From NCBI GenBank assembly GCA_965205975.1, contig OZ242195.1, positions 480,001 through 544,000 of the forward strand: a stretch of 64,000 nucleotides of DNA. Reading direction: 5' to 3'. The position numbers were made by a program, and so were the translations under genes. Of the stretch, positions 1 through 64,000 are shown piece by piece. This DNA is from Candidatus Latescibacterota bacterium. GTDB lineage: Bacteria > Latescibacterota > UBA2968. The notes under the pieces are model-generated. The model did no database searches, was not told the DNA's origin, and was given only the letters and a program-made list of their open reading frames with translations. Positions within the stretch are counted from its first letter, which is position 1. The number at the start of each line of letters is the position of its first letter.

Positions 1-1090
1 TGTTCAAGCTCTGACGCACTTCCCGATTCGGATAGGATAGCCGATAATACATCTCGCCACCGCGCGGTTCGGTTTGGATAATCGTGAGATAGCCGGTCTG
101 GAACAGCAGGGCTTCGGTGGCGATGTGGTCAACATCAAAAGCCGACAGCAAATCATCACTGCCCAGCATGTTGTCCAGCGCCAGCGCACCGACCCCGCGC
201 GATAGCAGCGTCTCGATCAGAAATGTCGGTGTGCCGGTCTCGAACCAGTAGGCTTCGAAGCTCTGCCTTCTGAACAGCAAGAGGATGTCGAAGGGGTTAT
301 AGACCTTCTCCTGTCCCCGCCAACTATAGCCATTGTACCAGTCGCGGATCTCATCCCGATCCAGACCCGGCAGTTCTGGCGCGAATACCATGTCGAGGTC
401 CTTCTCGGTGTAGCCGCAAATAGCCGAGTAGCGCGTGTCCAGCGTGATGTTGGTCAAGTTGTTGAGACCAGAAAAGATGCTCGCCTTGGTGAATTGGCTG
501 ACGCCCGTGAGGAAAGTGAAGTGAATGTGTGCATCGCAGTCTTTAGTGGTGGCGTACAGACTGTGCAGAAAATCGCGGTTGGCACGGGCGACCTCTGGCA
601 CCTCAAGCGCGTCCAGAATCGGCTTATCGTATTCATCAACAAGCACGACAACACGCTGCTCAGCCTGCCGATGCAATACCCGGATCAGGTCGCCAAAGCA
701 CTCTGAGGCCGTATCGTAACGCGGCACAATCCCGGCTTCTTCCGCTATCGTGTGGAGTTGCGTCATTACATTCGCATGCAGATAGTCCGCTTCTTTGAAA
801 TTGCCTCTGCCAAAGCTCAAGCGCACAACGGGATAGCGAACGCGCCAGTCCCAATACTCATGGATATGAAGCCCCTCGAACAGCGGCTCATTGCCCTCAA
901 AAAGTTCCTTCAGCGTATCCAGAAACAGGCTTTTGCCAAACCGACGTGGACGCGATAAAAAGTAGTGCGTGCCTTCGTCTATCAGTCGCCGCATGTGGAC
1001 CGTTTTATCGACATAGTAGCAGTTTTCCTCCCGAATTTTGCGGAAGGTCTGAATGCCGATAGGCAACTTGCGTCTGTCTGATATGCCCAT
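1..1090 (-). CDS. AAA-ATPase-like protein (AAA-ATPase_like, usually with C-terminal PD-(D/E)XK domain); 3' end runs off the window
   Basis: Manual translation from ATG 1090: MGISDRRKLPIGIQTFRKIREENCYYVDKT...YFLSRPRRFGKSLFLDTL...VVVLVDEYDKP...TGVSQFTKASIFSGLNN. Absent from the ORF track, consistent with no stop inside the window. Confidence 0.88.
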   Translation of the reverse strand, partial: MGISDRRKLPIGIQTFRKIREENCYYVDKTVHMRRLIDEGTHYFLSRPRRFGKSLFLDTLKELFEGNEPLFEGLHIHEYWDWRVRYPVVRLSFGRGNFKEADYLHANVMTQLHTIAEEAGIVPRYDTASECFGDLIRVLHRQAEQRVVVLVDEYDKPILDALEVPEVARANRDFLHSLYATTKDCDAHIHFTFLTGVSQFTKASIFSGLNNLTNITLDTRYSAICGYTEKDLDMVFAPELPGLDRDEIRDWYNGYSWRGQEKVYNPFDILLLFRRQSFEAYWFETGTPTFLIETLLSRGVGALALDNMLGSDDLLSAFDVDHIATEALLFQTGYLTIIQTEPRGGEMYYRLSYPNREVRQSLN

Positions 1091-1121
1091 CTCTCATCTC
1101 CAGATTGTGATGTCAGCACGG

Positions 1122-1202
1122 TCACCCTGCGCGATACAGTATTATACCGCTTTCGCTATCTATTTGGAAGTCAAATATGTTTTCATCAGCCAGTATTCTC
1201 AT
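1122..1202 (-). pseudogene. Internally deleted DUF5615 (PIN-like toxin) remnant
   Basis: Translates MRILADENIFDFQIDSESGIILYRAG*. MRILADEN is the typical DUF5615 N-terminus and GIILYR resembles a late motif; only 26 aa remain. Confidence 0.6.
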
Positions 1203-1301
1203 CTATCGTTTGCCATCCATAATCGCGTCAATATCCTCCCAGGTCACATTGGACAGCTTTGCACCAGTGGCGGCATACTCCCGACAAGCTCGGATATCCT
1301 C
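1203..1301 (-). pseudogene. C-terminal fragment of a DUF433 antitoxin
   Basis: EDIRACREYAATGAKLSNVTWEDIDAIMDGKR*. An in-frame TAA lies immediately upstream, and its TAG abuts the ATG of the DUF5615 remnant. Confidence 0.55.
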
Positions 1302-1626
1302 TTACCCGAAGTATTTAAAAAAGCTCCAGGTGACAAAGACAGTATATTTAGTTCTGCATGTTTTGTCAACGCGCTGTTCTCATCAACTAAGGCTTATAGA
1401 ACTCTGTACTTTCTGGATAAAAAAGGGGACCGGGATCGGGAAGCGATATGGATTTTGCTGGTGCAGGTTGGGGACACACTGTATAATGACGGTCAAAGTA
1501 CACGACAAAAAAACGGGTTCGATATTTATCATTTGCGCGTGAATTCAGGTCGCATCCTGGACCACATCCGCAAACACAGTCCTGAAGCCTACGCCAATAA
1601 CCATTACCGTGTGAGGATTCCCGAAA

Positions 1627-2751
1627 ATGAAAATTACGGGGTTTGAGACGATTCCCATTCGGGGTCGGGCGATGATTTTGAAGATGTTTACGGATGAGGG
1701 ATTGGTGGGGTATGGCGAGCCGATGAATTACGAGCATTGGCGCGTGGTGGCGCAGGCTGTAGAGGATATGGCCGAGTACCTGGTAGGGAAAGATCCGCTG
1801 AATATTGAAGACCATTGGCAGGCGATGTATCGCTCGAGTTATAGCCGGAGTATGCCGGTGTTGGTCGGTGCGCTGAGTGGGATAGAGATGGCGATGTGGG
1901 ATGTGTTCGGCAAAATGGTGGGGTTGCCGGTCTGGAAACTTTTGGGTGGGAAAGTTCGCGATCGCATTCGCGTTTACACAGGTACGGGCGGGACGACGCC
2001 AGAAGAATGCGCGGAGGCTGCAAGCCAGAAGGTGGCAGAGGGCTTTCGCGCTGTGAAGATGGGGGCTTCGCCGAGTCCTGTGAGATTTGTCGATACGCCA
2101 GAGAAAATAGATTTTATGGTTTCTCGCGTTGCCGCGGTGCGCGAAGCGGTGGGCTATTCGGTCGATATTGCCGTGGATTTGCATCGGCGATTGAGTCCGA
2201 CTATGGCCGCGATTCTGGTGAAGGAGTTGGAGCCGCTGCGTCCTTTGTTTGCTGAAGAGCCGTGTCATCCGGACAACAATGAGGCGTTATTGGCGCTGTC
2301 CCGGGGCACAACGGTGCCCATTGCCACGGGCGAACGGCATTTGACGCGCTGGGGATTCCGCGAGCTCATCGAGCGAGAGATGTGCGCGATTTTGCAACCG
2401 GATATTCGCCATTGTGGGGGTATGTTGGAATTGAAAAAGATCGCGGGGATGGCAGAGATTCACAATATGGCGATTGCACCGCATAACGCGGCAGGGCCTG
2501 TGGGGGTGGCAGCGTCGGTGCATGTGATGGCAACGATTCCAAATTTGTTGATTTGCGAGGGCGGCCATAACCGTGGAGAAGGTTTGTTTAAGACGCCATT
2601 GGTTCTTCGAGATGGTTTTATTGAATTGCCGACTGAGCCGGGTTTGGGTGTGGATATGGACGATGATGCGCTCGAGGCTTTGCGCGATGAATCTTATCGC
2701 CTGCGCGGGATGTTCTGGCATGAAGATGACGGTTCTTTTGCGGATTATTGA
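1627..2751 (+). CDS. dgoD: Galactonate dehydratase-like enzyme (mandelate racemase/enolase superfamily)
   Basis: TDEGLVGYGE, ALSGIEMAMWD, VDLH, EEP, ATGER, LQPD, APHN motifs. Confidence 0.75.
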   Translation: MKITGFETIPIRGRAMILKMFTDEGLVGYGEPMNYEHWRVVAQAVEDMAEYLVGKDPLNIEDHWQAMYRSSYSRSMPVLVGALSGIEMAMWDVFGKMVGLPVWKLLGGKVRDRIRVYTGTGGTTPEECAEAASQKVAEGFRAVKMGASPSPVRFVDTPEKIDFMVSRVAAVREAVGYSVDIAVDLHRRLSPTMAAILVKELEPLRPLFAEEPCHPDNNEALLALSRGTTVPIATGERHLTRWGFRELIEREMCAILQPDIRHCGGMLELKKIAGMAEIHNMAIAPHNAAGPVGVAASVHVMATIPNLLICEGGHNRGEGLFKTPLVLRDGFIELPTEPGLGVDMDDDALEALRDESYRLRGMFWHEDDGSFADY

Positions 2752-2755
2752 GAAA

Positions 2756-3946
2756 ATGCGTTTGATGATCGTTGTGATTCTGGTGCTATTTGCAAGCGGT
2801 TATGTAGATGCCGTAGAGAGAGATGCTCTCAGGCGAGAATACAACGATGTGTCCGCTGCCGTAGATAGTCTCGTGCGGATGATGCAGATGACAGATGCCG
2901 AGGTGCTGAAGAAACTGCCCGAGACGCGTCCCGACCGGGTATTGCCCGAGGGGATGACGGCTGTGATGATTTTTTGGGCGGATGACGAAGCGCGGGTTTG
3001 GCTCAATGATTTTCCCGTGGGTGAGACCCGGTTGACGCCTGTGGAAGTGACTGTTCCAGATTTGTATTTTCAAGGGCAAAATCGCCTGCGCGTGCGGTGC
3101 TGGGATACGGATCGGGTGGAGAGTGGTTTTTTGGGTGGGTTATACCTGAAAGATGGTGCAGGAAGGTTGTACCCCATTGTGGTTTCCAATGGGACATGGG
3201 AGACTTCAGGAGGACGGGCAACGGAAATTATTTATGCCCATCCGATGCCGGATATTCCCGGCGCACAACCGATTTGGGGCATGCGAATGTTTGGGTTTGT
3301 AGATATGGCTATCACATTTGATCAAGGTGCGATTGATCGCGCGCTTGCAGAAACCGCATCTGCAAGAGCAATGACTGTCCGACAACAGGCAATGGATTAT
3401 CACACCTTTGCCCAACAACTCGCTATTTTGCAGGCTCGACGAGAAAAATTAAGAGCAGATTTAGATCGTGCGGGCGACCTGAGTGTGCCGCTTTACAATC
3501 GGGAACGCGCCCGTTCTGCATCGCTGACACTGGGGAAGGCTGCGCCTTTGACTGAAAAGGTGTCGGCACCGGTGGCAAAAAATGTGCGGTCCTGGTCGGA
3601 GAAATTACCGGTGGTGCAGCAGCAGTTGATTTATCCAGACCGCCGTGCGTTAAAAGGAGAAGGTGCTGTAACTGCGGCCACGGGCGATGTGGTGCCCACC
3701 GCGAGTGACCGCGGCAGTCGAGAGCAGGCGTATCGCCCTCCTGAAGAACGCGGTGGGATAAAAAGTGACACAAAAGATGAGGGGGTTGATGCTCAGGTGC
3801 AGCCGCAGGGAATGAGACGCGGTGGTGGGGGTGGGCAGTCGAATCAGGCCACGCGATTGGGATTGTTGTTGCCAACGCTGATAGTGGGAATTTATGTGTT
3901 GTATGTGGCCATACGCTGGCAATCGTTAATGGGAGAAAGTGATTGA
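2756..3946 (+). CDS. Exported protein with signal peptide, beta-sandwich-like domain, coiled coil and C-terminal membrane anchor
   Basis: Start re-called at ATG 2756 (MRLMIVVILVLFASGYVDA); C-terminal hydrophobic LGLLLPTLIVGIYVLYVAI; stop overlaps the next gene. Confidence 0.6.
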   Translation: MRLMIVVILVLFASGYVDAVERDALRREYNDVSAAVDSLVRMMQMTDAEVLKKLPETRPDRVLPEGMTAVMIFWADDEARVWLNDFPVGETRLTPVEVTVPDLYFQGQNRLRVRCWDTDRVESGFLGGLYLKDGAGRLYPIVVSNGTWETSGGRATEIIYAHPMPDIPGAQPIWGMRMFGFVDMAITFDQGAIDRALAETASARAMTVRQQAMDYHTFAQQLAILQARREKLRADLDRAGDLSVPLYNRERARSASLTLGKAAPLTEKVSAPVAKNVRSWSEKLPVVQQQLIYPDRRALKGEGAVTAATGDVVPTASDRGSREQAYRPPEERGGIKSDTKDEGVDAQVQPQGMRRGGGGGQSNQATRLGLLLPTLIVGIYVLYVAIRWQSLMGESD

Positions 3947-4704
3947 TGTACGGATTACACTGGTCTGAATCGTTGTCGTTGGGTCTTTTTTGGGTAGTGT
4001 GTGTTATAGCAGGTGCATTGATTTTGATGCAACGCTTAAGTGCTATTTGTCGTTACGAAAAACAATTTGGCCTGCCGGAGTCCAATTGGCCTGGCGCGAT
4101 AATAGGTGGATTGGGCGGTGCTGGCGTGGCGAGTATTGGTATTTATTTTTATTTTTTTGCACCAGCAGCCTCGGGTTGGGTTGAGTGGACGGGGCGTTCG
4201 GCTTATGTGCTCGTTTTGGGCAGTTCGGCAGCGCATCTGGTCACGTTTATTCATTTTTGGCGGCGATTGGGCGCGGAAGGTGCGGAAACAGGTAATTTGA
4301 CCGCATTGCGCCAGGAGCAGGTGGATAAATTTCGCCAGAGCCGCGAGAATTATGCGGACCTAAAAGCGCGCGATGACGAGGCAGTAGATGAGTTACTCGC
4401 TGTGTTTGGCGAGCGGTTGTTGTCCGAGCAACGCGCTTTGAGCCGCATTCCGTTTTATGGATATTTGGGGACTGTGTGCGGTATTTTGCTGATGGCTGAA
4501 GAACTGACCCGACTGGATGAAGCGACCGAGACGTTTAAGGTGTTGCGCGATATGGCAGGTGGATTGGTGCTGGCATTTCAGACAACGCTCGTCGCATTGT
4601 TGGCCTATTTGCCGCTTCGAAAGGGCTATGATATGTTGCTGAATCGCATGTCTGATCTGGAACGCAAATGGTTGGATATGCGCGAGGGAGAGAGAAGAGA
4701 ATGA
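3943..4704 (+). CDS. MotA/TolQ/ExbB proton-channel family protein
   Basis: PFYGYLGTVCGILL and GLVLAFQTTLVALL motifs; several TM segments. Confidence 0.75.
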   Translation: MMYGLHWSESLSLGLFWVVCVIAGALILMQRLSAICRYEKQFGLPESNWPGAIIGGLGGAGVASIGIYFYFFAPAASGWVEWTGRSAYVLVLGSSAAHLVTFIHFWRRLGAEGAETGNLTALRQEQVDKFRQSRENYADLKARDDEAVDELLAVFGERLLSEQRALSRIPFYGYLGTVCGILLMAEELTRLDEATETFKVLRDMAGGLVLAFQTTLVALLAYLPLRKGYDMLLNRMSDLERKWLDMREGERRE

Positions 4705-5123
4705 GGCGACGTTTTTTACAGCGCGCGGTGGCCGAAGCCGAAGCGCACGACGTGAGCAAAGAGTTGTTCCTGGGGATTATGATGCTGATGCTGTGCCTGG
4801 GGATTATGATTTTGAATGTGTCGCAGCCCGTGTGGCGCGTCTATCACCACGATCCCGAACCAGGAGATGTGGTGATTTTATATACTTCCATGGGTCTGGC
4901 GTTTTCGGAAGATGGGCGGTCTGCAACACGCAGTTTGGGACCGGGCGAGTTTCGCAAAACAGTAAATGATCTGGTTGCTGAACCCGATCGGCATTTGCAT
5001 TTGTTTCTAAAGGGAGGCAGCCGAGAGCGTATGGTCAATGATGCGGCTTATGCGGATTCTCTTTTGTCTGCTGGCACAGCGGGACAAAAGGTGCGCCCCG
5101 CCGTATATGTGCATCTGTGGTAA
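4701..5123 (+). CDS. Single-TM protein, divergent ExbD/TolR-like partner
   Basis: ATGA-coupled to the MotA/ExbB-like gene; basic N-terminus (MRRRF), one TM, ~100-aa C-terminal domain. Confidence 0.45.
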   Translation: MRRRFLQRAVAEAEAHDVSKELFLGIMMLMLCLGIMILNVSQPVWRVYHHDPEPGDVVILYTSMGLAFSEDGRSATRSLGPGEFRKTVNDLVAEPDRHLHLFLKGGSRERMVNDAAYADSLLSAGTAGQKVRPAVYVHLW

Positions 5124-5142
5124 ATCGCAATATTCCAAAACT

Positions 5143-5171
5143 AAAAACCCGGTGATTTCACCGGGTTTTTT
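5143..5171. terminator. Bidirectional intrinsic terminator
   Basis: AAAAACCCGGTG-attt-CACCGGGTTTTT perfect stem between convergent genes. Confidence 0.8.
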
Positions 5172-5937
5172 CATTTTTACTTTTGAGGATGCGGGCAAAT
5201 AAGTCGAGAACCGCATCCCATGATTTTTCAGCGGCGTCCTCGTTGTAGTGGGTTAAACGCTGGGGAAAGAAATAGCCGTGTAGCGCACCGTGCATAAAGT
5301 CAATGCGGTGTGGGACCTCACAGCGGGTGAGTTCGGTTTTGTAGAGTTGTAAGTGTTCTTCGGTCGCGCCGGCATCCTGGTCTGCCCAGCCAAAGTAGCC
5401 TTCGGCTCTGAGTTTGGGGATGGCGAGATGGGGCGAGTCCGATGCATCGGTGACGAGTTTGCCGCCGTGAATGGAGGCAAAGGCCAAAACGTGATCGGGA
5501 TACGCCGCTGCTGCAAAGAGGGCGTGGCGACCGCCCATGCAGGTGCCGATAGAGCCGACCCGTTGGGCATCGGCTTGAGGTTCTTCGTTGTCGAGGTGGC
5601 GAAGCAGTGCGCCCGTGTCGTCGATGACCAGGGCATTGGTGGTGCTGGTGTTGAGGTTCATCGGGTGCAGGGGGTCCGTTTTTTCGAGATTGAGTTCGCC
5701 GTTCATAAATTTTTCGGGGTTGTAAGACGGATTCCCCATGCGATAAAATAGGGAGGGGAGTACGGTGTAATATCCCGCGCGAGCAAAACGACGGCACATG
5801 TTTTTTAATTCGTCGCGAATGCCAAATATGTCAAAGTAGAAGATGACAGCCGGATGCGGTCCTTCGCCTTTTGGATGAAAGACATAGGCGGGCATTGTGC
5901 CGTCTGAAGTTGCAACTTCAATGGCCTTTTCGATCAT
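5158..5937 (-). CDS. Dienelactone hydrolase family protein
   Basis: DIFGIR, GTCMGG nucleophile elbow, HGG, HGY motifs. Confidence 0.9.
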   Translation of the reverse strand: MIEKAIEVATSDGTMPAYVFHPKGEGPHPAVIFYFDIFGIRDELKNMCRRFARAGYYTVLPSLFYRMGNPSYNPEKFMNGELNLEKTDPLHPMNLNTSTTNALVIDDTGALLRHLDNEEPQADAQRVGSIGTCMGGRHALFAAAAYPDHVLAFASIHGGKLVTDASDSPHLAIPKLRAEGYFGWADQDAGATEEHLQLYKTELTRCEVPHRIDFMHGALHGYFFPQRLTHYNEDAAEKSWDAVLDLFARILKSKNEKTR

Positions 5938-6005
5938 TGCGTTATCCTTAAAGCCGCGAGTGGATCTTTTCGCGGCTTTGTTTTATATGTCTATTATCTA
6001 TTGGA

Positions 6006-6422
6006 TCAACTTGAGATGATGCCACCGCTTGGTGAACCGCCTGCCCCTGGACCGCCTCCCTGTCCGGGCAGACCGCCGGGCATTGTGCCGGGAACGACGA
6101 TGCGCGAAGATTCTTGGCGACGGTATTCTTTGGCTTCTTCAACCATTTGATCAACAGCTTCTTTGATGGCCTGGGGAAATTTTTCTATTGCTTCCCGAAG
6201 CGAAGCGGCTTCAATGGGGGCAGAGATTGGCAGAGGCCCCATTTGAGATATGATCTGTGTGGAGCCGATGTATTGGACGGGACGACTTGTGTCGTCTGTG
6301 CCATCGGTGTTGATGGGGATCAGGCGCCGAATTGTGGCGACGCGCAAATCGGTGATGGATTCTTCTCGATAGAGGTTTTGTTGATCAACCTGAATCTGAT
6401 CAAGTGGCAACTGGTCGGCCAT
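6006..6422 (-). CDS. Conserved hypothetical cytoplasmic protein
   Basis: MADQLPLDQIQVDQQNLYREESITDLRVATIRRL...SSRIVVPG with Gly-rich tail; GGAG upstream of ATG 6422. Confidence 0.7.
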   Translation of the reverse strand: MADQLPLDQIQVDQQNLYREESITDLRVATIRRLIPINTDGTDDTSRPVQYIGSTQIISQMGPLPISAPIEAASLREAIEKFPQAIKEAVDQMVEEAKEYRRQESSRIVVPGTMPGGLPGQGGGPGAGGSPSGGIISS

Positions 6423-6513
6423 GAGAGTCTCCAAAAAAAAGGTTACGAGTGCGCCCTGCGAGGGCAATTAAATGTTGGCGTAAATATAGGACAAGTTGTG
6501 TAAATACGCACTT

Positions 6514-7884
6514 TTATTTTACTCTGTTAATTCCATTGAGCGCGGCAACGCGATAGGCTTCGGCCATTGTGGGATAGTTGAAGGTGGTGTTGATGAAGTA
6601 CATGAGTGTGTTAGCTTTACCTTCTTGCGCCATAATGGCTTGCCCGATGTGGATAATTTCAGATGCCTGAGAGCCAAAACAGTGGATGCCCAATATTTCA
6701 AAGGTTTCGCGATGAAAGATAATTTTGAGCATGCCAGTTAGCCTTCCCGTGACCTGTGCCCGCGCGATATGGCGAAAGTAGGCGTGGCCCACTTCATAGG
6801 GAATTTTTTGGGTTGTCAGTTCTTTTTCGGTAAATCCGATGGAGCTAATTTCAGGAATGGTGTAAATCCCCGTGGGTATGTCTTCCACGAGGTGCTGTTC
6901 GCATTCGCCAAAGACGAGATGGGTGGCGGCAAACCGACCTTGATCGTATGCTGCACTTGCCAGACTGGGAAACCCAACGACATCGCCAACAGCATAAATG
7001 TGGGGTTGCGCGAGTGTCTGGTACGCGTTGTTGATTAGAATGGAGCCGCGTTCGTCTGTTTCGATTCCGATATTTTCCAGTCCCATGTTGTCTGAGTTTC
7101 CGGTGCGGCCTTCTGCCCAGAGGAGAATATCGCTGACAATTTGTTTGTTGGATTTCAGGAATACGCGCGCTTCTTGGTCGTTGGCTTCAACGCGGTCGTA
7201 TTCTTCGTTGTGGCGAATACGCACTCCGTTTTGGCTGAGATGATAACTGAGGGCGTCGATGATTTCGTCGTCGAGATAGGAGAGCAATTGGCTTCGGCTG
7301 TTGATGAGATTGACTTTTATATTTAGGCCGCGAAATATGGATGCGTATTCGCAGCCGACTACTCCCGCGCCATAAATGGTGATAATGCGCGGCGTTTCTT
7401 TGAGGTTCAGGATGGAGTCGCTGTCGCGAATCCGGGGATGAGAAAAGTCGATATCGGGTGGATGATAGGGGCGGGATCCCGTGGCGATAATAAATCCCCG
7501 GGCGGCGTGGCGCTCAGTCCCTCCGTTGAGCAATGCGACTTCGACGGTGTGTTCATCGACAAACGATGCGTGGCCCAGGATAATATCGACATCATTGCGT
7601 TCGTAATAGCCCGTGCGAAGGTCAACCTGATCTCCGATGAGATCGGCGGCCCGGTCGAGCAGTTCGGGAAAACTCGTTGTGCTATGTGCATTGGTATCGA
7701 TGAGTTGCTGGACATAGTGGCGCAGTGCTTTGCTCGGTATTGTGCCTCTGTGCGTACTGTTGCCGCCCACATTTTTGAAATTGTCGATGACGGCAACGCG
7801 CTTGCCTTCCTTGGCGGATTTCATCGCGGCGCCTTCTCCGCCAGGGCCAGTACCTATCACGATGATGTCGTAGTCACAGGTCAT
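6514..7884 (-). CDS. sthA: Soluble Si-specific NAD(P) transhydrogenase
   Basis: GTGPGG FAD motif, [23 protein letters not shown]-terminal [17 protein letters not shown]. Confidence 0.95.
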
Positions 7885-7953
7885 AGAATAGCTTTCAGTA
7901 GTCAGTTGTCAGTCCCAACCACCCAACCCCAGAGGGGTGGTGCGGGGAACGGG

Positions 7954-8715
7954 TTATTCGCTACTGGCTGCTAAAAATCCTTGTTGCACGAGAAAGTTGT
8001 CCATTTGCGCGACGGTTCGTTCGTAGTCTAATCCATCGCCGCGGCCGTGGTTAAAAAAGCCGTGTCCTTTGCCTTCATACGCGCAGAGTTCACAGGTATT
8101 GCCCGCTTCGCGCATGGCTTTTGTGAAGCGTTGGGCTTGTTCATAAGGGACGGTTGTGTCATCTGTACCGTGGAAAATTATAGTGGGTGGCAGGTCAGAA
8201 CAGACGTGTTGAAAAGGCGAGATTTCCCGCGGGTCTCTGGGAAAACGTTCGGCGAGGCGTTTTAGGCCAGCGACATCGACGACGGGGTTAAAGAGTACCA
8301 TTGCGTTGGGTTGGGAAGATACCGCCATATCCTCATCGGGCGCATCCTGGCCGGGAACAGTACCTGTACAGGCACCGACGTGACCACCGGCTGATCCACC
8401 ACCCGAAGCGATGCGGTTGGGGTCGATGTTGAGTTCATTGGCATGCGCCCTCAGCCAGCGAACCGCTGATTTGCCGTCTTCTACACATTCATAAGGCGAG
8501 GTGTTGTGTTTGCTTTTGATGCGATATTCAGCCGATGCCGCCAATATCCCGCGTTTTGCGAGATACTGGCAGTGCGGAAAAAATTGTTGCGGATTGCCTC
8601 CCGTCCAGCCACCGCCAAAGAAGAAGACAATGGCGGCTGTTTGATCGTTAGTATCGGGTTCAAAGATGTGAATGGCGAGTTCGCCCTGGGGCGTGGTTTT
8701 GTATATGCGTTGCAT
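7954..8715 (-). CDS. Alpha/beta hydrolase (esterase/lipase, HSL/BD-FAE-like)
   Basis: FGGGW, GGSAGG, HGTDD and GHGFFN motifs. Confidence 0.88.
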   Translation of the reverse strand: MQRIYKTTPQGELAIHIFEPDTNDQTAAIVFFFGGGWTGGNPQQFFPHCQYLAKRGILAASAEYRIKSKHNTSPYECVEDGKSAVRWLRAHANELNIDPNRIASGGGSAGGHVGACTGTVPGQDAPDEDMAVSSQPNAMVLFNPVVDVAGLKRLAERFPRDPREISPFQHVCSDLPPTIIFHGTDDTTVPYEQAQRFTKAMREAGNTCELCAYEGKGHGFFNHGRGDGLDYERTVAQMDNFLVQQGFLAASSE

Positions 8716-8729
8716 GGTGGGTGTCCCTT

Positions 8730-10409
8730 CTATCGCGTAAATTGTCGATATTTAATCCGATGGGGTTGGTCTGCGTCGGTGCCGAGGCGGCGTTTGCGGT
8801 CTGCTTCGTACTGCGAATAATTTCCGTCAAAGTAGATGACCTCGCTATTCCCTTCAAAGGCGAGAATATGCGTGGCTATGCGATCGAGGAACCAGCGGTC
8901 GTGTGAGATGATTACGGCGCATCCGCCAAAATTTTCAAGGGCGTCTTCCATGGCGCGCATTGTGTTTACGTCGAGGTCATTTGTCGGTTCGTCCAGCAAT
9001 ATGACATTGGCACCTTCTTTGAGGATGCGCGCAAGGTGAACGCGGTTGCGCTCGCCGCCAGAGAGTTGACCAACGGGTTTTTGCTGGTCGGATCCAGTAA
9101 AGTTGAAGCGCGCGAGATAGGCACGCGAATTGATTTCCCTGTTGCCCAGAGTGATGAGATCTTCACCATCTGAGACGGCTTGCCACACATTGTGATTGGG
9201 AGCGAGGACTTCGCGGGTTTGTTCGACATAGGCGAGGCTAACTGTGTCACCGATGCGAAATGTTCCCGCGTCGGGCTGTTCTTCGCCGGTGATGAGGCGA
9301 AAGAGGGTGGTTTTTCCCGCGCCATTGGGTCCAATAACGCCGACAATGCCGCCGGGTGGCAGGGAAAAGGAGAGGTTTTCAAAGAGGAGTGTATCGCCAT
9401 ATCCTTTAGAAACTCCCTGGGCTTCGATGACAATATCGCCGAGGCGCGGACCGGGCGGAATGTAAATTTCGAGGTCGCGTTCTTTTTCCACACTCTGATC
9501 GAGCAACTGATGATATGAGGCAATCCTCGATTTGGATTTGGCGTGTCGCCCGCGTGGGTTCATGTTGATCCATTCGCGCTCGCGCGCAAGGGTTTTTAGA
9601 CGCTGGCTTTCCCGGTTTGCTTCACTGGCCAGCCGTTTTTCTTTTTGATCGAGCCACGAAGAGTAGTTGCCTTTATAGGGTATGCCTTTACCGCGGTCGA
9701 GTTCGAGTATCCATCCGGCGACATTGTCGAGGAAATAGCGGTCGTGTGTGACGGCAATGACGGTGCCCGCATAACGCTGCAAATGCTGTTCGAGCCAGCC
9801 AACGGTTTCGGCGTCGAGGTGATTGGTCGGCTCGTCGAGCAAGAGAATATCGGGTTTGGAAAGGAGCAGTCTGCAAAGTGCCACACGGCGGCATTCGCCG
9901 CCCGAAAGGTGATCGACGCGCGCATCTCCCGGCGGACAACGCAGAGCATCCATCGCCTGTTCGATACGTGCATCGAGGTCCCATAAGTTCTCTGCGTCAA
10001 TCTTTTCTTGAAGTTCGCCTTGCTGTTCGATTACACGATTCATTTCTTCGTCGGACATGGGTTCGGCAAATTTGGCACTGAGCGCATTGTATTCGTTCAT
10101 GAGGTCAACCTGTTCCTGTACACCCTGTTCGACAATTTCGCGCACAGTTTTGCCCGGTTCAAGGCGGGGTTCTTGTTCCAAATACCCTATGGTGTGGCCA
10201 GGCGCGAGGTGGGTTTCGCCATTGAATTTTTCATCTACACCAGCAAGGATACGCAACAGCGTGCTTTTACCTGCGCCATTCAGACCGAGTACGCCGATTT
10301 TCGCGCTGTAGAAATAGGAAAGCGAGATGTCTTCAATGATGGGTTTTTTGTCGATGTATTTGCTCACGCGCACCATCGAATAGATGATTTTGTTTGGCTC
10401 ATTAGCCAT
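8730..10409 (-). CDS. ettA: ABC-F translational throttle EttA
   Basis: Two ABC domains (GLNGAGKST, GPNGAGKTT), VTHDRYFLDNVAGWILELDRG, C-terminal PHRIKYR. Confidence 0.95.
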   Translation of the reverse strand: MANEPNKIIYSMVRVSKYIDKKPIIEDISLSYFYSAKIGVLGLNGAGKSTLLRILAGVDEKFNGETHLAPGHTIGYLEQEPRLEPGKTVREIVEQGVQEQVDLMNEYNALSAKFAEPMSDEEMNRVIEQQGELQEKIDAENLWDLDARIEQAMDALRCPPGDARVDHLSGGECRRVALCRLLLSKPDILLLDEPTNHLDAETVGWLEQHLQRYAGTVIAVTHDRYFLDNVAGWILELDRGKGIPYKGNYSSWLDQKEKRLASEANRESQRLKTLAREREWINMNPRGRHAKSKSRIASYHQLLDQSVEKERDLEIYIPPGPRLGDIVIEAQGVSKGYGDTLLFENLSFSLPPGGIVGVIGPNGAGKTTLFRLITGEEQPDAGTFRIGDTVSLAYVEQTREVLAPNHNVWQAVSDGEDLITLGNREINSRAYLARFNFTGSDQQKPVGQLSGGERNRVHLARILKEGANVILLDEPTNDLDVNTMRAMEDALENFGGCAVIISHDRWFLDRIATHILAFEGNSEVIYFDGNYSQYEADRKRRLGTDADQPHRIKYRQFTR

Positions 10410-11118
10410 GCTGTTTTCCCGGGTTGTTTGATTCCTGACCACCGAGTAATTTTTCGGCTTCCTCAAGTTGTTGCTTATCGTTAATTGGCAGCCAAAAATT
10501 AGCTTCGATTACTTTGATTTTTCGACCAGATGCAATCAGATTCATCCATACATCGGGCGTTTCGTATTCGCCGCGTGCGGATGGCGCGATTTCCGCGTCA
10601 AAGAAATCTCTGTCCATGACCATCGCGCCGTTCCAAACCAAATCTGAAATAAACGTCTGGGGCTTTTCGACTGACCGAACGAGGTGTCCGTCTTCATCTG
10701 TCACCAGAACCCCAAAATGTTGAGGATTCGCCACACGCGAACCAATTAGAGCCAGGTCCTGCTGTTGTACGAGATTTTGAAGGCTGCACGGCCCAAAAAT
10801 ATCATCGCCTACCATTCCCAGCCACCGCCCGGTGATTGCAGGTGCGGCGACCCGAAAAGCATGGGCGATTCCCAATGGATCTTCCTGAACGAGAAATACA
10901 ATGCGCCGCCCCCCATATATGCCGTCTGAAAAATGCTGGCGAATCGCCTCTTCGTGCGGTCCTCCTACAATGAATACAAGTTCGCGTATCTCGTTCGGCA
11001 ATCGATCCAGCGCGTGTTCCACCACGGGCTTTCCCGCTACCGGCAATAAGTGCTTCGGTCCCTCATAATCCATCGCCATCCGCGTTCCCTTGCCGGCTAA
11101 CAGCACAACTGCTTGCAT
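10402..11118 (-). CDS. Sugar-phosphate nucleotidyltransferase (RmlA-like)
   Basis: LAGKGTRM...PKHLLPV, PLGIAHA, VEKP, SARGEYE. Confidence 0.85.
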   Translation of the reverse strand: MQAVVLLAGKGTRMAMDYEGPKHLLPVAGKPVVEHALDRLPNEIRELVFIVGGPHEEAIRQHFSDGIYGGRRIVFLVQEDPLGIAHAFRVAAPAITGRWLGMVGDDIFGPCSLQNLVQQQDLALIGSRVANPQHFGVLVTDEDGHLVRSVEKPQTFISDLVWNGAMVMDRDFFDAEIAPSARGEYETPDVWMNLIASGRKIKVIEANFWLPINDKQQLEEAEKLLGGQESNNPGKQHG

Positions 11119-11142
11119 AAAGTCTCCTGACTACTGATGCTC

Positions 11143-12123
11143 TCAATGACTGTCCCGATAGTGTTGCTTGAGAATATCGCTGCCAAAGTCATTGGTCAGG
11201 TCGCGCCAGACTGCGTGGATATGATTGGCCTCGTCTTGAGTGCAGTCGTATTCTGCGAGGAAGGTGGAGCCGAGTACGCGATAGTAGTGGCCTTCGCCGC
11301 GATTTATGCCGCCAGCCCAGGCGAATGCTGCTGTGTCGAGTGAGGTGAGGTTTGCACGCTGGGCTTCTGCAATTCTGTTGGGCAAGCGGGTGATATATAC
11401 ATCGATGAGTGCGGTGACGACTTCGCGTTGCGATGCGGTCATGTCCTTGAGTTGCAGACCCTCAATCTGGACTTCATCATTTACCTGGGGGACATTGCGG
11501 GTGAGGATGTCAGCAGGGGCTTCGTCACTGATGATTGCCACTCTTTTTTGGTCGCCGTCCAGAGAGGCGAGTAAGTCGCGAGCGAGGTCTTCCTCATCTT
11601 TTAGGGCGCGCAATCCCTCGTGTTCGCCGTGCCGAACTTGTGCGGGATTGGAGCCGAAGAAGACGGGCGTAGGCGCGACGAGTGTGCCGTTGACAATGGT
11701 GTAATTGACCGAGACGTGATGGCCTTCAAAACGCCAGCTCCAGGTGGTCTCACCATTGGGCGTGCCAAAGACGACGAGGTTGTAGAGATCTGGATCGCGC
11801 GGGAATCGGCGTCTGGGACCTTCTACTTCGGCGAGTATGGGTTCCAGGTTGATGATTGTTCTGGCTTTGGTGCGCGCCTGTTCGCTCAGTCCGGTATCGA
11901 GCAGAGCAAATGCTTTGTCTCTCTGATGCGCTTCCATGTCTTTGAGCGCGAGGCCCAATCGGTCGCGCGGGATGTAGTGCCAGTCCTGTCGTGCGTTTTC
12001 ATCGCCAAAGCCCAGTTGCGCGGTTGCCGCCTGATCGGGACGCAGAGATGCCAAAAATGCCGTGGCAGCATCGGCCATGCGATTGGCCGTGTCAATCTGG
12101 GTATAAAGTTCTTCGAGGTTCAT
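11143..12123 (-). CDS. DUF3500 domain protein
   Basis: WHYIPR, WSWRFEGHHVSVN, ANHIHAVWRD..NDFG motifs. Confidence 0.85.
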   Translation of the reverse strand: MNLEELYTQIDTANRMADAATAFLASLRPDQAATAQLGFGDENARQDWHYIPRDRLGLALKDMEAHQRDKAFALLDTGLSEQARTKARTIINLEPILAEVEGPRRRFPRDPDLYNLVVFGTPNGETTWSWRFEGHHVSVNYTIVNGTLVAPTPVFFGSNPAQVRHGEHEGLRALKDEEDLARDLLASLDGDQKRVAIISDEAPADILTRNVPQVNDEVQIEGLQLKDMTASQREVVTALIDVYITRLPNRIAEAQRANLTSLDTAAFAWAGGINRGEGHYYRVLGSTFLAEYDCTQDEANHIHAVWRDLTNDFGSDILKQHYRDSH

Positions 12124-12177
12124 GTTCTCAACTCCTTGTGAATGTGGATGATTCAGCTCCTGTCTGCTTGAAACAAC

Positions 12178-12738
12178 TCAGGATCTCCTTCTATAGAAAA
12201 TCCGAAGAACATCGCCTTCGTTCAGAATATTATTATAAAACTGGTACATCTCTGCATCGAAATCTTCGTCTTGTCTGAGGGCCTCCAGGAAATCTGTCTT
12301 TGTGATTATGAGCGTGAGGTCATCTCTATCCAAGAAGTAATCAATCCTTTCAACTGTTCCATCTTCGTCAGTAGTGACAATTTCATTGCCATCAATGCGC
12401 CAGGTTCCTTTGCCTCCGCTATTGTCCTCCCACGTATTGTCCGCATTGAAGCGCATTATTGATCTCATATTTCTGAAATGCTCTTCGGCACCTGTGAACG
12501 CGGAATTAACAAGTGTCTGAGCCTGAGTTCGGCTATATCCTTGAGTGACAAGGTAGTCTTCAAATCTATCGGCGAGTACCGTAACCATATCCGTATCCAC
12601 AAATGTCCAGGAGCCAACGAGTTCTTTCTCCGGCCCGGTAAGGCTGTCGCCACAGGCCATCATCCCTGATGCCAGGATAAGGATAATGGTCATAGATAAC
12701 AAATGCTGTTTCACAAAATTATCTCCTTTTTTAAACAA
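12178..12738 (-). CDS. Putative lipoprotein, lipocalin-like
   Basis: Hydrophobic signal ending MMAC; LVGSW and GTW beta-barrel motifs. Confidence 0.6.
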   Translation of the reverse strand: MFKKGDNFVKQHLLSMTIILILASGMMACGDSLTGPEKELVGSWTFVDTDMVTVLADRFEDYLVTQGYSRTQAQTLVNSAFTGAEEHFRNMRSIMRFNADNTWEDNSGGKGTWRIDGNEIVTTDEDGTVERIDYFLDRDDLTLIITKTDFLEALRQDEDFDAEMYQFYNNILNEGDVLRIFYRRRS

Positions 12739-12742
12739 TAGG

Positions 12743-13588
12743 TTATTGGCTACTATCTACTGATTTTACTCTTCGTCCTCCCAAAGTAGCACCGCCATCA
12801 ATGGTCAATGCCTGTCCGGTGATATTTTTTCCTTTGTCGCTTGCCAAAAAGACGACCATATGGCCCACATCTTCGGGCGTTTGTTCGGTTCCTAAGGGCA
12901 CACTATTGCGGATTACATCTTCAAAAATTTCTCTTGCGGTAAATCCCTCGTATGCCGGGTTGTTGTTTTTGATTTGAGACGCGATCATTTTCCAGGCGCG
13001 CGTCCAGAGGTAGCCGGGGCATATTGCGTTGACTCTGATCCCACGCCCTGCGAGTTGGCTGGCTAAGGTTCTGGTCAAATGAATGACTCCGGCTTTGGCC
13101 GCGCCATAAGCAGGCATGGAAACGCTGGGCATTAATGCGGCGATAGATGCGATGTTGATGATGCTGGATCCGCGGCTGAGATGCGGGATGGCTGCTCTGG
13201 ATGAGACAAAGGCGGTTCGGAGATTGGTGTGCAGGTGCGTGTCCCAATCGTCAACGGATAATTCTGTCAGTGGGATTTCCAGCGATGCTTTGGCCGCGTT
13301 TGTATCGGGTCCTCCAATGCCCGCGTTGTTGACGAGTATATCGAGTGAGCCGAGTTCTGAAACGACCCGATCCGTTGCCGAGCGCATGGCGGTTTCATCA
13401 GATGCATCGGCCGATAGCCCGATTGCGGACGTTTTGAGCGTTTTGGCGGTTTTTTTCGCACCATCGCCATCCAGATCAGTAATGGCGATTTTTGCACCTG
13501 CATCCGATAGGTGTTGTGCGATGGCTGCTCCAATGCCCCGCGCAGCACCTGTTATGAGTGCAACCCGATTTTGTAATTCCAGACTCAC
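12743..13588 (-). CDS. SDR family oxidoreductase
   Basis: TGAARGIG, NNAG, YGAAK; GTG start overlaps the upstream stop. Confidence 0.9.
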   Translation of the reverse strand: MSLELQNRVALITGAARGIGAAIAQHLSDAGAKIAITDLDGDGAKKTAKTLKTSAIGLSADASDETAMRSATDRVVSELGSLDILVNNAGIGGPDTNAAKASLEIPLTELSVDDWDTHLHTNLRTAFVSSRAAIPHLSRGSSIINIASIAALMPSVSMPAYGAAKAGVIHLTRTLASQLAGRGIRVNAICPGYLWTRAWKMIASQIKNNNPAYEGFTAREIFEDVIRNSVPLGTEQTPEDVGHMVVFLASDKGKNITGQALTIDGGATLGGRRVKSVDSSQ

Positions 13589-16488
13589 GGTTGTTCCTTT
13601 TCCAATTCCAATCCGAGTGTTTTTCCTTTTTGCACGGCGGGAATGCCCGCGTTCATCCATACAGGTGCAGGGGCGTCTTTGAGGTAGTGGTCAAAGAATT
13701 GTTGCAGGCGAATGCTCCAATCCTTGCGGTTGTGGTGTTTGCGTATGCCGTGTGCTTCTCCGTTGTAATTGACCAGCCAGGCGGGTTTGCCCAGGCGGCG
13801 CAGGGCAACAAAGAGTTCGATGCCCTGGTACCAGGGCACTGCGCCGTCGTCGTCGTTGTGCAAGATGAGCAATGGCGTTTGAATTTTGTCTGCCCAAAAG
13901 ATGGGTGAGTTTTCGATATATCGCGTGGGTGCTTCCCAGAGTGAACCGCCGATGCGACTCTGGCTTTTTTCGTATTGCATCATGCGGCTCAGTCCCGAAG
14001 CCCAGCGGATACCGCCGTACGCACTGATCATATTTGAGACGGGTGCGCCGGCTTCGGCTGCCCGAAATATATTGGTTCGGGTGATCATATAGGCGATTTG
14101 ATAGCCCCCCCAACTGTGGCCTTGCACGCCGATTCGGTCGGGATTGACGAATCCCCGATTTATGAGATGCGTCACGCCAGAGACAACGGCGTTGACGGCA
14201 CTTTCTCCGGGGAAGCCGACTTTGTAGGGGATATCCGGGATAAAGATCAGATACCCGCGGCTGACGTAAAATGGGAAATTTATGGAGCCGCCCGAGGCTC
14301 CTGGTGCTCGATGGGCGTGTAGCCGATGGGACATTTTTTCATAGAAATAGACCAGCATGGGATATTTCTGCGCGGAGTCGAAATTTTCGGGTTTGTAGAG
14401 AATGCCTTGCAGGGGTTTGCCGTCGAGCGAGACCCATTCGACGAGTTCGGCCGTGCCCCACAGGTAGTCTTTTTGTTGCGGATTGGCTTCGCTTATTTTT
14501 CGCGTATTCCGAAAATCGAGGTCAGAGGTCCAGAGGTCGGGATATTCTTCAAAAGAGGATTGTCTGAAGAGGAGTATGTCTGCGTCTTTGGCTTTTTGGA
14601 GATTGGAAAACCGTTTGTCGCGCGCGATCAGTTCAACGGGTTTGTCAGTACTTTCAAGGCGATCTCGATAGTAGCCCATGGCTTTGGTTTTGAGATTGAA
14701 ACCCGATAAGAGCAAATCGACTTTGGGATCGCGTGCTCGTTCTTCGGGGTCGAGGCTTACATATCGAAAGCGCGTTTCGGTCTCGCGCCCAATCCCTTCG
14801 GTGATGTTGACGGGTGCTTTGCGTCCATTGGGATCGGTGAGCCAGATATCGTAGCGGTCGTAAACGAGAAATTCTTTATCGCCTTTTGTCCACCCGGCAT
14901 TGCCATGTGCGCTGGGTGGATACGGCCAGTCGTGCAATTCGTTGTGAACGGGATGGGGGATATTTCTACTGGCGTTGACGCGGATCATATTTTTGACATG
15001 CTGAACATACCAGTTTTTCTGGATGCGATCCCACCAGTAGATGTATTTGGATTCGGGTGAGAGGGTGGGGCGCGTCTGCATTTTGGTGAGTACGCGCGTT
15101 GCCTCGCCGGTTTTTATGTCGATCAAATAGCTGTCGTAATAAGCTGGCGAATCCCACGAAATGAGTTGTCGGTAGGGGAGAATCGAAGTGCCTATCGCGA
15201 CATCGGCATTGCCCTCGCTTCCCAGACGAATATTGGGGATAGTTTCTGTGGCGAGTTGAACGATTTTGCCATTGTTGAGGTGAAAGACGGCGCGATATGT
15301 GCGTTCGCGTTCCTCTTTGGCATCTTTGAGTTGCATGGGTTGGAGATAGGGGTCTTTCCAGTTCCAGATATCGACTGCGACTTTTTCGTCGTCGGGCGTG
15401 TCGTCCTCCGCTTCCACTTCTGGTCTGGGGGCGGTGCCAAAAAAGAGGCGCTTGCCGTCTTTGGAAAAGGAGAGGTTGGCGTGTTCGCTGACCCACCAGT
15501 TCGGTGGTATGCCCTTTGTTCCAGATTGGGCGATTTTTTTTGCCTTATTGCGCGAGCCAATGGGCCAATAATAGAGGGCGTATTCCTGTTGCTCTGCGTT
15601 AAAGCTGTCGCGGTTGGCAATAAATGCGAGATGGAGACTGGATTCGTCGGTGGTGATTTTTTTGTAATCACCTGCGCCCGTGAGTATGGCTGTGGTGTCG
15701 CCCGTGCTGGTGCGAATGACGTAGATGCCATCGGCTGTGCTGTCTTTGTTGGCAGCGGCAAAAATGAGATACGAACCGCTTTCTGTGAAGGCGTAGGAGA
15801 TGACGTGGTTATATCGCGTTTCGGCACTGGTCTGGAGGTTGCGGAGAACGAGCGTGGTGCCTTCGGCTTTTTTGCGTTTTTTCTTTTTGGGATCTTTCGG
15901 TTCTTCTTTTTTGGCTTCTTTAGTTTCGGGTTTTTGTTCGGGCTGTTTTTCGGGCTTGGCTGTCTCTTTTTCAGGTTCGGGTGTTTTTTTCTTTTTGTTC
16001 GCTGTACTGTCTTTTTTTGCGATTTCTTTTTCCAGCAAATAGGCGACCCATCCTCCGTTTTCTTTGGGTAGTTTGAAGGATTTGATGCGTGCGGCTTTAA
16101 AGATGTCTCCCGTGGGAAGGGTGATGATACCAAGTGAGTCTTTGGGCGATTCTTCGGGTTTTTTCTTGTCGCGTTTTGCCTGTTTTACCGAGTCTTTGAA
16201 GGCTTTGATGAGGGTGACGATATAACGCGAGTCTCTGGTGAAGCGAATGGATTCTCCACGCGGTATCGCGTAGGAGCGGTCGTCTGTGAGGCTTGCGATG
16301 CGGAGTTCGGTGTCTTTTTCATCCGGACCGACGGAGAGAAAAGCCCATTGTCCGTTGTCGGAAATATTGCTGGCGTGCGTGCGGTTCCACACCTCATACA
16401 CGTCGTGATCCAGCGGCTTTTTCCCCTGGGCAAAGACGAGTGGAGATAAACTCAAGAGCACAGATAGAAGATATGTAGATAGGCGCAT
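13585..16488 (-). CDS. Secreted S9 (prolyl oligopeptidase/acylaminoacyl) peptidase
   Basis: Signal peptide, GHSWGG, DDGAV, EAHG catalytic-triad motifs. Confidence 0.93.
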   Translation of the reverse strand: MRLSTYLLSVLLSLSPLVFAQGKKPLDHDVYEVWNRTHASNISDNGQWAFLSVGPDEKDTELRIASLTDDRSYAIPRGESIRFTRDSRYIVTLIKAFKDSVKQAKRDKKKPEESPKDSLGIITLPTGDIFKAARIKSFKLPKENGGWVAYLLEKEIAKKDSTANKKKKTPEPEKETAKPEKQPEQKPETKEAKKEEPKDPKKKKRKKAEGTTLVLRNLQTSAETRYNHVISYAFTESGSYLIFAAANKDSTADGIYVIRTSTGDTTAILTGAGDYKKITTDESSLHLAFIANRDSFNAEQQEYALYYWPIGSRNKAKKIAQSGTKGIPPNWWVSEHANLSFSKDGKRLFFGTAPRPEVEAEDDTPDDEKVAVDIWNWKDPYLQPMQLKDAKEERERTYRAVFHLNNGKIVQLATETIPNIRLGSEGNADVAIGTSILPYRQLISWDSPAYYDSYLIDIKTGEATRVLTKMQTRPTLSPESKYIYWWDRIQKNWYVQHVKNMIRVNASRNIPHPVHNELHDWPYPPSAHGNAGWTKGDKEFLVYDRYDIWLTDPNGRKAPVNITEGIGRETETRFRYVSLDPEERARDPKVDLLLSGFNLKTKAMGYYRDRLESTDKPVELIARDKRFSNLQKAKDADILLFRQSSFEEYPDLWTSDLDFRNTRKISEANPQQKDYLWGTAELVEWVSLDGKPLQGILYKPENFDSAQKYPMLVYFYEKMSHRLHAHRAPGASGGSINFPFYVSRGYLIFIPDIPYKVGFPGESAVNAVVSGVTHLINRGFVNPDRIGVQGHSWGGYQIAYMITRTNIFRAAEAGAPVSNMISAYGGIRWASGLSRMMQYEKSQSRIGGSLWEAPTRYIENSPIFWADKIQTPLLILHNDDDGAVPWYQGIELFVALRRLGKPAWLVNYNGEAHGIRKHHNRKDWSIRLQQFFDHYLKDAPAPVWMNAGIPAVQKGKTLGLELEKEQP

Positions 16489-16568
16489 AGGTAATCTCGT
16501 AGAAGTAGGAGGTTTTGGACAGGTAAGTTTCTGAACAATATAATAGATATACAGCGGTGGGCAAAAAT

Positions 16569-16603
16569 AAAAGCCGACACATAAACATCGGCTTTTGTTT
16601 TTT
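16569..16603. terminator. Hairpin, probable terminator
   Basis: AAAAGCCGA...TCGGCTTTT flanked by A/T runs. Confidence 0.5.
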
Positions 16604-16658
16604 TGGTTCTTTTTTGTAACTATTTAGGTCATTTGAATGATGAGGAAAAAAAGATGCT

Positions 16659-16747
16659 GTAGGAGCGGCACCCCTGCCGCGATTAAGGTCGGGGGACGGG
16701 GTACAACTGGTCGTCTCTCAGGCCAGTTCAAGGGATTTCCCTCCTAC
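16659..16747. repeat. GTAG-type REP-like palindrome
   Basis: Begins GTAGGAG and ends CTCCTAC with internal hairpins; related copy at 58637. Confidence 0.55.
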
Positions 16748-16755
16748 GCGCGACC

Positions 16756-17232
16756 TTAGAAATTTGATTCTACTTGGTATTCGGCAGAGTATTCTTTCAG
16801 GTTCTTTTTTATTTGCTGAAACTGCGTGTAGGAACATGTACCCGCTGGAATTTCGATGGGGTGTGCTGGTTGGGCTTTTGGAATAATTTCCACGCCGTTG
16901 ATTTTGAGGTGCATCGCCTGGATTTCATCCCAGGATATTTTCTTCGCCTGTCCGCGTCGTTTGGCTTTGATCTCCAGTCCGTCATTGCTGAATACTACCC
17001 GCGGTCGTCCGTGTTTTTTGGGGATATAGAGAGCAATGATCATTGCAACGATGATCGCAATACTGCAGAGTAGCAGAATCGTACCTACTATCCAATCAAA
17101 GGCATTGTGTGCATGCGATAGTGTTCGCCAACCCTGGTATATGCTGTTGATTATGATCCCAATACTGAGAACGACAAACCACTTTGACTGGCGTGGGTCT
17201 TCTACGTCAAAGTAAATTGTAAAGGTATCCAT
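16756..17232 (-). CDS. Hypothetical 2-TM membrane protein (possible PH-like C-domain)
   Basis: Two hydrophobic helices, ISWDEI motif, GAGGA RBS. Confidence 0.65.
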   Translation of the reverse strand: MDTFTIYFDVEDPRQSKWFVVLSIGIIINSIYQGWRTLSHAHNAFDWIVGTILLLCSIAIIVAMIIALYIPKKHGRPRVVFSNDGLEIKAKRRGQAKKISWDEIQAMHLKINGVEIIPKAQPAHPIEIPAGTCSYTQFQQIKKNLKEYSAEYQVESNF

Positions 17233-17259
17233 GTTATCCTCTAAAGTTTGGCAGGCGAC

Positions 17260-17517
17260 TTATCGCCCAGTATCATCCTTTGAAACCTCACCCTGATCAT
17301 CCTCTGAAATATGGCGGATTTCTCCAGCGCGTTGTTGTACGATTTCCTGTGCCGCGCGTTTTTTGTCCTCGTTGAGCATGAGGTCTGTTGCACCGAGCAT
17401 TGTGGTAGCCGATCCGCCTGCACCTTTGCGACTGCCTTTTACAAGCGCGTAAAGTGCATAGCCGATGAGAAGAATTGCGATAAGTGTAAAAATGGCGACT
17501 CCCATGAAATGTTCCAT
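17260..17517 (-). CDS. Small single-TM hypothetical protein
   Basis: Abuts the permease stop; N-terminal TM. Confidence 0.55.
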   Translation of the reverse strand: MEHFMGVAIFTLIAILLIGYALYALVKGSRKGAGGSATTMLGATDLMLNEDKKRAAQEIVQQRAGEIRHISEDDQGEVSKDDTGR

Positions 17518-18714
17518 TTAAGTCTCCCGAAAGATGGTGCTTTCGCGTTCAAACCATCTGGCGCAGCCGTAGAGGCTGAGGGCTGCGAGGGCGATGAGCG
17601 AGGCATAGACTTCGAACAATAGGGGTAGTTTGATGGTTCCCGCGAAAATTTCTTTGGATGCAAGCGAGACATTCAAGACCGGTATGAGCGATGTGATGGC
17701 ATTGAGTTCAATGCCGGGCAAGAGGCCGATAAATACGGGAATAATAATGATGATGTTGAGGGGAGCCATAATGCTCTGCGCTTCTTTGAAAGATTTGGCA
17801 AAGATGGAGACGGACATTAAGGCGGCGGCAAAAAAGATGGTTAAGGGCAGGCACAGAGAAAGGACCAGGAGAATGGATGATATTTCAAACATGCCCTGTA
17901 GCGCGTCGAGAATTCTTGAGACAATTTCTCGTTGTAACATAACAGCTATAAAAAAACCGATAAAACTGTTGGCGATTGACGCAAATCCCGATAGGACAAT
18001 CACGCCACATTTGCCCAGCAAGATCTGAATTTTGCTGACGGGAGCGACGAGCAGTGTTTCGAGGGTGGCGCGTTCTTTTTCTCCCGCACCCAGATCAAGG
18101 GCTGGATACATACAGCCCATAAAACACATTAAGACAAAAATATAGGGCAAAAAACCACCCACGCTTTTTCCGATTCTTTCCCGTTGAGAAGCAATGTCGT
18201 GGCGTCTGACCTGTACGGGGTCCACGATCAGACGGTCGAGGGCAAGTCGTTGGAATCGGTCATTGACAATCTGGTTTTCGTAGTCTCGAATCAGACTTGT
18301 CAGGCGATTGCGAGATGCGTCCATATCTCGGGATGATTTGAAATAGAGATGAATTTGACCACGTTGCAAGTCGGATATTTGGGCATCGAATTGCTCATCA
18401 ACGCGAATGGCTGCATCTATGCTGTCGGATCGGATTAACTGAGGGATTATATCTTCTGCTATGTCTTCTCGAATTTTCAGGTCGTCGCGTTTGAGCAGGG
18501 TTTCGCGGAATGTCTCTGCATTGCCATTGGTGATCAGGGCAACTACGAGTGTTTTGGTTCTGACTTTTTGGGTCTGACGAGTAGTAAAAGCGGCTGCAAT
18601 TGTGAATAACAGCGGGAATAACAGCATTGGTATGATGAACATCATCATCATCGAACGCCGATCGCGCGTGATGTCCTTAAATTCTTTTTTAAAGATGGTG
18701 AGGATCGGTTTCAT
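17518..18714 (-). CDS. natB: ABC-2 type permease, NatB-like
   Basis: KKEFKDITRDRR, AGEKERATLETLL, AKSFKEAQ. Confidence 0.85.
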   Translation of the reverse strand: MKPILTIFKKEFKDITRDRRSMMMMFIIPMLLFPLLFTIAAAFTTRQTQKVRTKTLVVALITNGNAETFRETLLKRDDLKIREDIAEDIIPQLIRSDSIDAAIRVDEQFDAQISDLQRGQIHLYFKSSRDMDASRNRLTSLIRDYENQIVNDRFQRLALDRLIVDPVQVRRHDIASQRERIGKSVGGFLPYIFVLMCFMGCMYPALDLGAGEKERATLETLLVAPVSKIQILLGKCGVIVLSGFASIANSFIGFFIAVMLQREIVSRILDALQGMFEISSILLVLSLCLPLTIFFAAALMSVSIFAKSFKEAQSIMAPLNIIIIIPVFIGLLPGIELNAITSLIPVLNVSLASKEIFAGTIKLPLLFEVYASLIALAALSLYGCARWFERESTIFRET

Positions 18715-18734
18715 GGGGACCTCTTATGGCAAAT

Positions 18735-19502
18735 TTATGCCTGTTCGACGATGCGAATAAATTCGTCTTCCAGCGTGGGGGTTTGCATCTGGTTTTGAAA
18801 GTCTTCCAATGTGCCGTTAAACTGCAATTGGCCTTTGTGAATGATGGCGAGGTCGTCGCTGAGCAAGCTGACTTCACCCATGCGATGTGTGGAAAAAATG
18901 ACGGTTTTTCCCGCGTTTCGACAGTCGCGGATGAGGTGTACGATATTGCGTGAGGTGACGACATCGAGACCGGCGGTAGGTTCGTCGAATACAATAACTT
19001 CGGGGTCGTGTATGATCGTGCGTACAATGGAGACTTTTTGTTTCATGCCCGTGGAGAGTTTGCCAATGCGGCGGTTTGCAAAGGCTTCCATGTCGAGGAG
19101 GGCAAATAGGTGGTCACGCCGCGTGTTGTAATCTGCATTATTCATGCCGTGCAGGTCGGCAAAGTAGCGCACCATTTCATTGGAGGTCAGACGATCGTAC
19201 AATCCCGTGTTGCCTGTGAGAAAGCCGAGGTTTTCGCGTACGGCTTGACTTTGTGTTACGGTGTCGTATTCCGCGACAGATATGCTGCCCGAAGTGGGTT
19301 TGAGCATGGTGGCGATCATGCGCAATGCAGTGGTTTTTCCCGCGCCATTGGGACCCAATAATGCGAAGACGCGACCTGGCTGACAGGTGAAGCTGATGTC
19401 GCACACCGCGTCGATGGTGTTGCCCTGAAAACCATCTCCCATTTCGCGTTTTTGCTGCCGCGATAATTTGAAGGTTTTGACAATATTTTTTGCGATAACC
19501 AT
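18735..19502 (-). CDS. natA: ABC ATP-binding protein, NatA-like
   Basis: GPNGAGKTT, LSTGMKQK, FDEPT; paired with the natB-like permease. Confidence 0.85.
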   Translation of the reverse strand: MVIAKNIVKTFKLSRQQKREMGDGFQGNTIDAVCDISFTCQPGRVFALLGPNGAGKTTALRMIATMLKPTSGSISVAEYDTVTQSQAVRENLGFLTGNTGLYDRLTSNEMVRYFADLHGMNNADYNTRRDHLFALLDMEAFANRRIGKLSTGMKQKVSIVRTIIHDPEVIVFDEPTAGLDVVTSRNIVHLIRDCRNAGKTVIFSTHRMGEVSLLSDDLAIIHKGQLQFNGTLEDFQNQMQTPTLEDEFIRIVEQA

Positions 19503-19735
19503 AATGCACTCCGCGATTGCGGGTTGAATAGCGTATGGTCAGAAATCTCCCATTACTTTTTTATCTGAAAAGCCCGTAAAACTCAAGTCCTTCAGGCTTG
19601 GGTCGCACGGCGAAGGGCTTAGAATGTATGGGGTGGCTTTAGCCTATGGGATAGTCCTCAAGGGACTATCGGTGGCGGTGGAGCGGTGTACAAGTGCGCC
19701 AGCGTTTCATCAACAAGATTCATTCTATTTTCAAC

Positions 19736-19764
19736 TTGACAAAATCAATACATAAGTATATATT
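19736..19764 (+). promoter_or_regulatory. Sigma70-like promoter for tnpB
   Basis: TTGACA-17 bp-TATATT, with the -10 ending 6 nt before ATG 19771. Confidence 0.65.
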
Positions 19765-19770
19765 TTTATT

Positions 19771-20895
19771 ATGGTTAAGTCGTTCAAATACAGATTGCGT
19801 CCAACCAAAAAGCAAGAACAAATCTTGCTGACGCATATTGGCGAATGTCGTATCCTCTATAATCAACTACTCTGTGCCAGAATACAAGCATGGAAAAATG
19901 AGAATAAGTCTCTGTCTGAATATGACCAGACCAAAACAATACCATTGTTAAAACAGCAACACGCCGCTTTCAAGCAAGTATATAGTCAAGTGTTGCAACA
20001 AGTATCACAGAGAGTAGATTTGGCATTCAAAGGATTCTTTCGGCGTCTCAAAGAGAAGTCAAAGACAGGCGAGAAAGCGGGCTTTCCCAGATACAAGAAT
20101 GAGAATCGCTATGATTCTATCACCTATCCTCAGTTTGCCAATGGATGCCGATTGGACGACAAGGGCTTGCGATTGGGCAGTATTGGTTGCATTCGCATTG
20201 TCCAGCACAGGCCACTTGCGGGTATCCCTAAGTCTTGCACAATCACACGCACAGCAACAGGCAAATGGTTTGTATCTATCTCTTGCGATATTGGCGAAAA
20301 AGATAAGAAACCAAACACTAACTCTGCTGTTGGCATTGACGTGGGTCTCAATTCCTTTGCGGTCACCAGTGACGGAGAGAAAATAGAGAATCAGAGATTC
20401 TTTCGCAAAGAGGAAAAGTCTCTGAAGAGAGCACAGCGCAAATGGGACGCGGTAAAAAAAAGCTCCAAGACCGACCCCACAAGAGAAAAGCGTCGTAAAG
20501 TCATTGCCAAAGTGCATGAGCGTATCCGTAATAAGCGACATAACTTTGCCCACCAAGAATCAAGAAAAATGGTCAATCGTCACAGTTTCATTGCCGTAGA
20601 GAAATTGGACGTGAAAGAGATGCAGAAGAACAGACGGTTGGCTAAATCAATAGCAGACGTAGCATGGTCCCTGTTTCGGCACTGTCTCGAATACAAAGCG
20701 GAAGAAGCTGGTATTGGATTCAAAGCCGTTGATCCTGACTATACGTCACAAGATTGCTCTGCATGCGGACATAGAGAAAAAAAGACACTCTCAGATCGTG
20801 TGCATCATTGCAAGGCGTGTGGCTATAAGACGGACAGAGACCACAATGCTGCGATAAACATATTGACGTTGGGGCTACAACGTCAGGCAGTTTGA
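19771..20895 (+). CDS. tnpB: RNA-guided endonuclease TnpB
   Basis: N-terminal FKYRLRPT HTH, RuvC GIDVG / VEKL / DRDHNAAINI, Zn ribbon CSACG..CKACG. Confidence 0.95.
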   Translation: MVKSFKYRLRPTKKQEQILLTHIGECRILYNQLLCARIQAWKNENKSLSEYDQTKTIPLLKQQHAAFKQVYSQVLQQVSQRVDLAFKGFFRRLKEKSKTGEKAGFPRYKNENRYDSITYPQFANGCRLDDKGLRLGSIGCIRIVQHRPLAGIPKSCTITRTATGKWFVSISCDIGEKDKKPNTNSAVGIDVGLNSFAVTSDGEKIENQRFFRKEEKSLKRAQRKWDAVKKSSKTDPTREKRRKVIAKVHERIRNKRHNFAHQESRKMVNRHSFIAVEKLDVKEMQKNRRLAKSIADVAWSLFRHCLEYKAEEAGIGFKAVDPDYTSQDCSACGHREKKTLSDRVHHCKACGYKTDRDHNAAINILTLGLQRQAV

Positions 20896-21135
20896 CCGCC
20901 AAGAAGCCCAACTGCTCTATCGTTGGGAGTAGTCACATTAGTGATAGAGTTACCCAATTTTGTTTCAAAATGCAAGAGGGCATTTTTATTTAGGGTTTTT
21001 GTTTAAAACAGAAGTCTGCATCTATTCGTCTGTGAACTGCAGGTATGGATTAGGAGTCTTTGGGAGTGTTGAGCGCGGCGAGGTGTATGGAGGTCGGATG
21101 GAGAGTGTATTGGACTTAGCCCTTTAGAAATACAT

Positions 21136-21741
21136 TCAGGCAGAATACAAACTGCTGATTCGATCCATTGTTCTTTTTAAACTTACAGATACAGCAGCAG
21201 CGCGTTCTAAATCCCATTGGTCTCGTACAAATTCGGTAAAACGCGGATTATAGAGAGGGCCTACTTTTGCGGTTGTCGCCCCTTGTATAGGAGCCAATTC
21301 TTGTCTCAATGTTCTTTTTCTACTCTGTCGTGCAAGCGAAACGAGAAACTCTTTGGGTTTTTCTATTTTGTCTGTGTTGTGTGGAATACGATTGAGCGGT
21401 ACCGATAAAAATTTTGCGATGCCTCTGCGGTCCGCCATAATCCAAGATTCGATTTCCATGACCGCAACGCGAAAGAGAAATCCAGAATTTAGAGGTGCTC
21501 CAACCCAGGATTGAATGAGTTTTGGAGGACAATTTTTTGGAGAGTCTAAATCTGTTAGCAGAAAGATATTATAAAATCCTCTGGCAGTACGGTTGAGGTT
21601 ACGGGCCTTTTCTTTTAAGAAAGAATTGCCTTTAGATCCAAGTCTTTGTACAATTTCGAGGTCAAAGTATTCGAGAATTTTAGTCGAAACGGCATCGCTG
21701 AGTGTATCCTCAACAGCGAGGATTACTTTATTTGATCTCAT
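21136..21741 (-). CDS. TOPRIM-fold protein (DUF4276-like)
   Basis: LAVED and LTDLD acidic motifs, EIESWIMAD; ATGA-coupled to the upstream ATPase. Confidence 0.7.
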   Translation of the reverse strand: MRSNKVILAVEDTLSDAVSTKILEYFDLEIVQRLGSKGNSFLKEKARNLNRTARGFYNIFLLTDLDSPKNCPPKLIQSWVGAPLNSGFLFRVAVMEIESWIMADRRGIAKFLSVPLNRIPHNTDKIEKPKEFLVSLARQSRKRTLRQELAPIQGATTAKVGPLYNPRFTEFVRDQWDLERAAAVSVSLKRTMDRISSLYSA

Positions 21742-22892
21742 TCTAAAAAACTCAATTGTTCGGCATGCTCGGGTCTGGTTCTTGGAAGTACGACTTCACT
21801 AACTGTAAAACCATCTTCGAGGAGCGTCTCTACTTCGTCAATATCAGAAACTATTTTTACCGCTGTTCCTTCCCGTGCTGGTGTAAGCAACAGAACTTCT
21901 CGTCCGTCAATGCCCTGTTCTGTAAGCAATGCATCGCTATGTGTGCTCACAAATACCTGGGGGCGTCTGCTTCTTTGCATTCTGGAAATAAACGGGGCAA
22001 GTTGAGAGACAATGCCCGCATTTAATGACAACTCTGGTTCTTCCAGTAAGAGTACAGAGTCACTCTCAAGAAGAGACCATAATAAGCCCAGGAGACGAAG
22101 CGTTCCATCGGAAAATTGATCTTCTCGTTGCAAGCCTGCATTCGGACGCCAGTGGGAATAAAGGGCTTGCAAATGAGGCCTTCCTGTGATTTCATCGCGA
22201 ATAAATTCCAATTGCTTCAGTTGGGGCACAGCAACTTTGAGGGCTTGTTCAATTTTTTTTAACCGGGAACGGCGCGTCCTCTCAGTAACTGTGGCAATTC
22301 TTTCCAAAAACCCTTGTCCAAAGGGATCATCTTCAACGACTCTTCCCTGAATCGAATCGGCAAACCGCAAAAGTTGAGGAACCAGATGCAGATAGGTAAT
22401 GTCTTGCAAGAAATGGACAATATCTCGAAAGTCTGCATTGACATTGATTTGCTCAAGAAAGGTCTGTGTGAGTCGTTGCCGGTCTTTTTTGTCATCTGCA
22501 TCTGGCCTGTTGAGAATCTGTTTGCCATCTTTCCACACGCGTTCATGAGTGAGATACGTCTGGCGATAACCCCGAGGTTCCTGCATAATTCCTATCGCAT
22601 ATCGCCAGGTTTCGGGAGATTCTGCATTGTCGGCAAGGTGAATTTCGATTTCGATTTCTGGGTCTTGTCTCGCCGCCAGGCAACGGATTTTAGATACGCC
22701 TCCGCGGTCTTTGACCGCTTTCTGCAATCCGCCGCCTTCTGCTTTTACAATATCTCGAAGAAAGCGAAAAATATCGAGAAGATTGGACTTCCCGGATGCA
22801 TTTGCACCTACGACAAACTGACGCTCGCGCAATGGGACATCGAGTTCTCGGAAATTACGCCAGTTTTTTACTTTAAGACGTTTGATCATCAT
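21738..22892 (-). CDS. SMC/ABC-type AAA ATPase (AAA_15/AAA_21-like)
   Basis: NWRNF, GANASGKSN, FSDGTLR, LLLEEPE, STHS; GGGAG RBS before ATG 22892. Confidence 0.88.
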   Translation of the reverse strand: MMIKRLKVKNWRNFRELDVPLRERQFVVGANASGKSNLLDIFRFLRDIVKAEGGGLQKAVKDRGGVSKIRCLAARQDPEIEIEIHLADNAESPETWRYAIGIMQEPRGYRQTYLTHERVWKDGKQILNRPDADDKKDRQRLTQTFLEQINVNADFRDIVHFLQDITYLHLVPQLLRFADSIQGRVVEDDPFGQGFLERIATVTERTRRSRLKKIEQALKVAVPQLKQLEFIRDEITGRPHLQALYSHWRPNAGLQREDQFSDGTLRLLGLLWSLLESDSVLLLEEPELSLNAGIVSQLAPFISRMQRSRRPQVFVSTHSDALLTEQGIDGREVLLLTPAREGTAVKIVSDIDEVETLLEDGFTVSEVVLPRTRPEHAEQLSFLE

Positions 22893-23097
22893 AATAACAA
22901 CTCCCATGAAAATCTAAATGGCTCATCCATGGAAACATGATCTTCAGCAGTAGAAATAACAGCATTAATAAACTTATTCGAGATGGGTGTGTTGGGCAAG
23001 CATTTTGTAAGTGCGATGTGTGCGGTATCAGATATTGTGTGTTCACTTTTAATAATGGCATATATTCTCCTGTAAGCAAATCTGTAAAAGAGGAGAT

Positions 23098-24318
23098 ATG
23101 GACAAACGCGTTCTAAACAGCCCAGTTGAGGTCTCAGATCGCATTGAGAGTCTGGATGTGTTGCGCGGCTTTGCCGTGCTTGGCATCCTGGTCATGAATA
23201 TCCAGTCATTTGCAATGCCTGGGGCGGCGTACCTGAACCCGACGGCTTACGGCGATCTCAATGGTATCAACTTTTTTACCTGGCTGGTTAGCTACCTGCT
23301 CGTTGATCAGAAGTTTATGTCAATCTTTTCAATGCTCTTTGGTGCCGGCATCTGTCTGTTTGCAGATCGCGCCGAGGCCCGCAGTGGTCGCTCCGCTGGC
23401 TTGCACTACCGCCGCACATTCTATCTGCTCGTCTTCGGCCTTGTGCATGCCTATTTTCTGTGGTCGGGCGATATATTGGTTGCCTACGCGCTCTGCGGCT
23501 CCGTCATCTTTCTTTTTAGGAATCGTTCGCCGCGCACGCTGGTAGTCATCGGGCTCGTTGTTTTTGCAGTGGCGAGTGTGCTGTCGATTGGAATAGGTCT
23601 GACAACAGAATTTATTCCCGAAAAAGATGTGGCGGATATCACTGCGACGTGGGCACCGGATGCGGCCAAAATTGATGCGGAGTTGCTCGCTTACCGCAGC
23701 GGCTGGTTCACACTGCAGGCACAACGAACCAGCGATACACTGGGAATGCACACGACGGTCCTGCCAATTGAAGTGTTTTGGCAATCTGCGGGTATCATGC
23801 TGATGGGCATGGCCCTCTACCGCTGGCACATCCTGAGCGCAGCCCGCAATGACCGATTCTACTGTTGCCTCGCGCTCATCGGATTCGGTATGGGCTTGCC
23901 GGTCGTTGCTGCGGGTGCATGGTGGAATTTTGCGGCCGGATGGAACTGGGAGCGTTCGATGTTCCTTGGGGCGCAGTTCAACTATTGGGGGAGCCTCGCT
24001 ATGGCATTTGGATACATCGGCCTCGTGATGTTGGTGGTTCGCCGCAGATGGCTCTCTGGCTTACAAACGCGCCTGGCCGCAGCCGGGCGAATGGCGTTCA
24101 CCAATTACATCGCTCAGACGCTGATTTGTACGACCATTTTTTACGGGCATGGATTCGGGCTTTTCGGGCGCGTTGCCCGCTGGCAACAGGCCATAGTCGT
24201 CATCTTTGTATGGGGCCTCCAACTCTGGTGGTCGCCGTTGCTGATGAGACGTTTTCGATATGGCCCGTTGGAATGGAGTTGGCGGGCACTGACCTACTGG
24301 CGGATCCCAGGACGATAG
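23098..24318 (+). CDS. DUF418 (YeiB-like) membrane protein
   Basis: RIESLDVLRGFA, FSMLFGAG, GRMAFTNYIAQ, GPLEWSWR. Confidence 0.9.
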   Translation: MDKRVLNSPVEVSDRIESLDVLRGFAVLGILVMNIQSFAMPGAAYLNPTAYGDLNGINFFTWLVSYLLVDQKFMSIFSMLFGAGICLFADRAEARSGRSAGLHYRRTFYLLVFGLVHAYFLWSGDILVAYALCGSVIFLFRNRSPRTLVVIGLVVFAVASVLSIGIGLTTEFIPEKDVADITATWAPDAAKIDAELLAYRSGWFTLQAQRTSDTLGMHTTVLPIEVFWQSAGIMLMGMALYRWHILSAARNDRFYCCLALIGFGMGLPVVAAGAWWNFAAGWNWERSMFLGAQFNYWGSLAMAFGYIGLVMLVVRRRWLSGLQTRLAAAGRMAFTNYIAQTLICTTIFYGHGFGLFGRVARWQQAIVVIFVWGLQLWWSPLLMRRFRYGPLEWSWRALTYWRIPGR

Positions 24319-24354
24319 CGCGAATTTTGTTTCACACGATTCAAAGGAGAAAAC

Positions 24355-25596
24355 ATGGATAAACTCAAACTCGCCCTGGTCGGTTGTGGCGGTATGGGAA
24401 CGCGCCATTTGTATGGGTTGCGCGAACTGGCGAAGACGCCGTTTAACAATATTGAATTGTGCGCTTTGTGCGATCTCAATCGGGATAACGCAGAACTGGC
24501 TGCGAGGGAGGCCGAGCAGTTGCTCGGTTCAAAGCCCCCCGTATTTACATCCATAGAAGAGATGGCGCAAGCGATTCCCGATTTGATGGCTGTCGATGTG
24601 GTCACCGATCCGTCGGTGCACCACACGGTGGTGTGTGAGGCTCTGGACCTGGGGTTGCATGTGCTGGTTGAAAAACCTATGGCTATTTCTGTCAAAGCGT
24701 GCCATGCTATGAATGAGGCGGCGGAGCGCAATGGACGCAAACTGTCCGTTGCTGAAAATTATCGGCGCGATCCTTCGGCGCGGCTAACGCGCCATTTGTT
24801 GGATACCGGGCGAATCGGAACGCCTTATATGGCAACGTTTCACGCCATGCGCGGCGGTAATGAAATTTTTATCACGCCCTGGCGGCATTTGAAAGACCGC
24901 GGGGGACCGTTGATCGATATGGGAGTGCATTATGCAGATTTGATTCGGTATCAACTCGGCGATGTGGTCGAGGTGTATGGCGATACGCGTCTGGTGGAGC
25001 CAGTGCGCAAAAAACAACAGTCCATTGGTGATCGGTATGAATTTTATCAGCAGCGTTTTCGCGCGATGCCCAGCGAAGTTCCAGCTACGGCAGAAGATAC
25101 GGCGATGGCGATGATGAAGATGGAAAGCGGCGTGACGGTGAGTTTTATTGTGGGCATTGGGGGACATGGTGCCTGTCGCAGTCAGTTGATTTTAGGCGAT
25201 AAAGGGTGTTTGCAGAGCTACGGGAGTCGTGGGAGTCAGGCGATATGGCAATCGGCAGATGGGGAGGTGAGAGACCAGAATGCGATTCTGAGTGCTGTTG
25301 ACGATTTTGAATTGCATCCTCTTTTAGATCATTTTTTTCCTACCAAAAACAGCGTGGGCGATCAGGCAGTGGATTGGAAATTGATCGCTTATGAACAATA
25401 CGAACTCGCCTGTGCTGTCCTGAATGATGACCCGGTTGAGGTCGATGGTGTTGAGGGGATGAAGGATGTGGCGGCGATTTATGCGATTTGCGAGTCTGCT
25501 CGCGCAGGTCGCACTGTGACGGCAGCAGAGATCGAAAGCGGCGAGTTGTATGAATATCAAGCGGAGATCGATGCGGCGTTGAATATCAACACTTAA
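24355..25596 (+). CDS. Gfo/Idh/MocA oxidoreductase
   Basis: GCGGMG, VEKP, DMGVHYAD. Confidence 0.9.
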   Translation: MDKLKLALVGCGGMGTRHLYGLRELAKTPFNNIELCALCDLNRDNAELAAREAEQLLGSKPPVFTSIEEMAQAIPDLMAVDVVTDPSVHHTVVCEALDLGLHVLVEKPMAISVKACHAMNEAAERNGRKLSVAENYRRDPSARLTRHLLDTGRIGTPYMATFHAMRGGNEIFITPWRHLKDRGGPLIDMGVHYADLIRYQLGDVVEVYGDTRLVEPVRKKQQSIGDRYEFYQQRFRAMPSEVPATAEDTAMAMMKMESGVTVSFIVGIGGHGACRSQLILGDKGCLQSYGSRGSQAIWQSADGEVRDQNAILSAVDDFELHPLLDHFFPTKNSVGDQAVDWKLIAYEQYELACAVLNDDPVEVDGVEGMKDVAAIYAICESARAGRTVTAAEIESGELYEYQAEIDAALNINT

Positions 25597-25597
25597 A

Positions 25598-25975
25598 ATG
25601 GAGGAAAGACAGATGGTGATTCGCAATTGGCAAGATGCCACGCCCACAGTGGGCCATGAAACGGCGTTGATCTGGTCGATTTTCAGGCAGAAAGGGAGTG
25701 CTGGCTTGAGCGAGGAAGAAGCACCGATGTTGGCGGCATCGGGATTTACCCTGCATATGATGCAGAGCCGCAAGGCGGGCGATTACCACATGCACGATGA
25801 CAAAGAACAGATTTATTATTTTACGCGCGGTCATGGCAAGATGAAGATCGATGACGAGATTTATCCCGTGGAGCCTGGCGATGCCGTGCATTTACCGCCG
25901 CATACCTATCATCAGTTGATCAATGACAGCGATGATTGGATTGAACACATCCTGGTGACTGTGCCGGTGGGTTAA
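25598..25975 (+). CDS. Cupin domain protein
   Basis: HMHDDKEQIYY and PPHTYH cupin motifs. Confidence 0.85.
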   Translation: MEERQMVIRNWQDATPTVGHETALIWSIFRQKGSAGLSEEEAPMLAASGFTLHMMQSRKAGDYHMHDDKEQIYYFTRGHGKMKIDDEIYPVEPGDAVHLPPHTYHQLINDSDDWIEHILVTVPVG

Positions 25976-26994
25976 GGGTGTAGGACGTATTTCAATCCCT
26001 CTTGTCGCTCTGCACCGTCAAATGCCTGTTCCCAATTTTCGAGTGGTAGCCTGTGGGATATGTATGCCGAGGGATCTATTGTTTTGGCGATGACCATTTC
26101 GAGGGCGCGTTGCCAACTGGGCCAGTTCTGGGCAATAGAACTGTTCACGGAAAGCTGTTTGTAGATGATTTTGCCCCAGTTCACTTCAACGGGGTGTTCG
26201 ATTAGAGCCACCTGTGTGAATGTGCCGAGAGGGCGCACGGCGTCGAGGCATTGATCGATGGAGGCAGCAGCACCTGCACATTCGATGACAATGTCGGCAC
26301 CGTCGCTGGTGATCGAACGGACAAATTCGGATACATTTTCGCGCGTGACATCTACGGTGTGTTCTGCGCCTTTAGCCATAGCGAGGCGATGGGTGTCGCG
26401 GTCTGTTCCGCAGACAATAACACGTCCGCCTGCGAGTCTGGCGAGGTCGGCGCACATCAGGCCAATGGGACCGGGACCAGAAACGAGTACCAGGTCGCCG
26501 GGTACAATTTTTGTGTAAAAAAGAACGGCTTTGATGCAGCAGGCGAGGGGTTCAACAAGCGCGGCAGTGTCATAGGAGACGGATTCGGGAAGTGGGAAGG
26601 CGAGGTTTTGGGGGATGACGCAGTATTCGGCAAATCCGCCGTCGCGCATGCTGCCAACGGATTTGCGCTGGGGGCAAAAGAAAAATTCGCTGGCCCGACA
26701 ATGGCGACAGTGCCCACAGGCCCCATTCGCTGTGGGAAGGACCGTGACGCGGTCGCCTGTTTTGATGCGGGTGACATTGGTGCCGACTTTGACGACTTCA
26801 CCTGAAAGTTCATGGCAAAGCGTGACAGGTGGGCGAGAGCCATAACCGCCGTGGCGAATGTGGAGATCGGTGCCGCAGAGTCCGCCGCGCTGAACGGCGA
26901 TTTTAATGTCGTCGGGGTGTTCGATATCCGGTTCTGGTATATTGCATAAGGCGATGTGTCCAGGACCGGGTTTTAGTTTGCGTACAGCGCGCAT
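25972..26994 (-). CDS. Zn-dependent medium-chain dehydrogenase
   Basis: GLCGTDLH, CHE, CGHCRHC..C, GPGPIG. Confidence 0.92.
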   Translation of the reverse strand: MRAVRKLKPGPGHIALCNIPEPDIEHPDDIKIAVQRGGLCGTDLHIRHGGYGSRPPVTLCHELSGEVVKVGTNVTRIKTGDRVTVLPTANGACGHCRHCRASEFFFCPQRKSVGSMRDGGFAEYCVIPQNLAFPLPESVSYDTAALVEPLACCIKAVLFYTKIVPGDLVLVSGPGPIGLMCADLARLAGGRVIVCGTDRDTHRLAMAKGAEHTVDVTRENVSEFVRSITSDGADIVIECAGAAASIDQCLDAVRPLGTFTQVALIEHPVEVNWGKIIYKQLSVNSSIAQNWPSWQRALEMVIAKTIDPSAYISHRLPLENWEQAFDGAERQEGLKYVLHP

Positions 26995-26995
26995 G

Positions 26996-28768
26996 TTACT
27001 CGTTCAGTGCCGAAAGTTGAGCGGTTTGTTCAATCTTGCCATCGACAATGCCCATGTATCCAATTAGCATTTCGTCAAAACTTTGCTCACCCCAGCGAAC
27101 CGTTGCGGATGGGTCGGGATTGAGTTTGTTTTTTGCTGAGTTGTCAAAGACGGCATGGCTGACTATGCGCGTTCCTGCGGGCAGGTGTTTAGGGGTTGAG
27201 AGGGCGTAGAACCGCTGCCAGTTGAACGTGTAATTTGGCACAGAGAGCAGGGTTTCGCGGGTTCCATCGGGATAATGTGCAACATAGCGGAAGCCCGCGC
27301 CCCGGAAGTGCATGTGGGGGAAGAAGGTGTAGAGGGTGACGTCTTGTTCAAAGATTTTTATGGATGAATCGCGATAGGCACTCGCATGCGGTGGGATTTT
27401 AATTTGGGTGTTGGCGGGACCGACCACGCGGTGTTCGCGCAGGTTTTGGGCGTCGGTGAAATACAACCCCAGTTTGCTTTCATCCACTTCGGGACGTCCA
27501 GTGGTCGTATAGTGGAGTTGAAACTGGATTTTGCTCCCTTTGGGGAGTAGTTTTGCCGTGCCTTTGGGCAGTATGACACCATCCATGCCCGGTACATAAG
27601 AGGCAAAGATGCCGTCTAACCAGCGGTTCTTTTTGACGGTTTTCATTTTGTGCCCTTTGGGATAGATCAGATGCGCCAGTGCGTGGTGCATTGCCGCGCG
27701 ATTTCCCGGCAGAAATTCGGTGCCCCGCAATTGCACATCGCGGTCTATGGGTACGGTAATTTTGAGATAGCGATAGTCGATAATGCCGGTTGCGGGGATT
27801 TCCTGCCGTTCCAGTGCGATGACGAGGTCGGGTTCACCATAAGCCCAGGTTGTGGCGTGTGTCGGGTTGTCGGATAGGGGATCTGGCCCATCGCCGCGGG
27901 GCGATCCAGCTTCGATCCAGTGGACGAGGGTTTGTTCTTCTTGTTGTGTGAGAGACATGTCGTTGTTGAATGTGCCTATGTGTGGGTCTGCATGCCATGG
28001 GGGCATGCGTCGGGTGCGTACGACTTCGCGCATCATTGGAGACCAGCCCGCGACTTCTTTGTAGTCGGTCATGTCAAAGGGTGCTATGCCGCCGGTTTGG
28101 TGACAGGGCACGCATTTGTTTTGCAGAATGGGAGCGATTTCTCTGGCATAAGAGATCTGTTTGTGTTGTGCGCGGTCTTTGCCCGGCAAGGCAATCAGGC
28201 AACCGGGTGATGCAACGGCTTTGACGGCGACTTCCTCGGCTTTGAGGTGGGCGAGGAGTGCATCGGCGAGATAATGGTTGGATGCACTGGGTTTTTGCGC
28301 TTCGTAATTCAGACGATCGTCGATGGGTCCCCGGTAGAGGATGTGCCATGTTTTGGGATTGATGACAAGGGCCTCAGCCGTGCGATGCAGGTCGAGTGAT
28401 TCGGCGACGAGTTGTGTTTCGTCAATGAGGATGGGATAGTCGATGGAGAAGGCGACGGCTTCTTCGCGTACGTTTTCGCGGTCGTCTTGCAAATTGGCAT
28501 TGAGCATTAAAAATTGCACGCCTTTGGGCGCGTATTCATCGCGTATTGCATTGAGGCTATGTACCGCATTGCGCACAATAGGGCAACCATTGCCCTGGAC
28601 GAATAAGACGATGGCAGAGGCGTCTGAGTGCTCGTGGAGTGTGTGGAATTCGCCGTTTTGATCATAAAGGCCAAAATCATCCACGAGAATATCCACGGAT
28701 TGTGGTGTTTCGGGAATGGCAGAACAGCCGATGAAGAGGCAGGATAGGATATACAATAGGTGTTTCAT
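26996..28768 (-). CDS. Lipoprotein with redoxin domain, c-type heme motif and copper monooxygenase-like domain
   Basis: FIGC lipobox, GCPIV...YRGPIDD..GC, CVPCH, MPPW, AMHH, PHMH, DEM. Confidence 0.75.
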   Translation of the reverse strand: MKHLLYILSCLFIGCSAIPETPQSVDILVDDFGLYDQNGEFHTLHEHSDASAIVLFVQGNGCPIVRNAVHSLNAIRDEYAPKGVQFLMLNANLQDDRENVREEAVAFSIDYPILIDETQLVAESLDLHRTAEALVINPKTWHILYRGPIDDRLNYEAQKPSASNHYLADALLAHLKAEEVAVKAVASPGCLIALPGKDRAQHKQISYAREIAPILQNKCVPCHQTGGIAPFDMTDYKEVAGWSPMMREVVRTRRMPPWHADPHIGTFNNDMSLTQQEEQTLVHWIEAGSPRGDGPDPLSDNPTHATTWAYGEPDLVIALERQEIPATGIIDYRYLKITVPIDRDVQLRGTEFLPGNRAAMHHALAHLIYPKGHKMKTVKKNRWLDGIFASYVPGMDGVILPKGTAKLLPKGSKIQFQLHYTTTGRPEVDESKLGLYFTDAQNLREHRVVGPANTQIKIPPHASAYRDSSIKIFEQDVTLYTFFPHMHFRGAGFRYVAHYPDGTRETLLSVPNYTFNWQRFYALSTPKHLPAGTRIVSHAVFDNSAKNKLNPDPSATVRWGEQSFDEMLIGYMGIVDGKIEQTAQLSALNE

Positions 28769-28779
28769 AATATCTCCAT

Positions 28780-29682
28780 TTAAAAGTCCCTACTCCGCAA
28801 CAATTCCAGCACGCGCTCGAGGTCGTCATTGCTGTAAAATTCGATTTCGATTTTGCCCCGAGAGCCTCTGCGGTTGATATTGACTGCTGTGCCAAAATAA
28901 CGCTGGAGATCTTCTTCGAGAAATAGCAAGTTGGGGTCTTTGGGTGGCGTGGATTTTTTTTCTGTGGAGCCTTCTTTGAGTGCTTTGACGAGGGCCTCTG
29001 TGCGGCGAACCGATAGTCCCTGTGCAATAATCTGCTGGCATAAGGCAATTTGTTGATCCGCGTTGTCAAGGCCCAGCAGTGTGCGGGCGTGACCTGCGGA
29101 TATCTGCCCGGCTTGCAGGGCGTCGAGTACTTCGGGTGCCAATGCGAGGAGGCGCAAGGTGTTGGCAATGGTGGAGCGGTCTTTGCCCACATGCTCGGCA
29201 ACCTCCTCTTGTGTGAGAAAACACTCGTCTATGAGCATGCGATAGGCTTTGGCTTCTTCTATGGGGTTGAGATTTTCTCGCTGGATATTTTCAATCAGCG
29301 AGAGTTCCATCATTTCCTGGTCTGTTCCCACGTCCATAACAATCGCAGGTACGACCGCGAGTTCGGCCTGACGCGCGGCGCGAAAACGGCGTTCGCCAGC
29401 GATCAGTTGATAGCCCGATCCAAAGCGGCGCACGGAAACAGGCTGTATGATGCCTTTTTCGCGGATTGATTGCGCCAATTCGCTCACGGCTTTGGGATCG
29501 AATTCCGTGCGTGGCTGGTGGGGGTTGGGTTCAATATCCTCAATGGGTATTTCGATGATTTGCCGTTGGGTCTGTCCTGTGGGCGATGGAGCAGTTTCCG
29601 ATGTGATTTTTTCGGCAGAGGTTTCATCGGCACCGGGAATCAGGGCGCCCAATCCCTTGCCAAGGGCATTGCGTTTAGCCAT
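28780..29682 (-). CDS. parB: Chromosome partition protein ParB/Spo0J
   Basis: LGKGLGALI, NPHQPR, GERRFRA, ENIQRENL, HTH. Confidence 0.96.
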   Translation of the reverse strand: MAKRNALGKGLGALIPGADETSAEKITSETAPSPTGQTQRQIIEIPIEDIEPNPHQPRTEFDPKAVSELAQSIREKGIIQPVSVRRFGSGYQLIAGERRFRAARQAELAVVPAIVMDVGTDQEMMELSLIENIQRENLNPIEEAKAYRMLIDECFLTQEEVAEHVGKDRSTIANTLRLLALAPEVLDALQAGQISAGHARTLLGLDNADQQIALCQQIIAQGLSVRRTEALVKALKEGSTEKKSTPPKDPNLLFLEEDLQRYFGTAVNINRRGSRGKIEIEFYSNDDLERVLELLRSRDF

Positions 29683-30436
29683 TGATGACCTCCCCGGCTA
29701 AGTTCATGTAATTTTGCGCGCCGGTAGATATAATATCGTAGAGGATGATTGGTTTGCCAAAACTGGGCGCTTCGCCGAGTTTGACGTTGCGGCTGATAAT
29801 CGTATTATAGACGCGGTCGCCAAAATGCGATTTGGTTTCTTCGGCAACCTGCCGCGCCAGATTGAGACGTCCGTCGTACATTGTGAGTAGTACGCCTTCA
29901 ATAGTGAGGTGGGGATTGAGATGTTGTTGCACGAGGTGCAGGGTGTTGAGCAATTTGCTCAGGCCCTCGAGCGCGTAGAATTCGCATTGTATGGGGATGA
30001 GTACAGAGTCGGCTGCCGTCAGCGCGTTGAGTGTGAGCAATCCCAGTGCAGGGGGGCAGTCGATGATGATGAAGTCATAGGTTTCGCGCGCTTGCAAAAG
30101 GGCATTTTTGAGGCGTTGTTCGCGCGATGTGACGGAGACCATTTCCACTTCGGCACCGGTGAGGCGAATGTGAGAGGGCGCAATGCTGAGAAAGGGCAAG
30201 TCGCTTTCGTGGATGACTTCCATTAAGGGCAAGTCTTCGAGAAGCACTTCGTACACACAGGGCGTTTGTTCATCTACCTCAATGCCACATCCGCTGGACG
30301 CGTTGGCCTGTGGGTCTATGTCGAGCAGCAGGGTTTTCTTTTCGGCAGTAGCCAGACACGCAGATAGGTTGACTGCGGTGGTGGTTTTGCCCACACCGCC
30401 TTTTTGATTGGCTATGGCAATGACCCGTGCAGACAT
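29675..30436 (-). CDS. parA: Chromosome partition ATPase ParA/Soj
   Basis: NQKGGVGKTT, DIDPQAN, DCPP, QCEFYALEG. Confidence 0.96.
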   Translation of the reverse strand: MSARVIAIANQKGGVGKTTTAVNLSACLATAEKKTLLLDIDPQANASSGCGIEVDEQTPCVYEVLLEDLPLMEVIHESDLPFLSIAPSHIRLTGAEVEMVSVTSREQRLKNALLQARETYDFIIIDCPPALGLLTLNALTAADSVLIPIQCEFYALEGLSKLLNTLHLVQQHLNPHLTIEGVLLTMYDGRLNLARQVAEETKSHFGDRVYNTIISRNVKLGEAPSFGKPIILYDIISTGAQNYMNLAGEVING

Positions 30437-30685
30437 CTGAGACCCCGCAAATTCAAGTATAACAGAGATATTCAAGCCCTCGAAATATAGGGTAAGGAAA
30501 AGAGAAAATCAAGCGCGGGTGTTTGTCGCTACTTCGCGCTGTGGGGTGGAAAGGCGAGGATTATGGTGCTTTTTGTAATGACTTTTCAGAATACTGCGTC
30601 TAAGCCGAGGCTTTAGAGTCAAATTTTAAGGTATAAAAGAAGCGGTTTTAGACAGGTGGGATTTGGAGAAATTTGGAAAATTGGG

Positions 30686-30713
30686 TTGACAACAGATAGA
30701 TATTATCTACGTT
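30686..30713 (+). promoter_or_regulatory. Putative promoter with overlapping palindrome
   Basis: TTGACA at 30686, TACGTT at 30708, inverted repeat TAGATA-T-TATCTA at 30697-30709. Confidence 0.45.
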
Positions 30714-30790
30714 ATTAAAAATAATCACACTGAGAGGGGCGCGTTACAGAAAGATGATAAAATTTTAGCGATCACAACGAGGAGAGTCAC

Positions 30791-31609
30791 ATGGCAGATG
30801 CACCACAAACCACAGAAAGAGATTTAGCCCAAGCAGATCAAAGGATTGATCGCCGTTTTGATGAACAGCAACGCGAAACCGTTAGGCAAGGCCAGCAGTT
30901 GACGGCGATTGAAAAACTGATTGAACAGAACAACGAGCACCACAAAGACCGCATGGCGCGTTACGAAGCCGCTCAGGAAAAGATGTTTGAGCGATTGGAG
31001 ACGCGCATTGAGCAGAATGCCACAAGAATCACAGAGAGTAACGAGCATGTGATCAGACTGGACACACTAATAGATCAGCACGACGAGCGCATGAGCCATC
31101 TATCCGAGATCCAACGGGAATTGCGGGCGACGATTGATCAGAACGCCAAAGAAATCACGGAGAGTAATGAGCGAACGACCAGATTGGATACCCTCATAGA
31201 TCAGCATGACGAGCGCATGAGCAGTCAAGCGGAGATCCAGCGAGAATTGCGGGCGACGATTGATCAGAACGCCAAAGAAATCACGGAGAGTAATGAGCGA
31301 ACGACCAGATTGGATACCCTCATAGAGCAGCATGACGAGCGCATGAGCAGTCAAGCGGAGATCCAGCGAGAATTGCATGTGATGATTGATCAGAACGCCA
31401 CAAGAATCACAGAGAGTAAGGAGCATGTGATCAAACTGGACACCCTCATAGAGCAGCACGATGACCGCATGAGCCGTCTATCCGAGATCCAACGGGAATT
31501 GCGAGCGACGATGCAGAGCAATTTCAATTGGATTGTTGGCGTTGTACTCGGAGGGATTTTTCTGATATTGGGCACGCTGGTAACGGCATTTTTCGCTTTG
31601 CCCAAGTAA
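30791..31609 (+). CDS. Coiled-coil tandem-repeat protein with C-terminal TM anchor
   Basis: GAGGAG RBS; four 42-aa repeats; ends WIVGVVLGGIFLILGTLVTAFF. Confidence 0.8.
   Translation: MADAPQTTERDLAQADQRIDRRFDEQQRETVRQGQQLTAIEKLIEQNNEHHKDRMARYEAAQEKMFERLETRIEQNATRITESNEHVIRLDTLIDQHDERMSHLSEIQRELRATIDQNAKEITESNERTTRLDTLIDQHDERMSSQAEIQRELRATIDQNAKEITESNERTTRLDTLIEQHDERMSSQAEIQRELHVMIDQNATRITESKEHVIKLDTLIEQHDDRMSRLSEIQRELRATMQSNFNWIVGVVLGGIFLILGTLVTAFFALPK
31007..31510 (+). repeat. 4 x 126-bp intragenic tandem repeat
   Basis: Units start at 31007, 31133, 31259 and 31385. Confidence 0.9.
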
Positions 31610-31673
31610 CCACACGAGTATAGACTTGTCACAGGCTGAGATAAACCACCATCTTAACGATATAAAAACAAGC

Positions 31674-31708
31674 AAGTGCCCGTCTCCTCAATGGAAGCGG
31701 GCACTTTT
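31674..31708. terminator. Intrinsic terminator between convergent genes
   Basis: AAGTGCCCG...CGGGCACTTTT. Confidence 0.7.
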
Positions 31709-31730
31709 GTGTTTATCCCAAAATAGAAGA

Positions 31731-34376
31731 TTACTCTTCCAGTGCAGCGTGGGCGGCTGCGAGGCGGGCGATGGGTACGCGGAAGGGGGAACAGGATACG
31801 TAGTCCATGCCGATGTTGTGGCAGAAGTGTACAGAGGACGGATCGCCGCCGTGTTCGCCGCAGATGCCCACTTTGAGATCGCTGCGAGCGCCGCGTCCGT
31901 TTTTGGTGCCGAGTTCGACGAGTTGCCCCACGCCGGTCTGGTCGAGGGTCTGGAAGGGATCGTTTTCGAGGATGCCCTTTTCGACGTATTCGCCCAGGAA
32001 TTTGCCGGCGTCATCGCGCGAGTAACCATAGGTCATTTGCGTGAGGTCATTGGTGCCAAACGAGAAAAATTCTGCGTGTTCGGCAATTTCGGCGGCGGTG
32101 AGGGCAGCGCGGGGAATTTCGATCATGGTGCCGACGAGATACGCGACGCGCTTGCCGGTTTCGCTTTCTACCGCGCGAGCCACGCGATCTGTCATGATTT
32201 TGAGTTCGGTAAATTCTTTGACCGTGCCCACGAGTGGGATCATGATTTCGGGAACGGCTTTGGATCCCACATTGGCGGCGGCTTCGAGGATGGCGCGCAC
32301 CTGCATTTCGTAAATTTCTGGATAGGTGATGCCCAGCCGACAGCCGCGATGCCCGAGCATAGGATTAAATTCGTTGAGGGATTCGACCTTGTCCTGAATC
32401 ACGCGCAACGAGGTATCGAGCCGCCTTGCCATTTCCTCTTGCTGGTCGCTCTCGTGTGGGAGAAACTCGTGCAGGGGGGGATCGAGCAGGCGAATGGTCA
32501 CTGGCAGGCCTGCCATGGCATTGAAAATGCCTTCAAAGTCGCCGCGTTGGATGGGCAACAGCTTTTCGAGGGCGCGACGGCGGCCTTCTTCATCATCGGC
32601 GAGAATCATTTCGCGCACGATATTGATGCGGTCGCCTTCAAAGAACATGTGTTCCGTGCGGCACAGGCCAATGCCTTCGGCGCCAAAGTCGCGCGCAACA
32701 GCCGAATCGTGTGGTGTGTCCGCATTGGTGCGGACATTGAGTGTGCGAATCTCATCGGCCCAGCTCATCAAGATGGCAAAATCACCCGAGAGTTCAGGCT
32801 CCTGTGTGGGAACCTGGCCGAGCATGACTTCGCCCGTAGAGCCGTCAATGGAGACCCAGTCGCCGCCTTTGACAACCGTATCGCCGACAGAGAACTGATT
32901 CGCTGTGTAGTCGATGACGAGATCGCCACAACCGGCCACACAGCATTTGCCCATGCCGCGGGCAACCACAGCAGCGTGTGAGGTCATGCCCCCGCGTGCG
33001 GTGAGAATGCCCTGCGCGGCGTTCATACCGCCGATGTCTTCGGGCGAGGTTTCGAGGCGTACCAGTAGAACTTGCTCGCCCTGCTCGGCGGCTTCTTCGG
33101 CTTCTTCAGCGAGAAAGACGACCTTTCCCGACGCAGCGCCCGGTGAAGCGGGCAATCCCGTAGCCAATACATTGCGTTCAACTGTAGGATCGAAAGTGGG
33201 GTGCAGGAGTTGGTCGAGTTGTTCGGGGTCCACGCGTTGCACGGCTTCGCTCCGGGTGATCAGCCCTTCGTTGACCATGTCAACGGCAATTTTGACGGCG
33301 GCAGCGGCTGTGCGTTTGCCATTGCGGGTTTGCAGCATCCAGAGTTTGCTCTGTTGCACGGTAAATTCGATGTCCTGCATGTCTCGATAGTGTTTTTCGA
33401 GTGTTTGATAGATGCCTTCGAGTGTTTGATAGGCTTCGGGCTGTCTGCTCTTCAGGCGTTCTACAGGCTCAGGTGTGCGCACGCCTGCGACCACGTCTTC
33501 GCCCTGTGCGTTGGTGAGAAATTCGCCGTAAAATGTGTTTTCTCCCGTGGAGGGATCGCGCGTAAATGCAACGCCTGTGGCGCAGTCGTCGCCCATGTTG
33601 CCATAGACCATGGACTGGACGTTGACGGCTGTTCCCCAGTCTCCGGGGATATTTTCCAGACGCCGATAGGTGATGGCGCGATCCGCCTGCCATGAGCCAA
33701 ATACCGCGCCAATACCGCCCCAGAGTTGCTCGATGGGATCGGTGGGGAAATTTTGTCCCGTGCGTGTTTTGACGATGTCTTTGAACATATCGACGAGGGT
33801 TTTGAGGTCCTCTACGGTCATGTCGAGGTCGTCTTCGATGCCGCGTTTTTCTTTGACTTCCTCAATAGCGGCTTCAAAGGGGTCTATTTCGAGGCCCTCG
33901 GGAGTCACGCCCATTACCACATCGCCATAGGTCTGGATGAAGCGGCGATAAGAGTCCCATCCAAAACGCGGGTTGTTGCTTCTGGCAATAAGACCTTCTG
34001 TGATTTCATCGTTGAGGCCGAGGTTGAGTACGGTTTCCATCATGCCGGGCATGGAGACGCGCGCGCCCGAGCGCACGGAGAGAAGCAATGGGTTTGTCGC
34101 ATCGCCGAATTTGCTGCCCATAACATTTTCGAGTTTGGCAACGTTGTCCATTACCTGTTTTTCAAGTGCGTCGGGATATTGTTTGTCGTGGTCGTAATAA
34201 TACGTGCAAACCTCGGTGGTGATGGTAAATCCAGCGGGCACGGGAATGCCAAGGCCCGACATTTCTGCGAGGTTCGCGCCTTTGCCACCGAGCAAGTTGC
34301 GCATTTCTGCAGCGCCTTCGGCTTTGCCATCGCCAAAGAAATAGACGTATTTTTCTTCTTGTTTTGCTGTTGCCAT
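31731..34376 (-). CDS. ppdK: Pyruvate, phosphate dikinase
   Basis: LLGGKGANL, SVRSGARVSMPGMM, GGMTSHAAVVARG, GICGEHGG, SCSPFRVP; GGAGGA RBS. Confidence 0.98.
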   Translation of the reverse strand: MATAKQEEKYVYFFGDGKAEGAAEMRNLLGGKGANLAEMSGLGIPVPAGFTITTEVCTYYYDHDKQYPDALEKQVMDNVAKLENVMGSKFGDATNPLLLSVRSGARVSMPGMMETVLNLGLNDEITEGLIARSNNPRFGWDSYRRFIQTYGDVVMGVTPEGLEIDPFEAAIEEVKEKRGIEDDLDMTVEDLKTLVDMFKDIVKTRTGQNFPTDPIEQLWGGIGAVFGSWQADRAITYRRLENIPGDWGTAVNVQSMVYGNMGDDCATGVAFTRDPSTGENTFYGEFLTNAQGEDVVAGVRTPEPVERLKSRQPEAYQTLEGIYQTLEKHYRDMQDIEFTVQQSKLWMLQTRNGKRTAAAAVKIAVDMVNEGLITRSEAVQRVDPEQLDQLLHPTFDPTVERNVLATGLPASPGAASGKVVFLAEEAEEAAEQGEQVLLVRLETSPEDIGGMNAAQGILTARGGMTSHAAVVARGMGKCCVAGCGDLVIDYTANQFSVGDTVVKGGDWVSIDGSTGEVMLGQVPTQEPELSGDFAILMSWADEIRTLNVRTNADTPHDSAVARDFGAEGIGLCRTEHMFFEGDRINIVREMILADDEEGRRRALEKLLPIQRGDFEGIFNAMAGLPVTIRLLDPPLHEFLPHESDQQEEMARRLDTSLRVIQDKVESLNEFNPMLGHRGCRLGITYPEIYEMQVRAILEAAANVGSKAVPEIMIPLVGTVKEFTELKIMTDRVARAVESETGKRVAYLVGTMIEIPRAALTAAEIAEHAEFFSFGTNDLTQMTYGYSRDDAGKFLGEYVEKGILENDPFQTLDQTGVGQLVELGTKNGRGARSDLKVGICGEHGGDPSSVHFCHNIGMDYVSCSPFRVPIARLAAAHAALEE

Positions 34377-34481
34377 TGCGTCCTCCAAAGGGGTTCAAAT
34401 CGGGACACGACAGTGTGCCCCCGGGATATTTGGGCAGGAAAAAATATAACAGGGTAAAAAAACGAGCAAGGATTTTGTTTG

Positions 34482-34655
34482 AATTAAAAATTAAAAATTA
34501 AAAATTAAGAATGGGGAGCAGAGCGGGCTGGCTGCTGAGAGGTGATCCGCAGATGACGCAGATAACGCAGATGAAAAAGAGGGGCGGAGGACTGAGGTTG
34601 GTGGGTTGAGCGGGCTGACTACTGATCACTGACTACTGATTACTGATTACTGATG
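34482..34655. repeat. Cluster of short tandem repeats
   Basis: (AATTAAA)x~4 at 34482, (CGCAGATRA)x3 at 34548, (ACTGAYN)x~6 at 34614-34655. Confidence 0.8.
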
Positions 34656-35845
34656 GTATCAGACTGTGAGGTATTGATGGTGTCGGGTGGGGTACTAATA
34701 GTATCGGGCGTATTAATGGTGTTAGGTTGGAGAGCTTGGAATGATTCAATCGATGATTTTACCTGATTGAACTGGGTGTTGCTTTCCCAGCCGAGGATGG
34801 TTTGCAAAATGCTGCGGCGCCCCACATAAATACGCAAATCAGCGGTAGATCCAAAGCTGAGGGCAATGGGGGTTTGTTTGACGACGACTTCCAGACCAAA
34901 GGTGCGAACATTGCCTTCAATGACGGCATACCCATGAACTTCTGACACTTCGCCCTGACCGACAAAACCTTCGCGGTCAGTGAAGAGATTGCTCAATATT
35001 TCAACGGGTTGGCCGGGGCGCACCTTCCACGCGCTGGTTTCGGCCATCCAGGCACCGATGACTGTACCTTCGCCTTCTCCTGCGATGATCATGACAACGG
35101 CACCCTGACTGGCCTGCATGCCCGGATAGAGATCCTGGCGAGCCACCACGCCACTGACTGGCGCGCGCAAGGTGGCGCGTTCAAGGGCTTCGCGCGCGGC
35201 TTCGAGATTGTGTTTTGCCTTGTCCAGAGACGCCTGGGTTTGGCGCACTGCTGCTTCTGCCTGTTGAATTTCTGCGGGCAGGGGACCGCGTCTCACCAGG
35301 TTGAGATTTTCGAGTTCGACTTTTAAGCTGGCTTCAGCGAGGTCGTAATTGGTTTTGGCGCGTTCGTAGTCTTCCTGACTGAAGAGGCGCTGGCCTTCAT
35401 AGAGAGCCTGGGCGCGTTTGAGGTCCTGTTGTCGGGCCGTGAGGTTGATGCGCGCTTGCTCAACACGCGATTCGGCTATTTTGATTTCTTCGGGGGTTGG
35501 CTGTGCACGCAGCAGGGCAAGTCGCGCCTGTGCAGCTTCGAGGTTGGCCATTTCCCGTTTGATTTCTTGTTCTGCGGTTGCCGCTGCCGCTCTCAAATTG
35601 CCGTCGTAGAGCCGTGCGACGGGTTGATCGACTGTGACGGAGTCACCGGGGCTTACGAGGATTTCCTGGATGTCCTGGCTCATGGGCGAATTGATAAATA
35701 TTTTGTCTCCTGGTTCTACAATGCCTTGAGCCATCACAATATCGTCAATCTGGATCAGTGCAAGGGCGAGTGCAATGGCCCCAATTACACCGAAGACCCA
35801 GAGTAGCCATTTGACAATTCTGCCTTTTCGGCGACGGCGCATCAT
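34640..35845 (-). CDS. HlyD-family membrane fusion/periplasmic adaptor protein
   Basis: N-terminal TM, VSPGDSV, long coiled coil, LRAPVSGVV. Confidence 0.85.
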   Translation of the reverse strand: MMRRRRKGRIVKWLLWVFGVIGAIALALALIQIDDIVMAQGIVEPGDKIFINSPMSQDIQEILVSPGDSVTVDQPVARLYDGNLRAAAATAEQEIKREMANLEAAQARLALLRAQPTPEEIKIAESRVEQARINLTARQQDLKRAQALYEGQRLFSQEDYERAKTNYDLAEASLKVELENLNLVRRGPLPAEIQQAEAAVRQTQASLDKAKHNLEAAREALERATLRAPVSGVVARQDLYPGMQASQGAVVMIIAGEGEGTVIGAWMAETSAWKVRPGQPVEILSNLFTDREGFVGQGEVSEVHGYAVIEGNVRTFGLEVVVKQTPIALSFGSTADLRIYVGRRSILQTILGWESNTQFNQVKSSIESFQALQPNTINTPDTISTPPDTINTSQSDTISNQ

Positions 35846-35867
35846 GGGATTATTTTTTTCCTTTTGC

Positions 35868-35895
35868 TTGACAGATTTTGGGAGAATGGTATATT
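35868..35895 (+). promoter_or_regulatory. tRNA promoter
   Basis: TTGACA at 35868 and TG-extended TATATT at 35890. Confidence 0.55.
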
Positions 35896-35922
35896 TTATA
35901 ATTCTATACCAAAATCCTGGAT

Positions 35923-35995
35923 GGGCGCGTAGCTCAGGCGGTAGAGCAACGGCCTTTTAAGCCGTGGGTCGCAGGTTCGAATCCTGCCGCGCTCA
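35923..35995 (+). tRNA. tRNA-Lys (anticodon UUU); CCA not encoded
   Basis: GGGCGCG/CGCGCTC acceptor stem, TAGCTCAG..GGTAGAGC D-arm, ACGGC-CTTTTAA-GCCGT anticodon arm, GGTTCGAATCC T-arm. Confidence 0.96.
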
Positions 35996-36008
35996 CTATT
36001 ACAAAATG

Positions 36009-36040
36009 GCCCTGAATCACTATGATTTCAGGGCTTTTTT
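36009..36040 (+). terminator. Intrinsic terminator after tRNA
   Basis: GCCCTGAA...TTCAGGGC followed by a T run. Confidence 0.8.
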
Positions 36041-36150
36041 CGCGCCCCTTGCGAGTAAAGATAGTAAACAAATTTATTATATTGTTTTTAAAAGGTCAAG
36101 AAAGTTATAAACAAAAGTTATGATTTAGAACCGCCATACTGCACGGCAAC

Positions 36151-36179
36151 TTGACATTACAATGGGTATTAAATATATT
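36151..36179 (+). promoter_or_regulatory. Sigma70-like promoter of cysH
   Basis: TTGACA-17 bp-TATATT. Confidence 0.65.
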
Positions 36180-36206
36180 GTGAATCAACGAACTCAAGAA
36201 TAGGAG

Positions 36207-36953
36207 ATGTTTGTGCTTACCCGAGAAAAATTGAATGCGCAGTCCCTGGCTCTTGAAACGGCGCCTCTGGAAGATATTTTGATCTGGGCATGGGAGACGT
36301 TGGGTTCTCGCGTGGCATTTGGTACTGCTTTTGGTGCCAGCGGCATGGTTTTGCTCGACGTGATGCAAAAGGCCGCGCCACAAATTCCCGTATTTACAAT
36401 TGACACGGGTTTTCTGTTTCCCGAGACCCTGAGCTTGATCGACCGCGTGGAGGCGCGCTATGGAATTGAGATTGAGCGGGTGCATTCTCGCTTGAGTATT
36501 GAAGAGCAAGCGCGTGATTACGGTGACGAACTCTACAAGCGGGATGCCGACCGGTGTTGCTGGTTGCGGAAAGTCGAGCCGTTGCAGCGCAAGTTGTCCC
36601 AGTTGAATGGCTGGATTAATAGCCGCCGGCGAGATCAGAGCGATACCCGCAGCCAAATTTCCATTCTGGAATATTATGAGACAGATGGTCGCGCGTTGCT
36701 CAAATTGAATCCCATGGCACCGTGGACGCGCAAACAGGTCTGGGATTATATTGTCGAACACGATGTGCCCTATAATCCCTTGATGGATCAGGGCTTTGCC
36801 ACGATAGGATGCTGGCCCTGCACAAAAGCTGTGGATGCAGATGCAGACGAACGCGCCGGTCGTTGGGCGGGTTCGGATAAGACAGAATGCGGTATTCACA
36901 CCTTTTTACAGCCTATTGATGCGGCGGTTAATGCCGTGCCTGTTGAATCTTGA
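36207..36953 (+). CDS. cysH: APS/PAPS reductase (Fe-S type)
   Basis: IDTGFLF, CCWLRKVEPL, RRDQ, IGCWPCT, RAGRW, KTECGIH. Confidence 0.95.
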   Translation: MFVLTREKLNAQSLALETAPLEDILIWAWETLGSRVAFGTAFGASGMVLLDVMQKAAPQIPVFTIDTGFLFPETLSLIDRVEARYGIEIERVHSRLSIEEQARDYGDELYKRDADRCCWLRKVEPLQRKLSQLNGWINSRRRDQSDTRSQISILEYYETDGRALLKLNPMAPWTRKQVWDYIVEHDVPYNPLMDQGFATIGCWPCTKAVDADADERAGRWAGSDKTECGIHTFLQPIDAAVNAVPVES

Positions 36954-37108
36954 CATAATGTCGAAAATAGTATTATTTGGATGTAATCGCGGCCCTCTCG
37001 TGGGGTCGTTTTTGGTTTATGCAAAAAAGAAACACCCTTTTCGAGTAAATGATGTTACGCGGCGATGTGATATAAGGCTGTAGGTCAGCAGGTAGCATGG
37101 AGGAAATC

Positions 37109-37696
37109 ATGATAACTGAAAATGAATTGCGACGACGCGCCGATGAGGGATCTCCAGAAGCACAGTATGATCTTGGCTGGCGGTATTCCGCAGGTCATGA
37201 TGTGCAGAAAGATGACGAAGAGGCAGTGAAGTGGCTCCGCAAGGCAGCCGATCAAGGTCATACTAAAAGTCAGAATATCCTTGGTTTGATGTATGCCGTT
37301 GGTCATGGTGTACCGCAAGACGATGTAGAGGCAGCAAAGTGGTTTCGCAAGGCAGCCGATCAAGGACTTGCTCAAGCTCAGCATAGTCTTGGTGTGATGT
37401 ATTATTTTGGAAATGGTGTGCCGCAAGACTGTATGGAGGCAGCAAAGTGGTTTCGCAAGGCAGCCGATCAAGGACTTGCCCAAGCCCAGCACGACCTGGG
37501 CGCAATGTATGTAAATGGAGAGGGGACACCCCAAGACTATGTGGAAGCCCACAGGTGGTGGAACCTCGCCGCGGCACAGGGTAATGAGGAAGCGCGGGAG
37601 AAACGCGATATACTTACCAAAATGTTGACCCCTTCTCAGGTCGCCGATGCCCAGTACCGAGCACGCGAAAAAATGGAAGAGATCCACGATGAATGA
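37109..37696 (+). CDS. Sel1-like repeat protein
   Basis: About four repeats of AQxxLGxMYxxGxGVPQDxxEAAKWFRKAADQG; GGAGG RBS before ATG 37109. Confidence 0.93.
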   Translation: MITENELRRRADEGSPEAQYDLGWRYSAGHDVQKDDEEAVKWLRKAADQGHTKSQNILGLMYAVGHGVPQDDVEAAKWFRKAADQGLAQAQHSLGVMYYFGNGVPQDCMEAAKWFRKAADQGLAQAQHDLGAMYVNGEGTPQDYVEAHRWWNLAAAQGNEEAREKRDILTKMLTPSQVADAQYRAREKMEEIHDE

Positions 37697-38099
37697 AGAA
37701 GAAACATTTGTGGAAGTACTCCAGCAGGAGTTCCTACAAGCTAAAAAAATATACCGGAATCTGGAACAGGTTGTTATTGTCACTACCGAAGATAAGCTCC
37801 GGCTCTGTCTGCATAAATCTATTGACCGTCTCGGCACCAAACGGGAGTGGTGGACACCAGTGGCTCTGTTGGTGACACTCGTTCTTGCACTAACCACGGC
37901 TGAATTCAAAGACCGATTCGCTTTTCCGGCAGCAACTTGGCAGGCATTTTTCTTGCTATTAACATTAGCCTCATTGATCTGGACTTTTGTGGCTATATGG
38001 AAAGCGATCCGAGTCAAAGTATCTGTTGAATCAATCGTATCCGAAATCAAGCAGCAGTCTCCAGAAATAACAGATGTTGAAGTGGGACAGAGAGATTAA
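37689..38099 (+). CDS. Hypothetical 2-TM membrane protein
   Basis: Overlaps the Sel1 gene stop; two hydrophobic helices. Confidence 0.65.
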   Translation: MNEEETFVEVLQQEFLQAKKIYRNLEQVVIVTTEDKLRLCLHKSIDRLGTKREWWTPVALLVTLVLALTTAEFKDRFAFPAATWQAFFLLLTLASLIWTFVAIWKAIRVKVSVESIVSEIKQQSPEITDVEVGQRD

Positions 38100-38159
38100 G
38101 GGCGATTTTTCTACATACTGGGCTTCAGAAAATGCCACAAAGATAGAGGAAAAGCCACA

Positions 38160-38372
38160 ATGTCTGAGATCATATTTGAAGTCAGCGAGGATGAAGTTGA
38201 TGGCGGATACTCCGCCAATGCGCTGGGATATGGCATCCACACCGAGGGCGAAACGCTTGAGGAACTTCGCCAGAATGTCAAAGAAGCTGTAGAGTGCTAC
38301 TTTGATGAAACGATGAAACGCCTTGGATTGATTCGTCTGTACTCAGACAATGTCGTTGTCCGGTGGGGATGA
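38160..38372 (+). CDS. HicB-like antitoxin-fold protein
   Basis: DGGYSA...IHTEGETLEELRQNVKEAV. Confidence 0.7.
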   Translation: MSEIIFEVSEDEVDGGYSANALGYGIHTEGETLEELRQNVKEAVECYFDETMKRLGLIRLYSDNVVVRWG

Positions 38373-38413
38373 GAAGTACCAGAAAGATGAGCAACAGGAA
38401 ATAGGAGTGATTC

Positions 38414-40456
38414 ATGATAGGCAATAGTTACAAAGATAAGAAGGAAGCGGTATTGGACGTGTGTAATCGATATCTATCTTCACGCGGTGATGCCGAGGAT
38501 GGTGTTGATGTAGATTTCCTGAAAGACCGAGTTAAAGCACTGAAGGACAGCCGGTATGTTCTCCTCGTAGCTGGTGAAGTGAAGGCGGGGAAATCTACTT
38601 TTATCAATGCGCTACTCGGAGAGAAAATTTTGCCGACTGATGTCTTTCAGAGTTCGAGTGCTGTCGTCGAGATATGCAAGTCCAAGAAGAAATACGTCAA
38701 GGTTCTCTATGCAGACGGAAAACCTCGGTACGAAGCATTCGAGGATCTGCGAAAGATTGGAGCGATCAAAGATGAATACCGTAGCATTCCGACTACGCTG
38801 ATTGACACCCGTATTGTCGAAGGAAGTATCAAGCCTGGCCATCCGCTTCCCATTGGCGAACTAGAAGCTGAGAGCAAGTTGCGGCTACAAGATGAGAAGG
38901 CACTCATCGAAAAATATGTAAAAAGTCGAACTCTCGCGGACATACCCGAGAAAATTACCTTCGGCTTTCCGCTCAAATACACCTTTGATGGGCTTCGCAT
39001 AGTTGACAGCCCAGGCGTCAGTGCCCGCGGCGGTGTTCAGGGTGTCACCTACGACTATTTCCAGGAAGCAAACGCAGTGCTGTTCATCCATTCGCTTGAA
39101 TCACCTATCGAGAGTAGTTCATTTTACGACTTCATCACTAAGGTCGTGCCTGACCGTACTCGGGAGACGCTGTTCTTGGTCCTCACAAAGAGCGGAGGGA
39201 AGTCAAAAATTGAGATCAATGAAAAGGTCCGCGAGGCACGCCAACGGTACGATAAGGAGTTCGATAAGCATCGAATTCTGCATGTGGATTCCATGCTCAA
39301 AATCGTTTCCGACGAGATTGAGAGCTTCGATTCTGCCGATACCCTCAAGCAATACTACCGTGATCAAAAAGAACAATTCGAGTTAAAATATGAACAGGAC
39401 CAGAGTCAAGAGTGGCGAGATGAGGCGATTAACTTCGATATCAAGCTTAAACTACTAAATGGTGTCCTTGATGATATTGATGGTGATTCTGACTTTGAGG
39501 CCGTCCGATCTGCCCTGCAGGAATCATCTAACTTCGATGAAATGGAACGCGTTATTGATAAGTTCTCAGACCGAGCACCTTTGATTCAACTCACAGAACT
39601 TCTCTTGTCCGTGAAGCACGGATACGGCACACGGGTCGCAAAGCTTAAAGAAAACCTCGCCTTGTGGAACAAACAGAGCAAACACCCGCAGACTTTCGAG
39701 GATGAGATCAGCGAAATTCAAGAACGCTTGAATGAATACCGACACTCGATGAATGAATTTACCGAAGGTGTCACCAGCAAATACACCGGGCGTAATGCCT
39801 TATATCAAAGTTCACTCAAGCAGACCGAAACCGATTATTTTAATCAGATTAATGACGCATCCATGCTTGACGGAGTCAAGAAAGCACTTGCTGACTTTCA
39901 CGACGCGATGAGTGTATTCGCCAATGAGAAAGAGTCAGAAATAAAATCTCTGTTCGAAGACGAGGTGAGACGGTTGGAAGGGCAGTTCAAGACTGAGTAT
40001 TCCATCACTGTACCAACGGTCGATATTTCAGGTATTACAGCCAAGGCAAAAGAAGGGGCGTATCGGGAAAGAGAGGTGCCTAGAGAGCCTAAGGGTTTCT
40101 GGGAATGGACTAAGAAAATAGTCACCTTTGGGATAGCGAAGTTTACCCAGAAGGAGACCATTTATGACTCTCTGGCCCACTTGTCTGCATACAAAAGACT
40201 TGCACATCAGGTTGTAGAAGAGTACAAGGAAAAATTGCCCGGTCTTGTGTCAAGTCTTATTGAAAACTTTAAGACGGATTTCCAGCCATCTCTCAAGCTC
40301 CTTATTGACTCACGTAACAAAGAACTGGAGGACATTAAGACGAGCCAAGCCACAAATGAGGAGATATTGGCGAATATCGATGCGGCAGAGCAGAAAAAAA
40401 AAGACATCGCGGCTCAGGTAGCTTGGATTACCGATATGTTAGGAGATCTCCAATGA
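38414..40456 (+). CDS. Bacterial dynamin-like GTPase
   Basis: G1 GEVKAGKSTFINAL, LPT (G2 region), G3 DSPG, G4-like TKSG, long helical C-terminal part; AGGAG RBS. Confidence 0.88.
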   Translation: MIGNSYKDKKEAVLDVCNRYLSSRGDAEDGVDVDFLKDRVKALKDSRYVLLVAGEVKAGKSTFINALLGEKILPTDVFQSSSAVVEICKSKKKYVKVLYADGKPRYEAFEDLRKIGAIKDEYRSIPTTLIDTRIVEGSIKPGHPLPIGELEAESKLRLQDEKALIEKYVKSRTLADIPEKITFGFPLKYTFDGLRIVDSPGVSARGGVQGVTYDYFQEANAVLFIHSLESPIESSSFYDFITKVVPDRTRETLFLVLTKSGGKSKIEINEKVREARQRYDKEFDKHRILHVDSMLKIVSDEIESFDSADTLKQYYRDQKEQFELKYEQDQSQEWRDEAINFDIKLKLLNGVLDDIDGDSDFEAVRSALQESSNFDEMERVIDKFSDRAPLIQLTELLLSVKHGYGTRVAKLKENLALWNKQSKHPQTFEDEISEIQERLNEYRHSMNEFTEGVTSKYTGRNALYQSSLKQTETDYFNQINDASMLDGVKKALADFHDAMSVFANEKESEIKSLFEDEVRRLEGQFKTEYSITVPTVDISGITAKAKEGAYREREVPREPKGFWEWTKKIVTFGIAKFTQKETIYDSLAHLSAYKRLAHQVVEEYKEKLPGLVSSLIENFKTDFQPSLKLLIDSRNKELEDIKTSQATNEEILANIDAAEQKKKDIAAQVAWITDMLGDLQ

Positions 40457-41115
40457 AACGCCGAATGAGAGTGCGAATCGAGGGAGATATACGCGAGGAA
40501 TTTGATGAACTGCGCGAGAAACTGAGCCGCCACTTTGAACCTGATACGGATGTTGATCAGGCGCGGCGGATACTCATTGAACACGCGCCTACAATGGTCG
40601 TTGCAAAGGCTCAACTCCTCCTTGATACCTTGTTGAATTACTTGATGGAGGATGCGACGGAGGCATTGACTGATGCCCCAATGACGATTAAGAACGCCTT
40701 TTATGACCTTGACCTTAGAGCTTCTATCAAAGAATCCTTTTCTTTAAAACCTGAATTGCTGGAGTTGTCATTCGACCCGCGGATAATAGCCGGTGGTGTC
40801 GCGGCGGGCTCAACGGCTACAGCAGGCGGACTCATGACCGCATTGTTTCTGAGCGGACTAATCTTCCGAATCATTGGAGGAGTAGCCACCCTTGTCGCCT
40901 CTGCGATTGCCTTTCGAATCGCTCACACAGCCGCAACTGGCACTGCTCTCCAGCGATTGCGGAACGGCTTGGAAGAATACCTGACTCATTCCGAGCAGCA
41001 GATGTCTTCGTGGCTAACAGACATTGAAGAAGACTTCGTCGCAGCCTTCAAGAAGTTCCAGGACGAGGTGGAACGATCAAACGGAGGGAAGTCTGATGGT
41101 TCAGAACCAAGCTGA
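40453..41115 (+). CDS. Helical protein with hydrophobic Gly/Ala hairpin
   Basis: ATGA-coupled to the dynamin; IIAGGVAAG...GLIFRIIGGVATLVASAIAF. Confidence 0.7.
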   Translation: MKRRMRVRIEGDIREEFDELREKLSRHFEPDTDVDQARRILIEHAPTMVVAKAQLLLDTLLNYLMEDATEALTDAPMTIKNAFYDLDLRASIKESFSLKPELLELSFDPRIIAGGVAAGSTATAGGLMTALFLSGLIFRIIGGVATLVASAIAFRIAHTAATGTALQRLRNGLEEYLTHSEQQMSSWLTDIEEDFVAAFKKFQDEVERSNGGKSDGSEPS

Positions 41116-44100
41116 AACTAATATAGAAGATGCTCTGCGTGATCTGCTTCCGTTTATGGAGGCTGCTCACGGCGATGTCCTTGCCCACGTAGAGACAGAT
41201 CTGGATAGGGATAGGCTGATGCGCGGCTCCTATCTCTTCAAGGTTTCCTCTGTGGTCCTTCCCGACGGTGTGGACGACATTCAGGGGTTCATTGAGCAAC
41301 GCTATCGAAGCGTTCTATCTGCAGCACACCGCGCAAACTGGACAGTTCTCACCGCGATTGTTGGTTCGCATTCGGGGGTGTCATTGTACTTGGGCTTCAG
41401 GCCGACACAGACAGATTCGTCTGTCGATCCGGATGTATTCGAACGCATTCTTCAAGGACTGCTGCCGGGACTTGCCCTCGACTTTGAGAAAAACCTGAAA
41501 GTAGAGGCGTTGGTTGGCGGCAAGCGTTTTGGCGGCATGCTCTCGGGAGTGCCCGTATTAAAGATCGATGATGAACGCCAGTACTTTAACTTATCTTCGG
41601 TTGTTCGGAGCCTTCATGGTGAGACATACACTCTGCTATTCGTGTCTCGTCCCGTTCGCGATAACGATCTGTCAAACCAACTGAATGCAGTGTTCGATAT
41701 TCGAGACAAATGCCACACGCTGGCAAGACAAACGTGGACGAAAGAGTCAGGAGAAGGTAAGAATTGGCAAACCAGCCAGACTGAAGGAACGACGGAGACC
41801 GATTCTCGGTTTGTTAAGGCTGCCAGCGGAGCTGTAATTGGCGGAGTTGCCGGAGCAAAGGTCGGAGGTTTGCATGGCGCAGTAATAGGTGCCGGAGTTG
41901 GCGCATCTTTGATTCTGGCCGCATCTGGTCAACGTTCTACATCGAAAGCAGATACTCGGACATATGGTGGTGAGTCGCACTGGAGTGAAAGTCTTTCAGG
42001 AGAACAGCAGGTTACCGTGGCATTGGAATTAGAGCGGATTGCCGAACGGCATACAGATCGACTGATGAAAGCTGCCAACGTTGGTCAATGGGAAACCGCG
42101 ATTACCTTTGCTACAGAGACAGCGGCTGGTCGCGATGTACTAACCGGTGCCCTGCTTGGGGAACTCGCCAAGCCGAGTACAGATGTATATCCGCCGCGCA
42201 TTCATCACGATGACCTAACAAATCAACGCCCGCTCCTTCTCCCCAAATACGACCGTTACAGTGCTGTTTTTCCTAAAAGCCTCGCCTCCTATCTGACCAG
42301 TGAAGAGTTAGCCTCCATCGCCGCGCCGCCATGCGAGAATCTGCCCGGGTATGAGATTCGCCGGACCCCTGCTTTGAGTCTGACGGATATCCGATCCTTC
42401 ACGTCCAGCGAGGGTCGGTCCTTAGGCAATGTCTGCGCCCAGGGTCGTCCACTTGAAGGAGTTGAAGTACGCCTCAGTTCGACCGATCTCGCGAAGCACT
42501 TGTTCGTGTGTGGTCTGACAGGTTCCGGAAAAACCACCACCGTCAAGGAGATACTGGCAGCATTGGATGTCCCTTTCTTGGTTTTGGAGTCGGCGAAGCG
42601 AGACTACCGCCAATTGCTCGGTTGCCCCTCGCTGAAAGGGCCACTGCGTATCTATACACCCGGAGATACTTCGATTGCGCCACTACGATTGAATCCTTTT
42701 CATATCATGCCCGGTGTACCGGCGGGTGTTCATATTGACTATCTCAAGGCGATTTTCAACGCTAGTTTTTCGCTCTATGGTCCTATGCCGTACATCGTTG
42801 AGAAGTGCCTTCACAACATCTATCTAAAGCGTGGTTGGAACTTGACTTCCGGAAAACATCCGCAACTCCTCGACGCTGACGGTCAACCGGACAAACAACG
42901 GTATGACAAGGAAGAGTCGCGATGTTACTTCCCGACCCTTCTTGACCTGCGGGATGAGGTTCAGAAATATGTTCGGTCATTGGATTACAAGGGAGAACTC
43001 TCGGACAATATCAGAACGGCTATCATCACTCGACTGGATAGCCTTGCGGTGGGTGCCAAGGGTCTGCTATTCAACACGTCGAAACCGCTCGACATTGAAG
43101 ATTTGCTGGCGAAACGGACTGTACTCGAGTTGGATGCACTGTCGGACGACGACGATAAGGCATTCGTAGTCGGATTGCTCCTCACGCTCATCAGTGAGTA
43201 CCGGCAAACCAACGACCCTTCCCGTAATCCGTTCGCAAAACCAAGGCACGACCTCCAGCACGACCTCCAGCATGTCCTTGTCATAGAGGAGGCGCACCGC
43301 CTTCTCAAGAATGTTGTGCAGGAACGCCAAACCGAACATCTCGGCAATCCTCGCGGCAAAGCTGTCGAGTTCTTCGCAAATGTGATTTCGGAGATGCGGT
43401 CAATGGGGCAAGGGGTTGCTGTGGTAGAGCAAATTCCTTCGAAACTACTACCCGACGTCATCAAGAATACGAACACGAAAATTGTCCATCGGGTAGTGTC
43501 TCACGATGATCAGGCGCTTCTCGCCTCGACCCTTGGATTGGTAGAACAAGAAGCGATCTATCTCACTTCTCTCCAGACTGGCTACGCGCTCTACGCGACA
43601 GAGGGAATGCAACGACCGATTGAAGTCAAAATCAGGCAGACCCTTTCTCCACGGAAAGTTAGTGACAATCAGGTAATGAAGAAAATGTCTTCAAAGATGG
43701 TCGCAGAAGACGAGGCTAATGTGATGGCAATTCGGCATGCTCTGGGTCCGAAAGGAAATGTCTTGGTCTTGCGATTTCTTTGTACAGTGGCGTGCGGCGA
43801 CTCGTCAGAGTCCTCGGTATATGTGCGCGAAGCCATGGCGCAGTTCAAAGCCCTGCTCCTCAAGCACGACCACAGATTCCCGGAGCCAAGCATCAAGAGA
43901 TTTCTAAGCACAGGCGTTATCGAACTATTGGCGAATGGTCAATTCCGCTTAGCAGACGGCAAGGTGCAGGGTATTGTTCCCTTCATCTCACGTCTCTTAG
44001 ATGGTGATGATCAGGCTGGAGACAGCTTTCGAAAACGATTGGCCCAGGGATGGGGGAAAGATGTGCGGGATGGAGCGATACACCGGATACGCGAACTCGT

Positions 44101-44251
44101 TCTTGACCGAGCATTACGAGGAAGGATTGAGCCCAACGATGCTGATATAAACCGAATCGTGGAAACCTACTTTATTGCGGACATCCCGTCCGTACACGAA
44201 ATTTCAAATCAAGTCTTGAGGCGAATTGGAGGATCGGTATGGATCTCTTAA
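41096..44251 (+). CDS. Large HerA/DUF87 (FtsK-HerA superfamily) ATPase
   Basis: HLFVCGLTGSGKTTT, VLVIEEAHRLL, EMRSMG..VVEQIPSKL, NTNTKIVHR; GGAGG RBS before ATG 41096. Confidence 0.88.
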   Translation: MVQNQAETNIEDALRDLLPFMEAAHGDVLAHVETDLDRDRLMRGSYLFKVSSVVLPDGVDDIQGFIEQRYRSVLSAAHRANWTVLTAIVGSHSGVSLYLGFRPTQTDSSVDPDVFERILQGLLPGLALDFEKNLKVEALVGGKRFGGMLSGVPVLKIDDERQYFNLSSVVRSLHGETYTLLFVSRPVRDNDLSNQLNAVFDIRDKCHTLARQTWTKESGEGKNWQTSQTEGTTETDSRFVKAASGAVIGGVAGAKVGGLHGAVIGAGVGASLILAASGQRSTSKADTRTYGGESHWSESLSGEQQVTVALELERIAERHTDRLMKAANVGQWETAITFATETAAGRDVLTGALLGELAKPSTDVYPPRIHHDDLTNQRPLLLPKYDRYSAVFPKSLASYLTSEELASIAAPPCENLPGYEIRRTPALSLTDIRSFTSSEGRSLGNVCAQGRPLEGVEVRLSSTDLAKHLFVCGLTGSGKTTTVKEILAALDVPFLVLESAKRDYRQLLGCPSLKGPLRIYTPGDTSIAPLRLNPFHIMPGVPAGVHIDYLKAIFNASFSLYGPMPYIVEKCLHNIYLKRGWNLTSGKHPQLLDADGQPDKQRYDKEESRCYFPTLLDLRDEVQKYVRSLDYKGELSDNIRTAIITRLDSLAVGAKGLLFNTSKPLDIEDLLAKRTVLELDALSDDDDKAFVVGLLLTLISEYRQTNDPSRNPFAKPRHDLQHDLQHVLVIEEAHRLLKNVVQERQTEHLGNPRGKAVEFFANVISEMRSMGQGVAVVEQIPSKLLPDVIKNTNTKIVHRVVSHDDQALLASTLGLVEQEAIYLTSLQTGYALYATEGMQRPIEVKIRQTLSPRKVSDNQVMKKMSSKMVAEDEANVMAIRHALGPKGNVLVLRFLCTVACGDSSESSVYVREAMAQFKALLLKHDHRFPEPSIKRFLSTGVIELLANGQFRLADGKVQGIVPFISRLLDGDDQAGDSFRKRLAQGWGKDVRDGAIHRIRELVLDRALRGRIEPNDADINRIVETYFIADIPSVHEISNQVLRRIGGSVWIS

Positions 44252-44784
44252 TCCCTGAGGGTGTTTTGAGACTGGATGCGAGTCTTGAGGCCTCGGCTGA
44301 GGCACGCGAGGCAATCATTGGCGAACAAGGGCTGATCCAACAACTCGATTCAATCAGGTTTGAGTCGACGATAGAGGCTTTAGCTGCACGCAATGAGGCT
44401 GCGCTGAGAGAGAGGCCACAGATTGAGGTCAATCGAATATCCGGTGTTGCACGAGAAGGGATGGTAGATGGCGAATTGGCGCGTGAGTATCCTGCGGAGA
44501 CTGGAAACCGTATTGAGCGTGAGTGTTATTTACGTAACGCTGAGGGGGAGAGCGTTAAGGATCCGGTGACGGGAGAGGCACGCCGAATCGACTTCGCCGT
44601 TATCAAAGATGGTGAGGTCGTAAAGTCAGTTGAGGTGACTTCCGAAACCGCAGACAAGACAGCCCAAATGGCAAAGGAAGAACGTATCCGAGAGGCAGGA
44701 GGAAATTATATCAAGGATCGCCTTACGGGCGGAATGGTTCCCTTTAGTTCCGGCGTGGAGACAGAGATTCTGAGGAGGGCCTGA
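44239..44784 (+). CDS. Putative PD-(D/E)XK restriction-fold nuclease/toxin
   Basis: G..RE helix, then ERE..L, RRIDF, VEVTS and Q..KE pattern; overlaps the ATPase stop. Confidence 0.55.
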   Translation: MDLLIPEGVLRLDASLEASAEAREAIIGEQGLIQQLDSIRFESTIEALAARNEAALRERPQIEVNRISGVAREGMVDGELAREYPAETGNRIERECYLRNAEGESVKDPVTGEARRIDFAVIKDGEVVKSVEVTSETADKTAQMAKEERIREAGGNYIKDRLTGGMVPFSSGVETEILRRA

Positions 44785-45107
44785 TGGGAAATGGAACGAT
44801 ATACGACAAGGTTTCTTGGCACTTTCCGGAAGGGAAAAATTGTCCCAGTCTGGATGCTGCGAAGGTACACTTTGATGTAGTGATGCATTGGCTTAAGTCC
44901 AAAGATTTGCTGTCGGAAGAAGGTTGTGAGGCGATGGAAATCGGTATCGATTCGGACTTTTCGATCACATCCTATATGCTCACCAAAGAGGGCAATCAAC
45001 TCTTGGCGTTGTGCTATACGGAGTGGGCCAATACCGTACAGTATGGCACGCGGCCATCCGAGAGGTTGCTGGAGGATCGCCTGCGGAAAATTGAGAGTGG
45101 TGAATGA
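44784..45107 (+). CDS. Small acidic protein, putative immunity protein
   Basis: TGATG-coupled to the nuclease; YDKVSWH...W...DLL...LTKEGN..Y pattern resembles proteins in polymorphic-toxin immunity positions. Confidence 0.45.
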   Translation: MGNGTIYDKVSWHFPEGKNCPSLDAAKVHFDVVMHWLKSKDLLSEEGCEAMEIGIDSDFSITSYMLTKEGNQLLALCYTEWANTVQYGTRPSERLLEDRLRKIESGE

Positions 45108-45200
45108 AGGCGAATCATTCAAATATGACAGCGATGGCACTATCCTACAAAACGAACACACAATTTGCTCCTACATAATAACAACGGCTAAAGGCCATTT

Positions 45201-46145
45201 ATGCGTAGCAAAAAGCTATCAAAGCGTTCTGGCATCCGACACTCGATTCTCGATGCCATAGGCAATACGCCGATGTTGCGTATCCGGGAATTGGGTGACA
45301 GGATCAATCCCGAGGTTGAAATCTGGGCGAAGTTGGAGATGTTTAACCCGGGCGGATCGGTCAAAGATCGCCCTGCTTTGCAGATGATTGAAGATGCCGA
45401 AAAAGCAGGTGTGCTCACGCCGGAGAAAGTGATTTTGGATTCGACTTCGGGCAATACGGGTATTGCGTATGCCATGATCGGCGCGGCAAAGGGATACCGC
45501 GTCGAGCTGGTCATGCCCGAGAGCGTGAGCATTGAGCGGCGATACGTCATTCAGTCTTATGGATCTGATCTGGTGTTGAGCGATCCCCTTGAAGGCTCAG
45601 ATGGTGCGATTTTGAAATGTCGAGAAATGCTGGCTGCAAATCCCGATTTGTATTACAAGCCCGATCAGTACAATAATCCATCCAATTCCAGGGCGCATTA
45701 TTTGCATACGGCACCGGAAATCTGGTCGCAGACACAGGGGAGGGTGACGCATTTTGTGGCGACGTTGGGCACGAGTGGTACTGTGATGGGTACTGGCAGA
45801 GGTCTGAAGGGATTTAATCCCGATGTGCAAATTATTGCTGTTGAGCCACCCGAATTTCACGGGATTGAGGGGCTGAAAAATATGGATGTGTCCATTGTGC
45901 CGGGTATTTACGATCCATCGGTGTGGGACCAGAAGATACGGATTGAAACGGAAGATGCGTATGATATTGCGCGATGGTTGACGCGAGATATGGGTTTGCT
46001 GGTGGGGCAGTCGTGTGGTGCGGCGATGGCCGCTGCTCTCAAAGTTGCCGAGACTATAGATGAAGGGGTTATCGTCACTTTGTTTCCCGATAGTGGTGAA
46101 AAGTACATGAGTACGCCTCTGTGGCGGCTCGATCCCGTGAGGTAG
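45201..46145 (+). CDS. cysM: PLP-dependent cysteine synthase (CysM-type, sulfur-carrier associated)
   Basis: IGNTP, NPGGSVKDR, STSGNTG, GTSGT; adjacent to JAB and ThiS-like genes; start uncertain. Confidence 0.85.
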   Translation: MRSKKLSKRSGIRHSILDAIGNTPMLRIRELGDRINPEVEIWAKLEMFNPGGSVKDRPALQMIEDAEKAGVLTPEKVILDSTSGNTGIAYAMIGAAKGYRVELVMPESVSIERRYVIQSYGSDLVLSDPLEGSDGAILKCREMLAANPDLYYKPDQYNNPSNSRAHYLHTAPEIWSQTQGRVTHFVATLGTSGTVMGTGRGLKGFNPDVQIIAVEPPEFHGIEGLKNMDVSIVPGIYDPSVWDQKIRIETEDAYDIARWLTRDMGLLVGQSCGAAMAAALKVAETIDEGVIVTLFPDSGEKYMSTPLWRLDPVR

Positions 46146-46147
46146 CG

Positions 46148-46603
46148 ATGTTTGACAAAGCGATTTGGGATGCCATGTTTGTCCACGCACAGCGAGAATA
46201 CCCGGCAGAGTGTTGCGGTATTGTGACCGAAGATGCTGCGGGTGTGCAGGTGATTCATCCGTGTGAGAATATCCAGGACAAATTGCACGCTGCCGATCCC
46301 GAAACCCATCCGCGCACTTCCAGGACGGCCTATCGCATGAACGATATGCATGTGATGAAAATTCAATCGGAGGCGGAGCAAGCGGGTGGGCGGATTGTCG
46401 CGATCTATCATTCGCATATTGACGTTGGTGCTTATTTTTCTCAAGAGGATCAAGACGCGGCAACATTTTTTGGTGAACCAACCTATCCGGGCGTTGTTTA
46501 TCCCATTATTCCAGTAAAAAATGCCCGGGTAGATATCGGTGGGAAAAAAGTTTTTCAATGGCGTGATTCGTCGTCAAAATTTGAGGAAGTGGAAATTCGG
46601 TGA
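46148..46603 (+). CDS. mec: JAB/MPN+ (M67) metallopeptidase, Mec-like
   Basis: YPAECCG, IYHSH...AYFSQED JAMM motif. Confidence 0.88.
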   Translation: MFDKAIWDAMFVHAQREYPAECCGIVTEDAAGVQVIHPCENIQDKLHAADPETHPRTSRTAYRMNDMHVMKIQSEAEQAGGRIVAIYHSHIDVGAYFSQEDQDAATFFGEPTYPGVVYPIIPVKNARVDIGGKKVFQWRDSSSKFEEVEIR

Positions 46604-46625
46604 AATGTAAAAAAGGAGGTAACAA

Positions 46626-46910
46626 ATGGCTGTAACAGTTCGGATTCCAACGCCTTTGCGCAAATTTACAGGTGATCAATCCGATGTAGAAGTGCAGGGC
46701 GCGACGGTTGGGGAAGCTATCGACAATCTCGAAGCGCAGCATGCGGGTATTAAGGAACACATGGTCGATGAGTCGGGCGCTATTCGACGCTTTGTCAATG
46801 TGTATGTCAACGAAGAGGATATTCGCTTTCTGGATGGTCCCGATACCAGCGTCAAAGATGGCGATCAGGTGACTATTGTGCCTGCGATTGCCGGCGGGTG
46901 TTCCTTTTAA
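46626..46910 (+). CDS. cysO: Ubiquitin-like sulfur carrier (MoaD/ThiS, CysO-like)
   Basis: VRIPTPLR, RRFVNVYVNEEDIRFL, PAIAGG + CSF tail; AGGAGG RBS. Confidence 0.85.
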   Translation: MAVTVRIPTPLRKFTGDQSDVEVQGATVGEAIDNLEAQHAGIKEHMVDESGAIRRFVNVYVNEEDIRFLDGPDTSVKDGDQVTIVPAIAGGCSF

Positions 46911-46926
46911 TCGGTATATCTGACTT

Positions 46927-47358
46927 ATGATGCACATTTCCGCTAAAGGTGACTACGGTTTGCGTGCGGTTTTAGACCTGTGTCTGCACGATGGGGAAGG
47001 GCCAATTTTGCGTACAGATATCGCTGCGCGACAACACATCCCCGAAGCGTATTTGGTACAGTTGCTCAATCTTTTGCGAAAAGCCGGATTGGTACACAGC
47101 ATTCGCGGTCCCAAAGGCGGACATGTGTTGTTGAAACGTCCGGATGAACTGACCGTGGAAGAGGTATTGGCTGCTCTGGAGGGACCTGTCAATTTGGTGG
47201 ATAAGCGCGAAAAGGCTGAGGATGCGGGAACAGATGTGCTCAAAGATGTATGGGAAGCTGTAGGAACCGCTGTGCATGATGTCCTGTCATCGGTGACATT
47301 TGACGATTTGTGTCGAAAGTACCGGGCGCGTCAGATGCCTGTCACATTCCGGATATGA
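46927..47358 (+). CDS. Rrf2-family regulator (CymR-like, lacks the IscR Cys triad)
   Basis: YGLRA, YLVQLL, SIRGPKGG, LEG. Confidence 0.88.
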   Translation: MMHISAKGDYGLRAVLDLCLHDGEGPILRTDIAARQHIPEAYLVQLLNLLRKAGLVHSIRGPKGGHVLLKRPDELTVEEVLAALEGPVNLVDKREKAEDAGTDVLKDVWEAVGTAVHDVLSSVTFDDLCRKYRARQMPVTFRI

Positions 47359-48281
47359 TTATGGATGGCGCGAAAACTGGACATACGGTTCTGGATCTGG
47401 TGGGCAATACGCCCATGGTGCAACTGAACTCGATAGGACCTGCAAATGGTGCTCAGATTTGGGCGAAATTGGAATTTTTTAATCCGGCGGGCAGTGTAAA
47501 AGATCGCACGGCACTTGCTATGGTTGAGGCTGCGGAGAAAAACGGGCAGCTCAAGCCCGGTATGACCATTGTGGAATCGACCAGTGGCAATACGGGTATT
47601 GGCCTTGCCATGGTAGCTGCAATAAAAAATTATCAGCTGATTATTACCATGCCCGAAGGCGTCAGCGACGAGCGTACCCGATTGCTCAAAGCTTATGGTG
47701 CCGAGGTTGTGCTAACGCCCGCCCGCGAGGGGATGCGCGGTGCGATTGAAAAAGCGTGGACGCTTAAGGACAAGAACTGTTTTATTCCGATGCAGTTTGA
47801 AAATCCCGCCAATCCCGAGATTCATCGGCAGACCACTGCCCGCGAGATGATTTCGCAACTTGAGGGCGTTCCCGATGCTTTTGTCGCAGGTGTGGGAACG
47901 GGGGGGACAGTGACCGGTGTGGGCGAGGTCTTTAAGCAGGTGCGATCAGATGTCGTGATCGTCGGCGTAGAGCCAAGGGATTCTGCAGTGTTATCGGGTG
48001 GAGAACCCGGCCCCACTGAGATCGATGGCCTGGGCGCAGGCATGATTCCAGATGTGCTGAATACGGAAATACTGGATCGCGTGATTGTCGTATCTAATTC
48101 GGATGCGCGCAAGATGTCAAAGCGGTTGGCCCGAGAAGAGGGCTTGCTGGTAGGGATTTCGTCGGGTGCAGCAGCGCACGCGGCCGTTGTTGTCGCTTCA
48201 GCGATGAGACCTCAACAGATGGTTGCAACGGTATTGTGCGATACTGGTGAACGCTATTTGGGCACGTTTTTGTTTGGCTGA
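47355..48281 (+). CDS. cysK: Cysteine synthase A
   Basis: NPAGSVKDR, QFENPANP, GVGTGGT, GLGAG, DTGERYL. Confidence 0.92.
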   Translation: MIMDGAKTGHTVLDLVGNTPMVQLNSIGPANGAQIWAKLEFFNPAGSVKDRTALAMVEAAEKNGQLKPGMTIVESTSGNTGIGLAMVAAIKNYQLIITMPEGVSDERTRLLKAYGAEVVLTPAREGMRGAIEKAWTLKDKNCFIPMQFENPANPEIHRQTTAREMISQLEGVPDAFVAGVGTGGTVTGVGEVFKQVRSDVVIVGVEPRDSAVLSGGEPGPTEIDGLGAGMIPDVLNTEILDRVIVVSNSDARKMSKRLAREEGLLVGISSGAAAHAAVVVASAMRPQQMVATVLCDTGERYLGTFLFG

Positions 48282-48297
48282 TGCACGCGATTACAAT

Positions 48298-48341
48298 AAA
48301 AAAACCCGGCATCTTTTTGAAGATTGCCGGGCCTTTTTATT
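48298..48341. terminator. Bidirectional terminator
   Basis: AAAAAAACCCGGCA...TGCCGGG...TTTTT between convergent cysK and rpsT. Confidence 0.7.
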
Positions 48342-48353
48342 TGCGCGGATATT

Positions 48354-48611
48354 TTACGATTCAAGAGCAGCGACGTGGCGCCGTACTTTCGATTTGTATC
48401 GGGCGGCCGCATTGCGGTGGATAACGCCTTTTTGAGCTGTTTTGTCAATTGCAGACTGTGTACTATTGATCAGTGCTTCCGCTTCTTCTTTGCTATTTGT
48501 TGCCAGGATTTTTTTTAGAGAAGTGCGCAAAGATGAGCGCGTGCTTTTGTTGCGGAGCCTGGTTTTTTCAGCCTGGCGCATGCGTTTTTTTGATGATGCC
48601 AATTTGGGCAA
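48354..48611 (-). CDS. rpsT: 30S ribosomal protein S20
   Basis: SSKKRMRQ..K.RLRNK...KGVIHRNAAARYKS; TTG start with GGAGGTG RBS. Confidence 0.95.
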   Translation of the reverse strand: MPKLASSKKRMRQAEKTRLRNKSTRSSLRTSLKKILATNSKEEAEALINSTQSAIDKTAQKGVIHRNAAARYKSKVRRHVAALES

Positions 48612-48765
48612 GGGATTCACCTCCTTAGAGAGTTTTCCGGAATTCAGAATACAAAATCTAACCATTTACAGGTATTTGCACAACCCATTTTTCATTTTCT
48701 TGTTTTTTTGTGCTTCTGTCGTATTTTACCGCCCGGGGTATTTAATCTAATCAGGAGGAATCACA

Positions 48766-49716
48766 ATGACACCAACTATTTATGTCGGCACAATTGGTCA
48801 AGGCGTCTGGCGAAGCAAAGATGGTGGCGACTCATGGCGGCGCACGAGCAGCGGTATGTTTTCAGAATCGGATATCCGCGCCATTGCCGTGCATCCGGAC
48901 AATGCGTCAATTCTCTTTGCGGGGACAGAGACCGGTATTTATCGCTCGCAAAATGGGGGGGACAACTGGGAGAAATTGGATTCTCCAATGAACGGTATGC
49001 AAATTTGGTCTCTTGCGATTCATCCCAGAAATCCAGACACGGTTTATGCAGGCACATGTCCTTCTGCGCTATTTCGGTCAGACGATGGCGGTGAAACATG
49101 GAAGCAACTTTCCGTGGAACTCGTCGAGGATTGCGGTGCTATTATTCCGCGCGTCACGACTATTATCACAGATCCGACAGATGATCAGACCGTCTATGCG
49201 GGTATTGAAATCGATGGGATGCGGATTAGTAGAGATGGCGGCGAGACATGGACATCTGGCAATGAGGGCCTTTCGAGTCTCGACATTCACGGCCTCGCGC
49301 TTGTGCCCGGAAATCCAAAAACGCTTGTGGCTGGTACCAATAATGATGTGTGCCTTACAACCGATATGGTGAATTGGACACGGCTCAATGTGAAAGCAGA
49401 GTTTCCCTGGCCCTATTGCAGGGGGGTGCTCTATATGTCAAGTGGTCGGGTGTATGTCGGCGCGGGAAATGGACCGCCAGGCGATGAAGGCGGGCTGTTC
49501 TACACTTCTGATTTGGGACATTCGTGGGAGCGCGCCGATCTGAACGGCAATACAAACAGTACGGTCTGGGCGATTGTTCACAATCCCGCTGTGCCGAATT
49601 TGATAATAGCGTATAGCATTGCCGGACAAATTTTTAGCAGCACCGATAATGGCGATTCCTGGACCAAATTCGCCCGCGAGTTCGGCGAAGTTCGCGCAGT
49701 GGCTATTGCGCAGTAA
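48766..49716 (+). CDS. BNR/Asp-box beta-propeller protein
   Basis: Repeated SxDGGxxW motifs. Confidence 0.85.
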   Translation: MTPTIYVGTIGQGVWRSKDGGDSWRRTSSGMFSESDIRAIAVHPDNASILFAGTETGIYRSQNGGDNWEKLDSPMNGMQIWSLAIHPRNPDTVYAGTCPSALFRSDDGGETWKQLSVELVEDCGAIIPRVTTIITDPTDDQTVYAGIEIDGMRISRDGGETWTSGNEGLSSLDIHGLALVPGNPKTLVAGTNNDVCLTTDMVNWTRLNVKAEFPWPYCRGVLYMSSGRVYVGAGNGPPGDEGGLFYTSDLGHSWERADLNGNTNSTVWAIVHNPAVPNLIIAYSIAGQIFSSTDNGDSWTKFAREFGEVRAVAIAQ

Positions 49717-49735
49717 TACAGGTGGTGGATAGTGG

Positions 49736-51388
49736 CTAAACGAGTTTCTCTTCTGCGGCCGACCACGTTCCGCATCTGATTTCCAGCAGGTGATCCACTG
49801 GCGTCGTAAATGTCATCAATACGCGGAAGGCAGTGGGGGCGGACTCGCTGCCCCGCAATGCCCAGTAGCGATGCGTGTATGCGCCCGGTCCAATGGAAAT
49901 GGCGTCGTTGCCTATGTGGTAGGTCGCATATCCGGATTTGAGGAATGCGACCTCCGCGGCCTGGCCACGCACGATACCGCTGTCAAAATCCAGTTCGCCG
50001 CCGGGTACAAAATCGCACGCGATTTGAAATGGCACGCGGTCATAGCCCTCTGATTTTACGTGCAGATTAAATCCGTTATCCACTTCTTCAATTTCCAATA
50101 CTGTCGTTAGTGGCGACAGCGCGTACACATCTCTTTCTTTTCGCAAGTTGTAAAATTCCTCAAAGGCGACTTCGCGCCCCAATGGCAGGTCATAACCGGG
50201 TCTGCCGCCATCAGAACTGCGGCTCACATGCGTCATCCTGATTTTGCCATCCACTTCCTCAAAGGTCTCACCTGAAAATTGCGCGATAGCAAAATAGCTC
50301 GCGCACAGGTTCACCGAGGCCAATTCTACGTCTCCATGCTTTACGCTAAATGGCGATATTATACCTGCACCTGCTGTGGCACTCGTTTTTTCGCGCCGCA
50401 CGCGCCACAGTCGCGCTGTGGGATAAACCTTCGCGTACGATTCGGGCAAAGGCTCGCGCTTCAGGTTGTCGTCTCGCCATTCGGGGCGGGTTAAAAATGG
50501 TTCCAGCGTCCACGGCAAACCGCCCGGGGATATGGCGTATAACCAGTCTGCGACTGCCGCGTAAAATCCATTTTCCTCGCGCCGCGCCATGTTGTAATAG
50601 CTATCGACCATACCTACCAGTATCACGCGCGTGCCGTGGTCCTGTCTGCGGGAAAAACTTGTTACAACAGTTCCGTCTGCATGTAACATGTGATAGGACA
50701 AATCCAGATTTCGGCGCACGGGTTCCAGAAGTTGGGGACGATTGAGCGCGTCGGAAGCCAGTCTCAGTGCGCGATTGCAGATGGCGTTATACGTGCCTGC
50801 ACTGCGCTCGATGTATTCGCCATCGGCATTGTTGTCTATTGTTTCGGCGAGATAGCTTTCAATGGTGTCCATTCCGTCCAGATCGGGGAATAATTCCAGC
50901 GCCTGGGAAAGCGCGGCGACCAATACCCAGCGGTGATTGGGCGTGTGGAATCCGCCTGCGATCATGCCTGGTACCGCCGTTTGAATAATTTCTCCGAGTA
51001 CTTCAGCTATCTGGCCTGCGCCGTCATTTTTTGCTTTGCGAGCCGCGCGGACTACTGGCGCGAGTCCTTCGACCAGAAATCCTGTGTCTGGCGATGAATC
51101 AAAATTGGTTGTAATAAGATCAAAGCATCCACTTTCCCTGCGAATTTTTCGCGCAAAAGCCGCGCCGGCGAGAATACGCGTCAATATTTCTTCGCTTTGA
51201 TAATAGCGACCGCCTTCCAGAAGATAGGCATAGCCCAGGGTGGATATTGCGCTCACATTTGTTGCACCGGCAATGCCATCGCTGACAAACCCGCCGTAAT
51301 CTTCGCGATGGATATCCATGACCTGACGGGGCAACATAGTTTCTATTTGTTCATTCAGATTTTCCAATAGTGATTCGTATTTTAGCAT
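49736..51388 (-). CDS. Conserved hypothetical protein (possible polysaccharide lyase/heparinase-like fold)
   Basis: Long ORF with GGFHTPNHRW and DGEYIERS motifs; start re-called at ATG 51388 with GGGAG RBS; fold is a guess. Confidence 0.65.
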   Translation of the reverse strand: MLKYESLLENLNEQIETMLPRQVMDIHREDYGGFVSDGIAGATNVSAISTLGYAYLLEGGRYYQSEEILTRILAGAAFARKIRRESGCFDLITTNFDSSPDTGFLVEGLAPVVRAARKAKNDGAGQIAEVLGEIIQTAVPGMIAGGFHTPNHRWVLVAALSQALELFPDLDGMDTIESYLAETIDNNADGEYIERSAGTYNAICNRALRLASDALNRPQLLEPVRRNLDLSYHMLHADGTVVTSFSRRQDHGTRVILVGMVDSYYNMARREENGFYAAVADWLYAISPGGLPWTLEPFLTRPEWRDDNLKREPLPESYAKVYPTARLWRVRREKTSATAGAGIISPFSVKHGDVELASVNLCASYFAIAQFSGETFEEVDGKIRMTHVSRSSDGGRPGYDLPLGREVAFEEFYNLRKERDVYALSPLTTVLEIEEVDNGFNLHVKSEGYDRVPFQIACDFVPGGELDFDSGIVRGQAAEVAFLKSGYATYHIGNDAISIGPGAYTHRYWALRGSESAPTAFRVLMTFTTPVDHLLEIRCGTWSAAEEKLV

Positions 51389-51408
51389 GCATAACTCCCA
51401 ATGAGTAA

Positions 51409-51562
51409 CTGATGTTACGCAACTGCACAATATAATGGGCCTGTCATTTTGAGCGGAGCGCAGCGGAGTCGAAAAATCTACGACCAACGCAGGTGGAATA
51501 GATGCTTCGGCTCCGTTCCACTCCGCTCAGCATGACAAAACCATAGACCTGCGTAACGTCAA
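51409..51562. mobile_element. MITE/REP-like nested palindromic element
   Basis: Outer IR TGATGTTACGCA / TGCGTAACGTCA; inner IR GTCATTTTGAGCGGAG / CTCCGCTCAGCATGAC. Confidence 0.65.
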
Positions 51563-51655
51563 TAAGTAAACGACCAATAGCAAACTGAAGACCCGCTCAA
51601 TATACCCCCAATTTATTCGTACTTCAAGAGAACTCGTTTCCCACAGGGGCCTGAT

Positions 51656-52297
51656 TCAATGCAAACTGAAACGGATCGGGATGGTCATGCGTACCGCAAT
51701 TGCTCTGTCATTTTGCATGGCTGGCTTGAACAGAAATTGTCTGACTGCCTCCAGAGCCGCAGCGCGAAAAATCTCGGGGCCTTTTAAAACTCGTGGTTCG
51801 GATACGCGCCCTTCTCTGGTCACTATAAACGCCACAATCACCTGGCCCTGTAAACCCGCTCTGCGGGCCATCTCTGGATAAACTGGATTCACACGCTGGA
51901 TCAACTCGGGTTTCTGTTCCACGATCCAGAATTCCAAAATCTCTTCTTCTACTTCCACATCGTTCTTCCGCAGGGGTGGTGGGATATCGACGACAGGTGC
52001 ATCGAAATCCAGTTCTGTATCGGCAATGGTTACATCATCGGGTACGTCTTCGTCTTCTGTTTCAATGGGTACGGAGGGCCTTTCCATGGGTGGTGGTCGC
52101 TTCTTCTGATGTGTCTCGGGAATATCTTCAACTTTAAGGACCTCAATAACTTTTTTGGTCGATTTAGAGTCGATCTTCATATCTGGAAACAAAATGGCCA
52201 ATCCGACCATCAGAAACAGCGTCAACGAAGTAGAACGTTTCATTACTTTTGGATAAATTGCTTTCAAATCGGCATCTGCATGTTTTTTGCGAATCAT
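51656..52297 (-). CDS. tonB: Energy transducer TonB family protein
   Basis: N-terminal TM, Pro/acidic linker, PVYPEMARRAGLQGQV...FKPA...IPIRF. Confidence 0.88.
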   Translation of the reverse strand: MIRKKHADADLKAIYPKVMKRSTSLTLFLMVGLAILFPDMKIDSKSTKKVIEVLKVEDIPETHQKKRPPPMERPSVPIETEDEDVPDDVTIADTELDFDAPVVDIPPPLRKNDVEVEEEILEFWIVEQKPELIQRVNPVYPEMARRAGLQGQVIVAFIVTREGRVSEPRVLKGPEIFRAAALEAVRQFLFKPAMQNDRAIAVRMTIPIRFSLH

Positions 52298-52315
52298 CGG
52301 TTTCTCCTTTTTAGA

Positions 52316-52331
52316 TATTAAAAATTTAATA
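52316..52331. promoter_or_regulatory. Putative BlaI-family operator upstream of tonB
   Basis: TATTAAAAATTTAATA, identical to 54791-54806. Confidence 0.6.
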
Positions 52332-52365
52332 GTTCATTTTAAAAAAATATTTAACCCAACGTGAT

Positions 52366-54390
52366 CTATCCCTCCTTCCGCACACCTTCAATACAAAATG
52401 TGTGAGCCAGTACATCGAGTTGTCTCATCTGAAGCGCCTTTGTGCGGTTAGGCGCATAGATACCCATGTTGATTAAAAAGAAGCGATTCTGAGCAATATC
52501 AAAGAGTGCATAACTCTTAAATGGTCCACCTTGCCACGCGCGTGTATTTTCCCATAGTCCTTCCAGGCATACGGCCAATTTACCCAGAAACTCCGTCTGG
52601 TAAATATTTACCTCCCCAGACGATGTTTGATCGCCGCCATAAAAACGGCTCGATACGTCGTCCCACTTTTGCAAACACCAATCTGGCGTCAATTGATCGG
52701 GATGTACACCATCTTCCCAATATACCCACAGCCACAATTGTCGTCGATCTACCTGACGCGCCAGTGCTACAAAGTTCTCGCTTGCATACTCATCCATTAC
52801 TTCATAGCCCACCGGCACCCGCAGGCGCCAGCCAAATTGCCGTGATAGAGCTTCAGAATGCTCGGTATTTTCTCCCGCGTGATACAGAATGGTTTCGAGC
52901 CATTTCGACATAGATGCATCAATCGCCGACACAATGCGGTCGCCATTGAGCGCGACTTGTTCAGCTACACCCGGATCATCTGCAGCGTTGACGACCACAA
53001 CTATCTGATCAGATGCCCACACATCGCGGTGAATTACTGTCTCATTTTTAGAACGCCCGGTAAACAGCGGCTGCAAGTCCTTCGCCAGAATACCATTTGC
53101 AGATGAAACAAGGATCAAATTGCGGTAAGCCCGAAAATCCCGAAACGCTTCAGGAGAGACATATACGAGATCAAATACGTACTCGGGTTGCGGCGTCAAC
53201 ACCGGATCTAATAGTAAATCTTCCAATACTGGTTTTAACTCCTCCCGGGCGGCTCCATCGGCCACAATCACAATTTTACTGGTTAGTCCAATGCCCCTGG
53301 GCAGCGGATTGCCGATAAGTACATCTGCCAGCGGTTTGCTCCATCGGGCAATTTTCAGATGGGCTTCGGCTCGACCGGGCACATCAATGAGAGGACCGAT
53401 TTTTATAGCAATGATACAGACAGATAGAAATATCGCGAGCCAGATTGCACTGTGCGACAGCGATGGGCGGTGCCGGCTGAGCAGATATTCAAAGCGTTTT
53501 ACCAGATTTGGATGGCGATTTATAATGCCCAAACCTATTGGGCGCACCTTGCCAATCATCTCTGTCAGGCGCGTCAGACAGATTGCATAATCACGTGCAT
53601 TGTGACCGCGATGCACTGCATAATCATCGCAGGCCATTTCTCGCGTCAGTGACAGTTGCCAGCTCAGCCACCAGATGCCGGGATTGCACCATAAAAAAAC
53701 TTCCACGAGGCGCTGCATCAGAATGCCGAGAGCATCTCGGCGTTGAACATGCGCGATTTCATGCTTGAGAATTTGCTCCAGTTCAGACGCTGACAGTTGC
53801 GGTATGAGATGTTGCGGTATGAGAACGACCTGACGAAAAATACCCAGTACTGCGGGGCTGGCAATAGCATCTGAAATTCGCAAACCAACATCCACTGAGC
53901 CAATCCATCTGCGTTTGCACCGCTCAAACTGAGTCTGAAGATCCTTTCCAGCCCACTTTCCAGATCGCTTTAACCGCATCATCTGATAATATCCCAGTGC
54001 TATGCGCCCGAGCATTGCATTGGCAACGGCCAGCCATAAAATCCAGAAGACAATTGGCCAGGAAGATGTGCTGTGGCTCGACCGGGTTTTCACAGGCGTT
54101 GCTATTTGTGGTTGTGATGCCTCACTGGCGAGATTGGTATCCAGCACTCTGGTTGGGGGAATCGTTGTGTCCGATTCATCTGTGGCCTCGTATGGTGCAG
54201 GTGTGACGAGAAACAGAGGCATAATCACTACACCAATCACAGCGATCCATAACAGGCGGTGCAACAAAGACGCGGGCACGCGCAAGTGCGAGAGGACTGC
54301 CACAATCATTGCAGCCAAAAATCCCATCCAGATCCCATTCAGCAGATAAAACACGCTGAGCCGAGCAATGGTATCAATCCATTCGCCCAT
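52366..54390 (-). CDS. BlaR1-like M56 metallopeptidase fused to a DUF4837-like C-terminal domain
   Basis: SPAVLG, HEIAH, NP..W, REMACDD; C-half with TPQPEYVF and GLWE..GGPFKSY. Confidence 0.8.
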   Translation of the reverse strand: MGEWIDTIARLSVFYLLNGIWMGFLAAMIVAVLSHLRVPASLLHRLLWIAVIGVVIMPLFLVTPAPYEATDESDTTIPPTRVLDTNLASEASQPQIATPVKTRSSHSTSSWPIVFWILWLAVANAMLGRIALGYYQMMRLKRSGKWAGKDLQTQFERCKRRWIGSVDVGLRISDAIASPAVLGIFRQVVLIPQHLIPQLSASELEQILKHEIAHVQRRDALGILMQRLVEVFLWCNPGIWWLSWQLSLTREMACDDYAVHRGHNARDYAICLTRLTEMIGKVRPIGLGIINRHPNLVKRFEYLLSRHRPSLSHSAIWLAIFLSVCIIAIKIGPLIDVPGRAEAHLKIARWSKPLADVLIGNPLPRGIGLTSKIVIVADGAAREELKPVLEDLLLDPVLTPQPEYVFDLVYVSPEAFRDFRAYRNLILVSSANGILAKDLQPLFTGRSKNETVIHRDVWASDQIVVVVNAADDPGVAEQVALNGDRIVSAIDASMSKWLETILYHAGENTEHSEALSRQFGWRLRVPVGYEVMDEYASENFVALARQVDRRQLWLWVYWEDGVHPDQLTPDWCLQKWDDVSSRFYGGDQTSSGEVNIYQTEFLGKLAVCLEGLWENTRAWQGGPFKSYALFDIAQNRFFLINMGIYAPNRTKALQMRQLDVLAHTFCIEGVRKEG

Positions 54391-54779
54391 CACGTTTCAT
54401 CCTCCTCTGCCTTCTGAATCATTTTGTGAATGCGGGCGAGGTCTTGTGCATCGAGTTCTTCATTTTCCACCAGATTGAGTACCAGAGTTTCTGGCGAATT
54501 ATCGAAAAAACGACTCATTAGATATTGAATGGCGCTTCGCTGTGCATCCTCTCGCCCCACGATTGGATAATACACAAAAGCTCTGCCTTCTTTTTCATGT
54601 CGCAAATAACCCTTCTGTTCCAGAATGCGCAATATTGTCAATACTGTGCTATACGCCGGAGATTCACGTCCAGCGAGTGTGTTGACAACCTCGCTCACTG
54701 TAGCCGATCCACGATCCCAAATCACCCGCATCAATCTCAGTTCGGCATCTGTCAGAGTAGGGGATCTTCGCCTGCCCAT
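54390..54779 (-). CDS. BlaI/MecI/CopY family repressor
   Basis: LTDAELRLMRVIW, AYSTVLTIL..LEQKG, GRAFVY. Confidence 0.93.
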   Translation of the reverse strand: MGRRRSPTLTDAELRLMRVIWDRGSATVSEVVNTLAGRESPAYSTVLTILRILEQKGYLRHEKEGRAFVYYPIVGREDAQRSAIQYLMSRFFDNSPETLVLNLVENEELDAQDLARIHKMIQKAEEDET

Positions 54780-54790
54780 ATAGTCCTCGC

Positions 54791-54860
54791 TATTAAAAAT
54801 TTAATACTTCCAAAATAAATATGACCGAAAAGAAAGTGAATGTCAATTAAAAAATTAATA
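54791..54860 (-). promoter_or_regulatory. blaI-like promoter with two operator copies
   Basis: Palindromes at 54791-54806 and 54845-54860; minus-strand TTGACA (54846-54841) and CATATT 17 bp downstream. Confidence 0.65.
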
Positions 54861-54936
54861 GTTCAACAGAAAAAAAGACAAACTGGTAGGAGACAGGACG
54901 CCCTCGCGTCCAGGTTTTCCAAACGGAGATACAAAG

Positions 54937-55917
54937 TCACTTGAACTTCAAGAGTTTGCCTTCGCGGGCAGATTGATAGACCGCTTCGAGGAGTGCTACT
55001 GTGCGGCGGCCTTCGCGTCCATCTACAGATAGGGGCGTTCCTTTGGTCACGGCATTGACCACATCTTCGACAATGCTGTGGACGTTATTTTCTACGCTGT
55101 CGAGTTTTTCCTGAAGCCCTGTGCCGTAAACCGTCATTTCGCCATTTAAAACATCGTGCAGCAAAATACCACCTTCTGTTCCGTGGACCTCTGCACTGAA
55201 ATACACACTCTGGGGAAAGGTCGTAGTGCCCAAAATTGTGCCTTTTGCCCCGTTCTCAAAATTCAGGATTGCCAGTCCGATGTCTTCGGTCTCAATCTCG
55301 TGATTTACAATGTCGATTTCGCCATACACAGAAACCGGGTCGCCCATAAACCAGCTCAATACATCGAGCAAATGTGCGCCCTGGTTGGCCAATGAGCCGC
55401 CGCCATCCATATCCCATGTCCCGCGCCAACCATCGTCGTGCAAAAAATAGCCGTCAGATCGAAACCACTTAAAACGCACTTCACCCAATATCATCTTGCC
55501 CAGCCAGCCTTCCCGAATCGCGGTTGCCACCTTGACGTTGCCATCAACGTATCGGCTTTGATAATCCACACCGCACAATACACCGGCCTCTTCACAAGCC
55601 GCAATGAGCCGGTCACACGCTTCCGTACTTACATCCATGGGCTTGGTGGTAATTACATGCTTGCCCGCTTTTGCCGCTTCAATGCCCACCTGGGCATGTT
55701 TGCCGCTCGGCGTCATCACCATCACGACATCCACATCATCTCGCGCAAACACATGTTCCATATTTATAACGCAGTCCGTCTCCAATTCCTGCGCCACTTC
55801 TTCGGCCAGATCGCCGTGCAGATCGCATACGACCTTTAAATCTGCACCGGCTGTCTCTTTAATCAACCGCGCCCTGTTGCGCCCCATGCCCAGACCTATA
55901 ACGCCAAAACCGACCAT
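54937..55917 (-). CDS. Gfo/Idh/MocA oxidoreductase
   Basis: GLGMG, TKP, WRGTW..DGGG..NQG.H. Confidence 0.9.
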   Translation of the reverse strand: MVGFGVIGLGMGRNRARLIKETAGADLKVVCDLHGDLAEEVAQELETDCVINMEHVFARDDVDVVMVMTPSGKHAQVGIEAAKAGKHVITTKPMDVSTEACDRLIAACEEAGVLCGVDYQSRYVDGNVKVATAIREGWLGKMILGEVRFKWFRSDGYFLHDDGWRGTWDMDGGGSLANQGAHLLDVLSWFMGDPVSVYGEIDIVNHEIETEDIGLAILNFENGAKGTILGTTTFPQSVYFSAEVHGTEGGILLHDVLNGEMTVYGTGLQEKLDSVENNVHSIVEDVVNAVTKGTPLSVDGREGRRTVALLEAVYQSAREGKLLKFK

Positions 55918-55931
55918 GTTATCCTCCTATA

Positions 55932-56029
55932 CGAATCAGCGAATCAACGAATCAACGACGGAGTTCGTAACAACTTTGGGTGGTAGGGCGGGGTTCGTCT
56001 ATTCGTCTATTCGTCTATTCGTCTATTCG
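55932..56029. repeat. Opposed octamer tandem repeats
   Basis: (CGAATCAR)x3 at 55932 and (TTCGTCTA)x4 at 55994. Confidence 0.8.
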
Positions 56030-56037
56030 CCTTATTT

Positions 56038-57045
56038 TCATGCACAATCGGGATGGCCTTCTTTCCAACGCCCGAACGGAACATCGGTCTGCCCGTCCTG
56101 ATTGATTTTCGACATCGCCTTTCGAGTATCCAACCACATTTGGGTCCACACTTTTGCATCTCTCAATTCGCGCTCTGGATGTTTGCGGCTGCGCGCGACA
56201 AAGCCCGGAAATGCTTCGCGTCCAGTCAACTGACCGGTGGGATTATAGCGCAGATCAAAGCTCCAGCGGATTTTATCGCTCACATTGGGCAGCGATCCGT
56301 GTACTGTACACTTGGGAAGAAAAATGACATCTCCCCGTTTAATCGGTAGCGGTATCATGCGTTTGGCTTCAAATAGCGATTCGGGTATTTGCCGCCCGCC
56401 CGCTGTTTTGGGCCCATTCCCAAAGTACGACGGACAGTGCGTCAAAAGTCCATTTTTGTGGCTGCCGGGCACGACTTTTAGCGGGCCTTGTTCAATATCG
56501 ACGTCTTCGAATGCAAACCACACGGTCAACATATTTGTCTCATCTGCTTCTGGTACAACCACGCCCTGATCCTGGTGCCAGATCGTTTCTCCCAAAATCG
56601 GATTTCCAAACTGGTTTTTGGGCAGAATATGCTCGGGCGGTTTAATCCGCACATGTTGTACGGGATTCGAGTAAATCTCTGGACCGATGAGCGATTCCAC
56701 ACAATCGAGCAGGGATTCATCCGTAAAGGCATTGAGAACAGCCTGTCCCGTCCAAAAAGGTGTGTCTGGCTTCACATTTTGAAATGGTAGCGAAAAATCG
56801 AAATACTGTTTGTGTACATCACCTGTTTCAATACAGACTGCGATAAACCGCTCGGCAAAATCGAGGTCCTCAAACAAAGAAGAGATTTCTTCTCGCTCGT
56901 AAAGATCGCGCACTAATGTGTCGAGTACATCTGTGTATTCTTCAATCACAGGATCCAACACGGTTTTTGGATCCAACACGCCTTCCACCACCAGATAGCC
57001 TTCTTCTTCAAACTGTGCAATCTGCTCGGCAGTTAGGCAACCCAT
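56038..57045 (-). CDS. PhyH-family Fe(II)/2-oxoglutarate dioxygenase
   Basis: FEEEGYL, WHQD, PGSH, HGS..N.S..R. Confidence 0.9.
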   Translation of the reverse strand: MGCLTAEQIAQFEEEGYLVVEGVLDPKTVLDPVIEEYTDVLDTLVRDLYEREEISSLFEDLDFAERFIAVCIETGDVHKQYFDFSLPFQNVKPDTPFWTGQAVLNAFTDESLLDCVESLIGPEIYSNPVQHVRIKPPEHILPKNQFGNPILGETIWHQDQGVVVPEADETNMLTVWFAFEDVDIEQGPLKVVPGSHKNGLLTHCPSYFGNGPKTAGGRQIPESLFEAKRMIPLPIKRGDVIFLPKCTVHGSLPNVSDKIRWSFDLRYNPTGQLTGREAFPGFVARSRKHPERELRDAKVWTQMWLDTRKAMSKINQDGQTDVPFGRWKEGHPDCA

Positions 57046-57107
57046 GGTATTTCCTCCTTTTTGTGGGTGTTTTAGCGGTCAGCTTTTTAATTTTAGAGCC
57101 TCAGACG

Positions 57108-57998
57108 CTATTGTCCTGCTGTGACCAGCGTTAGCGCACCGGGCATAATTTCAAATACCAGTTCTTTTGGCCCTTTCTCTACTTCGCCGTCAAATTGAAA
57201 CCAATCGCTTTTCTCGCGCGTGATATGGACTTTTTTCGCCTGAAATATCTCGACACCGGGCATTCGGTCAAAAGTGCCATTAAAAAGTCGATAGGTATTC
57301 AACACCAGGCGAATCCACCCCGGATGTGTAAACACGCATACATCGAGAAGTCCATCATCTGGCATTGCTTGAGGAGCTATGGTTGCGCCGCCTCCAAAGT
57401 CCGGCATGTTGGCTATGGCAACGAACAAAGGCGTGCGCTCAATTTCACTGTCAGAATCCAATTTCAACCGCAAGGTCTGCGGGCGATATAAGAGAAGCGA
57501 TAGCGCGGTGAGCACCAGGTAGGGCAAGAATCCGCGGCGCCCCGTCCGATTTGCATACCGATGTGCAACCTCTGCGTCTAAGCCAATGCCCGCCGTAGAA
57601 AAAAACAGGGCATTGCCCACGCGCCCCACATCGAGTTTCCGTATCTCTGGCTGAATAAAAGCGCGACAGGCTTTTGCCGGGTCAAAAGATAAATTCAAAG
57701 CACGCGCAAACGCATTGCCCGATCCAGCGGGTACCACTCCCAGTGGCATCTCTGTGCCGAGTAGTGCGCGTCCAACTTCGTTAATGGTGCCATCGCCTCC
57801 AATGGCTACTACCAAATCGAATCCCATTTCGGACGCGCTTGCCGCCAATTCCGTAGCGTGCCCCGCGTGCTGCGTTACTTCAAGGGTAAAATCCATCTTT
57901 GCTTTTTCACAGGCGGCAATTATGCGCGATCGAATATTGCGCCGCACACCTGCATGCGGATTCGCAATGAAGAGCACGCGGGAAAATTGCACACTCAT
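57108..57998 (-). CDS. Diacylglycerol/lipid kinase family (YegS/DgkB-like)
   Basis: NPHAG, GGDGT, PAGSGN, DDG.LD, DGE. Confidence 0.92.
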   Translation of the reverse strand: MSVQFSRVLFIANPHAGVRRNIRSRIIAACEKAKMDFTLEVTQHAGHATELAASASEMGFDLVVAIGGDGTINEVGRALLGTEMPLGVVPAGSGNAFARALNLSFDPAKACRAFIQPEIRKLDVGRVGNALFFSTAGIGLDAEVAHRYANRTGRRGFLPYLVLTALSLLLYRPQTLRLKLDSDSEIERTPLFVAIANMPDFGGGATIAPQAMPDDGLLDVCVFTHPGWIRLVLNTYRLFNGTFDRMPGVEIFQAKKVHITREKSDWFQFDGEVEKGPKELVFEIMPGALTLVTAGQ

Positions 57999-58588
57999 GT
58001 GTGTAAAAAATCGACCAGGGTCTGACCGATATCCCTCAAAATTTTTGGCGAAGGCTGCGATACATCGATTTGTTGCACGATTTCTTTGGGATAATGTTCC
58101 AATACAGCAATTGTTTGACGGTCGTACACATCGAATCTTTTGCGAATAATTTGTTCATTTGCGTCATCAATGCGGTATGCGACGAGCGCACGCCCAAAGA
58201 GGCGTTTGATCAGTACATTGCGGTCTGGACAATCCAATACCATGATCAATTTTACATTCAGGTTCTCATCGGCCATCTGAGCCTGGGCCAGTGTGCGCGG
58301 TAAGCCATCTAAAATCAGTGTCTGTTCATCGGGCTTAAAATCGCCAAAATCAGCCAGACGCTGCATGCGTTCTCGCCACAGGGCTACAACAAATTCATCG
58401 GGTACCAACTCGCCTTTGCGAATACTCGCCAGAGCCATTTCCCCAGGCTGGCTATCGACGTCCAATGCCCTGAGCATATCGCCACTTGAAAAATGGTATA
58501 AACCTGGTATTTGTTTTAACACACTTCCCCATGTGCCCTTGCCGGCACCGGGGGGGCCAAATAATAAGACAGTATCATACATCGGCAC
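57995..58588 (-). CDS. Adenylate kinase family protein (short, no LID)
   Basis: GPPGAGKGT, SSGDMLR, GELVPD, LDGLPR, RIDD. Confidence 0.85.
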   Translation of the reverse strand: MPMYDTVLLFGPPGAGKGTWGSVLKQIPGLYHFSSGDMLRALDVDSQPGEMALASIRKGELVPDEFVVALWRERMQRLADFGDFKPDEQTLILDGLPRTLAQAQMADENLNVKLIMVLDCPDRNVLIKRLFGRALVAYRIDDANEQIIRKRFDVYDRQTIAVLEHYPKEIVQQIDVSQPSPKILRDIGQTLVDFLHT

Positions 58589-58636
58589 AACTCCCTTGAT
58601 TGTTTTTTGACAGAATGGAAATGTGAATGTATTTTA

Positions 58637-58692
58637 GTAGGAGCGGATTGAACTGCTGTCGCAGTTGTACATCGCTCCAAACCCGCTCCTAC
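58637..58692. repeat. GTAG-type REP-like palindrome
   Basis: GTAGGAGCGG...CCGCTCCTAC. Confidence 0.6.
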
Positions 58693-58720
58693 GGATTACC
58701 GAACCTTATAGGAGAACATC

Positions 58721-59326
58721 ATGAACCTCGATCCCGCTGCCGTCTCACTGAAAAAAAACGGCGATAAAATCGAAGCTCTTATCCACGGACAGACCACATT
58801 TGTCGATCGCCTTGCCCGCGCGTTTCCCCACAGCAATCCCGACCAATTTGTCAGCTTGATGGACGAATTGGGGCACGAAATTGGCATTATTGAAAATCCA
58901 AAAAAACTCGACGATGCTTCGCGAAATTTGCTCGAAGCCGAACTCAAAGCCATCTATTTTGTCCCGGCTATCAGCGCTATAACGTCCGTCGTATCCAAAG
59001 GTACGGGCAGTCAGTGGACTGTTGATACCGACGATGGCGAATATACTTTCCGCATTCTGGGACGAGACGCACTCAAGGGCAATGAACCGCCTGCAGTTGA
59101 AATTACAGATGAACACGGCAAGCGATACAGAATTGACAATTACTGGGATCTCGATGCGGAAAGCCGAGATCTGACCTCCGACCTGCTGCCCGATAAAGTT
59201 GTCAAGGCGCGCTATTACACCCGATCGATCTCGAGTAGTAGAAGTGGCAAAAGTAGAGGTTCGAGCAGTCGCGGTAGTAGTAGTGGCGGTAGTAGTGGCA
59301 TGGGCGGATCGATTGGCATACGATGA
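58721..59326 (+). CDS. DUF1854-like protein with Ser/Gly-rich tail
   Basis: RAFP.S.P..FVSL.D..G.EIG, YFVP.I, W.V.TD.G. Confidence 0.7.
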   Translation: MNLDPAAVSLKKNGDKIEALIHGQTTFVDRLARAFPHSNPDQFVSLMDELGHEIGIIENPKKLDDASRNLLEAELKAIYFVPAISAITSVVSKGTGSQWTVDTDDGEYTFRILGRDALKGNEPPAVEITDEHGKRYRIDNYWDLDAESRDLTSDLLPDKVVKARYYTRSISSSRSGKSRGSSSRGSSSGGSSGMGGSIGIR

Positions 59327-59330
59327 TCCG

Positions 59331-60500
59331 CTACCGCACGCCTAACATCAATTCGGCCAGCAATTGATCCAGACGCTCATAGCCCAATCCAATGCGTCCC
59401 ATTGCATCGATGTCAAATTGCACTTGTTTGAGTGTTTGCGATTTTTCCCGGCTGTATTTGCCCAGATGCTGTTCGTATTCGGGGTTCTGGTTTCCAATTT
59501 CTTTCAAGATTCCCTGAATTTCGGCATCTGCTTCAAATTGTGCCGCTTTATCCCTTAAGATATTGTACGTACGCATACACCCTGCGGCAAAATCCCATAC
59601 CCCTTCTTCGTCTTCTGTGCGAAATGCGTGTGCGTCGAAGTGTTTCGGGCCCGCATAACCGTTGTTTTCGAGCAAGCGCACGAGCAAAAAGGCACTTTTG
59701 TAATCTTCTGAGCCAAACCGGAAATCTTGATCATAGCGACCAAAACGCTGGTCGTTTAAGTCGATATGGAAGAGTTTGCCCGCTTCGAGCGCTTGCGCTA
59801 CGCCGTGGTGGAAATTTAACCCCGCCATGTGTTCGTGTGCAACTTCCGGGTTGACGCCCACCATCTCGGGGTAATCCAGTGTTTCGATAAACGCCAGATA
59901 ATGCCCGGTTGTGGGAAAGTACATATCGGCACGCGGTTCATTGGGTTTGGCTTCGAGCGCGAAATTCAAATCGTATTTCTGGTCGCGCACGTAATCACAC
60001 AAATAATTTAAGCCATCGCGGTAGCGTTTGAGGGCGTCAATGGGATCTTTCGCCACATTGCATTCGGCGCCTTCGCGTCCGCCCCAAAATACATAGGTTT
60101 TTGCACCCAATTCGACGCCTAAATCAATGGCTTGCATAATTTTTTGCAAGCCATAAGCGCGAATTTTGGGATCGTTGGACGTAAAGCCCCCATCCTTAAA
60201 TACGGGATGAGAAAATGTATTGGTGGTTGCCATGGGCACGACCATATCGCAATCTTTTAGGGCGTTTTTGAAATCGCTTACGATTTTATCGCGCTGCTGT
60301 GGTGTGGCGTCGATTGGCACGAGGTCGTTATCGTGCAGGTTAATGCCCCACGCGCCCAGTTCGCTCAATCGTTGCACAATCCGCTCGGGCGCAAGTGCTT
60401 GGCGCGTTGGGTCGCCAAAGGGGTCGCGTCCGGGATTTCCCACTGTCCACAAACCAAATGAAAATTTATCTTCTTTTATGGGCGTGTATGCATCGGCCAT
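59331..60500 (-). CDS. xylA: Xylose isomerase (class I)
   Basis: [44 protein letters not shown]. Confidence 0.96.
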
Positions 60501-60640
60501 TGGACCTCCTCAAATACATTAGAATGTGATAAGGTTATATAGCCCGTTGAGGGCGAGGCTGTAAATACTCGGCGTGCAAAATATCATGGCACGGTCTGGC
60601 TGTCAATGGACAATTCCACAACTCATCGGGAGCAAGTATA

Positions 60641-61876
60641 ATGATTATCCGCGATCCCGTTCACGGCGATATGTCCTTTAATGAATCCGAGCGCCGGGTT
60701 ATGGACACGCGACAAATGCAACGCCTGCGCGGCGTGCGCCAAACAGGATCGGCATATCTGGTTTATCCCGGTTGCGTACACACGCGATTTGAACACTCGC
60801 TGGGTACAACGGCGATGTCGCGTCGCGTGCTCGATGTCTTGAGACGTAGTGGCGCGCAAATCGTTCCCGAGCAGGCCGATGCAGTCGCACTGGCCGCGCT
60901 GGTTCACGATATCTCGCACTTGCCTTTTGGACATACTTTTGAAGATGAACGCAAGCTGTTCCCTCGCCACGATACAGCTACCCGCATGAAATATTTCTTA
61001 ACGCAAACAGAAATCGCGCAAGCACTCGATGCTTCGGGCCTGCGCGATACAGTGGTTTCTCTGCTTACGGATAAATCGTTTTCACCGGCGTGGATGCAGC
61101 AGATCGTGTCCAGCACCATCGATGCCGACTTGCTCGATTATTTGCGTCGCGATGCGTATTTTGCAGGCCTGCGTCAGGATTATGACGACCGAATTTTTAG
61201 CACCTTTATGCTTGCCGATGGAAATCTTGCGATTGATGTGACCCGTCTCAGTACGCGCACCGAGTTGCTGCATTTGCTGCGGTTGCGCTATTTCCTCACC
61301 GAGCGCGTTTATTATCATCACGCCAAAGTGTCATCGGGTGCTATGATCGCCAAAGCCGTCGAGATCGCCACAGAACACGGTCTTGCCGAAACCGATCTCT
61401 ATACCCTGACGGATGACGCTCTGTTTCGCCATTTGCTCGGCTATGAAGACCCGCGTATTGACCGTTTGATCAATGGCGTTTGCGAACGGCGGTTGCTCAA
61501 ACGCGCCTATATGATTTCGACTGCCGAAGTGGGGCGTCGAGGGCGCGATGAGTTGATCGCCACTTACAGTAGATCTGTCGAGAGTAGGCAGCAGATTGAG
61601 CGACAAATCGCCGATGCTGTGACCATCAATCCCGATCAGGTTATTCTCTATTGTCCAGATATCTCGGCCATTAAAGAAGCGCGCGTGCGCGTTGTCACGC
61701 GCAATGGCTTGAGCCGTCTGAACGATCCGCCAGACAATCCGCCTTTTGATGTAAAGGTCGTGGAAGATCAGTATGAACGGCTCTGGAAATTCTACATTTT
61801 TGCTCCCGAAGGTTATAGGGAGCGCGTTGGACAGGTGTGCGCGCGCTTCTTTGGCGAACCAAACGCGCTGATATAA
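60641..61876 (+). CDS. HD-domain phosphohydrolase (SAMHD1/dGTPase-like)
   Basis: IRDPVHG, QRLR..Q, HTRFEHSLG, HDISHLPFGH, DADLLDYLRRD, VYYH. Confidence 0.9.
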   Translation: MIIRDPVHGDMSFNESERRVMDTRQMQRLRGVRQTGSAYLVYPGCVHTRFEHSLGTTAMSRRVLDVLRRSGAQIVPEQADAVALAALVHDISHLPFGHTFEDERKLFPRHDTATRMKYFLTQTEIAQALDASGLRDTVVSLLTDKSFSPAWMQQIVSSTIDADLLDYLRRDAYFAGLRQDYDDRIFSTFMLADGNLAIDVTRLSTRTELLHLLRLRYFLTERVYYHHAKVSSGAMIAKAVEIATEHGLAETDLYTLTDDALFRHLLGYEDPRIDRLINGVCERRLLKRAYMISTAEVGRRGRDELIATYSRSVESRQQIERQIADAVTINPDQVILYCPDISAIKEARVRVVTRNGLSRLNDPPDNPPFDVKVVEDQYERLWKFYIFAPEGYRERVGQVCARFFGEPNALI

Positions 61877-61882
61877 CGATCT

Positions 61883-62392
61883 TTATTGAGACCGCTGTGA
61901 TCGGTGTTTGACGCGATCAAATAACGGCATATCTGCTCGTCCAGCGCCCTCCATCTTCTTGTGGCATGAAGGGCACAGGCTGATTAGATTGCTCAGTTTA
62001 TTGGCCTCTTTTGGCGAGTCGAAAAGTCGGTACGGTATTTTGTGGTGTACATCCATCTGCCGTCCGAGTGCGTCTTCTGTAATCCCGCAAGACGCGCAAC
62101 AAAATCCATCGCGTGCGCGCGCCTTGTCTGCCTGAATTTTCCAATTTCCCCCGCGATACTCTGGACGGCCTTCCAGTACGAGTTCAAAAGCCTCATCAGA
62201 TTCCCAATGGGTTCTGCACTCGTTGCTGCAGAATTGGGAGCGGATGCCCTTTTCAGCATACCAGCGCGGTTGGGAAAATCGCTTGTCGCATTGCATACAT
62301 CGCACGGTGATATCGTCTTCGCGCCGAACTTTTTGTTCTTCTTCAAACGACAGGCGCATTTGCGGTGATGATAGATAATTTTTTTTGTTCAT
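61883..62392 (-). CDS. HNH endonuclease with N-terminal Zn finger
   Basis: CMQC..FCSNEC; RDGFCCASCG..DVHHK..N..NL..LCPSCH. Confidence 0.85.
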   Translation of the reverse strand: MNKKNYLSSPQMRLSFEEEQKVRREDDITVRCMQCDKRFSQPRWYAEKGIRSQFCSNECRTHWESDEAFELVLEGRPEYRGGNWKIQADKARARDGFCCASCGITEDALGRQMDVHHKIPYRLFDSPKEANKLSNLISLCPSCHKKMEGAGRADMPLFDRVKHRSQRSQ

Positions 62393-62564
62393 CGTTTTAA
62401 AACCTCACACATCAATAGCGCACTCGATTAGTCCAAATATAGGTTGGAATAAATCACAAGTCCATAGAATGTTGTGTAGAGGTATTGTGCTTCAACGTAA
62501 AGATTGGATATTGTATCTGAATTTATTATAATAATTCGCACTGACAACTGAACAGGAGAATCTC

Positions 62565-64000
62565 GTGTTTAAGAATTATATCACAATCGCGATCCGCAAT
62601 TTTTTTGGGCAAAAGACCCATTCTATAATCAATATTGCGGGTCTTTCCGTGGGCCTGACCTGTAGTTTTTTAATTTTTATGTGGATTGCCCACGAACTCA
62701 GCTACAATCAATTCCATGTGGATGGCGACCGGATCTACCGCTTTATGCGGCATCATCACGGCATGAATAAGATCTCGACGTTGTCTTCTATCCCGCAGCC
62801 GAGTGCCAAATTGCTGGAAGAGCGATATCCAGAGGTTACCGGGACCGTGCTTGTGACCTGGACTCAGCCCATGCTTTTGACACAGGGGAAACAGACTTTT
62901 CGGGAGCGCGGATATCACGCTGGACCGGCCTTTTTTAAGATTTTCACCTTTCCCCTCATCCTGGGCGATCCCGAAACCGCGCTTTCGGAACCGAATAACA
63001 TCGCTATCTCAGAGCGATTGGCTGAGAAGTATTTCGGAGAGAATTGGAGAAGTACTGCGATGGGGCAGATATTTGTGGTGAATAGTACGCACGCGTTGAT
63101 GCAATACGATAACAAAAGTTTTAAGGTGGCCGGGGTTTATGAAAACATGCCCGTAAATTCGACGCAGAGATATGACTGTATTTTGCCAATGGCATCTTAT
63201 TTGGCCAATAAACGCGGTTTTTCTCAGTGGACGGTAAATCACCTTCGGCTATACGTTCAGTTGCAAAAGGATGTCAATATCGATCAATTCAATGCCAAGA
63301 TTAAAAATATTATTAAAGAGAATGATAAGACGGTTACAAGCGATGCTTTTTTACAGCCCTATCTGGATATTCATCTGTATTCCGACTACAGGAATGGCAA
63401 GCTGGTTGGTGGTCGGATTGACTATGTGCGGATGTTTATTGTCGTGGCCGTGTTCATCATTTTGATTGCGAGTATCAACTTTATGAATTTATCGACTGCG
63501 CGTTCTACGCAACGCGCCCGGGAAATTGGGATTCGCAAGGCTGTTGGGGCGCATAAAACCATTCTGATTGGGCAGTTTATGGGAGAATCTCTCATGATGA
63601 CCATGTTCGCTGCAATTCTGGCACTGATCATGGTCATTTTGGTTTTGCCGTCGTTTAGCGATTTGATTAATCAGACGCTCACGACCGATCTTTTCAGTAT
63701 TGAGATTCTTCTGATTTTTTTTGGTATTGCGATTGTAACCGGTTTGCTCGCGGGAAGCTATCCCGCTTTTTTCCTGTCCAATTTTAATCCCGTCGTTGTT
63801 TTGCACGGTACTTTTACACCGGGGTCGGGTTCGAGTCAGTTGCGCCGGGTGCTGGTGGTGTTCCAATTCGGTCTTTCTATTTTGCTCATTATCGGCACGC
63901 TGACGGTTTATGAGCAGATTGCGTATATGCGAAATAAAGATCTGGGGATTGACCGCGATAATCTGGTGTATATACGGTTGGAAGGTGCAGCTAAGAGGCA
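62565..64000 (+). CDS. MacB/FtsX-family ABC permease, partial (runs off the window)
   Basis: GTG start with AGGAG RBS: (M)FKNYITIAIRN...INIAGLSVG...INFMNLSTARS..RAREIGIRKAVGA...LVVFQF. Confidence 0.9.
   Translation, partial: MFKNYITIAIRNFFGQKTHSIINIAGLSVGLTCSFLIFMWIAHELSYNQFHVDGDRIYRFMRHHHGMNKISTLSSIPQPSAKLLEERYPEVTGTVLVTWTQPMLLTQGKQTFRERGYHAGPAFFKIFTFPLILGDPETALSEPNNIAISERLAEKYFGENWRSTAMGQIFVVNSTHALMQYDNKSFKVAGVYENMPVNSTQRYDCILPMASYLANKRGFSQWTVNHLRLYVQLQKDVNIDQFNAKIKNIIKENDKTVTSDAFLQPYLDIHLYSDYRNGKLVGGRIDYVRMFIVVAVFIILIASINFMNLSTARSTQRAREIGIRKAVGAHKTILIGQFMGESLMMTMFAAILALIMVILVLPSFSDLINQTLTTDLFSIEILLIFFGIAIVTGLLAGSYPAFFLSNFNPVVVLHGTFTPGSGSSQLRRVLVVFQFGLSILLIIGTLTVYEQIAYMRNKDLGIDRDNLVYIRLEGAAKR

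Follow-up and report, generated by a model that had tools for sequence, protein, structure and literature searches.

A dynamin–ATPase operon carrying an exchangeable nuclease–immunity pair: a candidate polymorphic-toxin system with its own delivery machine

Results

Five overlapping genes in an accessory block

The window, by which we mean the whole 64,000-nt stretch of DNA that was analysed and whose numbering is used throughout, carries on its + strand five genes whose stops and starts overlap successively by 4, 20, 13 and 1 nt. Five co-oriented, overlapping genes had been described in the original prediction, and all five open reading frames were recovered:

38414..40456, + strand: gene 1 (P0001), 680 aa, bacterial dynamin-like GTPase
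40453..41115, + strand: gene 2 (P0002), 220 aa, GTPase-less dynamin-stalk protein
41096..44251, + strand: gene 3 (P0003), 1051 aa, large HerA/VirB4-type ATPase
44239..44784, + strand: gene 4 (toxin), 181 aa, leader plus nuclease-like tip
44784..45107, + strand: gene 5 (P0005), 107 aa, immunity protein

One 7,328-nt contig assembled from short reads is identical to positions 37885-45212 (zero differences), which makes an assembly error less likely; since it possibly derives from the window's own sample, it is not independent evidence. The operon is part of an accessory block bordered by two housekeeping genes, which are named from a reading of their translations:

36207-36953: PAPS-reductase-like housekeeping gene, bordering the block
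37027..45177, strand not given: accessory block, comprising a Sel1-repeat gene, a two-helix membrane gene, a short antitoxin-like remnant and the operon
45201-46145: cysteine-synthase-like housekeeping gene, bordering the block

The slot is empty in related DNA, where contigs fuse position 37026 to 45178 (run X1) or 37021 to 45197 (run X6), and in same-genus genomes a distant allele of the operon occupies the space between both housekeeping genes. An integrative element at tRNA-Lys (35923-35996) was considered and rejected, as the 3' end of this tRNA has no second copy in the window. A repeat search of 35800-45400 returned chance-level repeats only, and neither an integrase nor a duplicated attachment site was found for the block. 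PADLOC gave no strong match among the neighbours of the locus, placing it outside a defence island.

A dynamin-like GTPase and a stalk protein

Gene 1 had been taken for a dynamin and does match Pfam Dynamin_N (E 6e-18, above cut-off), its nearest solved relative being BDLP (2j68; E 4.7e-12, residues 32-106). The P-loop (GEVKAGKST) and the DxPG motif are intact, the G2 position is Ser where 86% of 77 homologues have Thr, and the G4 position is non-canonical throughout the family. Hydropathy analysis of P0001 revealed no strongly hydrophobic segment.

Gene 2 had been called simply a membrane partner. A hydrophobic helical hairpin spanning residues 109-160 agrees with that description, which can be refined, because the AlphaFold model (pLDDT 87.6) folds as a dynamin stalk. 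Its best fold match is the MxB stalk (Z 11.1, rmsd 3.4, 157 aligned), followed by IniA (Z 10.4), dynamin (Z 9.9) and Campylobacter DLP (Z 9.2); dynamin-family proteins fill 10 of the 11 top rows, with Z values within the range common to helical bundles. There is also a weak profile match to BDLP 553-633 (E 0.19). P0002 is probably the membrane-anchoring partner of the dynamin. Two other identities were rejected: a duplicated C-half of the adjoining dynamin had a profile-comparison probability of 0.5%, and an alpha-pore toxin, for which Foldseek gave E 0.03 or worse, TM 0.2 and rmsd >30, was set aside in favour of the dynamin stalk. Among related loci, at least four lack the stalk gene and one lacks both dynamin genes; a search of five genomes without a stalk at the locus, run with no positive control, did not find the gene elsewhere in any of them (5/5).

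An ATPase with a Ser/Thr-rich hairpin

Gene 3 encodes, in order, an alpha/beta N-terminal domain, a hairpin insert, a motor domain and a helical C-terminal domain (AlphaFold pLDDT 73.9, pTM 0.54). Two of these parts concern us most:

41726..42004, + strand: Ser/Thr-rich hairpin insert, ATPase residues 211-303, between two helices
42374..43675, + strand: motor domain, residues about 427-860

The assignment to HerA-type ATPases holds up. The Pfam match to DUF87/HerA lies just above the cut-off (E 6e-5), and the motor fold matches the C-domain of DndH, its top structural match (Z 31.6, rmsd 3.0, 343 aligned), as well as VirB4 (4ag5; Z 30.5, rmsd 3.3, 349) and HerA (4d2i; Z 24.2). Among 66 non-redundant homologues, Walker A and EQIP are found in all 66 and Walker B in 65. 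VirB4/TrwK also head the Foldseek list for the full-length protein, at an alignment rmsd of 16-20 A; the TrwK alignment begins at ATPase residue 30 (rmsd 16). The fold lists meant for the N- and C-terminal domains were filled by motor-domain matches.

The hairpin insert is present in 66/66 homologues, with a length of 40-141 aa. Its Ser+Thr content is 29%, against 12% elsewhere in these proteins, and Ser-Thr spacing at i/i+2 exceeds that at i/i+1 in 64/66; the tip of the window hairpin is a glycine zipper. When its profile was compared with the PDB, all seven matches were beta-pore-forming toxins, each of them weak (E 0.017-4.4), and the look-alikes were the stems of C2-II, Vip1, Vip4 and Cry23. 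We propose, from these sequence traits, that the hairpin may be a barrel-forming stem. The matches may also reflect Ser/Thr composition. The region has low pLDDT in the ATPase model, a hydrophobic-moment test for beta alternation was passed by just 2 of the 66 homologues, and against Pfam the hairpin matched no pore-toxin family, with glycine zippers in 2/30. Hairpin length did not differ with envelope type (median 79-84 residues, the Bacillota-rich clade being no longer), and would be enough to span one bilayer or two, but not two envelopes. Lengths are multiples of four in 39/66 homologues, a pattern on which we do not rely because the rows are related.

The NCBIfam family ser_rich_anae_1 (NF033849, function unknown) likewise comprises large ATPases with a serine-rich region. 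It matches P0003 over residues 225-815 (E 2e-30) with 104.7 bits against a cut-off of 650, so that the window ATPase is a relative and not a member.

A nuclease-like toxin and its immunity protein

Gene 4 consists of two parts:

44239..44406, + strand: toxin leader (about residues 1-56), with the shared motif LDSIRFESTIEALAARN at its end
44407..44784, + strand: toxin tip, restriction-endonuclease (PD-(D/E)xK)-like, in no Pfam family

The earlier guess of a nuclease is supported. The candidate catalytic residues are conserved among 150 tips (K140 in 150; D118, E132 and Q143 in 149 each; E73 in 146), with Thr occupying the canonical Lys position of the PD-(D/E)xK site in the window-type tip. The nearest named Atlas clusters are Tox-REase-7 (0.88) and Tox-REase-2 (0.87), both below 0.9 and hence leads only. 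A weak match to PDB 2eo0 (E 0.64) aligns D118 and E132, and one tip homologue matches NERD (E 3e-4). The same tip terminates an RHS/TcdB protein (P0260) and a pretoxin-HINT protein (P0262), found among the 30 longest-type matches scanned of 150 listed. The toxin family counts 644 representatives; no match to the tip was obtained on phages or plasmids.

In its two nearest relatives the leader is about 21 residues longer than in the window. Profiles made from the leaders of one tip class were applied to those of the other classes, whose scores exceeded the 99th percentile of shuffles in 48/68, 42/59 and 30/40 cases; the window leader exceeded it with the WHH profile (9.1 vs 7.7 bits) and fell short of it with the LHH profile (7.0 vs 8.4 bits). 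From such sequence comparisons we propose that the leader could serve as a recognition tag for the ATPase.

Gene 5 resembles DUF7832 weakly and has nothing below E 0.65 in the PDB. Its family directly follows the window-type tip in 14/14 loci and no other tip, and recurs in a distant two-dynamin locus (L146). Co-folding of the gene 4 tip with gene 5, which had been suggested as a check, gave a score of 0.89, the best of three controls reaching 0.00; this mark is reached by 116/157 solved complexes and 2/215 mismatched pairs, a calibration that is rough for the alignments used here. Between runs, 96% or more of the contacts coincide, the partner has pLDDT 92, and the modelled interface covers E73, E95, R115, R116, T134, S135, K140 and Q143. 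The model thus supports a gene 5 product that caps the active site of gene 4, and together with the 14/14 linkage it upholds the description of this protein as immunity-like.

A constant core with exchanged tips

The five coupled genes are genuine, and they keep company in several phyla. In the 72 related loci whose sequence extends 2.9 kb or more upstream of the ATPase, dynamin and stalk are directly adjacent in 59 and a dynamin lies somewhere upstream in 70, an order that is therefore not due to chance; an ATPase without linkage to dynamin or nuclease genes, which would have spoken against the original prediction, is not what we observed. The constant core consists of the dynamin GTPase, the GTPase-less stalk with its membrane hairpin and the HerA/VirB4-type ATPase. 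It occurs in both Gram-positive and Gram-negative hosts, and no outer-membrane channel, pilus or wall-spanning gene is conserved across the related loci.

What varies is the cargo. Among 83 complete toxin genes or loci, the tips are LHH (42), WHH (23), window type (14) and four singles, in toxins of about 160-360 aa. LHH and WHH tips are followed by one immunity cluster in 65/65 cases (SUKH in 11/11 representatives scanned), and one tip is followed by a PoNi immunity gene. Nuclease-type tips account for 81 of the 82 that could be classified; one tip is of the HExxH peptidase kind, and a distant locus has an ADP-ribosyltransferase tip. On a 67-row ATPase tree, tip type changed at least 17 times (minimum possible 5; shuffled mean 30.8). 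Three loci (L045, L047 and L048) illustrate such exchanges: their ATPases are 88-92% identical and carry three different tips, and their DNA stays 85-98% alike until ~180 nt into the toxin gene and is about 50% alike thereafter, the switch falling just after the common leader. Neither orphan tips nor immunity arrays were found in 97 loci or in the window's own genome, with at least 1 kb of downstream sequence in 53/83 loci; the only extra tip or immunity matches in the 97 loci were a primary pair that has decayed and a single SUKH-like protein unrelated to it. A distant two-dynamin core is accompanied by the same families of tips and immunity proteins, and a version of it is present on a dairy Lactococcus plasmid (pB26B of Lactococcus cremoris).

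Presence is patchy (12/151, 9/401 and 9/301 genomes, the latter two counts including distant relatives), and no full-length close relative of the ATPase was found on 72,556 plasmids. WYL regulators lie upstream in 11 of 28 genes scanned and again in distant-subtype loci (L109, L138 and L142), and 12 of 56 scanned neighbours matched defence-type models, a count that has no baseline.

Discussion

A constant dynamin–helical–ATPase core with variable toxin/immunity pairs is the pattern that had been set beforehand as favouring toxin delivery, and it is the one found in the related loci. The variable pairs fit delivery; by themselves they settle neither offence nor defence, because several features point to an intracellular target. 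Our leading interpretation, held tentatively and at a little under an even chance, is that the operon encodes a polymorphic-toxin system equipped with a previously undescribed delivery machine of its own, and that neighbouring cells are its most likely target. It shares with polymorphic toxins a common N-terminal part with exchanged C-terminal tips, a cognate downstream immunity gene that co-varies with the tip (65/65, 14/14) and a tip found in toxins of other trafficking routes; orphan tip/immunity cassettes, a common and not obligatory trait, are absent.

In such a system the ATPase would assemble into a ring, as its HerA/VirB4 relatives do, bind the toxin leader and strip the immunity protein. 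The unfolded nuclease would be threaded through a beta-barrel built from the ATPase's own Ser/Thr hairpins, and binary-toxin pores translocate cargo through a barrel in like manner. The dynamin and the membrane-anchored stalk may bend or tether the membrane at the delivery site. The receiving compartment would be an adjacent cell, whose DNA is cut unless the same immunity gene is present; this is the weakest step. The barrel and stalk steps are weakened by the low pLDDT of the hairpin, the moment test (2/66) and the stalkless loci, and a neighbour-cell target by the short hairpin, the lack of orphan cassettes, the WYL regulators and the lack of conserved export parts in a core that spans Gram-positive and Gram-negative hosts. 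Antibacterial toxins are also usually more varied than 81/82 nuclease-type tips.

A narrower formulation, which we regard as possible and rather doubtful, is that of a self-contained injector, in which a HerA/VirB4-type motor with its own beta-barrel needle, assisted by the dynamin and the stalk, drives a leader-tagged nuclease through one bilayer. Taken furthest, the idea would make the operon an immune system whose toxin-immunity pairs are borrowed from interbacterial conflict and injected into the vesicle hiding jumbo-phage DNA.

The same injector may indeed be aimed inward, against invaders, sending the nuclease into an intracellular membrane compartment such as the jumbo-phage early-infection vesicle; we judge this somewhat unlikely. 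The dynamin pair would find or grip the foreign membrane, the ATPase barrel would pierce it, and the nuclease would leave its immunity protein only while crossing and then cut the shielded DNA, tip swapping being an answer to phage DNA modification or inhibitors. With an inward target the topology problem disappears, since the parts have no export route and the stem would have to cross one bilayer. The dominance of nuclease tips, the absence of orphan immunity genes, the WYL regulators (11/28, and L109, L138 and L142), the defence-type neighbours (12/56, no baseline) and the patchy presence all agree with this. There are precedents in two preprints: a two-dynamin operon that protects only against jumbo phages AR9 and PBS1 (bioRxiv 2022.05.11.491447), and Dionysus and Juk, pore-formers that attack the jumbo-phage vesicle (bioRxiv 2025.09.30.679545). 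However, SUKH/PoNi immunity and tips common to RHS/HINT toxins mark cell-to-cell toxins, the window locus lies outside any defence island, the HExxH peptidase and distant ADP-ribosyltransferase tips fit poorly, and the dynamins here are not Eleos.

Abortive infection, in which nothing crosses a membrane, appears improbable. The dynamin would sense membrane damage or a phage protein, the ATPase would unfold or strip the immunity protein, and the nuclease would kill the infected cell from within. HerA ATPases do pair with defence effectors, the fold neighbours include Sir2-HerA, HerA-DUF4297 and DndH, and WYL and defence-type neighbours without export parts are in keeping with it. Yet it leaves the universal hairpin and its pore-stem likeness unexplained, the leader retained through tip swaps suggests a transport tag, and known HerA defence models score just 18-49 bits. 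Least probable is a minimal Ced/VirB4-like device for DNA transfer or DNA import, in which the toxin-immunity pair would serve for addiction or exclusion. Despite the VirB4/DndH-like motor, the VirB4/TrwK-headed Foldseek list, a CedD match of E 4e-20 and a mobile accessory block, CedD reaches 72 bits where the cut-off is 600, VirB4 aligns over its full length at an rmsd of 16-20 A, relaxase, VirB6 and pilin genes are not conserved, the block has no integrase or duplicated attachment site, and the ATPase has no full-length close relative on the plasmids searched.

If the system does act on neighbouring cells, it would represent a new three-protein route of toxin delivery in Gram-positive and Gram-negative bacteria; if inward, a new defence that delivers nucleases into invader compartments. 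Bacterial dynamins gain a concrete, testable partner and output, the toxin family is named together with its immunity family, and a function is suggested for unannotated serine-rich ATPases. The two-dynamin version on the dairy Lactococcus plasmid makes the system readily testable.

Comparison with known systems

The cargo logic, a swapped toxin with its immunity gene, is of a known kind, and the machine that goes with it corresponds to none of the known secretion or defence systems tested. No named system had been recognised at the outset; consistently, PADLOC yielded only weak generic GTPase and HerA matches, profile searches of the locus matched none, and no description was found in the literature searched. 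The window operon is not Eleos, a T4SS, a T7SS or a known HerA defence pair.

Polymorphic toxins (2011, PMC3113570; 2012, PMC3482391) likewise combine, in the text available, a constant N-terminal part with swapped nuclease tips (LHH, WHH, REase fold) and, immediately downstream, a cognate immunity gene of the SUKH or PoNi kind. The trafficking core of the window is unlike those described in that text, where dynamin is not mentioned, and the toxins here are short (about 160-360 aa) and without orphan cassettes.

Type VII secretion (EssC/EccC/YueA, WXG/LXG toxins) also has an FtsK/HerA-superfamily ATPase, leader-tagged toxins and SUKH immunity. EssC/EccC have three FtsK domains, whereas the single motor domain of P0003 resembles VirB4/DndH (Z 30-32) more than it does EccC (Z 16); dynamin and stalk stand in place of Ess/Esa parts, and Pfam detected no WXG100/LXG in 18 toxins scanned or in the window proteins. 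As to Type IV/Ced systems, CedD scores 72 of 600 bits and VirB4_plasma 15.5 of 590, and the five-gene core contains no VirB6-like, pilin or core-complex partner gene.

HerA pairs (Sir2-HerA, HerA-DUF4297) and the DndH 'HerA/FtsK capture' systems (PMC10853773) have the motor fold in common with P0003. Their Sir2, DUF4297, DndFG or Orc/Cdc6 partners are absent here, HerA_antiphage scores 28 of 800 bits, and dynamin, SUKH and an immunity protein do not appear in the main text of that source.

Eleos/LeoABC, as presented in bioRxiv 2022.05.11.491447, likewise pairs a dynamin-like protein with a second dynamin-derived partner. Eleos consists of two GTPases (LeoA/LeoBC) alone, whereas P0002 has no GTPase and the window operon adds an ATPase, a toxin and an immunity gene; P0001 matches LeoBC with 21.5 bits over residues 52-227, the GTPase part, and its homologues with 24-51 bits.

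Binary-toxin and aerolysin-type stems (C2-II, Vip1, Vip4, Cry23) share with the ATPase a Ser/Thr-rich hairpin with a hydrophobic tip. The resemblance is limited to this stem, which sits here in a cytoplasmic ATPase with no recognised receptor-binding domain. Finally, Juk/Dionysus, likened here by description from the sections available of bioRxiv 2025.09.30.679545, also have a possible pore-forming element acting from the cytoplasm, and are described there without HerA, GTPase or immunity protein; in the window, a motor and the pore-like stem are joined in one protein, and the cargo is a nuclease.

The operon and its genomic slot

Five open reading frames lie on the forward strand, and successive frames overlap by 4, 20, 13 and 1 nt, as the original prediction of five co-oriented, overlapping genes had it:

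38414-40456, forward: gene 1, dynamin
40453-41115, forward: gene 2, stalk protein
41096-44251, forward: gene 3, HerA/VirB4-type ATPase
44239-44784, forward: gene 4, toxin
44784-45107, forward: gene 5, immunity protein

The predicted dynamin and HerA-type ATPase were recovered by Pfam in genes 1 (dynamin-like GTPase, E 6e-18) and 3, and genes 2, 4 and 5 matched no Pfam family above the cut-off. The operon is single-copy in the genome (one 5.56-Mb contig), and positions 37885-45212 are identical to one short-read contig, possibly from the same sample.

The operon sits in a variable slot with a sulfur-metabolism gene on each side (PAPS-reductase-like, 36207-36953, and cysteine-synthase-like, 45201-46145, both named from reading translations). 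One or both flanks are common to six same-genus loci, whose ATPases are just 42-52% identical to the window's and whose toxins end in WHH domains, with SUKH immunity. Loci L024 and L026 match the window at 90-95% identity in the flanks but not in the operon, similarity stopping at 38141-38343 and restarting at 45170-45185, and contigs of two sequencing runs join the flanks over an empty slot. Therefore the same place is empty in some cases and in others holds one of two distantly related versions of the system.

Several neighbours deserve mention. Immediately 5' of the operon is a short antitoxin-like frame (38160-38372), putatively HicB-like; DNA resembling this stretch is also present ahead of the operon in L019, L021 and L026. 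Within the same accessory block, 37097-38099 carries genes for a Sel1-repeat protein and a two-helix membrane protein (PADLOC match to PDC-M18B, weak at E 9e-4); such genes lie downstream of the operon in L060. Farther off, 30791-31609 encodes a 272-residue coiled-coil protein with tandem repeats of ~35 residues and a C-terminal membrane helix, and 19771-22907, of lower GC (0.44-0.46), carries a TnpB-like transposase-associated gene and an ABC-ATPase with a partner, named from translations. In L091 a Cas13a-like gene directly follows the operon (12264-15767). Across the collected loci, defence-type models matched 12 of 56 neighbour genes, a raw count with no baseline; these 56 were scanned from 82 candidates, 26 being left out as housekeeping-looking, duplicates or short doubtful frames.

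A constant core with exchangeable toxin tips

We assembled 97 ATPase loci. The window itself is one, five come from named genomes and 11 from genomes of the same phylum as the window; the remaining 80 are the best of 235 metagenome matches. Named genomes include Lachnospira, Oceanirhabdus, Brachyspira and Riflebacteria; Vibrio, Tenacibaculum, Ignavibacterium and Myxococcales are added from protein names alone, without gene context. Where 2.9 kb or more of upstream sequence was available (72 loci), dynamin, stalk and ATPase genes directly adjoin in 59. Among the other 13, four have both dynamin and stalk farther off; in two the stalk position is taken by a diverged gene of matching size; five have a dynamin without stalk (one of them split), one has neither gene, and one is decayed.

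A co-oriented gene follows the ATPase in 88 loci and is complete in 83. Clustering of these 83 by their C-terminal domains, or tips, gave 42 LHH, 23 WHH/colicin-DNase, 14 of the window type and four singles; Pfam confirmed six LHH and five WHH among 18 representatives scanned. One immunity cluster lies downstream of all 65 LHH/WHH tips (SUKH in 11 of 11 scanned), and the family of gene 5 follows all 14 window-type tips. Of the remaining loci, L001 pairs its tip with PoNi, L059 has an HExxH peptidase tip whose partner is of unknown type, the contig of L035 ends before any recognisable partner, and L107 is truncated. In L001 the N-terminal leader is tandemly duplicated ahead of the tip (13081-14148). 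The HExxH domain is the tip in L059 (8178-9142) yet precedes a window-type tip in protein P0231; it may be a processing domain.

On a quick-method tree of 67 non-redundant ATPases, which left out 17 loci (tip unclassified or ATPase short) and 13 near-duplicates, the tip label requires 17 changes, with a minimum of five and 30.8 in shuffles. The ATPases of L045 (WHH), L047 (LHH) and L048 (window type) are 88-92% identical despite three different tips; their DNA is 85-98% alike up to a point ~180 nt inside the toxin gene and ~50% from there on, diverging just after a short motif common to the leaders of every tip class. Such a constant core, with tip classes that co-vary with their partners, is the pattern that the original prediction had linked to toxin delivery. 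Judged from sequence, the anatomy of the locus is that of a polymorphic toxin system as set out in the accessible text of PMC3482391 and PMC3113570.

The toxin-immunity pair of the window

The window's tip family has 644 representatives. Among 30 longer matches scanned were one RHS/TcdB protein and one pretoxin-HINT protein; since each of the two ends in the window's tip, the tip moves between delivery routes. Because its near-invariant residues (E73, D118, E132, K140, Q143), the Atlas leads (Tox-REase-7, Tox-REase-2) and a weak PDB alignment point the same way, the tip likely has a restriction-endonuclease fold; the nuclease predicted for gene 4 gains from these residues and leads, with the fold likely rather than proven.

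A complex model pairing gene 5 with toxin residues 50-181 scored 0.89 (best control 0.00). In a calibration that applies roughly here, this mark was attained by 116 of 157 solved complexes and by 2 of 215 mismatched pairs. Runs shared 96% of contacts, partner pLDDT was 92, and the modelled gene 5 interface covers the conserved tip residues. Since gene 5 had no solved relative in the PDB comparison, the model is unlikely to reflect memory of a similar complex. Together with the constant pairing to window-type tips, this supports the immunity-like role first proposed. At 44360-44604, contigs of runs X1 and X6 omit ~240 nt of the toxin gene from the leader motif on, with unknown letters between; these gaps may be tip variants in related strains.

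Core proteins and wider family

Gene 2 has a confident predicted fold, and dynamin stalks were 10 of its top 11 matches among 48,161 chains, although for a helical bundle the Z values alone are not decisive. Since it carries a hydrophobic hairpin, absent from gene 1, it may be the membrane anchor of the dynamin. The ATPase motor (about 427-860) has intact motifs and is closest in fold to DndH and VirB4. From its N-terminal domain the model extrudes helix, strand, hydrophobic tip, strand and helix, the strands at low confidence. This insert, Ser/Thr-rich with alternating spacing, is present in 66 of 66 homologues, and a profile of 30 segments matched only beta-pore-forming toxins in the PDB (7 of 7 at E up to 10, best 0.017), including translocating binary-toxin components; composition could explain these matches, and a hydrophobic-moment test of the inserts was negative.

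In samples of 401 and 301 genomes from two other phyla, ATPase relatives occur in nine genomes each; we examined 16 regions from these and six plasmid regions. In a second subtype (L109, L138, L141-L146) the ATPase, toxin and partner come after one or two dynamins and, in most cases, a small gene, the tips being WHH, LHH, non-specific endonuclease or, in L146, the window's own with its immunity protein. The L109 locus (1413-10235) is a two-dynamin form with an upstream WYL gene, a pair of small genes and then ATPase, WHH toxin and partner; it lies on a conjugative dairy plasmid, Lactococcus cremoris pB26B (NZ_CP032437.1), the most tractable host among the loci examined. L113 and L114 have ATPase and toxin without a dynamin match; in L114 (Streptomyces clavuligerus plasmid, 6233-10490) the distant ATPase has a 598-residue gene upstream and, downstream, an ADP-ribosyltransferase with a small partner. 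Nine distant loci (L110-L112, L135-L137, L139, L140, L147) have no recognised toxin, and the motor family therefore serves other modules too. In L111, L135, L136, L137 and L140 a protein of ~200-240 residues comes after the ATPase. Its N terminus is hydrophobic or rich in small residues, it matches no Pfam family, and it may represent another class of cargo. In L139 (383-6619) a related hairpin-bearing ATPase adjoins a GAP1-N2 gene of GTPase-centric conflict systems, an arrangement not mentioned in the accessible part of PMC7159879.

Proposed mechanism and target

We propose that the ATPase would grasp the toxin by its leader and drive it across a membrane made ready by dynamin and stalk. Some form of translocation is quite probable, because the leader survives tip swaps, the toxin lacks a hydrophobic signal by hydropathy and is too small for entry domains, and the ATPase could form a channel. 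We tentatively place the target in neighbouring cells, since the immunity families and tips are common to other toxins. A target membrane inside the producing cell, which we consider less likely, is favoured by other features: the loci contain no envelope-spanning part, the putative stem is short, 81 of 82 classifiable tips are nuclease-type, no orphan immunity gene was found in the 97 loci or the window's own genome, and WYL regulators lie upstream (11 of 28 upstream genes scanned, all in a Bacillota-rich clade). Precedents for inward action, in the text available, are a dynamin pair protective only against jumbo phages (bioRxiv 2022.05.11.491447) and pore-formers that attack the jumbo-phage vesicle (bioRxiv 2025.09.30.679545).

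Comparison with known systems

The system does not fit Eleos (weak PADLOC matches, also for homologues), type IV secretion (NCBIfam scores), type VII secretion (toxin Pfam scan, motor fold comparison) or HerA defence pairs (PADLOC/NCBIfam scores). With PADLOC and NCBIfam giving only weak, generic matches to the window proteins, the view that this is no named system held. The system is undescribed in the literature searched, which mostly lay outside subscription journals, and in the accessible parts of PMC10853773, PMC12839542 and PMC7159879. Its cargo, toxin plus immunity protein, is of a known kind, and the delivery machine appears, on sequence comparison, to be new.
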